A stretch of DNA of 54,792 nt, counting the filler, from Squatina squatina (lineage: Eukaryota), in the NCBI GenBank assembly GCA_031763465.1. It is 3 parts of 3 records of this genome, joined end to end, with 100 filler letters (N's around TTAATTAATTAA, not from the genome) between each part and the next. Parts side by side here need not be neighbours in the genome. Positions count along the whole stretch, not along the records: positions 13,573 to 41,717 come from JARFOE010000194.1; 2 more parts are not named here. The stretch is one strand, 5' to 3'. Under the pieces are notes generated by a model. It made no database searches and had not been told where the DNA came from. It worked only from the letters and a program-made list of their open reading frames with translations. Made by a program: the position numbers and the translations under genes. This document shows, in pieces, positions 1-54,792 of this stretch (position 1 is the first letter of the stretch; each line of letters starts with the position of its first letter).

Positions 1-754
1 TCTATATCCCAACTGGCGACCAAAACTAGCCCAGATTTCTAGGCGAGACTGCTAAATGATCTGTTTACTACTCACTCAACTATACGTGAAGATTCAGAAC
101 TGTGTAAACAGATCTCCTTAATGATATTAACAGAATAAGATCCAAAGTGGATTATTTTCCCCCTCATTTTCTTTTAGCATAGCATCTCCCCAAAAAGGTA
201 CATGGTCAAGAATGTGGGGCAGCTGAAAAGCTAGCACATGACTGCAACCAAGGGAGGGAGAAGAGAAAATATACCTTCTGTCCCTGTTGGGAAATATGCA
301 GTTCAATTTGGGAACTCAACACTGTGGAACTTAAAATTGCATCTCCCTAGTGTGTGATCATGAGCATGGATGGGAGTGTAAATGGAGAAGTTCCTGTAAT
401 ACACTGCTCAAATAATGTACCTAAACAAGAAATTACTCATTACACAAGTGTAACATTTTTATTTTCTACACCAGACAGGTCATGCAAATATGATGTAGAT
501 CCAGCTACTAGAAACTGAAATGTTTTTTTTGGGCAAACTCCATTCACTTAACACTCTTACTGTGGCAGGCAGGACACTTTATCCCATCAATCTGGTTGAA
601 AAGAACCATCTAAACATCAAACTCTGTCCACTCTAGATATTCATCCAACTTCAAATTGTATGCCCCAAGTGCCTAACTCTAGTCTTCTCAGTAAAATATC
701 TGAATGACCTCCACATCCTTAAAAGGAAGCAATAAAAATCTTGTTACTTTATTA

Positions 755-1070
755 TGTGCTCCAGCACTTAAAATCCAAGCCTAGATTATTATTCAAGTGC
801 AGTACTGCGTTGCATTCTCAGGGAGGTGCGGGCTTTCAGATATGTTAAACCAAACCCCCATCTATCTGTACAGGTGGGCATAAATACCTCAACCAACTAG
901 TGGAGTCCCTCTGGTACCCTGGCCCAACAATGCCTGCATAAAGAAATTATCTGACCATTTATCGAATTTGCCATTTAGTGCACACAAATTGCCTATACAA
1001 GAACATAGACTTCATTTTAAAACTTATTGGCTGTGAAGTGCATTGGAATGTCTATAGGATGTGCTAAGGT
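755..1070 (+). mobile_element. Degenerate DeuSINE (SacSINE1-like) copy
   Basis: Collinear similarity to the better copies at 16083 and 34035 (gtgcagtactg...ggaggtgc...tttcagat...gttaaacc...caggtgg...attatctgaccatt...attggctgtgaagtgc). Boundaries approximate. Confidence 0.6.
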
Positions 1071-1077
1071 ACCTTAC

Positions 1078-1164
1078 CTTATCAGCATATTCTGATGCAA
1101 TCTGCTTAATTTCTTCTGACTGTAGTCCTACTATGTGACCCACTGTACTGGCAGTCAGTTTTCC
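1078..1164 (-). CDS. CCDC93: CCDC93 internal coding exon (87 nt)
   Basis: Flanked by cag| and |gtaagg on the minus strand. Translates [29 protein letters not shown], matching the vertebrate CCDC93 segment [29 protein letters not shown] as I recall it. Confidence 0.9.
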
Positions 1165-1535
1165 CTGAAAATATGAAGCAAGATGTCAAACACAAGCCAT
1201 GGACTGTAAAGGTTCCAAAGTTAGAATGACAAGATCAGTAAAATTTTCAGGGTTTGACAGTGCAATGTCTGTTGCATTTTGTGACAGCTCAATGTCAAAT
1301 GGTGTCACTGGGCTACATTTAAGCATGCAAGTNNNNNNNNNNNNNNNNNNNNNNNNNNNNNNNNNNNNNNNNNNNNNNNNNNNNNNNNNNNNNNNNNNNN
1401 NNNNNNNNNNNNNNNNNNNNNNNNNNNNNNNNCCTTTTGACAGGACATGTACCACATTGTACAACTACACAAACACCGATTTTTATATTTATGCTTTTAA
1501 AATACTTTAGAACTTAAATGTAGTGGGAAACTCAC

Positions 1536-1634
1536 CTCAAGTAGACTATGAGTTTTCTGAAATTGAGATACTGAAAACGACCGAATGTAATCTCCCATCT
1601 CTTCTCTGGTCTCAATTGCACGTTTTACCAACCA
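1536..1634 (-). CDS. CCDC93: CCDC93 internal coding exon (99 nt)
   Basis: aag| acceptor and |gtgagt donor. Translates [33 protein letters not shown], in phase with the 2673-2784 exon. Confidence 0.93.
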
Positions 1635-2672
1635 CTTAAAAAGAATAATGGAGTTGAAGTGTTACTCAACAATAGGTGTACGATTTGTAATTTGCCCTAA
1701 AATCTACCGGAGGTCACAAATAAAAAAATCAAAGTAAACTTACAACAGGTTTCAGAAATGGAAGTCTTGTTTAAAAATAATTATTGTTCTAATAAAGTGG
1801 AGGAATTGGGGAGAAAGGAGTCAGGAAAATCTAACCTAAAACTCATGACAAGAAAATAATGATGCCTTTCTACAAAAGTTTTGCTGCTGATATTGAATTC
1901 ATTTACAAATTTTCACATACCGAGAAAATATATGGGCCTTTACAACTGTGTCTAAAAATAATAGCTTTACAGTTCTCTGATGAGGAAGTACCTCGCTAAG
2001 GCAAGCAAGGAGCTGGTAAAGAAGAGAACAATCAAATTTGATACAAAACAATCTTCGCAAAAACCAACTGAGGCAAATAAGGTTTTTTTTTAATCCAATA
2101 AAGATTATGTCATCACACAATGTGATTTGGGATTTATTGGAAATCTTTTTAATAAATTTAATTTTTAGACATACAACCAGTGGCTCAAGGCAACATGACC
2201 AATGATACAAATGGAAGCATAATTTAAGCAAAATTGAGTGATTTGATCAACTGTGAATGATAGCTCTGAAAACAAACATGTGCTCTCTTTTTTGCTGCCT
2301 GCCCAGTACATAGAAGTGCTTTTAATTTGAGATTACTTGAGCTGAATCATAATTTTATACCAACCTGACACGTTAAAAACAAGTCAATTGTGGAGTTAGT
2401 TGAAACTTCACTCTGAAAAATGGCTGTTAACACTACACGTGTAGGGAATAGTAGTAACGGTAATATGTTGTCAAACATTTTAGATGTCANNNNNNNNNNN
2501 NNNNNNNNNNNNNNNNNNNNNNNNNNNNNNNNNNNNNNNNNNNNNNNNNNNTATACTTGACAGCGTATGTTATTCAGAAAAATGAAGTATCATTTAAGTC
2601 CACGAGTTGTTAAAAACAGACTAAAGTTGACTTTAATGCTATTCAACAATTGCTCAGAAACAAAATCCTTAC

Positions 2673-2784
2673 CTGCACAACAGGGAATATATGTATGAAA
2701 TCCCGACCCTGGATTTGATGTGGTTCTAAGCGATGAGGACACTTCATATTTGGCAAAACAGACACAATTTTCTCCGTCAATGCT
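2673..2784 (-). CDS. CCDC93: CCDC93 internal coding exon (112 nt)
   Basis: tag| acceptor and |gtaagg donor. Translates (I)[37 protein letters not shown]; phase 2 start is compatible with the 3503-3597 exon. Confidence 0.94.
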
Positions 2785-3189
2785 CTAACATGTAAAGTAA
2801 TGCAATATTGCTTAGATGCACGATAAAACATTTAATTGGCTATAGAATGTTAAATACTTCAAAAACCCTCTGTAATGTCTCATGTTATTTAATGAGGGGG
2901 GTGGAAACAGAGAATGCTATAGAATACCACTTTGCTATAAGTAAGGAGAGTGTATAGCTCAAAAAGCAAAGTAATTATGGTCACAAGTTAAAATACTCAT
3001 GCAGTCTTGCAACATTCAAAAGTGCAGTTTTACATCCTGAAGCCCTATATTCTAGCTCACATATTAAAGCCCTTTAACTCTGACNNNNNNNNNNNNNNNN
3101 NNNNNNNNNNNNNNNNNNNNNNNNNNNNNNNNNNNNNNNNNNNNNNNNNNNNNNNNNNNNNNNNNNNNNNNNNNNNNNNNNNNNACTCT

Positions 3190-3410
3190 GACCAATCCAG
3201 TACCACCATTCCTCACTTGCAGGTCCTACCTTTGAAATCCGTCGCTAAGCTTATCTCCCTTGCTGCATCCCACCTTACCTTTTAAAACATCTCAAAACCT
3301 ATCTTTGCACTTGTACTCCATTATCTCCCTTAAATCTTCCAGTAATTCTTGGTCCATTCTCACCTATGCAAAGCACCTTGAGGCATATTATTATGTTAAA
3401 GCTGTTATGG
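3190..3410 (+). mobile_element. L2-like LINE 3' end remnant
   Basis: ccttttaaaacatctcaaaacctatcttt...tgcaaagcaccttgaggca..attatgttaaag resembles an L2-clade 3' tail. Boundaries approximate. Confidence 0.4.
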
Positions 3411-3502
3411 TCATTACATTTTAAACTTGAACCATTATGTTCAACCATAAAGATTGACAAAATAATTCAAGTAGCAGAAAAAAAAAGTTTCAAGCAACTT
3501 AC

Positions 3503-3597
3503 ATTTTCTGACCAATTGTAGAATTTTCTTGAAAAAGCAAATCAACATCAATATCAAAGTTGCATGTTGTAATACACCATGTCATGCCACCCACTAC
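3503..3597 (-). CDS. CCDC93: CCDC93 internal coding exon (95 nt)
   Basis: cag| acceptor and |gtaagt donor. Translates [31 protein letters not shown](I), part of the CCDC93 N-terminal domain. Confidence 0.94.
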
Positions 3598-6500
3598 CTG
3601 TGGGGAAAAAAATTGAAAAGTCTTTTCCTTGTAAAGTTTTTAAATGAACATTGAAGCAAATTGCTGGTTTCTACTGATTTAAATGAGCAACATTATTTAT
3701 TTGATGTGAAACAATGGATTTATTCCAATTTGTATTTCTGTCCAAGATACAAAAAAAAAATCTACAAAAGTGACAACAGCAATTCTGAATAGAAGTTAGG
3801 AGCCACTGAATTGTGGCTCCAATTTATCTCCCATACAAGCTCTCATCTCAGGATCTCACTCGCTTACTATCGCTCAGATCTTTCTTTGGTGACTTTTCNN
3901 NNNNNNNNNNNNNNNNNNNNNNNNNNNNNNNNNNNNNNNNNNNNNNNNNNNNNNNNNNNNNNNNNNNNNNNNNNNNNNNNNNNNNNNNNNNNNNNNNNAA
4001 ATCAGAAATTGCTTTTGATTACAGTTCCATCCTCTCATGATAATGTGATCTCATCAGGTTTTTACTGCATGCCTTGTATATCCCTGATTATTTAAATTCA
4101 TGCCTAAAGTGTCAGAGACAGGGTAGCAGTGATTGACATTTTCCCACTGAGACAAAATGCTGCTAAGAAATCGGTTTTGTTATTTGTCATGAGTGTCAGA
4201 CAGTTTTAAACTCTGGAGAGGAATAGTGCTCGAGGGCAGAGTTATGAGGATCTTACAGGCTGAGTGATAAGGGATAGGGACTGCGTTCGGTTCTTCATTA
4301 AAAAATATGCAAATGACACAGCTGATGCACAAGAGGCTCAGTGCATTATATCACATTCTATGTTCTCTGGCCTACAATGCAGTAAATAACTGGAGGAGAC
4401 AGACCACATGGTGTTTTCCTACTCATCTGCCATAACTCTGACGGAAGAGCCACTGATACCCTGGAAAAATAGTGCAAAGCAAGTTTTGGAATATGAGTAG
4501 GAAAACCCCTATGGAAATTCCTGGCTATATGAGTCTACGGTGGTGCCCTCTGTTTTTCCATTCTGGTAACAATCCCTCCAGTGGAAGGGGAATATTTCTG
4601 ACTGTAGAACTTCAGATTGTTCCTGTGGAAAGGCGGCGAGGTCAGCAACGCTTCCTAATGCTCGGATATTGGCCTTAGGAATGGCTTGAAGAGTTGTCCT
4701 TGAAGGACCCCTAGCTTCTAGTAGGGCACCAGAATAATTTGGGTCANNNNNNNNNNNNNNNNNNNNNNNNNNNNNNNNNNNNNNNNNNNNNNNNNNNNNN
4801 NNNNNNNNNNNNNNNNNNNNNNNNNNNNNNNNNNNNNNNNNNNNNNAATCTTTATTTACAGTTATGGAAATCTCAAACATTTTGAAGTAAACTTTGAAGT
4901 ATTGTACTCCAAGCCAGTCGAGATTGAACAGGAACTGTCTCGTGTGACTCTTTAACAGATTTATAGAGTAAGCGTTTGCCACTGAGCATTCACCTGACAC
5001 AATTAATTTTACTGCCGACCTTTAAATCTGACACCGTATACATTGCATCCAAATAATTGCAAAGTTCAAATATAGATAAGCATTGCAAGTCAGCAGTGCT
5101 ACCCTTCTAGTAGTAGGATTGTGCCTGGAGGGACAAGAACTGGACTATGTTACAGGTAGATAATGGGCCTACACCTACCAAAGGCTGTAGCCACAGGGAA
5201 GAAAGTCATACCAGATAATGTTAGATAAAAATAATTGATTGCAGATTATAAGGTTACGTTCAGAGTAATGCACACACTAGTATATAAATTATCATGAGAA
5301 TATTTTGGTCTAGACTTTAAGACTACAATTTGACATAAAATGGTGCTCTGCTATAGAAGTTCTTTNNNNNNNNNNNNNNNNNNNNNNNNNNNNNNNNNNN
5401 NNNNNNNNNNNNNNNNNNNNNNNNNNNNNNNNNNNNNNNNNNNNNNNNNNNNNNNNNNNNNNNNNCGCATCTCCGCTAAGGGAAGAAATACACTAAATAA
5501 CGATTTTAACTTTTTTAGTTTAAATTAGAAAGTAATTGTAACGATGCATTCCTTCTCATTCACATCATCAGTTATTAACTAATAAAGTGCAGCTCATTTG
5601 TTGGGTGTTAATATAACTTCATAGGATTAACATAGTTGAATAATAAAGTAAAATTAAATTGTTAACCCTAAGAAATTTTGCAGAATGCATTTGAAAGGGA
5701 TTACCGTTTACTTGTGGAATAAATAGAATATCACACTGTTGACGGTGCATTACAAGACCTCTTTAACGTGTGTGTGTGAAAGATCATCATAACTTACAAG
5801 TAGCTGCAATGCTTGTGATATATAGGTCTTTCACACTCATGAAAGAATTCCCGTAACGCACCGTCACCGGTGCGATATCCTATATATAATCACACAAATC
5901 TCCCAACATTCTCATAATAAAAAATGCTGACTTTATTCAACAACTGAAAGTGAAAGCTATTATCCACTCATCAGTCTGGGTATTGGTCCCGAGCAGAACA
6001 GCCAAACACAGTGATGTGCAGACACAGTCTTAAGACTCTCAAGATTATCTACAGTAATTTTAGTCAGTGCAAGGAAAAAATTTACAGCCCATGGAGAGCT
6101 AGAAATTGATTCTGGCTGAAATTCAGAATGACAGATTTTCCCTAGACTGTAGNNNNNNNNNNNNNNNNNNNNNNNNNNNNNNNNNNNNNNNNNNNNNNNN
6201 NNNNNNNNNNNNNNNNNNNNNNNNNNNNNNNNNNNNNNNNNNNNNNNNNNNNTATGGATATACCGCCACAACATGTTATGAATGAAAGGACATAGGCCTT
6301 AATCTCAGGTGAAATGTTTTGCAAAATGTCAGCAAAAGAGAGTATTAGAAGATAGCAGTTTAAACAGCTTTTGTGCATCTTCTAGCAACTGGTTATGGAG
6401 TAGTATTAGCAGAAACATGGAAGAACATTGCCTGCCTGCTGGCTTGCATAGATAGAGACCTAATATAAAACAGAAAAAAATGGAAGGGCAGGGGAAAAAC

Positions 6501-7277
6501 ACCACGTGATTCAGTATGATGAAAATTTAGACTATCAATAAATAAGCCTCACTTATTGACCTTTTTGTAAAAAAGCAAAAACCAATTTCAAGTATTATAA
6601 TCCAAAGTTCAGTTCTGTGTGAATGATTGTAAAATATTTCTAATGATGCAATTTTATGTAAAATAATGAGATGACATTTGCTTTTTGTTTGCGCTTATTC
6701 CCTCAGATGTTGTCTTCTTTTATCATTCTGCCCTCACATCTGTGTCCCTGATTTTCCTTTGTAAGCCCCACCCTTTCTGTCCCAGAGTTCCTTGCCATTT
6801 CTATTCTGTCACACAGGCACAGATTGGGTACTGAGATCATATTGTAGCAGAGCCCTGTCACTTATTTACCTCGGCAGCTGGCGTGAACAGGTGTACAATG
6901 AATTCACTGNNNNNNNNNNNNNNNNNNNNNNNNNNNNNNNNNNNNNNNNNNNNNNNNNNNNNNNNNNNNNNNNNNNNNNNNNNNNNNNNNNNNNNNNNNN
7001 NNNNNNNNNAACACATACACACAAACAGCTCTAACATTTGAGGTGAATACTGATAAGTGGAAAAATAATTTGTGAAGAAGTGTTGTGTATGGATGAGAAT
7101 TGCACTTGGATCAGGATTTGTATAAAATGGGAGTGAATAGGGATATAGGAAATCTGTGCTTAGACCCAATATGCACTTTTCCACGTTTTACTGCAGATGT
7201 GGAAGTTAATTGATTTATAAAAAAGGTTATGTTACATCTTAACTACGTGAACAATTCAGTATTTAGAGATAATGGGA

Positions 7278-7414
7278 TAGATTTTCATCTTCACCACCTG
7301 GGTGGTAATCTTGCCTGCACTTTATACTAACACCTGATGTCCATTCCATTGAATTCAACGGGCAGGCGATCTGCTCCAGCAGATTAGCTCCCAGGCGGTG
7401 AAAATGAAAGTCTA
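7278..7414. mobile_element. Short palindromic MITE-like element (~140 bp)
   Basis: tagattttcatcttcaccacctggg (7278-7302) pairs with cccaggcggtgaaaatgaaagtcta (7390-7414). A near-palindrome ccattgaattcaacgg lies inside. Confidence 0.75.
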
Positions 7415-10384
7415 CAAAAATGACCTTGTGATCTGTGATTATTTTATATCAGAGATAGAAAGAAAGCATTCACAGCTTGTTCAATGCTTTGAAGAAATTA
7501 TTATATAGTTTTAGTTAGGATAGTGAAAACAAGGATACTATGGTCCAATATATAATTCAACTAATATTTTTATGGCTTATATGACATTTACCGGAATCCA
7601 AAATTATTATTTAATGCAAACTCTATTTCTTATTGCTCAAACAATCTATATTAAATATAATACAAATACAAAAGTAAACTCCATAGAACATAACAATCTA
7701 TAAATATTCTCAAGTTATATAATTTTCTGTGCTCAATTGTTTATATTGCATTTATGCATTTAAACAGACATTCATTAATATTCTTCTGTTTACCCAGGGT
7801 CTCAAACCTGTTTCTGTGGATCAGTTGTAATACTGGTAAAAAGAGTTGGGGCTTTGCTTCCAGTTCTTTGTAAATGGTTAGTGTGAGATTCACACGTGTG
7901 GCCTGTGTAAAGATAGCCTCTTATATTCTTTCCTTGCACTGATAACTTTGCTTCTGCTATCTCTGGCACCTCCCATGATCTAGTTGAGATCAAGATCTCA
8001 CTTTGTGGAGAATCACAGCACAAAGCTGTGACCCACCGTTCCATAATGCAGCATCTTTATACATCTGTGCACTGAACCACATAATTACAAGTTCCATAAA
8101 GGTTGAAAATATTAGAGTTTTCTATTTTATTTCAATGGTCTGGCATGTTAGCCACCACCATCCATTGACCAACTAGATCTGATGGATATATCTTAACTCC
8201 TATGATATCACCCTATTAACAGAGTGCTACAATAATTCATTGTTGTATCTATTTTTAGCATTTGCTTTTTTTTTGATTGTACAGCTTAACTTAGTGTCAG
8301 TTTGACTTTCAACAGAAATTGACTGCTGCTTTTTATGTAATACAATATTGCCAGTATATAAATCTTATAATTGTGAATTCAAAAGAGAAATTGCAAATTG
8401 AATTGTCACTTGCAAGATTTTTCTGATATATCTGATTTTCTGCATACAATTTATTCAAAAATTTTACATGATCTTTTCACATTTTCCTCCTGTCCACGAT
8501 AAATATGACAGAGGTTGTCATGTGAGATTTCTGAGGTAAATAATGATATACAGTAATGTGGCAGCTAAGCAATCATGACTACAAATTTAGTTAACTACAG
8601 CTTTGATGTATCATTAGTTCAATATTTAAATAATCATGCTATTACTGAATTACAACTTCAAAACTCAGACATTTAGTCAGTTATTCATAATGAAAGAGAT
8701 AATGCATTAGCGAGTCGGTATTAAGCACACTACAAATTAAGTAGCATTTATAGCAGTGATTTGTGGGAAAGGCAAATTGTAAAACCTTTCCAGTTCCCAC
8801 CCATTTACAGTGCACTAAGCAGCAAGAACCCTGCATGATGGAGTATCTGTTTCCGCATTTTTAGAATGAAGCTCTCTAATCTTATAATGACAGGTGTAAG
8901 ATTAACTTTGTTAAGCATCTACTCATTCATGCAAACTAAATTAAATTAATGGAACAAATTTATTCCATAATTAAGATAAAAATTCATGTCAGCTGTAACC
9001 TTGCTATACACTAATTATGTAGAAATGATTTATCATCTGTTGCAATCTGAATATTAGAACTCACCTCATTGATAACTGCATCTCACTTTAAAAAGATGGA
9101 ACCTGATTAGCAGTGACAGAGTATGCAGCCAGTCTACTGAGTGCCTGTAAAGGTAATGGAACCTGTAAGGCTTCATTAGAGTTCCATATATCAGTCAGGC
9201 AGTTTGACATGTAGGTGCAATAATTTTTTTCCCAATCCATCAGATTTTGCATACGGGCTATGATTAATCTTTTAAAGAATAAAATGTAATGGAAAATATT
9301 GATGTTGCATGACATAATAGTGGAACTTCTGTTGTGTGTGCTTATACCAATGATGCATTGTGTGGAACCTTACAGCCATTAAGACATGAACCTTTTGCCT
9401 ACAGCAAAAGTTCACGTTAGATAATATCTATTATTCAAATGATCTAACCTCAAAACTTGTGAAATTGTGCTTGTTCTATCACAAACTGGATATAGAATAT
9501 CAACAGGCACAAAAATAAATTATTTTTATCTCGCATGATAAAATCATTATAGAATTTCAAACTGTTTTAATCCTAATGTGGTGGCAGTTTGCACTACAGA
9601 AATGTGATATATGATTTTGAATAGACAGCTAATATTGATGTAATATTGGATGTATTGAGGTAAAATGGTCCTTCAGCCAGTTAAAATTGCTGATTAGCGA
9701 TGTAGCAAAGCATTACTGAATTCTCATTGAGAAATAAAATATGTAACCATTTTATTTGATCTGAAGATAAGGAAACTACCGTTAAGGCAACAGAGCACAT
9801 TTCAACAGTTATTTCATTAAAAAGGTTATTTTATAGCTGGGAACAGTGGCTCAGCATATGAGGGGTCTAATTCTGTGTCATTAAAAATACGATGCAGGTT
9901 AATGTTTGCAATTACCCACATGTTGAGTTCCTTTTCTCAACTGTGTTGCTGTGCGGAGGTGCCAAGTAGAGGAATGATGCTTCTCCATAGGGAAGAATAA
10001 TAATCAGAGCTAGTCATTCCAGGTCACTTTCACACGTTTCCTAATGACTGGTGAAAGGGCAGAAACCTGGAAGCAGGTCTTCAGCCTGTGCTGTTCATTC
10101 AGAAAGATGAGTGGCAAGAGATATTCAATGAAACCAAAATTAAGAAAATGAAATCAGTTACCAAAAATAGTCTATTTTATAGTTGTTTTATGGCTTAAAT
10201 ACGTTGACTGATTTCTGTCATTTACTTTGTGTTGTTGAACAAATATATTTATTAAAATAAGCCCCAATGCATGTTTAAGTGAATGGTTTTCTTAAATACA
10301 ACACTAGAAAAATTCTAATTGTTGTGTTGTCACATTTTTATAGAAGTGATGAGACCCCCTCAATAAAAATATTGGCCTCAGGAA

Positions 10385-10960
10385 TCTGTGGGGCTGCGCT
10401 GTTCGAACTGAGATGTTTNNNNNNNNNNNNNNNNNNNNNNNNNNNNNNNNNNNNNNNNNNNNNNNNNNNNNNNNNNNNNNNNNNNNNNNNNNNNNNNNNN
10501 NNNNNNNNNNNNNNNNNNGGGGATTTTACATATTTTCAGGGAGGCTTTGAGGACGTCCTTGAAGCGTTTCCTCTGCCGTCCTGGTAATTGTTTGCCGTGA
10601 TGAAGCTCGGTGTAGAGTGCTTGTTTCGGGAGTCTTGTGTCGGGTGTGCAGACGATGTGGCCCACCCATCGCAGCTGGTTGAGCCTAACCAGTGCCTTGA
10701 TAGTGGGAATATTGGCCTGAGAGAGGGCACAGATATTAGCACGCCTATCCTGCCAGTGGATGTGCAGGATTTTTGGAGGCAGCGTTGGTGATACTTCTCC
10801 AGTGCCTTGAGGTGTCTACTGTACATTGTCCACGCCTCCGCGCATACAGGAGGGTAAGTATCACAGCTGCCCCGTAGACAGTGAGTTTGGTATCGGGTTT
10901 GGTACCAATATGGCAGCTGGTGCACTTTCGGCTGGAAATGAGTGTGTGTCTCCTGCCCAC
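10385..10960 (-). mobile_element. RTE-clade LINE ORF2 C-terminal fragment (frameshifted)
   Basis: Three frames give TKLTVYGAAVILTLLY, AEAWTMYSRHLKALEKYHQRCL and GHIVCTPDTRLPKQALYTELHHGKQLPGRQRKRFKDVLKASLK, typical of RTE post-RT sequence. Frameshifts indicate a dead copy. Confidence 0.85.
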
Positions 10961-11713
10961 TATACTTGAGGCTTAAGGGGTCATGCATGGCTAGAATTCT
11001 GGACCAGAGAGTGAAAATAAAGAATAAGAGATGCAGCAAGGAAAATTGATAAGAAAGAAGAGACCATACTATGGAAAAAGATAAAGGAAAGCAAAGAACT
11101 TTGGAGCTGCAAAGAAAGATTTGATACTTATTGTAATATCAGTGTGATTAAAAATATTTTATGGTGATTTATGACTTGATGAGCATTCTGATATGACTTA
11201 AAATGCAAATTAAATTTTAATTAATATAATGAGTGTTCCATCTGAATGTAATATTTAATTAGTACTTAAAAACGCTTTTACTAAACTATTATTTTGGGCA
11301 GCTGGAAAGCTGAAGTGCCTCTTGGTCATCGAGGGATTTAGCACAGAACTAACCAGTCTCGGTACATACTTTGAGGATTCCCTTGGGAGCTGGAATAAAT
11401 GAACCTATTACTCACATTTCTCAGTTAATTTCTATTCTGTCTCCTATCCTTTAGCGCCTCAATTCTGGCAGATACATAACCGCAAAACAGCAGTTCAGTT
11501 ATGTTACTGAACCTGTCACAGATGAAGGCAGAACTATCAACTGACCTGGATTTGCACCACAGAACAACAAAAAAAAGTTTATATGAAGAGGTATGATCCA
11601 TTGAGACATATTACAAGTAGTCTTTAATAATGATGGAATAANNNNNNNNNNNNNNNNNNNNNNNNNNNNNNNNNNNNNNNNNNNNNNNNNNNNNNNNNNN
11701 NNNNNNNNNNNNN

Positions 11714-11800
11714 CGGATGACATTTTTCTACAGTATCTGCAGCTTTTCCACCCAAATCCTGGTGGATGAGCAGGAGAACCCCTGTGGAAATTCAACCCTA
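11714..11800. mobile_element. End of a hairpin MITE, cut off by a gap
   Basis: Ends ggagaacccctgtggaaattcaaccc, similar to the right end of the element at 44095-44252. Confidence 0.4.
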
Positions 11801-13472
11801 AAGACAAATAAAAATGCATGTGTCATTTTGCTACGAGAGAAAATGAGGTAATCGCGCATTAGCCCACTTGCATAATACTTTTTTAGCAAGAAAGTGTGCA
11901 ATAGATTTTTATTGTAAGTTTTAGACAAATTAATTTATGCGTAATGCATTCCTATATTCTATTGCTATATATTTTTGCATTAATGCTAACTTTCTAATTT
12001 CTCTTTCTAAATTTAAATAAGCCAAAACATGAGACTCTACATATGTCGTGTTTATAAATGGACAGACAATATGATACATTATTCGTATTTCATTAAGAAC
12101 ATACATTTGACCTAATAACTAAAATCCCTGTAGAGGATACACATGTGGAAATGCATCGTTTGACTTAGTCAGTGACTGTGTGCAGCAGGCCAAAAGTTAA
12201 TTACAGACATCCAGAGGTCAGTTAGTGATTATTTCAGATCACAGCCACTAATGGGACAACAACATTGCCTCTACCAGAGCCTTTGACAGAAGATTTATAC
12301 CAAGGGTAATGGCATTGGTACAAATAGTGCTGATAAAAAGACCCTTATATTGGCCTAAACAGACTGATGAATGGGATACATGTCCACTCACACATCTCGT
12401 TATTAGCTGTTGTGCTCTCTGTATCACTGAGTTGGAGGTTACAGTTAGCGACTTAAAGTACATGGGGCATACCCTCTGTAAATGTAAACTACCTTTTTTT
12501 AGACATATAGAGCACAAGCAATACAAACAAGCATTNNNNNNNNNNNNNNNNNNNNNNNNNNNNNNNNNNNNNNNNNNNNNNNNNNNNNNNNNNNNNNNNN
12601 NNNNNNNNNNNNNNNNNNNNNNNNNNNNNNNNNNNCAAACAAGCATTTAGAGATAATAAATAAATCAGAAACGGCATAAGAGCAAGCAGTTTTAAAATAT
12701 TAGGTGTTGGACTTACCAAAACACTGAATTCAGTTGAAAGAGCAGGGTAAAGGTAGATATCACAAATAAGTCTGTTAACCTTTTTTAAGTAAGACAATTC
12801 ATAGTATTACATGGATGGTTTATCACAAAACAGATAATATTACACAATGCCTAATTTTGTGACAGCTCAGGCAAAGAGTAGGAATGTTTGGCTATCAGTT
12901 TTATTACAGATTACATTTGAGTTTCCAAATTATACTGATCAGGTCTCCTGATTTCAAAGCTTCAGTGAACTATAAAATACATTGCTATAAAATCTATGCT
13001 ATATAACATATAGCATAGAGTCTATGCTACCTTTGACTGTATTAATATTGGAACTACACCTCTATCCCAGTTTATAGAAAATAGAAGGAAATCCTGCAAC
13101 AGTCAATACAGATTAAACAAAATGGGCAATTTCTCATTATTAGTCCATAATTAATGGACTGAATTGTTAGTTAAAGTAGATGCACATATGTGTGCCGTGT
13201 ATGTGAAAATAAAAAGCGATAATATATAAACATGCTGCATTAATTAAGTGTCAAGAATATGGTGAATTGGATGATATGCTGTTTTTTTGGTGATAGGCGT
13301 ATAATATCATGCCATGCGCAATGTATCATTATACTACTACAGTAAAAAAACTGGCCTGTCCGTTTAAGGCCAGAAAGAAAGTTATAAGTAAATTCAACCT
13401 ACGTTCAAATGTTATTTGATTCAGGGAACTTTGCAGATTGGAATGAGCTTGGGAGTTTCAGGTTACAGCTCA

Positions 13473-13572
13473 NNNNNNNNNNNNNNNNNNNNNNNNNNNN
13501 NNNNNNNNNNNNNNNNTTAATTAATTAANNNNNNNNNNNNNNNNNNNNNNNNNNNNNNNNNNNNNNNNNNNN
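13473..13572. other. Artificial assembly linker N44-TTAATTAATTAA-N44
   Basis: Exactly 44 N, the 12-nt six-frame stop palindrome, then 44 N (100 nt total). The identical structure occurs at 41718-41817. Confidence 0.92.
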
Positions 13573-15075
13573 GATTCCCACATGTCATGTTCTTGATCTC
13601 AACTATGTTACTATGGGAAGATACCACAGGGAGAAGAGGACAAATTGGACAACCAGGCTGCTGTTGCACACCCAACACCCAGCTAAGCAGCAGCAAAAGC
13701 CTTGGAGCAGGTTTGCAACCAATACTCTTGGCTGGGGAAGACAAGATTGCACAAAGGGAAGAGAGAAAATAATCATTTTTTAGTGGTAAAATATTTATGT
13801 TTAAAAGTTACCCAGCTTTGGCATACAATGGAACATATAGCAGCAGAAAGAACGAAAATCTAAAAATACTAAGCCACAAAAGCCAGTGGTTTGAAATCCC
13901 ATCTTGTTCAACAGTCTCAAATCTTGGAAGATCTTTAGACACACCAATGTACACACAAGTACAATTTAAAAATTGGTGTAATTAAAAAGGCCAAGTCAGT
14001 CTAATAGATAACATTTATGTAATCTGGTACATGTGACATCATGTCATTGCCCAAAATATAAGAGCATCTACAAGAATAACTTGTTTTACAGGTTACAGTT
14101 AGCCCTGAGGAAAGAAAAAAAATGAATACAGAGATGCTTCATGTAATGGTGCTGAACATAGTTAGCAGAACTGAAATTATTTCAGTCCTTGACATGTCAT
14201 TTCAAAATTCACTGTACCTTTACATCATTCCATGTGATCTCAATACTTCTTGATTTATCTGTGCATTAACAAAACAAACCTTGGCAGCTGACTAACCCAG
14301 AATTGTTGAGCAAACCTCTACCTTTCCTCAAACTTGTATGAAGCCAACAATGGAACAGTACCTCATGGTTATGAAATTGCAACATTCTGCAAACTTAAAC
14401 CAAACTCGACATGTAGATGACATTTTCAGTACCTGCAAATACATTGCTTAGCAGAAAACAAAATAATGTTCATCAGTAGACCTTTTAGTTACACAACTGT
14501 CAAAATTAGGNNNNNNNNNNNNNNNNNNNNNNNNNNNNNNNNNNNNNNNNNCTTTGTAAAGGGAAAAATCATTAACAGTACATCATGGCATATGTCAAGG
14601 TCAGATTAGAAGCACCAATACATAAGGGAAAGCTTTGTGGAACCAGCAGTTTACATAAATGGCAAATGTTTAGAGTTAATTAGATTCCAAGTTTTCAACC
14701 ATTATCTCAAGCTACAGTATGGTGTTGCACAATAATGTGTTATAGTTCAGTTAAAAATATTCTACCACAGACACCAAATTCATTTTATTTTTAATTTAAA
14801 GTTTGTGTAGTTTTGCCATTTTTAAAAGTTGATTTTAAACTCAAAACCCTTTTGTCTAATCCCATCATCTTACCACTGAATAAGTCAGTTATCTGTGGAT
14901 AACTTGGCACAGTATTGTGTGTATCCATATCCTTTCACAACCAATGGAACTCGGTTTCTTCAGCTGGTTGGCACCGGTTTCCTCAAAACAGCTCCAGCAG
15001 ATTTGCACGACCCCAGTCAACACCAGTCAGTAAATCAATGGCACCCAGTGGAAAGTTCAGCATTTTCCCTGTCAG

Positions 15076-15681
15076 TCAGCAGCAGGAAGAGCTGTGCTTC
15101 TTCCCTCGATTTAGATTCACCGTGTCCGTTTGCATGAAACTGTCAGATCTATCATCGGCAGCAAGAACTCGACGAACAGCCTCTTCAAAGGCCACTGCAA
15201 CATTGGTGGCATCTTTTGCACTCGTTTCAAAATAAGGATGGTTGCCGTTATCTTTGCACCAAGCTTGAGCCTCTTCTGCTGAAACTTGCCTCTCACTGAC
15301 ATCAATTTTATTACCTAGAACCACAAACGGGAAATTATCTGGCTCCTTGACAGCTGCATAGTAGATGAATTCCTTTTTCCAATTGCCCAAATTTTGGAAA
15401 CTCTGGTGATCATCCACACTAAAAGTAAGGAGGCAACAATCTGAACCTCGATAAAATGGTGTCCGAAGGCTCCTAAACCTCTCTTGACCAGCAGTGTCCC
15501 ATATCTGCATTGTCACATAATGTCCATCAACTTCCAAATCTTTATTTAGAAACTCAACCCCTATTGTATGAAACAGATGTATGTCAAATTTATTGGTAAC
15601 ATATCTGTTCATGAGTGAACTTTTTCCTACTCCACCATCTCCTAGTAGGATCACCTTCAGTAGGGTTGATTTTCCAGCCAT
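15076..15681 (-). CDS. RAB9A: Ras-related protein Rab-9A, single coding exon, 201 aa
   Basis: ATG at 15681, MAGKSTLLKVILLGDGGVGKS (G1), WDTAGQE (G3), GNKID (G4), ETSAK (G5), C-terminal SSSCC prenylation motif. Splice acceptor ...gttatag| at 15721. Neighbours TCEANC/EGFL6 as RAB9A does in other vertebrates. Confidence 0.96.
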   Translation of the reverse strand: MAGKSTLLKVILLGDGGVGKSSLMNRYVTNKFDIHLFHTIGVEFLNKDLEVDGHYVTMQIWDTAGQERFRSLRTPFYRGSDCCLLTFSVDDHQSFQNLGNWKKEFIYYAAVKEPDNFPFVVLGNKIDVSERQVSAEEAQAWCKDNGNHPYFETSAKDATNVAVAFEEAVRRVLAADDRSDSFMQTDTVNLNRGKKHSSSCC

Positions 15682-15810
15682 GGTAGCCTCAAATGTTTTA
15701 AATTCCGAAATCAAAACAGCCTATAACAAAACACACAACACAGAGGTTCATTATCATCTATTGCATGGAGATATATAAAGACTAGAAATATAAGCAAAAG
15801 TGATCAAAAT

Positions 15811-15828
15811 GTACCACCTAGTGGTGCA
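15811..15828 (-). promoter_or_regulatory. Candidate CTCF-like motif
   Basis: Minus strand reads tgcaccactaggtggtac, close to the CTCF core CCAC(C/T)AG(A/G)(G/T)GGC. Motif match only. Confidence 0.3.
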
Positions 15829-16082
15829 GTGTTAGTAATGTTTCGATCTGTCAGTCTCTCAATAGCAGCCTTTGGACCTGTGGAGGTGGCGGAGAGAGAA
15901 GCACTGGTTCAGAGGGAGGGTGCTTGGTGGNNNNNNNNNNNNNNNNNNNNNNNNNNNNNNNNNNNNNNNNNNNNNNNNNNNNNNNNNNNNNNNNNNNNNN
16001 NNNNNNNNNNNNNNNNNNNNNNNNNNNNNNGCGCCCCTCGGAGGCGCTAATGGGGCGCAACAGGAGATGAATTTCTAGCCCA

Positions 16083-16408
16083 CTGTCTTTCGGATGAGAC
16101 GTTAAACCGAGGCCCCATCTCCCCCCCCTCAGGTGGATGTAAAAGATCCTGCGGTACTATTTGAAAAAGAGCAGTGGAGTTCTCCTGGTGTCCTGGCCAA
16201 CATTTATCCCACAACCAATATCACTAAAACAGATGATCTGGTCACTATCGCATTACTGTTTGGAAGACCTTGCTGAGCGAAAATTGGCTGCCGTGTTTCC
16301 TACATTATAACAGTGACTACACTTTAGAAGTACTTCATTGGCTGTAAAGTGCTTTGGGACGTCCGGTGGTAGTGTAAGGGGCTATATAAATGCAAGTCTT
16401 TCTTTTTT
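16083..16408 (+). mobile_element. DeuSINE (SacSINE1-like), core and 3' tail
   Basis: tgtctttcggatgagacgttaaaccgaggcccc...ggtgtcctggccaacatttatccc...cattggctgtaaagtgctttgggacgtcc...gctatataaatgcaagtctttctttt: Deu core plus LINE-derived tail. Confidence 0.85.
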
Positions 16409-17179
16409 CTGATATAAGGTACCATATACGAGAGAAATACAGTCTCAGATGGGGCCATAACTAAATGCAAATGTAAATGGTCAAGCGCTTTTAATAAACA
16501 ACAGAACAGCAAACAATAGGAATGGCTCAAATCCAAAACCCAAACTTGCAATTGAGTCACAACAGAAAATATACTTGGAAATCCAGTTAAATTTAAACTG
16601 CATAATTACACATAATGCTGCTTTGTAACACTGTATGTGTCCAAAATCTTAAAACTGGACAATGCTGGCTTCAGACATGACCTAAGTAGCCTTGAAAAAT
16701 CATTTAAATTGTTTTATAGGATAGCAGATACAATGTCCGTTACAGCACAAATGTCTTTCATTGTGAGATTTTTGGAATTAGTTTTTCCAGAAACATAACC
16801 TAGAAACTAAAAAGTTCCTATCGAGGCAATAATACCTCTTTAAAGCTGCAGTAACCATAGTGCCAACCAGCACATTTTTGGAAGTAAAACCTAAGAGCTG
16901 GCCATAATACAAGGAAATCCTTGTTGCCAGTGATCTTGACAAGAATATTCATTTGAAAAGTAATCTTTCAGCCACAGAGTACGTAAGTTTGTGCTTGTGA
17001 TTCACCACACAGTGAGTTCCAGATTTCAAATGAGTCACCAGGGGAGACCAAGTGTTTGTACACATGGAGCGAGAAATTAGAGCACCAGCCACACCAGGCC
17101 AATATTGTGGACAACCTATTAGTGGGTTGATCAGCAACTTACATTTATATAACTTGCCTTTAGCTAGGCTGTAATCAAA

Positions 17180-17424
17180 AATAATGGATGCTGAGCAAAA
17201 AGACAACAGATATTTTAGGAGCAGTGACCAAAGCTTGGTTAGAAATGGGCTTTAAACAATGTCTTAAAGGAGAGGGAGACAAAAAGGTGGAGGAGTTTAG
17301 GGGGGCATTTTCAGTGCAGGGTGCACAGATGACTAAAGACATGGTTGCCAACAGTGGGATGAAGGGGAGAGAATGCAAGAGAGGCCAGCGTCAGAGGAAT
17401 GGAGTGTTTGGCGTGTGAGGGGTT
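17180..17424 (-). mobile_element. L2-like LINE fragment
   Basis: Purine-rich gggctttaaacaatgtcttaaaggagagggag...ggagtttagggggg pattern, similar to 34540-34850. Matches the reverse complement of an L2 3' region. Confidence 0.55.
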
Positions 17425-17524
17425 NNNNNNNNNNNNNNNNNNNNNNNNNNNNNNNNNNNNNNNNNNNNNNNNNNNNNNNNNNNNNNNNNNNNNNNNNNNN
17501 NNNNNNNNNNNNNNNNNNNNNNNN

Positions 17525-18266
17525 ATTGCAGATGACATAAGTCATCATCTGTTCATCAGGATTTCCATTGCGCACCCAACCTGGAATAAAAAGTGTGCCT
17601 CTGGCAATTGCTGTCACCGTACAGTTAAATTTTTCACACCGTTTGCATTTGATTTTGTTTGTCTTCGTTCCTTCCAGACCATGAGGCAGCTGATGGTCCT
17701 GAAGCCCAGAGTTGGTGTACAATGCTCTTAGCTGTTTCAGCTCCTCACTTGCCATGTCCATCACTGACATCTCTGCAAACATCTGCGGAGTTACTTCCCC
17801 TGATAATATCTTCTGTCTTAAATGGGGATTCTTAGGGTTCTTTAAATTTGCAATCTTGCTTCGAATGCAAGCTTTGTATCTTTTATTATTTTTCATGTGT
17901 AATGTATATATGGATTGCTCGACTTCTTTGGCAACACTCTGCCACATTTCAACCACTGTCCCATCAGCTGTCTCTGAACCAGTTAGGGCTTGGAAAAGAA
18001 GCTCTACACACTTAGACCGTACAGCCTGGATATCTAATGCATGCTGCTTTTTAGGAGCTGGATCATGGTTGATTACTACTGAACCTTTCCCTGTTGAAAG
18101 TTGCTTTTCATTGTGTGTTTCTTCAAGCATCTCATTTGTGGGGAGATTATGAATGATATCAGTTCCCATCACTATCTGAATGTCTTCTACTTGCCGTACA
18201 GGGTTTCTACAGGCAGACTCAGTTCCATCTACCTCATATCCAGACATTACTTCTTCCTGAATGATT
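17525..18266 (-). CDS. TCEANC: TCEANC (TFIIS N-terminal and central domain protein), visible part of coding exon; both ends lost in gaps
   Basis: TFIIS central domain [12 protein letters not shown]...[17 protein letters not shown]...[16 protein letters not shown] followed by [10 protein letters not shown]...[26 protein letters not shown], characteristic of TCEANC. Lies between EGFL6 and RAB9A. Confidence 0.93.
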
Positions 18267-19739
18267 NNNNNNNNNNNNNNNNNNNNNNNNNNNNNNNNNN
18301 NNNNNNNNNNNNNNNNNNNNNNNNNNNNNNNNNNNNNNNNNNNNNNNNNNNNNNNNNNNNNNNNNNTAGCCGTCATTCATAGCATCTTTCAAGTTGGGGG
18401 AGGATTACTGGAGTGTATTATTATCATTAATTTAATTTTTAGGAGCTTTAACACTTAGAAGCATTCTTTTCACACTTCTCAGTAAATCTTTCTGGTGAAA
18501 CTTAACAGGCACCTGAGGGTTTAACTGGCACTCTGTGTTAGTCTCATCTACTGGCCCCAGTGTTATGTAACAGCTGGCCTCTCTCAGCAGGAGTGCTGCT
18601 TTTTAGTGCACCCTGAAAGGTTGCAGGTCACACTTTAGCCACAAAGTTTGCGGTTCACCTCTGGGCTTTATTCTCTCTGCAGTGAAGCAGGCTCACTTTA
18701 ACTGGGGCAACCAGAAGAGCTTACAATACATGTATGTGTACATCGCTTGGTAAGGTTGTGTTATTTATGAAAGGAAAAGTTTGGCAAACCTTGAAAAAAG
18801 AGATTTTATCTATATAGGTATTATGTTAAAACAAACAAGTCAGCGTTCCAAACTTCCTGTCTGGATACTCCAACCGTCACTTATAAAATTCTCAGGCAGA
18901 AACATTTGTTCTTATCAGGAATCAACTTTTCCACCATACCAAATATGCCTAATAACACATTGTGGGATTAAACTGAGCTTGCTGTGGGGTCATACGGAAC
19001 ACTCGAAGATTTGCTGGGTTTGATAACACACCTTTATAAATCAGCATGGACTGCAATGCTGGTGGCCAAGGGCTTGACAGGCTGGATTGAGATCAGTTGA
19101 ATGCCGGATGCCGACAGGACCAGGTTGTTCTCCTCTTGCTCAATCTGTAACAGGAAAAGAACTTGACTGAATCTCTGGGTGGTTGATGTGAGGAATGAAG
19201 ATACATGAAAAGATGTTACAATAAACAGCTAGGATTTACCAGTGACATTGACCTGTTCCCTCCGACTGCAGTAGACTTACAGAAACGTTTTTATAGAGTA
19301 AAATAAGCAAATACTGTAAGAACCTAGGCACACGATGCACTGATAAAATGACTTTCTGTTAACTAGGTGGAAGTTATCTTAAGCTTAGGGATCAATACCT
19401 CAAAGTACTGTTCAGTTCAAGTATATGGGCAATACCAACTTAAGACGGTAATGAAGAGATCTACAGACAGATAAGTCTGGCAGCTTAAGTTAATTTAGAA
19501 TTGTAAGAACACGAGAATAAAGAAGGCATGTATATTTTTCCATCTTATGAGACATAGATGCTCAAAACAGGATACAATCAAAGGATTTTAGAGTTTAAAT
19601 TTAAAATCTACTGCTTAGTGGTTGCCAGTTAATGACAAACTCCTGTGGAGCCGTTGTGAGCTGTCATAGCTTGTTTTAGGCGATATCCAGATCAATACTA
19701 AGATATCATGTGAATCCCATTTTAATCACAAAATGGCAC

Positions 19740-20295
19740 AATCATTTCTTCACAAGGTCACAGGATGAGCAGGGTCATTGGGCACATCTTAGTTAATCCA
19801 TCCAGAATGGCTCTAAAGACTCCTCACTGTTTCTTAAATGATTTCTAAGTTTTTGATTCGACTACTCCACCATTCGATGTGTTGATTACTTTTTGTATGA
19901 AGAAAAACTTCCTGCTTTCAGTCCTAAAATTAACTTTAACTAGATTGAAGCTGTGCCTCTTTGTCCTATTCTTGCAATTTAACTTGAGTAACTTTCTGCA
20001 TTTACCTTTTCATACTGTTTACAATCTATAGAGCTCTATAAGAACATGTTTCAGATGCTTTCTTTTGAAGGCCCAAGTTTCTCCAATGTTTTCTCATCAC
20101 TCAGATTTCTTAATTTAAGGATCAGCTTTGTGGCTCTTTTTGAACTGCCTCCAACGTCAGTGTTTACCTTGTGTCTCAATGACCAGAAGTTGCCACAAGG
20201 TGTGATCCGGCCAGAGCACTATACAGTTCGATCATGACTTTGTCTGACTTGCAGTTCTGTTTTGGCTACATTGTTCAAAATTCCACTGGCTTTAT
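19740..20295 (-). mobile_element. Degraded CR1-like LINE fragment
   Basis: Reverse-complement CR1 signatures: ccattcgatgtgttgattactttttgtatgaagaaaaacttcctg and ttgtggctctttttgaactgcctcca...gaccagaagttgccacaa. Boundaries approximate. Confidence 0.6.
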
Positions 20296-20315
20296 TGATT
20301 GCTGCTGTGTTACTG

Positions 20316-20390
20316 TCAGCCGTGGCTCAGTGGGAACCTCTCTCACCCATGAGTCAGAAGGTTGTGGGTTCAAGCTCCACTCCCGTGACT
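20316..20390 (+). mobile_element. tRNA-derived 5' head of a DeuSINE, cut off by a gap
   Basis: cagccgtggctcagtggg (A box)...gagtcagaaggttgtgggttcaagctccactcc (B box); same head as the copy at 34035. Confidence 0.75.
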
Positions 20391-20490
20391 NNNNNNNNNN
20401 NNNNNNNNNNNNNNNNNNNNNNNNNNNNNNNNNNNNNNNNNNNNNNNNNNNNNNNNNNNNNNNNNNNNNNNNNNNNNNNNNNNNNNNNNN

Positions 20491-20740
20491 TGGCCCCAGT
20501 GAGGACGCATTCCAGTCCCTCCGGTGCCCACTGGTCGTGGGAGGCCTCAAGCGTGCCGGCGGACACCGCGTGCTCCATCTCCAGGGAGCACCCGGGCACA
20601 AACGTAGCCGTGGAAGAGAGGCAGGCAGTCGGGGCAAACAACCCCCTTGATCGCTTGCTGCCTGGACCTATTAATGACCAACTTGGCCAGGCCCAGGAGC
20701 AGGTTCACGAAGAGGGCCTCCGACCGACCCGCACCCCACT
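20491..20740 (-). mobile_element. Tx1-clade LINE ORF2 C-terminal fragment
   Basis: GC-rich. Minus strand gives FVNLLLGLAKLVINRSRQQAIKGVVCPDCLPLFHGYV, then after a frameshift LEMEHAVSAGTLEASHDQWAPEGLECVL, resembling Tx1/L1-like ORF2 ends. Confidence 0.7.
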
Positions 20741-22129
20741 AAGAGAGTTGCTTACTATGGTTTGGTGGGGCTATGGTCAAGGCTATGTCAGTGCTTCAAT
20801 GGTCCAGCATTAATCTCAACTTTTTCCTATTATCCCTAATCTTTGTTATGTGGGATATCAAGCAAGTAGGTAGTACTTGTAATCGTGTAAAACATCCTGC
20901 AATATAATAGCTTTGGCAGTTTCCTATTAAGTTGGTGCCAGGTTCACAAGAAAATCATTTAGATCAATTTACTCAGCTGGATAATTTACTGGGCCATTGA
21001 AATGCGCATTGATCTTTCCTTACAGAAAAGCTCTAGTCCTGGCACTGTAAGTTTATTTATTGCTTGCATGATATTTAAAATGGTTTGGTTAAATCTTTTG
21101 TTGAGCAAACCCAGTTGTATGTGTGTTTCTTTAGTTGATCACCACACAGATGTGAACTTTTGATTGCTTACCCAAAAGGCAATCACTGTTATGTGCAGAG
21201 CTAAAGTTAGATTAATGACATGCTGAAGCCACTTCTATTCGTCTTATTGTACAGGCAGTCATTACTATAAAACTTGATTAATACAACCCTCCTGTTATAT
21301 CAAGGTGGTCCTTGCGGAAACCGTATTAAAATTTGTGAAACAAATCCCCAAAACACCAAACACCCAGTGGGCCCCACGGAACCAGTTGTGATTAATTTAG
21401 TCTGATTTCAACAGCTGTAATTGTTTAAGTGCTCAGAGGAAATGGATCAAATTTACCTCTGCTATGGTTCCATGACCTGCACGGCAATCGTCAGTGAAAC
21501 AGCTGATGTTTCTCAGCAGCCCATAGCGACTGGAATAAGCTTGAGTCTCTCGCCGACTTACCAGAGANNNNNNNNNNNNNNNNNNNNNNNNNNNNNNNNN
21601 NNNNNNNNNNNNNNNNNNNNNNNNNNNNNNNNNNNNNNNNNNNNNNNNNNNNNNNNNNNNNNNNNNNATCCATATGACCCACGCTACTACATATAATGGC
21701 CTCTACCCTGGTGCAGCCATTTCCACCATTCTCAGGACTTCCATGTCAGCCTCTAAGGAATTAGAAGCTTACCTTTTACTTTCTTTATTCCCAGCCAGTT
21801 CAATCCTTCTTCCAAGAGCTTGTTCTGCCCTTAAACTGCATGGATCCCTTTACAAGGGAAGTTGCGTCCTTGCTGTGCCACATTCCTGAATTCTAAGGCA
21901 AAGTTGGCTCCCTGATGGTGAGACACCTACCCTTGTCCCACCAGCATTATTTCAATTTCAAGACCTCCCCTGACCTAGTAACCAAACCTGGGTCTCAGCG
22001 TACACAAAATAGGACCCTTCAAGATCTGAATGTGCATCCTCATTTTTTTGTGTATTTAAGACTTCTTTCCACAAGGAGACAATGCAAGAGCAATCCCACA
22101 GAAAATGGAACAAAATCATTTTCATCAAT

Positions 22130-22315
22130 TTCACACATGCACACTTTCCAATAGAGGTCAGGGGTGGCCTGGCTGATCTTTCTTCTCTTCTCCCTAGCAC
22201 TGAGGGAACTTGCAATGTCTGTACCTCTAACAGCATAACACTGGAGATTGAACCTGGAACCATCTTGGCCTGTATGGTGTGCGGTGTGCTATTAGCCACC
22301 GGGCCATTGAGGAAG
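22130..22315 (-). mobile_element. tRNA-headed SINE-like repeat (second family)
   Basis: Minus strand tggcccggtgg...ccatacaggccaagatggttccaggttcaatctcc...gctagggag...atcagccagg shares motifs with 23750-24105. Confidence 0.5.
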
Positions 22316-23749
22316 CCATTGCATTGTGCTGCTAACACCATTTATCTCCAGTACACCAATAGTAAAATTCATTGCCATGGTTTTTTTTATGTACATTATC
22401 AAGAAAATTCTGCATTACAGATCAAATAGGTATTTAAAAAAATGAAATAAAAGCTGAATCCTACCGTTTAGGCCCTCTTCACTTTGCTGCCAGACCGCCT
22501 CAGTTTGTCTGATCCAAGGGGTCTCAAACGCAAAGGGCATCGGCAGCTTCTTGGGGCATCACTGGAAATGGGCATCCCTTGGTTATTAGAAAAGGAGGTT
22601 GAGGCAAGAAGACCTGGAATGCCCCCTCTAGATTGATTTGCTGGGCCTGCACCTATTGCAGATGTTGGCCAAGATCCTCCCATTTGTGGAAATCCTGGGG
22701 CAACATCAAGGGGGGTGTAGATCTGACATAACGGTCTTCGTCCCCTTTTCCTCTCCGTAGTGTCCAGAAAATTAACTTTTCCCAGGCGTTGTAGAGAAGA
22801 ATCTAGGAGCCACTGTTTAATTAAAAACCAAGGGAAATGGCTTAAAACCCTGAAGGTAATGGCTATGTCAAGTTCAAAACTTACATTGTTATTATTTTTC
22901 AAATATCATAGAGTACTTTCTTTTAATAGATTTACATTTACAAAAGCCTTGTGCTTAATCACATTGCTTGGTTAGCATATAATATAGCATTGGTCAAAAT
23001 ACTGTTGTCAATGACCCATGTCAGTAAAAACCAATTAAAAAATGGAATATTCAATGGACCAAGTAAAAGAGCTGGCAGGTGAGTAGTTAGTTTTAAGATC
23101 ATTGGAAGAGTGCATACCTGATATACACAGCACCGTGGCTAGACTGATACAACAACATTATAATTGTACAGTCAGGAAACATACAATAAGATGCTTGTAA
23201 TAGTTAATACCACAACCTTGAGTGTAAAAATCCTGCAATGCCAAAGAAATGTAGGCACCAGAATATGAGTACTTCACTGCAAAAATGTCATATTTTACAC
23301 GCTGGAGAGCAGTCTGGTCTGAAGTAGGTTGTAAAGAACAAATGTTAAAATTGTGAAACACAAGTCAATATGTCGCATTTTGACTTGGGTTTCACAGTTT
23401 TATTATATTTGCTCATTAGCTTAGTTGAAACTTTATAGAGTGGTTTCATTTACACAAAGGCCATGGGTTAAAGGTTTACCATTCTGAAGTGCATGTCACA
23501 GGCAAGATGTATAGAAAGAAAGACTATGTACACAAGACTAACAAGTCCTATTCAAAGCTTGTCATTTTCATTTTAAGTAACAAAATAGGNNNNNNNNNNN
23601 NNNNNNNNNNNNNNNNNNNNNNNNNNNNNNNNNNNNNNNNNNNNNNNNNNNNNNNNNNNNNNNNNNNNNNNNNNNNNNNNNNNNNNNNNAAAGATGTCAA
23701 TTGTCAATAGACCTGTTTAAAAAAAGTAGCACAGTTTGTTTGGTAAACA

Positions 23750-24105
23750 CAATATTGTGTAGCTGAGCCATACAGGCCAGAATGTCCCAGGATTTATCCC
23801 CAGTCTGTGCTGTGTTAGTTGACCTCAGATGGAATGGCAATAGGGGAACTGCAGTTGGCCACAAAGCCTCTGGGTTGAGAAGCAGTAAATCAGCCTGGGA
23901 TCTTGTTCTTGATCACTAACCAATGTTCATGGGTGGACATCAGTAATGATAGGATTGGGAGGAACTGTGAAGCCCCCCAAGAATCAAATAACTTGCCCAC
24001 ACTTGCTGTGTAGGCTTACACGTACAAAATAAACAGGTGTGCGAGGTAATAAAGGGTATTCATGGAACTGTATCCCAGTCAATGGCCTCTTGAGAGGAGG
24101 AGGTG
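23750..24105 (+). mobile_element. tRNA-headed SINE-like repeat (second family), near full length
   Basis: gtgtagctgagccatacaggccagaatgtcccaggatttatccccagtctgtgctg...aaatcagcctggg...gagaggaggagg. Internal homology to 22130-22315. Confidence 0.5.
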
Positions 24106-24200
24106 GGAACAGAAAGTTGTCACAATTTGTTTCATAACTGTTGTTTACCTAATCACAAGGCTGTCATCTGACTACTGAGAAGCTACAATATTGACCTTAC

Positions 24201-24335
24201 CTATGCATTTGTATTTACCATCGATGTACTTAAGCTCATAGCCAGTTTGGCACTTGCAGTAGTAGCTGCCAAATGTGTTCACACATCTTCGCAGAGGAGG
24301 GCAAAGAGCTTTGGCAGTTGCACATTCATCAATAT
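24201..24335 (-). CDS. EGFL6: EGFL6 exon encoding a calcium-binding EGF domain (135 nt, phase 1-1)
   Basis: ctag| acceptor and |gtaagg donor. Translates (D)[44 protein letters not shown]. Position between TLR8 and TCEANC favours EGFL6 over its paralogue nephronectin. Confidence 0.88.
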
Positions 24336-24534
24336 CTAGAAGAGGGAACAGTAAAAGAGATAGATATACTTGAATATTCTTTTCAGATAGCAGCTTAATG
24401 TGCAAATATGCTATTTACGTGTTTAATTAAATATTGGACGGTGAGGAAACTCTTGCATTGGACTGGACTGGTAGGACCTTAATTTTGAATTAATTTACTA
24501 TTTTGAATTGCCACACAGGTTAGAGTTCGGGTTG

Positions 24535-24627
24535 GGGGGGTGAAATTCGTCTTGGGCAATTGGGCGAGATGTAAAACAGGCTGCCGAGGCGCTATTTCCC
24601 AATTTGTGCTACCACCCAAGACAAATT
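24535..24627. mobile_element. Short hairpin MITE-like element, right end cut off by a gap
   Basis: aattcgtcttggg near 24544 pairs with cccaagacaaatt ending at 24627. Starts ggggggtgaaatt like other MITE ends in the window. Confidence 0.55.
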
Positions 24628-27600
24628 NNNNNNNNNNNNNNNNNNNNNNNNNNNNNNNNNNNNNNNNNNNNNNNNNNNNNNNNNNNNNNNNNNNNNNNNN
24701 NNNNNNNNNNNNNNNNNNNNNNNNNNNAGAAGTTTCTGGCTCGCAATCATTTCACCCTCTGAGATGAAGGAGGAAGCATCCCTGCAGGCGGCCATATTTC
24801 TTGCACATCCCCAAAACTATTTAGTTCCACTCACTGTGCAATTCTAAATGCAAATCCATATGTTGGAAGAAATCTTGGCTGTAAAGCTGTATTCAGCCTC
24901 ATATCTTCCTCAAACCACAGGTTGCCCCGACATTATGTCATTCATGCTCTCAATATACTTGTCAATGAAAAGTAGCATTAAGGACAATACTATGATAATC
25001 AGGAAATAATGCTGCATGGTATAACTATTCAGACATCATGCACCAGATAAATTAAAAGCAATTCATATCAGTGTCTCTGGAATAATCATCTAAGTTCTGG
25101 TTTGATGTGACATGAGGTAAACCGTTCAGACTGAATGAACCAGACACACAGCTGCTGCCTCACTTGTCTACGACATGCTTATTTGTTGAGATTGGAGCCA
25201 AATGTAGATTCTAACGCAGCTAAGACTTAAATCTGAGTTGGTGGGAAAATAGTTCGAGACACAAAATTATGACCTGTTCAGCAGCTTTCATCAGATGCTT
25301 TATAAAGTTACTTCAAGCCATTGACAAACCAGGTGTGTGCACTTCCTGCAGTCTGTCTGCACAGACAGGTTTTCACAAGCTTCCCTCAGACTTGTGCTCC
25401 AGGAATTGTAATCAGACTTCAAGGACAAAAGCTCCATAAGGATTCCCAATTACTGTTATTGTTCAGCTACTGCTTTCTACCTGGCAGCAAGCTTCAACAC
25501 CTCAGGTACTGCACAGGGGGCCAATGGCAACTCATGCTTGGAGATATTTTATACCCTATTTGTGCTATTAAAGTACATCCAAAATTTACGCCTTTGGAGG
25601 CACTTTCATTGTATAGATGATGTGTGACGCAGNNNNNNNNNNNNNNNNNNNNNNNNNNNNNNNNNNNNNNNNNNNNNNNNNNNNNNNNNNNNNNNNNNNN
25701 NNNNNNNNNNNNNNNNNNNNNNNNNNNNNNNNAGCGCTTTACAAACCAATGAAGTACTTTTGAAGTATAGTGTTGTTGTAGTGTAGGATGAGGTCAAATT
25801 CTAAAATTGAGAGAATTATCTAACAAAGGATGATCTGACTTTAAAAAGGGACTGTCAGATCCTCTCACCAGATCATGCCATAGCTTTAAAAAAAACAAAT
25901 GCGCACACAGACAGAGGACTTTAGGTGTTATTCAATGGGAAGTTAACTGGTGCCATACTGTTTGTTTATATAGAGATATATACACATTCACTTTTTAATT
26001 AAAATCACTGGAAAGACTTAATTAAAAGGCAGTTGCAAAGGTCTCAACCCTCTGTTGCTACATGCTTTGATGAAGATCTCAAGACAAAGCATAGGAATGG
26101 AATGTTCTTTTACTTAGTGTTGGTGTGAGATACAATTTTTATCTGCGCTCAATGATAGGTCCTACACATCTCAAAATGAGTGGGCAAGTGAGCGAAAGCC
26201 AAATGGTTACATTGGTCTACTTTCAAAATTATACATCTTAATCCTTTACTAAGAAACAGATGTCAGTTGAGTCTAACTTTCCAGAGATAGCTTGGCATGC
26301 AAGAACAAGTAGTATTTGCTTGATTTATCATCCAAAATTCTGTTGAATGCTCGGCACATACAGAAAGTGCCTGTCAGCTACAACAACCTTCCCTCTCAGT
26401 GAAAAAATGTGATGTTACAAGTCGAAATTTGCCAAAACACAAGGTGAATGCTGAAAATTTTGCTTATGAGTCACCTATTTAAATTTATCATTGCGATGCA
26501 ATCTAAATCCCTCCTTCCAAAACAACAATTAAGCTTTCATTTTGTTTGTCCTCAACAAAAGGCTGAATTTATTCCTTGATACTTATTTCAAGTAAGATAT
26601 TCTCTCATGTTCTAGGAATTAGAAATAATTAGTATTACGGTGCAGATTCAGAGCACTAGAGCAGCGACATCGATGCAACTGAGCATGTATGATGTTGCGC
26701 ATGCCCAGTAGCTCTGAATTTGTGTTTGCTACTTAATGTCACTGGTCTCGGGAGTTCCCTGATGTTGGGTCCATACTGGTTGTCACCTACCTGTAGCCAG
26801 AATAAAACAGCCGTCTTGGTATCCAGTGCCATTAAGTGGCAGTCATTTACATCATTAACAAAAAGTCTCCCCACAAGGTGGCTTCCTCAGTACTGACAAA
26901 CCTGCAGTATAAATGTAAAGATGTGGCAGCAGATTCTGTTGCTCATGGGCCCCTTATAAAATTATTTTGCGCTTTCTCCTCTCCATTAGGTTTTATTCTG
27001 CGACATGCCATCCTTCACTTGAGTGGGCAAACAAGTAACTGTATCATGGTCCTCTGCAAATACCACTCTATGCCTGGTGACTGAGAAGCTCATGGTAGCT
27101 CCCCTGCTGACTTCTCCTCTTCTTCCATTGGGGGAGGTGCGGCCTCTATTCTGCTGCCTCCTCTCATAGGAAAACCCGCCATCTGTTGGAATTGTCTGAG
27201 AAGCCGTGTGCCACCATTCCATGGCACAACAAATTGGTACCAGTGTCCTGTGCCCCTTGACTAAGCTCCTCATAGTGGGTGAAACCTCTTTAGTCAGAGC
27301 AATTTCAACAAAGTGAAGCAACAGGAGTAATACAACAAGAATGACTTGCATTTATATAGTGTCTTTAACATAGTAAAAACATCAGTAGTAATACATAGTA
27401 ATGTAAACTGCAATAGGGCCTNNNNNNNNNNNNNNNNNNNNNNNNNNNNNNNNNNNNNNNNNNNNNNNNNNNNNNNNNNNNNNNNNNNNNNNNNNNNNNN
27501 NNNNNNNNNNNNNNNNNNNNNAGATGACGACAGAGATGCCTGGTAACCAGAAAATGGCACATTTGAAACCCTCAAGTAATGTGCAAATGGTGTGGAAAAA

Positions 27601-27904
27601 CTTAGTCAAGTGCTTATCGTTTAACTTTACATTATGGCTAAAAGAAGCTGTGGTTGCCTGACATTGACAAAGACATAAAATATCTCTGCAAGCAACACTT
27701 GTCCTTCACTTAATTGTCTTACATTTACATATTTAAATGATATTGTACACAAATTGTGTCTCTTTTGTTTTGCTTGATAAATGTACCCGAAATTATATCT
27801 ATCACATTAGTTTTCACTTTAGAAATTAGCCAGCAGACTAGGAAGAATAGATCCAGCTTTATTTATCCCTTATTGAGCTGGATAATTTTGTGAGAAACTG
27901 TATA

Positions 27905-28569
27905 TGGCCAAAACTTGCTGGAGCACGGAATCTCGTGGCTTACGCCATCAGTTAGACTTTTTCATGCACCCTTCAGCTCGAAAAAGTTTTGCACCGTAAC
28001 TTGCTGGAAGTGTAATCTGATGACGATGTGACAAAGGCAACAGGGCATCTGGGTCCTCAGTAAATGGCGGGTGAATTAGAATCAAATCAAAAAGAGAAGT
28101 AAAGAGAGGGAAAGAAAGGTTGGATTAAGAGAGAGTGAAAAATGAGAAAGGAAAAGTAATAAAATAAAATTAAAATTAGTAAATTTTTAAATCTCTAAAA
28201 AGAGTTTACTGCATGCAAGAATGAGACGGAACAGTTTAAATTGTTCCCTTTCTGGGCTAGAAAGGTCGATTGGCATTGAATTAACAACTATCACATTGTT
28301 TAAAGGATATTTGTGCTCTTAATTACCAGCCTTAACTTTCTGCAGTGAGTTTAATGGGAAATTAATGTGCAAATCCAGCTACTTCTTAAAAATAGTGGCG
28401 AGGTTAAAGGCGAGATGCCGTCTGTGTGAAACAGATGGCGAAGCGGCATAAATCGACTAAGTTCTGGAGACTTGCAACTCACAGCGTATTTCTTAATCCC
28501 CTGAACTTGTTGGTCAATTTGTGCATTATTCACAGCATGCGCCATTACTTTTCCAGCAAGATTTGGCCC
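27905..28569. mobile_element. Non-autonomous DNA transposon (~665 bp) with 17-bp terminal inverted repeats, possibly PIF/Harbinger-type
   Basis: ggccaaaacttgctgga (27906-27922) versus tccagcaagatttggcc (28552-28568): 16/17 inverted match. A subterminal repeat aacttgctgga lies near 27998; no transposase ORF. Confidence 0.65.
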
Positions 28570-31008
28570 TAGGTATCATATAACTGCAATGCTGCAAATA
28601 CTTCAAAGAGAATATATCACTTTTCTCTTTTTTGAATTAGACAGGCAAGTCCTGAAAAGCTCAGGCATGCCGTTCGCCTATTTGCATATCCACGCTTACA
28701 ATTTTAAGTTATCAAGCACAAGACTAACTAAAGCATAAGTCATTTGCTTGATTTATTTTGCTTATTCTTCATTCTTCATAGCACAAGTTCAGTATTGCCT
28801 TCCAGTACATTACTAATATTAATTGAATTGAATTGAAATAATTACCTCTCTAATTGAACATATAATTTGCAATTTTTCCACACGTCGGTAACATAATAAC
28901 GTTAATGCAAATTAATTTTCAATGAAGTCGCAACAGGGACATGAAGAGCTTTCCCCAGTGGACCCTGGACCAGGGTTCAACAATAACTGGGATCAGGAGC
29001 AGCTTAAACTCAGCATGCAGTGGGGAGCTTTAGTATTTAATCGCAGAAGCCAAGAGCTATACGTTTGTGATGATGGGTGAGGGTATGAAGGAAGGTTTTT
29101 TCAGCACTATAGTGTTTATATTGTAAGGTTAGATTTTATAGTTCGTACAATCCGCCTTTATATTCTAGCTAGCTGTGGGAATTTGAGATTAGGGTGGCTC
29201 TCCAGATTACTTGGTTTCCCGAATTATAAATGAAACTATATGTAAAAGTCTTGTGCTTGGGATGTGTTTTGTCTGTCACACTTCAGATATCACATTTGCA
29301 TGCAAATTTCTACGCCAAACTTGACCATGATTGGATCAAATTACATATTCCTATAACGGCAACAAATCACAGCTAGACATGTAGGGAAGGTACCAATGAA
29401 AAGGGGAAAACACAAACTATCAATCAAGCACTGCTAAGAACATATTAAAGGCTACCAATCAGGATGCACAGAAACTGCTAATCTAAATCAGTAGCAAGCA
29501 ATCAGCTGCCAATCAAATCAAGGAGAACATTCTCAATTTCAATCTGAGTGGAAAGTGACAGATTGATGGGGAAGAGCCAGAGGTCAATGAGGCTCTTTCA
29601 GTGGCTTAAACAAGTCAAAACAAAAAATAAATGCTCCTGCTAATGGAACAACGCTTTTAGAGAATGCAGGTGTGAGGGATTTTGATGTATAGTTTTGCTT
29701 TAGCAATGGCACAACTTTTTTTAAAAATTGCTTGTTTAAAAAAAACTCCAAAGCAGAGGAAACGACAAGAAATGAATGGAGAGGAGTAATTTTGCCAGAT
29801 CTTTTACTGAATGAATCTTAAAACATCATCAAACAAATCAGTTTGTTGGGCCAAGCCCAATTTTATAGATCCTGAACAGTTTGACACACCTGTGGAGGTA
29901 AAAATAAATGATCGTAGTTCTCCCAAGCGAAAATGCAATCATCCCTTCACCAACTCTTATAAGGAAAAGGAAAAAAAACGCAGAATAATGTTCCAAAAGA
30001 CATAAACGTAATTCCTTGCTCCAACAGAGGTACATACAGTGGATTTGAACTGTCCCACACTGATTTTATTTCATATTCAAGAGTAGAACTGTCATGAAAG
30101 TTCCTTCCATTGAATTCAGCACCAAGAGTCATTCTAATTTGGTTGATATGATATAAGTTGAGATGGGACTCTGGCATCATAAATAAATGATCACAACTGA
30201 GACGTAGTTACTCCATTGGTATATGTAGATTGTTATCAGATTTTTCAGAAGCCTTGTTTTACTTACTAACTATCTGTAGAGCTTTTCGATGGTTATGATA
30301 AAAATTATGTATTTTGTCTCGTTTTTTGTTTCATGGCTGCCCCTTTAAAACTCAATATTTGTGCAGTGTCTTTAATACAGTTAGAGCGAAGATTTCATGC
30401 CAGCCCTGTCCCAAAACATTGCTACAAGGTTTGTTGTTGTGTTAGACACCCTCTCAAGTCAGGGAGTCCACAANNNNNNNNNNTATATAGCACCTTTTAA
30501 TGTAGTAAAATGTCTTACTTTAATAACTTGAAGGCAGTTGTAATTTGTGATTCAGAGGCCTGTGACAGGTACTGGACTATCAATTCTGAGTTGCTCCTTC
30601 ATGCTCTTACTAGTGTACTCTTAATTGGGTTGTACCCAGCTTGAGTTGCTTCCCCAAACTGCTGATTTTTAAGTTGTAATACTTAGTGTGTATTGTGCAA
30701 GTTTCAGTTATTCCCATGACATGTTTATAGAAGTGCATTGTTTTTGGAAGGCAGATAATGACTTATTATCCATGGTTTCCGATACCTTCCTGCCTTCGAT
30801 GCTGAAGGTTAGTGTCTGAAGGACGTTTTGATCTGGTATCTCAGTTCTTCATCAGATGCATTTAGCAGTATCGAAAATGATCTGAAATGGTGTATGAAAA
30901 CTTCCTAANNNNNNNNNNNNNNNNNNNNNNNNNNNNNNNNNNNNNNNNNNNNNNNNNNNNNNNNNNNNNNNNNNNNNNNNNNNNNNNNNNNNNNNNNNNN
31001 NNNNNNNN

Positions 31009-31085
31009 GCCCCTGCACCATTCCTGCAGCCACTCGTTCAACTGTACACGCTCCTTATTCCGAGCCTCACCATCACGCGGCACCG
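31009..31085 (-). mobile_element. CR1-like LINE ORF1 esterase (SGNH) fragment
   Basis: VPRDGEARNKERVQLNEWLQEWCRG resembles the LNxWLxxWCR motif of CR1 ORF1 esterase domains. Cut off by a gap. Confidence 0.6.
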
Positions 31086-33189
31086 TTAATTAGAAAGAGA
31101 AGTGAAAGGGATGATGCCAACAAACCCTGCTGTGCTAAGGTTCCATCCACGTAACCTCCAGTGCAGTGCGTTTTCCTGTGAGGTTAATACCAGTCCCGTC
31201 TCCTCCATAAGGGAGGTATGCTCAAATCACAGATCGTAAGGCACTGCAGCTATGGCAAATGGCGTAAAAATAACATAAATGAAGTCAAGCAAGCTATGCC
31301 TATCTGTGGAACTGAAAGTTCAAAATGGCAGCAATACGCACTGACAGATTCTACAGATAGATGTGAAGGGGGACTTCTGAAAAGAAGTCATAATCCACTC
31401 TATTACAATCTAATCAGAATGCCGCTGATAATCAGAATACTACCAATCCACAGTTTGCCCTGACTTAGGCTTGTAACCACAGTGGCTTTGCTAATCGATC
31501 AAAACTCAGTGTTCTGCTACTAAGTAGAGGTTGCTCAGAACTGATACATCAATCCCTTATGCAACCAAGTGTCAACAGACATGTAACTGTTTTGCCAAGA
31601 AATGCTCTGCGTGTATCAGGAATTCTATAAATTCAGATAAAAATAACCAACGTCTGCATTCTTTGCCTTACAGCTCATTTAATCAAATATTCAACGGTTC
31701 AATCTAAATAAAAAGCAACAGAAACCACATAACAGAAAGATATTATACATACCAATCATTTAGCATTCTCACACATTCTCTGGCGAATACAGGAATGCAT
31801 TAATGATGTTTATTGTGCTGAACATTCTTAATCAAGGAATTGAGCAATACTTTTACACTTAGATCAGAAATTCTGTGCAATATAAGTGATTGAAAGTGGT
31901 TCGGTGCATTGAAATTCTTTGCCCTGATATGTGTTTATTTGGAGTGGACTGTGTACATGAAAAGTCCTCTGGAATTAAAAATACAATACTGTGAGGATGT
32001 ACCAAGGCCCATGGAACAGATGTCTCAATGGGTTCAGTACATTCAATGTAATGACAAGTAGAACAATGATGAAGGCTGAAAATCTGAAACAAAAACAGGA
32101 ACTGCTGTAAATGCACATCAGGTCTGAAAGAGAAAGATAGGGTTTTTTTTAACCAGTATTTTCCCGTACTCCCTTCCTGTTTTAAAGGCACTGGCTTATG
32201 CTGCTGTACAGTTCCACAGGTCCTGGGCAGCCTCTGTGATGTTGCCCATGTAGCCATTCCTGTGTCTCAGCCTAGACAGTGACTATCGCCAGGTTATTCA
32301 GGTAGAAGGCATCACAAAACTTGTTCCTGTTGTCACCCAATGGCCACACACTTGTGACTTCNNNNNNNNNNNNNNNNNNNNNNNNNNNNNNNNNNNNNNN
32401 NNNNNNNNNNNNNNNNNNNNNNNNNNNNNNNNNNNNNNNNNNNNNNNNNNNNNNNNNNNNNTGCATTGTTGAATGTGCTAAAAACGCAAGGATTTTTACT
32501 CCCATTTAACACATCGAGAACTTCACCTTGCTGTTAATATGTCAACACTTATGAAGGGGAATTAGGAACTAAGATAATAATCCATGCCAGCCTTTTCTAG
32601 TTGTTTTTACATTCTATCGTTGTACACTCTAGCATTGTGCTGAATGTTGCGATCTTAGTTCTATTTAATTTGTAAATAAACATTAGTAATCATTTATCTG
32701 AATCTAATTTCTGCTATTTCTGACCTATGATAAATGTAGCACAAAATTGGATTTGCCTGTAATTGCATATACAAGTTAGTGAAAATAGGATGGCTGTTGA
32801 CGCTTTGGATCATGCAACTTTAATGGGCAGATTACTGAAGGGACACAGCTTCCAAATCAAAGGGGACACAGTCCACTTCTGGGAACTGCTGTGAAATTGT
32901 TGAAAGAGAAATGGCTATATAAAATCCTGAAACTGTAGCACTCAGGTGTTGTTGATAGTGAATCGCTTCTGCATGGCGTGCTAAGAAAATACCAGGAATG
33001 AGAGGCTAAAAAGAGAAAGTCTTGACATTCGAGATTCTGTTACTGTGTTCTTGAACTAAAGCCAAGAAGTTTTTTATTTCTTAGGAGCATAGAAAATATA
33101 CACGACCAAATAAAAGACCATTGCAGTCCTTCTGACTGCTTGCAAAGTTCTAAAACATACTGCATGTTGTTTCTTATGCGTCACATTCA

Positions 33190-33290
33190 CTTTTGCCAAA
33201 ATATAATCTCGCTCCCTTGTGAATTTGCCAGCACTATTCACCCCCACTGTCTCCCTGGGCAGTCTGATCCACACATTCACCACCATGTGA
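33190..33290 (-). mobile_element. CR1-like LINE 3' ORF2 remnant
   Basis: VVNVWIRLPRETVGVNSAGKFTRERD corresponds to the CR1 terminal motif RVVxxWNxLPxxVVxAxSxxxFKxxLD. Confidence 0.55.
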
Positions 33291-34034
33291 AGTAGTTTAA
33301 TGTGAAGTTTATCTTTCTGAGTTTGAATCCTTTCCCCCCTGGTTACAAAGTTATGTCAGAACTGGAAAATATACCATATTGTTCTATCAGCACTTTTCAA
33401 CCAAATGGCTCAGCATTCAAGTATACTGATACTTCAGTTCACCAACAGCAGTTCTTAGCTGCTTTGTCCATCTCAACAAGGCTTCTGGATCATGTCCCTG
33501 GTGGAAATGGGGCAGGGCAAAATGGAGGGGACTGAGGGAAAGAAAATGCCAACACTCAACATCTTCAGAATACAATTCTATGATGGAGGTGTCCTAACAT
33601 GGGTTGTGGATATGTCAATGGACTGGGCCACATACCTCTTAGTTGAATGTGGCTCCCTTGAGGTAAGTATCCAGCTTGGAAAAGGTACAAGCTACAGTTA
33701 AAGCTCTTGCTGTGTTCTTTCAAATTGGATGTATGCTTCCTTTTGGGGAGAAAAGAAACTGCAAACTGACTTTGGCAGCAGTGTGGTAAATAAGGCGTAG
33801 TCGCAGCCTCTGGGTGTTTAGACATGAAGAGACGGTTTTCATGAACAGCTCCAGAAGTAGCACCGATGAAGACAGTCAACTTTATGTTTAAAGCTGCCAG
33901 TGGACTGAGGGCTCAGCTCGCCTGTACAGACAAACATTACTGTTTTATATTTGATGATCTGTAAATACCTTCCTGGAACACAGGGAAAGCTATGGCAGCC
34001 AGAAACAACACAAAAAATACAACTCTCGACACTT

Positions 34035-34490
34035 GTATGCATCAGTTTGGTTTAGTTAGCAGCACTCTCACATCTGAGCCAAAAGGCTGTGGGTTCAGGA
34101 CCCACTCCAGAGATTTGAGCACAGAATCTGGACTGACACTTCAGTGCAATACCGATGGAGTGCTGCACTGTTGGAGGTGCTGTCTTTGGGCTGAGAGTTT
34201 TAACCTCACTTGCCTGTTCAGGTAGACATGAAATTTCCCACATCGATGGAAGAGCAGGGAGTTCTTCCAGTGTCCTGGACAACATCCCTCCCTCAATTAA
34301 CACCACCAAATACAAATGATCTGGTTATTCATTTGATATTTCTGGGGTATTACTGTGTACAAATTGGCTCCTGTATTTGCATGCTCAACAACAGCGACCA
34401 TACGTCAAATATAATCCATTGGTTGTAAATCACTCTGGGATGCACGCAGGATGGAATAAGATGCTATAGCAATGCCGTTTCTTTCTTTGT
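34035..34490 (+). mobile_element. Near full-length DeuSINE (SacSINE1-like)
   Basis: tRNA-like head (agcactctcacatctgagccaaaaggctgtgggttcag...cccactccagaga), Deu core (gtgtcctggacaacatccctccctcaa...gatctggttattcatt) and tail (cattggttgtaaatcactctggga...gctatagcaatgccgtttctttctt). Confidence 0.8.
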
Positions 34491-34539
34491 ATTGTGCATT
34501 GGAACATGGGAACAGTGACATTAAAGTTGAAACAGCAGT

Positions 34540-34850
34540 AACTTGCTCTTATATAGCTCTTTTAACATTAACAGAAAACATCCCAAGTGCTTCACACATA
34601 CGTGCATTGGAGGTTTTTGAAAGGAGAGAGAGCAGTGCAGAGGCTTAGGGAGGGAAGTTGAGACAGCAAGGTTTAAATGACTGAAGACGTTGCCACCAAA
34701 GGGAGGGGGATCCACTAATGGCCAAAATCAGAGGAATGGAGTGGGGAGGGAGAGGGATATTGAGCAAAAGGAGTTTACAGAGACTGGAGGGATTTGAGGA
34801 CCAGGGCGCTGAGTTTCAATTTATATTGTTGGGGACAGAGATCCAATGCA
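34540..34850 (-). mobile_element. L2-like LINE 3' end
   Basis: acttgctcttatatagctcttttaacattaacagaaaacatcccaagtgcttcaca is the reverse complement of the tail shared with the DeuSINE, followed by L2-type purine-rich sequence. Confidence 0.6.
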
Positions 34851-36004
34851 AGGCTGAGTATTTTTCTGTTGTGCTGGTGCTGTGGAATCTGTCCCCTGTT
34901 AAAAACAGGATGGAGCCCAGAGAGCTCAGACTCTCCAGTGTTATTGCACAATGGCTTCAAGATGTTTCTGCCATGTGAGCTGTGCTGTGATTAAAGAGGC
35001 AGTATCTTCACAGAAAGGTATTTGACTAACCTTTTATTGCTGGTTAACACAGGATGCAATAATTGAGCCAAAATTCATCATAACGTCACGTTACNNNNNN
35101 NNNNNNNNNNNNNNNNNNNNNNNNNNNNNNNNNNNNNNNNNNNNNNNNNNNNNNNNNNNNNNNNNNNNNNNNNNNNNNNNNNNNNNNNNNNNNNGAACTA
35201 TTAGAATAGTAAAAGGTCACACAACTTGGAAGAAATTATACCATATTTTACTGGGTGAATGTTGTCTGGTACATTTCTTTAACAAAATGACAGAATAAAG
35301 CAGCTGGCCACTCCACACCGAGTGCATGGAAGTTTTACAAATAGTGGATTAACTCCCCACAGTGTGACATGCCAGGAAATGCGATTTCTCAGAACTCTGA
35401 TCATTCATACTTGGAGCCGGTCCAGTCTCTCGTCACAATGAGCGCCATTGCTGCAGGCTAAACATTAAAAGCAGAAATTGTAAATCTAGGTCATCGAGAG
35501 GAACAAAGCTTGTCATAAACAGGAAGCACTGTTCAGAGCTGGCAGTCAGGAAACTTTGCAGATGATCAAATGAAAAATGTTAAATGTTTACTCTAGCCAC
35601 ACTGATCGACATAACATAACTGGAAAATATTGTTGCAGTTTATAATTAATGTTGACAGGGAAGATCGTAATTACATACTAGCAACTAAATGTTATTGTAA
35701 TGCTTATAGAATAATTACTTTCATTTTAAATTACAGTTTTCCATCTCAGTGAAAGAGGTGCAAAAGAGTGAGCATGAAGAGCACCACAATTTGACTATCT
35801 GCATCACTTACAAGCTCAATTTTATTTCCCAATCACAGAGGACAGATTCAAAAAAATACAAACGTTGATCTGGACTATTGCAATATGAACTCCGGAGGAT
35901 GTACAGGCTACATTCGTGTCACAGATATTGTAACCTCCCTCCCAAAATGGAGGAAAAAATGCAAAGGAGGTCCTGCCATTATTACCCGCATTTCAAACGA
36001 ACAT

Positions 36005-36114
36005 AAGGACCTAAGTCCAGATCCAGGGGTCACACTCTGAGGATAAGGGGGAAGCCATTTAGGACGGAGATGAGGAAAAACTTTTTCACCCAGAGAGTGG
36101 TGAACCTGTGGAAC
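36005..36114 (+). mobile_element. CR1 LINE 3' ORF2 fragment
   Basis: aggggtcacactctgaggataagggggaagccatttaggacggagatgaggaaaaactttttcacccagagagtggtgaacctgtggaac encodes RGHTLRIRGKPFRTEMRKNFFTQRVVNLWN. Confidence 0.85.
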
Positions 36115-36214
36115 NNNNNNNNNNNNNNNNNNNNNNNNNNNNNNNNNNNNNNNNNNNNNNNNNNNNNNNNNNNNNNNNNNNNNNNNNNNNNNNNNNNNNN
36201 NNNNNNNNNNNNNN

Positions 36215-36850
36215 GGGGATTGCGGGAGAGGTAAGATTACAATTGCAAAGCAACAGTGCATTGCAGGAATTTAAAAAGAAAGGGAAGATTGTAGGTGCAG
36301 CAGTGTTTGGAAAGTTGGAAAGATTGAGAGTGTGATGCGAGGAGAGAGGATAATGGCTGCCATTTTGAAAGAAGTAAGGACCGAGCTGGAGAAAAGGGAC
36401 AGATTGATGAGGATATGGTTCTGAAAATGGGAAGTTGAGTGATCAAGGATTGCTAGGGGAGGAAATTGAGGAAATAGGTGATAGGCTTAAAGGACAAAAT
36501 ACTTTTTGTGATGGTGGGAGTGAAACTGTGAAACAAGCAGTAGTGGATGATCAGATTGAGAAGTGGTTTGGGCAATAGACCTGGGAGAAGGATGTCCTAA
36601 TTTTGAACACAGAAATCCATGAGCCTCTCAGAGTGAAGATGGAGGGAACTGAAAGAGGTAGCCACAGGAAGCAGTTCATAGTTTATTATTAAGAAGGGAA
36701 ATTAGAAATTTAGACTTGGTCTTGCTCTCCAGGTTGACCTTGGTGCTAAGATAACCTGGTCATGGAAAGGAGCCATGGATGAGCTTGAGATGGTCAAGCC
36801 ATTCTTGAAGATGGATAGCTAAGCTGGTGCATTTGAGATTTCAGCCTGCC
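36215..36850 (-). mobile_element. Old L2-like LINE remnant
   Basis: Strong purine skew on the plus strand and scattered L2-like motifs. No intact ORF; boundaries approximate. Confidence 0.4.
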
Positions 36851-36901
36851 TGATTACAGGTTGTATATGTTGTGGATAAAGGTAAAAAGGTTCAATTGGA
36901 G

Positions 36902-37758
36902 TTAAGTGAACTCTGCAATTGTGTTGTATCTTGACTGATTGTTTGTTGCTATTACATTTCTTAAGCACTGCCAGAAAAAACCTTCAGTATTAGGGTTTTT
37001 AGGCCAGTATAGCACAGAGCTGCTACATAATCGCTTCCTCAATCTCAGATACTTTGAGTTAATTAAAACAGGCTCTAACAGGATCAGTACAATCACAGCT
37101 TCATTTTCATCCAGTAGTCTTTGGTGAGCCATATAAAAGGCTGTTTTGAAAGTTCCTCTCTTGACATAACTCCTTGTGAGCACAAACACAGTCTTTTTGC
37201 TCTTCTGTACACTTTGAGAAAGATTGTCGACAACAGCCATTCCTAACCCCCAGTCTCTCTCTTCCAAACAGAGGCAAAAGTGCCTTTCACCTTTAACTTC
37301 CAAATGAACTAATAGTTCATTGACAACCCAGTCTGTCACAGCCAGATCCGAAGTGTCATAAGCAATAAATGCATCGTAGGAACAGCTCTGCATTGTAAGA
37401 GATTGATACTGATACCCCTTTACCTTAGCAGAGCAGAAATAGTAAAAGTAGCGCACATCCCAGTAAAAAAGCTGACTGGTAACCGCTGTCACCATGACAC
37501 ACAAAACAATTAGAAAGGAAATGAAGTACAATGAGGCAGCGAGGCCATTCACTGCACACAAGTGCTGATCAAGTGAAATGATACTCTTTCCGTGAAGCTG
37601 TTTCGGTTCAGCACAGGAGACGTCTGTGGCGATTCGAGGGATAATCACGTCACATGAATTAATCCACACAATGAACGGCAAAAGTTCACAAGTGCATTGA
37701 AATGGATTTCTTGTTAAAAGCAATACTTCTAAATAATTTGGTGCACCAACTTGGAAAA
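36902..37758 (-). CDS. TLR8: TLR8-like paralogue B: last LRR, LRR-CT, transmembrane and TIR domains; 5' part lost in gap
   Basis: NPFQCTC...C...C LRR-CT, hydrophobic TM LYFISFLIVLCVMVTAV, TIR box1 YDAFIAY, LCLEERDW, box3 FFWQCLRN, stop TAA at 36902-36904. VTDWVVNEL, FKTAFY, LLEPVL, YLRLR and EGFFW are TLR8-type rather than TLR7-type. Confidence 0.88.
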
Positions 37759-37858
37759 NNNNNNNNNNNNNNNNNNNNNNNNNNNNNNNNNNNNNNNNNN
37801 NNNNNNNNNNNNNNNNNNNNNNNNNNNNNNNNNNNNNNNNNNNNNNNNNNNNNNNNNN

Positions 37859-40289
37859 TAACATCAGTGGCCAATTGAGGAATATCCAGGTCACAAGTAT
37901 TAATCCATGCAATAAATGGTGCAAGTTCACAAGTGCAATAAAATGGATTCCCTTTTAGAACCAGTACTTCTAGGAAAAGTTGTTCGCTTGCTGGGAAAAC
38001 TGTCTGGTTTAACACTTTAATTTTGTTATTGCTTAAATCAAGATATTTTATTCTGTTTGCTGTTGTAAGGAAGCTTACAGGAAGTTCAGAAATTCTATTT
38101 CTTCGCAGTAAGAGTTTTTGGAGCGATTTGATGTTATTAGACAGATTATCGGGGGCAATGGCTAATTTATTGTTACTCAGATCTAAGGTGAGCAGATTCT
38201 TCAATAATTCTAGTTTATCCCAATTAAATATGTCTAAACTGTTATGGCTCAAAGACAAATATGACAGGTTATGTGGTAAATTTCCATAAACATCAGATGG
38301 GATGCGTTTAAGTTGATTGTAAGATAAATCAAGATATGTTAAATTAGTTAGATTTTTGAACAAGTTTATATATCTGCAGTCCTCCTCATTCCATAAGATA
38401 TCCATGCGATTCCCTTTAAATTCCAAAACTTCCAATGAGTCACTGTTCAATTCTGACTCAGTCAAGGTGAAGATGGCATTGTTGCTTAGGTTTAACACTT
38501 TCAAATATTTCAGGTTTTCAATAAAGCCCATTTTGTGTGTGACACCCTCAACAATAAAATAGTGCTTGTTGTAACTTAAATCCAGTACTTCCAGTTGTTT
38601 CAGTTCTTTAAAAGCATTATTATAAGCTGGATCAATGCAATTATAAGAAAGGTCCAAGTATTTCAGATTGGGGACGTTGATGAATTCAGTGCCATTGAAA
38701 GCCTGCCCGATTGCATTTGATGACAAATTCAGACACCTTATTTCCTCAAAGCCTTCAAACTGCTTTGGGTTGATGAAAAAAATGCTGTTTCGGCTCAAGT
38801 CCAATGTCTTCCCATAAGAGCAGCATTTCCTTTGCACTGAAGATACAAGTGCATAGTCTTTGTCTCGATACCCATCTCCCACTCCATTTGTTTCAGTTAC
38901 TGACCCTATACCTTTTAAATTTCTCTGTACAAAGTCGGCCGGACTGTTTGAGTCGACACTGTAACCAAGGGGGCTTGCGCTCTCCGATTGAGGTGCGATC
39001 CTATTCTCAGAGAGATACAGAACCTGTAATGATGTGAAATTTCTGAACATGCTTAAGTTTGACTGTCTGATGAAGTTTGTATTGAGGTTGAGGAGAGTGA
39101 GATTACGGAGACTGAATAATGGTTTTAGTTGCTGTTCCTCAATGTTTTGGAAAACACAACATTGAAGGAGTAATGTTTTCAGAGAAACCAATTTGGAGAA
39201 ATTACTTGAAAGATTCATATATTTGGGGTATGTTTGATGGAAGTAATTGTATGACAAGTCAAGCTCCTCCAGTTTGGGTAAATGGTTTAAAAAGTCTCCA
39301 GTCGCAATTTCGTGTATCAAATAATTCCATCTAAGTTCCAGAACTTTTAAGCTAGTTAAGTTCTGAAACCAGCTGCTCAGTATTTTAGAGAGGGAATTAC
39401 CAGAAAGTTGGAGAGTGTGTACATTTTTAAGGTGTTGAAAAGCACGGGGATGTATGTGAATGGAGTCACCTCCAGGGCACGGTTCACATGGGTAAGGATC
39501 ATTATAACATCTGGGGCAGTTTCCATTTAAGTCAAGGAACTCCAGATCAACCAGATGACTGAAATCATCTTGGTTTATAATTTGAATCTTGTTTCCACGG
39601 AGACATAGAAACCTCAAAGTTTCTGGCAGGTTACGAGGAACAGAAGTTAAATTGTTTGAGCCAAGTGTGAGAACCTTCAGTTTTTCACCACTTGAAAATG
39701 CCCCGTCCTCTATATGGATAGACACATTGCAGGGGTTGTGCTGGTAACAGTTTTGTGACAAGTGAAGTGTTTCTATGTTTGTCAGGTTTGGCAGGTTTTC
39801 TTTTGTTATATTTAGAATCTTACTGCCATTGAGGCTGAGCAGTTGTAAACTAAATGGCAGTGTCTTTGGGATTTGGCAGAGGTGGTTTCCATCCAGGTAT
39901 AATTCTTGTAGTTTTGTCAGGGAGGAGAAGCTGCCTTCTGCAATAGTCATGCCCTTCATATACGGATTCAATGCAATGCTTCCAGGTACATGGTTACAAC
40001 TCAAATCTAGTTTGGTTAGGTTTGGTAAATTGGAGAAGGAGTAATTAGAAATATTTGTGATCCAGTTATCTGCCAGATTTAGACTGGTTGCATTAAAAGG
40101 AATGTTTCCTGGTACGCTTCTTAGGCGGCGGCTTCTACAGTCTAGTTGGATGGAGGAGGCATTGTTCCGAACACTCACATCACATGGGAGGCTTCTGGGA
40201 ATCCAGCTGGTTGCAAGCAGTTTTACAACAAAGTTGAGTAGAAAGAGGAAGCACAGTAAAGTCAGTGCTGGAGCTAATGTTGCTTTTGC
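37859..40289 (-). CDS. TLR8: TLR8-like paralogue A: signal peptide and full LRR ectodomain; TM/TIR lost in gap
   Basis: The open frame extends 111 nt beyond the ORF-track start, to a tag| acceptor at 40290-40292, giving AKATLAPALTLLCFLFLLNFVVKLLATSWIPRSLPCDV. GNCPRCYNxPxPC, NYLIHEIATGDFL, YLSENRI, HYFIVEGVTH and DILWNEED are TLR7/8-family motifs, closer to TLR8. Confidence 0.9.
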
Positions 40290-40460
40290 CTATTGGAGGC
40301 TGATCCATGATGCATGAAGGGGAAGCCTTGGGTATGGCCAAAGGGGGCCTGAAGATACATNNNNNNNNNNNNNNNNNNNNNNNNNNNNNNNNNNNNNNNN
40401 NNNNNNNNNNNNNNNNNNNNNNNNNNNNNNNNNNNNNNNNNNNNNNNNNNNNNNNNNNNN

Positions 40461-40626
40461 TCACTAATGTCCTTTAGGGAAGGGAATCTGTCATCCTTAC
40501 CTGGTCTGGCCTATATGTGACTCCAGACCCACAGCAAAGTGGTTGACTCTTATCTGCCCTCTAGGGATGCGCAATAAATGTTGGCCTTGCCAGTGATGCC
40601 CACATCCCAGGAACTAATTTTAAAAA
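40461..40626 (+). mobile_element. 3' half of a shark-type SINE
   Basis: tcactaatgtcctttagggaagggaatctg...ctggtctggcctatatgtgactccagacccacagcaa..gtggttgactctt...caataaatgttggccttgccagtgatgcccacatccca with an A/T-rich end. I recognise this as a common chondrichthyan repeat. Confidence 0.7.
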
Positions 40627-40918
40627 GCCCAGGCATCAAGACTAGTTTCAGTAACCCAGTACAGCACATTTTCTTCTGGAAACAAAGTTATGAAGTGAAA
40701 AATAAAATTCAGTTCAAAATATCTAAAATAGTTAAGTTTTCATGCCTTCAACTTGCAAGTATGGATGTAATTTATACAGTTTGACACAGCAAGTTTGACT
40801 CTTTCAAGCTGGGCCTGGTTAACTGTAGTATTCCAGTAAATAATGATGGGTTCCTCAGAAATGGAGCAGAGCACTTGTTCAGTCCAGAACAATGCAACAA
40901 AGCTGAAATTTCATCACC

Positions 40919-41038
<120 letters not shown>

Positions 41039-41099
41039 TCAGTGCATTCAATGCACTACTCATTCTTTCAAGTGAAAGAAAAACAAAGATCATTTTTAC

Positions 41100-41259
41100 C
41101 TGAACTTTTGAGGAAATCTTCATTTTTTCTTCTTGTGGAATGGTGTTTGTTACAACAACAGCTTCAAAAGCAGCATTGTTTATTCGGCTAATGGCAGGGC
41201 CGGAGAAGATACCGTGAGTAAGGATAGCATAAACTTTGGTAGCACCAGCACACAGCAAT
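41100..41259 (-). CDS. PRPS2: PRPS2 penultimate coding exon (160 nt)
   Basis: Long polypyrimidine tract, cag| acceptor and |gtaaaa donor. Translates [58 protein letters not shown] and NNAAFE plus adjacency to TLR8 indicate PRPS2 rather than PRPS1. Confidence 0.94.
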
Positions 41260-41717
41260 CTGAACAAAGAAAAAAAAAAGGCAAAAAATTATAGTAACTA
41301 TACATTAAGATACTGCAAACATAATCCTTAAAATAAAAATTCTCTTTATACATCTAAAAAGTTTAACAAGTTGATGCTCACAGTGGCATTTTTGCATTGT
41401 TTCACCAGGTATCAAAATGTAAAAACAATGCTGCACTTGCTTTGAGGCATTGAACAGCAAAAGGTGATTTTTATTCTCACCTTCGCTTCTACCCAGAGTA
41501 GCATGATGTCAGAGGCAGCCAAATAGTCACCAGTGGGCTGATCATAAGAAAGCACTCCAACTAGAGCAGAAAAGTGGCTTTGTAAATACTGATCTGGAAG
41601 GACTCCGCAGTCTAATGTTTGATCATTACCGGAATGACCTGCAAACTCTACTTATGCTTTTTAAAACTTTCTAAACGAGGTATCCAATCAAACTAGCCTT
41701 TTTTAAAAAAAAACATT

Positions 41718-41817
41718 NNNNNNNNNNNNNNNNNNNNNNNNNNNNNNNNNNNNNNNNNNNNTTAATTAATTAANNNNNNNNNNNNNNNNNNNNNNNNNNN
41801 NNNNNNNNNNNNNNNNN
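41718..41817. other. Artificial assembly linker N44-TTAATTAATTAA-N44
   Basis: Same exact structure as 13473-13572. Confidence 0.92.
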
Positions 41818-43342
41818 TGCAATACCAGTAACAATTCTTCCAGGCTGATTTGCAATGCTAAAGCCACAGTATAGTTCATGTTATACTGTGAGTAGTGAGA
41901 AGATGTCAAATTTGATAATTATACCTTAACTCAGACCTTGCTGCTGAAAACACCTAACAAATAATTTATGTCACATTGCATTCAACCCTTAGGAGGCCTA
42001 CTTAATATTTGTAAGATTAACTTGCTATTGATACGATCACTAAATAATAATAAAGGCATGAAACGTTTGCATTTTTTACAGGAAAACTACAGTGATTAGA
42101 CTGTGAGATTAGGTTTAGGATTTTCAAGGAAAAATAAATGATAAGATTGGTTTCCTTATTCAAAATTATGCAAAAAACTTCACTTTATGTAATGAAATTA
42201 CAAATGCTGAGAACAATTTTCCCTTTGCTGAGCAGTAATAGGTTTGCTGATAGAATCTTTTGCAAATAAAAAAAAAAAATGTTGCTTTAATTTTACTCAT
42301 CAGGGCCGATGCTGGGGAATGGAACATAAATCCCACTTTTTGTACCCAGTATTAATATCTCAATTCCAACTTGAAAAAAGCACCCTGTACTATAGCAGGG
42401 TGATATTTTCCAATAAAGTTGTATTTGTGGCCTCTCTGAGGGCCCATCAATTTTTTACTATGGAATTGCATGTTCCAGGGCTGAAACTTCCCGAACTCGT
42501 TTCACCTCAGGATCTTAGAGCTGACAGACAAAAGACATTCTTTCCTCGTAAACCTAAGTTCTAGAGGCGAATGAACTCTGTTCCAGTGCAATATGTCACC
42601 CTGTGTTGGTGGAAATAATGGGGCTGATAATACAATAACAGGCACCTGAAGCACTGGTGTTAGCTCCCTATGTTATCAGATGCAAAGCCCTGAGGCCTAC
42701 TTTGTGCCTGATAGACATAACATACCACAATGCAACCCTGAAGTGCTTTGAGTGCACAGACTGTACAAGGCTCATGTAATCCACAATTTTACTTTAATGA
42801 GCAGTACTCCCCATAATACAAGCAGTGCCTGATAGCCTACAGTAGAACAGCATTCTCAAATAGAAAGGATCACCATTTGATCAACATATAGGTGGTCTGG
42901 AACCACTGGAACTGAATCACACAAGTGAATGCACATTACCTTGACCGCTTTTATGATATGATGATCTTGCAACAGTCAATTAATGTCTGTCTTCTTTGAC
43001 AAGCTAATGCTCCACAAATGGCTTTTGGGGGCATCAAGAATATACCCTATGTGTCTTATGGCACCAATGCAGCACTCAGGACAAGAGCTGAAGAGAGTTA
43101 CAATGTGGTTCATGCATCTACATTGTGGAGCTGGCATTCTGAAACATTGACCCCAATCTTTACTCGAGCAGGATTTCCAAACAGGGGTGGTGGGGGGTGG
43201 GGGAGGAGCTCTATCAAGTCAAGATTCCCCAAGTTTTATCTCCATAACGTGCGTGTTTATTTTTTAAACAGGCTCCCCGTCCGAAAGCCAGCCTGATTGA
43301 CAGGCTTGACTCCCTGTTGGGTGGGAATGTTCCTGAAGAGGC

Positions 43343-43488
43343 TACATGAATATCCCCATGCTCATTGATGGCGGAGCCCAGCACGTGAGTGCAAAAGACA
43401 AGGCTGAAGTGTTTGCAATCATCTTCAGCCAGAAGTGCCAAGTGGATGATCCATATCGGTCTCCTCCTGAGGTCCCCATCATCACAGA
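43343..43488 (+). mobile_element. LINE ORF2 fragment (region between endonuclease and RT)
   Basis: NIPMLIDGGAQHVSAKDKAEVFAIIFSQKCQVDDP resembles the KAExFxxxFS motif of CR1/L2-group ORF2. Cut off by a gap. Confidence 0.65.
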
Positions 43489-44094
43489 NNNNNNNNNNNN
43501 NNNNNNNNNNNNNNNNNNNNNNNNNNNNNNNNNNNNNNNNNNNNNNNNNNNNNNNNNNNNNNNNNNNNNNNNNNNNNNNNNNNNNNNNCAGACCCATGCC
43601 TGCACCCTGGGCTACCTATCCCTTTGCTTTTGCCTGTTGTTTCTTCATCTTTTGCCTCTTTAGCCTTGGCAAAGGCTGCAAATGGATTGGATACTCTTTG
43701 AGGCTTTTCAAAGGCTTTCAGAATTTTTGTTATTCTATTGTGACAATCCCCTTTAATTGTCCCCATCCACTTAAACTTCACTTAATTGCAAGTTTCTGCC
43801 CTCACCAGTAGTGTGCTTCCTTCACTCATCCAAATCTAAATGTAGATCTGTGAACAATTATGCAAATGACCTGGCCCATGAAATGTCAGTGCTATTATCA
43901 CATTAGCATTCTGATAAGATTCACATCAGTTCTTAACCATTTGGAACTGACATACATATTGGACAAAAACTGGCCTTCGAGGTTTTACTAGAACTTTCCT
44001 AATTGTATCCTCAAACACTGAAGAAGACCAAGTGAAGACCTGGCACAAGTCCCCAGTTTAGAGCATTTCCTTAAAACTTGTTTTCACAATATAA

Positions 44095-44252
44095 GGGGTG
44101 AATTTCTGCAGGGATTTTGCCTGATTACTCACTGTAACTTCAACAGAAGTTCAGGTAAAATGGCATAAATGGTCATTTGTCCAGGATTTCCACGGCTCCT
44201 CCATCAAAGTTCAGGTAGAAGAGCCAGAAACCCCCCCACAGAAGTTCATCTC
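44095..44252. mobile_element. Hairpin MITE-like element (~160 bp)
   Basis: ggggtgaatttctgcaggg at the left end versus ccccacagaagttcatctc at the right end (about 14/19 inverted match). Internal direct repeat aagttcaggta occurs twice. Confidence 0.5.
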
Positions 44253-45372
44253 CCATGAGAACGTTGAGATCTTAAGTTGTATTGGAGAAAAGACGACTGA
44301 CACAGAAACTGCAGAGACAAGTGGATATGTGCACATTGTTGAAGCGGTGACTCCTCATAGATCTCACTGAAAAGACAAAAAATAAAAATTGTTTTATTTT
44401 GATTAGCATTGAAATTTGTTCTTTGCATGCACTTTGATAGCAGTTATTACTAGACTCATTCATAGGTTCCAGCAGTACATCATCTGGCAATAAAGGGGAC
44501 TGGTATTTCCATGTCAAAGCTTTGTCAATTTATCTTCTGGAAGCAAAATAAAAATAAAAAAAAAACAGAGATGCATAATGACATGTTAGGCAGAACATCA
44601 CTTACAGTTGGCTAGTCACAATCGTCAAGGTTCAGTTCCATTTAGCTTTGTGTTGGTGAAAGAACTTTTCATTTGGGGATATGTGAAGCATTCTACCACT
44701 GCTGCCTGCCCCCAGGCTACCCCTGAGTGCCAGTCTTGTCACTGGGTTTCTTATCTGATGCTCTGTTGAAATTAACTGCATATGCTGGCTGGCCTAAGCA
44801 TTAGAGACAGGCTTTAAATCAAGCATTTACCAACAGTTAACATATCCAAAATGTCACCAAGCCCAATGCCTTCACTTTTAACTCTTTCAGTGATGACATT
44901 GCTTTCTATATCTTGGTGGAAAAGTATGTGCTACATCTCAATTCACTCCCTGAATATAAATCCAGTATTATAAATAATAGATTAATATTGCACTGGATAT
45001 ATTGATTATTATTCCATTATTAAAATAAATAGAAAGCATCCTTTTCTGGTGTAGGTAAAGGGCCTCCGTTGTTCCATGGGAAACTTACAAACTAACCTTT
45101 TTACTAATGCTGATTTCAAAACACACAGCTTTTAGCTATCTTTTCTAGTGGGAGTAAAAGGGGTGGGGGGTGGGTGAAATTGGCCGCTGTCCGAAATTGG
45201 GTTAACACCTACTTAAGGCGTTAATGGGGCGCTAAACATTCTTAAGGCATTAAATCGTTATTTAGTGNNNNNNNNNNNNNNNNNNNNNNNNNNNNNNNNN
45301 NNNNNNNNNNNNNNNNNNNNNNNNNNNNNNNNNNNNNNNNNNNNNNNNNNNNNNNNNNNNNNNNNNNGATCT

Positions 45373-46660
45373 ATACCTGTAAATGTCCCATGGCGTGCAT
45401 TATCCATGGTACTTGAAGTGTATTGGAGGCAACTGTGTTGATACACAATTTGCATCATAACATGCCATGGCATTGGAAAAGTGCCATTGCGTCATTTACG
45501 TGTAACGTGATTGTGATGGAGACACGTACTTTCACTTTGGCTGCTCTCGTCCCTGTTGACTGCCACTTTGAAACTTCTAATCCACTTACTATATATCAGA
45601 ATGCAATAATACTTCTGTTAAAATGAAATTACGACCTGCATGTAATGAAACTGTTCCTTTGTTTAGTCCGTGAGGAAAAATGAAATGCAGTTCAGTTAGA
45701 GATGGAAATTGTTGCCTCCAGTGCACTTCAAGTACCGTGGGTAATGCATGCCATGGGACATTTACAGATATGTATAAAATATGTGCAGTGCCTGGAATTA
45801 AATATTGGAATGTGAAATTGGTATAATGTAAAAATTAGGTCTATGTGCCATAACTAGAATATTTTGCTTTTTTTTTGCTGATGTTAAATCTTGTACAATA
45901 TTTAATGTGCATTGAATTCTTACTCTTAGTAATGAAAAGCAGTTTCTTGGTAATTCATTGACGCAACAGTCTGTAGATGTTTGACTAAATTTGCAATGTT
46001 TGAAGTTTCAGCAATAACATTCCAACCACGTTGGTGGTTCCCAGTGGTAGGCGTTTTGTTCTTGATATTTAAAAGTAAATTTGAAATTTTGTAAATTGTT
46101 TTACAAATGCTTGTACAGTCATTCTGGTGAATTTAGCTTTCTGCTGTGGGTCTGCAACGGATGCCATTTTCCTTTGTCTACAACTTGAATGGAATGGGAG
46201 AAAAGTAATTTGAATAGATCAGGTTGCTTTCTCCCAGAAACTACAGCAGCAATGTTTAACAGTTACAACCAGCTTCTGATTTGATGTTTTTAAAAACTAT
46301 TATGGCATCATTTGTGCTGCCACAGTGTGCGATTCAATAGGTATTGTTGGTTGAATTTTTCCAATCAACAAATCTGTCAAAAGTGCCTTTCGGCCTGAAA
46401 CCTGGAAGATGTTCATCTTTAATAGTCAACTTTTATCTGTATGTTTTCCTGACTGTGTGCATTTTTACATTATTATACCAATTTCACATTCCAATATTTA
46501 ATTCCAGGCACTGCACTTTTTTTATACATACCCGTAAATGTCCCATGGCATGCATTATCCACGGTACTTGAAGTGCACTGGAGGCAACAATTTCCATCTA
46601 TAGCTGAACTACATTCCATTTTTCCTCACGGACTAAACAAAGGAACAGTTTCATTACATG
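45373..46660. repeat. Nested long inverted-repeat element (foldback/DNA-transposon-like)
   Basis: A 61-bp motif at 45373-45433 is inverted at 45711-45771 (6 mismatches). Independently, 45639-45835 is inverted at 46461-46660 (~200-bp arms), and the right arm runs into a 613-N gap. Confidence 0.88.
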
Positions 46661-49544
46661 NNNNNNNNNNNNNNNNNNNNNNNNNNNNNNNNNNNNNNNN
46701 NNNNNNNNNNNNNNNNNNNNNNNNNNNNNNNNNNNNNNNNNNNNNNNNNNNNNNNNNNNNNNNNNNNNNNNNNNNNNNNNNNNNNNNNNNNNNNNNNNNN
46801 NNNNNNNNNNNNNNNNNNNNNNNNNNNNNNNNNNNNNNNNNNNNNNNNNNNNNNNNNNNNNNNNNNNNNNNNNNNNNNNNNNNNNNNNNNNNNNNNNNNN
46901 NNNNNNNNNNNNNNNNNNNNNNNNNNNNNNNNNNNNNNNNNNNNNNNNNNNNNNNNNNNNNNNNNNNNNNNNNNNNNNNNNNNNNNNNNNNNNNNNNNNN
47001 NNNNNNNNNNNNNNNNNNNNNNNNNNNNNNNNNNNNNNNNNNNNNNNNNNNNNNNNNNNNNNNNNNNNNNNNNNNNNNNNNNNNNNNNNNNNNNNNNNNN
47101 NNNNNNNNNNNNNNNNNNNNNNNNNNNNNNNNNNNNNNNNNNNNNNNNNNNNNNNNNNNNNNNNNNNNNNNNNNNNNNNNNNNNNNNNNNNNNNNNNNNN
47201 NNNNNNNNNNNNNNNNNNNNNNNNNNNNNNNNNNNNNNNNNNNNNNNNNNNNNNNNNNNNNNNNNNNNNNNNNTATATGAGCAAGCTTTTATTCCTGATG
47301 TTCTTTGCACTTCTTTCTCACACTTGCATCCATGTCAACTTTATCAGGAGCAAAGAACTGAAGTCAATGGAAAGGATAAAATGGGCAGGGTGTTTAACAG
47401 GTGGTCAATCAGCTAACGACTTGGCAACCCTCCTGCTTTTCCCTACACTGGGGGAAGTGAAAATCAGGCGGGGCCTATAATGGCTGACCAATTCAATATC
47501 TCCCATTTTGCACCATTGCCCAAAATTAAAATGTTGGAAACATACAGATGCTGACTGACTGACTGGGCCTTTCTATTATTATTTTCTTTTTGTTTTAGCG
47601 GTAAAGAATATATCTGTTTTTTGCAGTCACAATTTGTCTGAATTTAGGGAAAGATAAATTCAGTCTTCTGATCTCAGGAAACAGCAGCCTTAAAAAGGCA
47701 TTAAATGCAGAGAAACCGCTCCCAGACCAGTAAGGAATAACGCGGTACAGGCATAGCCCCTTAAGCTTCTAGGGAAATTGATACTAAATGTATCACCTTC
47801 ACAATTCAACAAGTTGCCCAGATTAGCTGTACAAAACTGCATAAAAATAAGTTAAAATAATTGCTAAGTTAAATAATTCCATTTTAATGCATTACAAATT
47901 TGTACAGAGAAACATGGAAAGTATAAAAATGTAAAATGTTTTAGTTATGCCATTGTCAATATTGCATTATACATGCACAGATTGTGTAGAAACCAGCAAA
48001 ATGCCCCACTGTGGAAACATATGCCATCCATAATTTGGATTTTTAAAATGATCTGAATTGGTTAAATTAGGATTGATTTGGGGATTGTATCCAGCATGCA
48101 CCAAACACAGCCTGTGAATGCTTTTCCCTTTAAGCCCTCGTGGCTGCCTCTAACTAAAATCAGAAAGTGCTGGAAATACACAGCAGGTATGTTAGCTTTA
48201 AAGAAAAAGATAATTTATCCTATTGGGAGTAGACCCTCAGGTGTTGGCCCCAATTGCTATGAATCTTTTCTAAGTCAGAAAGGGGTGGGGAAGATGGTCA
48301 CAGATTGTTCTAAAGTCACTATGAACACCATTCTGATTGAAACTCCTAAAAACCATGAAGGAGTGGTCCCATCACCACAAACTGACCCAACTAGTAGACT
48401 GTCAAACTTGCCGAATGAAGGAAGATAAATCTGAACGCCAGTTAAGGTTGGTGCTTGATCTTATCACCTTCTAGCTAAAAATTGAAACCTCCAATTTGCT
48501 TAGTTTGCCATTCTTGGGATATAATTTTTTAAAAAGCTAGTCGTTAATTTGCTCAACCTTTCATTACTGCTATTGCACAGAAACCCTTAAATATAAACCA
48601 CATAATTAAATTCAAACCTTGTAAAATTGTCTTTGGTTTAGGGCAGAGAACAGAAACAAATTATAGAAAAGCAGGTTCTTCTTGAAGTTTTTTAAAAAAT
48701 TAATAAAAATATGAACTTTTCCCTGACTTAATAAATTCTTTAGTAAATCTACACTGGACACACAGCCTTTGTTCTGTATTTTTTTCCGTATGGCTTTTAC
48801 ATGAGAAAGAAATTAATTGCAGTGCTAAACTCTAAAAAAAATTTAAATTCACAAAAATCAAGAAGCTAAAAAAAAAGCTGATTTATCTTACATTGGTCGG
48901 ACTCCCTTCAAAAGATGACCTTGAAATATAATCACCCTAATGAGCCAAAATATTCACTTTCACGAATGAAACAGTAATCAAATCAGTTTCAAAAAGCACC
49001 ATTAATGAGCTTTCCCTTTGATTGGGACACGTCCTGATATATTAATCTACAGGAGGTACGTTCTAGCTGAGACCACCCCATGCCAGCTCATTAGCTGACC
49101 TAGCAAGAGACTAATTTGAATGTTTTTGATAAAAATTTCAAGGAATTTTCACTTCAGCAGGGTTTCAGCCAATACCAGCAACTTCTATACAAGTAAATTG
49201 TACTTTTTGTAAAGTTAATTAGTAGATATTGATGATCATTGCACTGAAAAATAGGCATGAAGTATCTCTAAAAGCAACTCCACCTTAATATAATCATAAA
49301 TGTACTGAATGGTACTTTTTATTTTCAAACTGCTTTTTTGATAGATGTATTTATTTTACAAATAACTATTTGAGACTGCTATCTGATTAGAGCAAGACAG
49401 AACTATCAGAGCAACTTTCACTGGGATCGGCCAGACAGAAAGCAATCGGCACTGAACTTTTTCAGTACTATACATTTTTATGTTGCTACTTTCAGCTACT
49501 TGCTATTCCATGACCAGCAAAAACGGAGGTTAAATTTTACTCTT

Positions 49545-49920
49545 CAAAGAAGACTGAGGGGTGACCGAATAGAGGTCTTTATAATTATGAAAGGTTTTGA
49601 TAGAGTGGATGCAGAGAGAATGTTTCCACTTGAAGAGCATAACTAGAGCCATCAATATAAGATAGTCACCAAGAAGTCCAATAGGGAATGCAGGAGAAAC
49701 ATCTTTACCCAAAGAGTGATGAGAATGTGGAACTTGCTACCACAGGGAGTGGTTGAAGCGAATAGATTGATGCATGTAAGGGATAAGGCAATAGAGGATT
49801 ATGCTGATTGATTTATATGAGGAAAGATGGAGGAAGCTCGAGTGGAGCATAAACGCTGACTTGGACTTGTTGGGCTGAATGGCCTGTTTCTGCGTTGTAT
49901 ACACTATGTAATCCTATGAG
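49545..49920 (+). mobile_element. CR1 LINE 3' end with tail
   Basis: ctgaggggtgaccgaatagaggtctttataattatgaaaggttttgatagagtgg...tttacccaaagagtgatgagaatgtggaac...gggctgaatggcctgtttctgcgttgta...ctatgtaatcctatg. Confidence 0.88.
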
Positions 49921-50861
49921 ATTGAGGCCAGTGTTCGAAGCAAATCTGCCAAGAAATTAGTTTTTCATATTGGATTTGTTATGGAATTAGATGTCTGCGC
50001 TTTTGGTGGCCTGATCATTTTGTCCACTGAATGTTTTTGGCTAATAATGAAGCATGTGTGACATTCCAGTTGGGTTGATAACAACCACCAAGCTGCTTGG
50101 ATGGGCGATAATACTTCACTGCACTAATACAATTATGTTCATGTATGCTCTGATAAATCTGAATCTTTCATCTGACAGTTGGAATGCCAAAATGTGGTAG
50201 CAGCTTACTACTTGAGGCAATTCCTCAGGCACAATTATGCTGCCAAACCTTGTGCTTGGTATTCCTAGTGAAGAGCTAGCTTGAATGCAAATTAAGTGGT
50301 GGCCAAAGGTGACAATTGATGAATTTTTAAGTGCTTTCAAGTAATTGTGCATGTTCAAGTTTCAATAAAGTTTGAGGTGTTTACAAAATACATGGATTTT
50401 GTTAGATTTTAACAAAACTTATAAAGTTCTCAGCTGAAATAGTAGAAATCTGATATCACTACAAGGTTATCATGCGTGTGAATTGTCTTCGTATAATATA
50501 GCATTTTGAATTATTTCTACACTCTTCTATCCGTAACCTTTGAGGTAGAAAACAGCAATTCTGTGAGCTTTGTTCTCACATAGGCTGAATCTTGACTCCC
50601 AAAGAATTTCTCTTACTCCCTCAAGACACCTACCTGCTCTTGTAGGCTTTGGCCTTGTGAAACCGGTTTCCTGCCCGAAAGGCCTCCAGCCTGCCAATCA
50701 GGCTGCCTGTGAGTGGGAACCCCACTTGAAAGAGCACGGCAGTTGAATTCTGCAGGGCATTCGGGTACCTGTACTTCCGGGCTTCCCGACCTCACAGCAG
50801 CACCCCCGCACAGAACTTGCCTCCAGGCTAAAATCCAGGCCTCAGTGCCGAGGTTCACACA

Positions 50862-51326
50862 TGATAAGAATATAAGAATTAGGAGTAGGAGTAGGACATA
50901 TGGCCACTCGCGCCTGCTCCCCCATTCAATCAGATCATGGCTGATCTTTGACCTCNNNNNNNNNNCCAGGCCACAGAATCTTGGAATGATACAACACAGG
51001 TGCAGTCCATTTGGCCCATTATGATTGTGCTGGCTCTTTGAAAAGTAGTATCCAATTAATCCCATACCCCTATCCTTTCCCCATAGCACTGCAAATTTTT
51101 CCCGTTCAAGTATTTATCCAGTTCCCGTTTGAAAGTTATTATTGAGTCTGCTTCCATCATCCTGTCAGGCAATGCATTTCAGATCATAACTCACTGTGTT
51201 TTTAAAAAAAAAAAAATTCTGCTCATCTCCCCTCTGGTTCTTTTGCCAATTATCTTAAATCTGTCCTCTGGTTACAGACCCTTCTGCCACTGGGAACAGT
51301 TTCTCCTTATTTACTTCATCAAAAAC
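50862..51326 (-). mobile_element. CR1 LINE 3' ends (two adjacent tails)
   Basis: ataagaatataagaattaggagtaggagtagg...ccattcaatcagatcatggctgatc and the following segment encoding FDEVNKEKLFPVAEGSVTRG on the minus strand are CR1 3' sequences. Confidence 0.8.
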
Positions 51327-54300
51327 NNNNNNNNNNNNNNNNNNNNNNNNNNNNNNNNNNNNNNNNNNNNNNNNNNNNNNNNNNNNNNNNNNNNNNNNNN
51401 NNNNNNNNNNNNNNNNNNNNNNNNNNGCATGCCCAATTTCACTTTTGCACCCTGTTAGCGCCCCTTGCTTAAAATTCAGAAGCTGAGAGCACTGTGAAAC
51501 CATTTTCAACAACCATTACTTGCACTGAGCTATACTTTCAGAACCAGGTAACATTCATGCTACTCACCAAGAAACAAACAATTAGATTTGAGTCACCACT
51601 TAAATTAAATTGGTTTATGCCTGCAATCTGATAATCAGTTGCCAACCTGTAGCTCTTTCCAGGTTAGCATTTAAGAAAAATGTTTTGGTCTAAAAAAATA
51701 TCGCAAATGCACATCTTTGATGAGTTGCATGTTGTGGTTGTCTGATTTGAACGATTAAAAAAGAATTTCTATACTATTGTATGCACTAGTGTGATTTTTT
51801 TATAGATTGCAACTGCTACCTCCCATAATATCTGTACTTTTAATTTAACGTACCCTACAATTGGAATCAAAAGGGATGCTGTCCCTTTTATAACTTCTCA
51901 GGTACTGGAGGGTCACTTAGCACAAGTTGTAAAGAAACAGGTTGTGCCTGAAGACTTAATTATCTCTATTCTCTAAGATGCATCTGTTAGCAATATGGGA
52001 TTATACATGTCAAAATGACAGATAGGAGTTGAATTTGTGCAAATGTGTCTAACCAGGATCATTTACATATCAGACATTTGAAAATCTCGGACGTGCTGAC
52101 ATTAGGAATAATAAGGTTGCAATTAATTATTGCTGGGATGAATCATAATTTTCTTTCACCTTAAGTACACCTCAGAAAAAATGGAACTGTTAGTTTCACT
52201 TGTACTTTAACGAAAAAGCACTGGGCAAAAAAAACTTTTCCTTTACATTTGCAGCTAATTACTGGTTTCCAATTAATAGGCTTCAGCATTTAACCTTTGG
52301 AGGCTGAGATCTTTCCAAGTTAATTTGCATATATTAATATGCAGATGGTAATTATACCTCCAGAGAAGGTATGTTCTGTATGGTGACTAAAGGCCATGCC
52401 TTTAATTTCTTTTTAATTTGAGGCTGCAGGTTCAGGTCTATCACTGTGACTTGCAGCTCTTGATGATTATTATTTAAAGAGGCAAATTCTTTTTTTGGTC
52501 AGTCAATCAAGATTGCTGCTTTAAAGTGACAGTATATTTTGTTGGTGTTCATAGGTCGCCATTTTCACAGGTGCATTGTAAATGTCCCATGCTGTACCAA
52601 ATTGGCTACCACATAATTTAGTGGCTTTACCAAAGAAAAGTGTAATGTGTTGAATGGATAGATAGGACATTTGGAAATTATCCAGTAAAGTTGGTAAATT
52701 ATGGGATATAATTCNNNNNNNNNNNNNNNNNNNNNNNNNNNNNNNNNNNNNNNNNNNNNNNNNNNNNNNNNNNNNNNNNNNNNNNNNNNNNNNNNNNNNN
52801 NNNNNNNNNNNNNNCTAAGGCATTTTCTTTGATGGTTTCCTTGACTTGACAGCTCATGTGGCTTCCTCCATGATGCAGTCAAATTCCTGCCCCATGGTTT
52901 ATCTGAACATGTACTTTCCTAATGGTTCCTTTCTCAGTGATTTTCATGAAATGATGGATGCCAAAGTTCACTTTTGATTTCACTGTTTATTACTTCAGCC
53001 AAGATATAACTGTCAATTGGAAATCCACCAGCAAACTGACAATGTTTCTGTCAAAATCTTACGCAGAAAGCCAGATTTCACAAATTTGTGCTGTTTTTGA
53101 TAAAACAAAACTGCAAATTTCTGTGAGGTTCTGCCACAAAAGGCCAGAGCTAAGCTTTTCATGTAGAAACTTGCTTCTGGCTCAGTCATGTAGACTTCAC
53201 TCTCTCAGCTCAGCAAAAATAATCAGCTCTATGTATGAAATCCATTTACTGAAGAGTAAAAAATCTTGACACTTTATATTTGAAAATGGGCATCTTATGT
53301 TCAATTAACAGTAAACGTAATTGTAAAGTCTTTTCTTTGGGTTCATTGTTTCCAAACATCATGAACCATGAAACTGTATTCTGTCAGGATGATATGTGGT
53401 ATCTTGAACACTTCCATTGCAGCATACAATAGCGGCTTTTCTCCAGATAAGTGTCTCTTCATATCGAAAGGCAATTTTTAGGTACAAAAAAAATTAGTGA
53501 GATGCCTTTCCTATTTATTTTTATGGCAGAGAACAGATTGGAACAGTATTTCTTGTTGTTACATTAAAGTTAAAAGGCAGTACATTGTCTGAGGGGACCA
53601 GCAACCATGAAGCTATTCTGAGTTACAGTCAGTGTCCCAGTTTATGGCTTAATGTTCAACTAAATCCCATCTTTGTGGCAGTATTGCTCTCATCTCAAAG
53701 GCCAAGTCATCAGCAATAATGTGTGATGTGAATTAAAGCAGACAGTAAAAGTCGAAAGAAATATTTGTAAAAGTAGATGAATTTCCAAATTTATTTGTGT
53801 CTATATATTTCAGAGGTGCCAACTGCTTGGCACTTAAGCTTCACAAGTCTTGCTTTTTTGCTGGTGTCTGACACATAACAATTCTGACACATAAAAATTC
53901 TGGATCCAATTTGTTGTCTTAGTTTCATAGCTTCAATTAGTAGTCAGCTTACAGATATATGTTTGAAAGGCAGCTGTGCAATATTAGTANNNNNNNNNNT
54001 GTATGAAATCCCCTTATCTGCTATTTCAATGAATTTAATTATTTTAAATGGGTTAATGCCTTTATTACAAATAGCAGACAAAGGAATTCCAGAAGTGTTA
54101 CTCATACTGCCCAGTGATTTTAACCCCATAGTTTTATAAATTTGATTTCATAGGGCAAATTTTCCTTTGCTTTGTGTTCATAGAACGCTCAGTTCCCAGA
54201 CAGAAAACAGAAGTTAAGGCACAGAGATTTGAGTCTCCACCCCATTTTAATTGCCCTGGGGTCCCTGGGGTCCCTGGGGTTTCCTGGGTATCCTGCAAGG

Positions 54301-54792
54301 GGTGCAGCACAGCAATGCTCACATAAGGCGCAAGCAGGGGTATCCCATGCAAATGAGATGGAAGGCCTGGTAGCTGCAGGTGTCTTTGCAGCAGATAGCA
54401 CAGCACAGCAACTGCTTCTCTGCTGACCCTAAGCTTAAGGAGATAAGTTTCCAGTCATTCCAGGGTAGGTTTGGCAAGTGCTGTAGAAAAAAGGTTAGTA
54501 AAATCTTGGCAGGTGCAGCCTAACAGGCATTTAGTACCATCAACAACAAGGTATGACGTCATTCGATGCTGATTTTCCTGTGGCAGTGTTTATGTTGCCG
54601 CTGTTGGTTTTGGTCCAGGTTAATGTAAATGATAGAGCGGATTAGGCGGTGGTCAATCCAGCAGTCATTGGCTCCAGTCATCAGCATTGAAGGACTCAAA
54701 GATCCCGCAAAGAAAGTCCTACTCACCCAACGCCTCTCAACCAATCTGGCTACGGTCAACGAATCAGAACCACAAAGTGTCCACAGTGCATG

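Follow-up and report, generated by a model that had tools for sequence, protein, structure and literature searches.

The window, by which we mean the whole stretch of 54,792 nucleotides that was analysed (Squatina squatina, assembly GCA_031763465.1), holds pieces of TLR8 on both sides of a gap. The contig on the right of the gap carries an 810-codon open LRR frame, and the contig on the left a 284-codon open frame with an LRR-CT cap, a transmembrane (TM) helix as well as a TIR domain, both on the minus strand. The LRRs and the TIR have Pfam matches, the TM helix was placed by alignment, and each gene is partial in the window. The AG of what is likely a splice acceptor has its end at 40290, 5' of the N-terminal piece on the minus strand, and the single-copy 3' flank runs on to 36215. 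Further downstream and on the same strand lie a frame with a calcium-binding EGF exon (24172–24414, from a motif scan and the list of ORFs), a TFIIS_M-domain gene (17333–18376, Pfam PF07500) and a Rab GTPase (15076–15681, Pfam Ras family and translation). We take these synteny markers to be EGFL6, TCEANC and RAB9A, presumably the expected neighbours of TLR8, in the human order. TLR7, thymosin beta and any further TLR piece were looked for in the window with tblastn and motif scans, and none was found.

The LRR-CT is present twice: copy A lies at 37860–37973 and copy B at 37619–37732, both on the minus strand. They share 27 of 38 amino acids and 86 of 114 nucleotides, their codons differing by 9 synonymous and 11 non-synonymous changes. 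The repeat extends over 139 nucleotides up to the gap (37620–37758 versus 37861–37999, 73% identity), and the similarity is well above chance (tblastn E 3e-13, blastn E 4e-17). The coordinates, strand and identity of the 38-codon segment reported in the preliminary description are thus confirmed, as is its statement that the two caps are too divergent to be alleles or the overlap of two contigs. The gap itself (37759–37858) is a scaffold placeholder whose length does not give its true size, since 28 of the 39 N-runs that cut the window into 40 pieces (median 1.1 kb), this one included, measure exactly 100 N. Taken together, the TLR8 pieces amount to the length of one TLR8 plus about 140 nucleotides, so that their adjacency in the scaffold is uninformative about gene order.

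The best full-length matches of the pieces are elasmobranch TLR8 proteins. We compared them with the sawshark (Pristiophorus), for which UniRef lists a TLR7 and, distinct from it, a pair of proteins under the name TLR8; we call the canonical one a (UPI00398EC31C) and the divergent one b (UPI00398F30D0). Depending on the segment, the window is 82–98% identical to one or the other. The cap region of copy A is 95% identical to sawshark a and 65% to sawshark b, while the part of copy B from cap to TM is 90% identical to sawshark b and 53% to sawshark a. Each cap thus goes with its own sawshark orthologue, which bears out the earlier claim that two diverged TLR8 paralogues are present. When the b-specific region was used to look for more b-type proteins, sawshark b was the only one among the 120 listed of 180 matches. 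A single gene with an internally duplicated LRR-CT would agree with pieces that are collinear and overlap by just about 140 nucleotides; the two orthologues (95% and 90%), together with the relatives' contigs described below, which have one cap apiece, make it the least probable of the readings considered here.

That one piece might be TLR7 or TLR9, or come from a second individual or species, deserves attention since TLR7 adjoins TLR8 according to a March 2026 preprint (10.64898/2026.03.23.713620) and yet is absent from the window; moreover, placing b at the base of all TLR8 was not rejected (p 0.056). On the contrary, all segments of the window fall on the TLR8 side of a branch separating them from TLR7 (support 100/98–100), and the b-type segments (middle and late) are sister to sawshark UPI00398F30D0 (100/100). 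A grouping of b with the TLR7 of sharks and chimaeras is rejected (p 3e-56), in trees from which TLR9 was left out, and the reading that neither cap is TLR7 stands; against solved structures, the middle segment scores 350 bits with TLR8, 300 with TLR7 and 217 with TLR9, and the pieces are highly identical to proteins that bear the name TLR8. The sawshark has a TLR7 apart from both of its TLR8, and both types occur together in all four sequencing runs of relatives that gave contigs. A TLR7, TLR9 or foreign piece is therefore highly improbable.

To assign each part of the two contigs, we used as diagnostic sites the positions where the canonical elasmobranch TLR8 consensus differs from sawshark b. 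The right frame begins with an a-type N-terminus (39930–40289, minus strand, as are all the segments that follow), which comprises the signal peptide, the LRR-NT and the first LRRs and has 19 a and 0 b sites over amino acids 1–120. It continues with an N-terminal LRR tract at 39450–39929 (amino acids 121–280), in which a and b are near-alike, so that its five diagnostic sites (4 b, 1 a) permit no firm assignment; we regard it as a candidate gene-conversion tract. The middle of the ectodomain (38619–39449, amino acids 281–557), about LRR9–17 in a numbering inferred from human TLR8, with the Z-loop and most of the first-site ligand residues, is of b type, with 25 b sites, 4 a sites and 10 sites that match neither. 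After an interval of 17 codons that has no diagnostic site (38568–38618, between the last b site at amino acid 557 and the first a sites at 575–576), the sequence is again of a type through the late LRRs and copy A of the cap (37860–38567, amino acids 575–810, 52 a and 0 b sites, 89% identity to sawshark a).

Across the gap, the left frame starts with the b-type last LRR, copy B of the cap, the TM helix and the juxtamembrane part (37421–37758, amino acids 1–112, 31 b and 2 a sites). Then comes a TIR core (37067–37420, amino acids 113–230, 8 a and 2 b sites), which has a Pfam TIR match, is common to both paralogues, carries a Leu in place of the BB-loop Pro and, on the basis of the trees and of the merged contigs described below, is a putative gene-conversion tract. 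The frame ends with an a-type TIR C-terminus and the stop codon (36902–37066, amino acids 231–284, 10 a and 0 b sites), where amino acids 241–280 are identical to sawshark a at 40 of 40 positions.

Both contigs are therefore mosaics: the right one runs a–shared–b–a up to the gap, and the left one continues beyond it as b–shared–a. The difference between the middle and the late block is large (Fisher p 5e-17), the block limits having been picked after viewing the data, which makes the p-values optimistic. In a control set of 11 canonical proteins no b block is seen; the maximum found in the middle segment is 4 b against 32 a sites. Segment trees agree, since they pair the middle of the window with sawshark b as sisters (100/100) and place the window's late LRRs inside the canonical clade. 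The frames stay open and stop-free across the changes of type, three of the four of which fall in shared tracts or at the gap.

The preliminary description had proposed that the ectodomain of gene A lies on the right and the end of gene B on the left, in tandem, their missing halves being hidden in the gap. That different caps flank the gap and that squalomorphs are known to have two copies speak for it, but the split into a copy A ectodomain and a copy B TIR does not hold, because each contig changes type internally, from b to a on the left and from a through a shared tract to b and back to a on the right. In addition, the gap is a standard 100-N placeholder, and tblastn found no other TLR piece in the window. 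The genes may well be neighbours, but not with these limits, and the arrangement as proposed is very unlikely.

The reads of other animals are informative in this respect. Among the 12 sequencing runs listed, none is from the species itself (best word share 0.08) and none holds RNA data; Logan contigs were obtained from four of them (X1, X4, X6 and X9), which represent four organisms and three studies and are diverged by about 7–11%. Types a and b co-occur in all four. X1, X4 and X6, which come from two studies, each contain two parallel contigs of about 1.9 kb that share 37353 as starting point and extend as far as 39498 or 39507; no contig spans both genes. The b contig follows the window over 37353–37758, has 387 letters of its own, and resumes at 38387 to run through the window's b middle to 39498 or 39507. 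The a contig covers 37353–37494 at the start of the TIR, has 122–123 letters of its own, continues from 37859 to 38777 or 38789 (copy A together with the late LRRs of a type), then carries some 490–500 more letters of its own, and fits poorly again from 39277. Position 37758 in copy B corresponds to 37999 in copy A, and therefore the 387 and 123 letters are the lengths expected of two collinear genes with one cap each. The b middle of the window joins copy B, not copy A, in these three runs of four, and in those organisms the one-cap contigs exclude an internal duplication of the cap. The contigs of X9 break at 38730–38759 and give no phasing of a and b.

These relatives hold two separate, collinear TLR8 genes, and in their TIR and N-terminal LRR tracts a and b merge into single contigs. 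Both parallel contigs overlap one shared contig by 30 bases at 37353. The depth of the single 315-bp contig at 37068–37382 is close to the sum of its two branches (15.9 versus 8.1 + 9.8 in X1, 34.9 versus 18.7 + 17.4 in X6), and the single contig at 39481–39776 in X4 has a depth of 18.9, versus 12.6 and 8.8; contig depth is no copy number, and merging is indicated more strongly by the end points in common and by the overlaps of 30 bases.

We consider that the window most probably represents two TLR8 genes with gene-converted tracts that were collapsed into a mosaic by short-read assembly, a reading to which we give a probability of nearly 80%. In this scenario the animal, by similarity a shark of squalomorph type, would have two intact paralogues, a canonical a and a divergent b, each of which, taken singly, would be a normal TLR8 with one LRR-CT. 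Conversion between them would keep them near-identical in the N-terminal LRRs and the TIR core, and short islands shared by a and b would lie near 38570–38760. Where two genes have a few hundred identical bases, a short-read graph would represent them by one node, and if one branch of each divergent stretch were lost, the assembler would cross from one gene to the other while the frame stays open. The scaffolder would then set the two contigs side by side, leaving the LRR-CT as the sole stretch present twice. The two genes are likely to be linked in the genome, because gene conversion favours neighbours.

The competing view is that the mosaics are real, conversion or unequal crossing-over having produced a TLR8a with the ligand-binding middle of b, a fusion of a b ectodomain with an a tail, or both. 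The open frames across the switches would be expected of real recombinants, recombination too happens in tracts of identity, the preprint (10.64898/2026.03.23.713620) detects it in all TLR genes, and one of the four runs, X9, does not phase the region. However, at least three independent switches would be needed, and they would have to sum to exactly one gene length; a simple deletion cannot yield both a-to-b and b-to-a joins; a and b are pure over 37353–39498 in three of the four runs of relatives; and the b block is missing from all 11 canonical proteins. Real mosaics are thus unlikely, and the type switches in the window are better read as assembly errors than as recombinants.

The duplication of TLR8 is itself already known, from the sawshark pair in UniRef and from the preprint, according to which two functional copies of TLR8 are present in every squalomorph and in part of the galeoid sharks (10.64898/2026.03.23.713620), and which also names pseudogenes in galeoids; in the whale shark, one TLR8 is listed (PMC8455134). 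The pair in the window resembles those squalomorph and galeoid pairs in that there are two copies. The trees of the preprint are based on the TIR only, whereas we used segments across the whole protein, and its main text does not contain the terms "gene conversion", "concerted" or "chimer", although its supplements may hold synteny or more. It gives identities of 77–87% between copies, to be compared with our sawshark values of 83% in the TIR (130/157), 71% overall (638/901) and 58% from the late LRRs to the TM (174/302). In that last region sawshark a shares more with other species than with sawshark b, namely 238 of 302 residues with sawfish TLR8 and 198 of 302 with chimaera TLR8. What appears to be unreported is that the second copy may be old, partly homogenised and altered in its ligand pocket.

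To estimate the age of b, the four unshared segments were combined (mixture model, protein data of 15 public sequences, no TLR9). Here b is sister to the chimaera and all canonical elasmobranch TLR8; a duplication restricted to squalomorphs is rejected (p 0.0002), as is a duplication after the shark–ray split (AU p = 0.0024). This data set does not reject a duplication later than the chimaera split (p 0.139; 0.056 in another test). The late segment alone argues against a recent duplication (p 0.0004 and 0.0145), while the middle segment by itself does not reject it when the mixture model is used (p 0.055 and 0.083). In the unshared segments b holds the ancestral residue at 7 of 14 sites that are derived in canonical elasmobranch TLR8, and at 0 of 8 in the shared tracts. 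The evidence thus suggests that, outside the shared tracts, b branches before the shark–ray split, which is apparently unreported; this age rests on one full-length b sequence, whose long stem could be pulled basally. Most trees used 15–31 of the 58 aligned public proteins.

The shared tracts give another picture. Within the TIR core, sawshark a groups with sawshark b as its sister (91/81, 83/88), and the old topology is rejected with p 0.027; for the N-terminal tract, where b is nested among sharks, that topology is not rejected (p 0.15). We infer that gene conversion caused these tracts, the criterion, namely that paralogues be closer than orthologues within the tract, having been judged on protein trees. 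Sawshark a and b are identical at 134 of 157 positions in the N-terminal tract and at only 94 of 106 in the TIR core, so that conversion in the latter would be older or incomplete. Gene conversion of elasmobranch TLR8 was not found in the literature searched, which left most subscription journals outside.

A similar situation is described in mammals, where TLR1 and TLR6 have divergent ligand-binding LRRs and a homogenised TIR tract (PMC2077338), as shark a and b do. In TLR1/TLR6 the tract is one block that includes LRR16–19, the cap, the TM and the TIR, according to the same source, whereas the cap and TM of the shark genes stay divergent and a second tract lies in their N-terminal LRRs. Unlike TLR1 and TLR6, a and b are endosomal receptors of the TLR7 family.

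With respect to function, residues were mapped onto human TLR8 through the PDB alignment (3w3g, 6zjz). The shark proteins resemble human TLR8, which is single-copy, in architecture and core first-site residues; they differ in that the chondrichthyan TLR8 shown have Ala at 520 and 545 and Leu in the BB loop, and b adds further pocket changes. Residues Y348, F405, V520, D543 and T574 are critical in human TLR8 (PMC7336380), and four of these five are kept in a and b, position 520 being Ala in all 14 chondrichthyan TLR8 rows shown, the window included. The equivalents of Y348, Y353, V378, F405, R429 and D543 are kept in b, and that of T574 in sawshark b. The human-equivalent positions 376 and 541 are Cys in both b sequences, and Gly and Arg in all 12 canonical chondrichthyan rows shown; sawshark b has Thr at 572. 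Gly376 and Gly572 are agonist contacts in the human protein (PMC7336380). To judge from these residues, b has an altered pocket that probably still accepts a nucleoside-like ligand. Both copies may be endosomal sensors of ssRNA or nucleosides with interchangeable TIR domains, and b probably either prefers other ligands than a does or serves as a partner that modulates a. Grass carp also has two copies, tlr8a and tlr8b, and its TLR8b modulates TLR8a by heterodimerisation (PMC13455349), which is a possible model for shark b. The two duplications are independent, since shark b belongs to the chondrichthyan clade (SH-aLRT 97) and teleost tlr8b falls among ray-finned fish. A quick-search tree of all 58 proteins led to the rejection of shark b as an orthologue of teleost tlr8b or of the turtle and amphibian duplicates.

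A broader scenario can be put forward tentatively, with slightly less than even odds. Two TLR8 lineages would predate the split between sharks and rays, perhaps also that of the chimaeras, TLR8b having been kept in squalomorphs and lost or decayed elsewhere, and its age would be masked in TIR trees by recurring conversion of the TIR and the N-terminal LRRs. The pocket of b would have been rebuilt, with new Cys at the equivalents of human 376 and 541, on faces that come together in the active dimer, and b would sense another ligand or tune TLR8a; both copies would signal through a BB loop that has no proline, possibly not via MyD88. If this is true, an old TLR8b with a swapped-in signalling domain would imply, for the history of vertebrate RNA sensors, one early duplication followed by several losses, not recent lineage-specific gains, and TIR-only trees would misdate converted paralogues.

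Whatever the age of b, the "TLR8" of this window is most likely a chimera that no frameshift or stop betrays, which would mislead annotation, selection scans and structure models. The earlier warning that automated annotation would fuse the two paralogues is well founded, and the same trap may exist in other short-read shark assemblies.

Last, at the proline position of the BB loop the window has Leu, as do 18 of 18 chondrichthyan TLR8 proteins, and 39 of the 40 other rows have Pro. The Pro-Gly motif of this loop is more than 90% conserved in TLR7/8/9 (PMC7075850). Its proline is linked to MyD88 binding, a carp TLR that has no proline recruits TRIF, and the carp TLR8 copies keep it (PMC13455349), whereas the shark copies do not. 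The substitution was not found in the literature searched, a search with the same limits as above. Its presence in every cartilaginous-fish TLR8 examined raises the question of the adaptor; the idea that the Leu marks copy B as a decoy or a pseudogene was rejected on the same ground. The sequences describe a lineage-wide trait, which would bear on signalling and not on orthology.

The TLR8 TIR domain in the window (P0002, the cap/TM/TIR frame on the minus strand) carries a leucine in place of the BB-loop proline, at residue 171 (positions 37244–37246). In an alignment of public proteins, this leucine is present in every chondrichthyan TLR8 (18/18), including that of chimaera, and the proline is retained in chondrichthyan TLR7 and in bony-vertebrate TLR8. 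The leucine is also seen in one paddlefish protein labelled TLR7.

The b-type (divergent) TLR8 paralogue has acquired cysteines at human-equivalent positions 376 and 541, on LRR faces that come together where the active dimer binds its ligand. The b-type sites fall at 39162–39167 and 38637–38639 of the window (the region of residues 375–377, and residue 551, of the LRR frame P0001). These cysteines may form an inter-chain disulphide.

Four public proteins labelled "toll-like receptor 7", from Hemiscyllium (P0016), Stegostoma (P0019), Mustelus (P0025) and Rhincodon (P0123), appear to be misnamed, since they cluster with TLR8 in trees. The 1371-residue TLR8 of Heptranchias (P0006) begins with about 350 unrelated residues, which probably result from a gene-model fusion. 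Searches of public proteins returned no second Heptranchias TLR8, whereas all squalomorphs have two copies according to a preprint (bioRxiv 10.64898/2026.03.23.713620).

Neither a thymosin-beta motif nor TLR7 was found by tblastn and motif scans of positions 18400–36900 and 40461–54792. Thymosin beta and TLR7 are usual neighbours of TLR8; either parts of the scaffold are missing, or TLR7 is located outside the window.

Elsewhere in the window, a 200-nt inverted repeat (45639–45835 and 46461–46660, 94% identity), which adjoins a 613-N gap and has a third, partial copy at 45373–45433, is probably a transposon remnant. An identical 12-base AT-only spacer, each time flanked by two 44-N runs, occurs at 13517–13528 and 41762–41773, and is probably an assembly or masking artefact.
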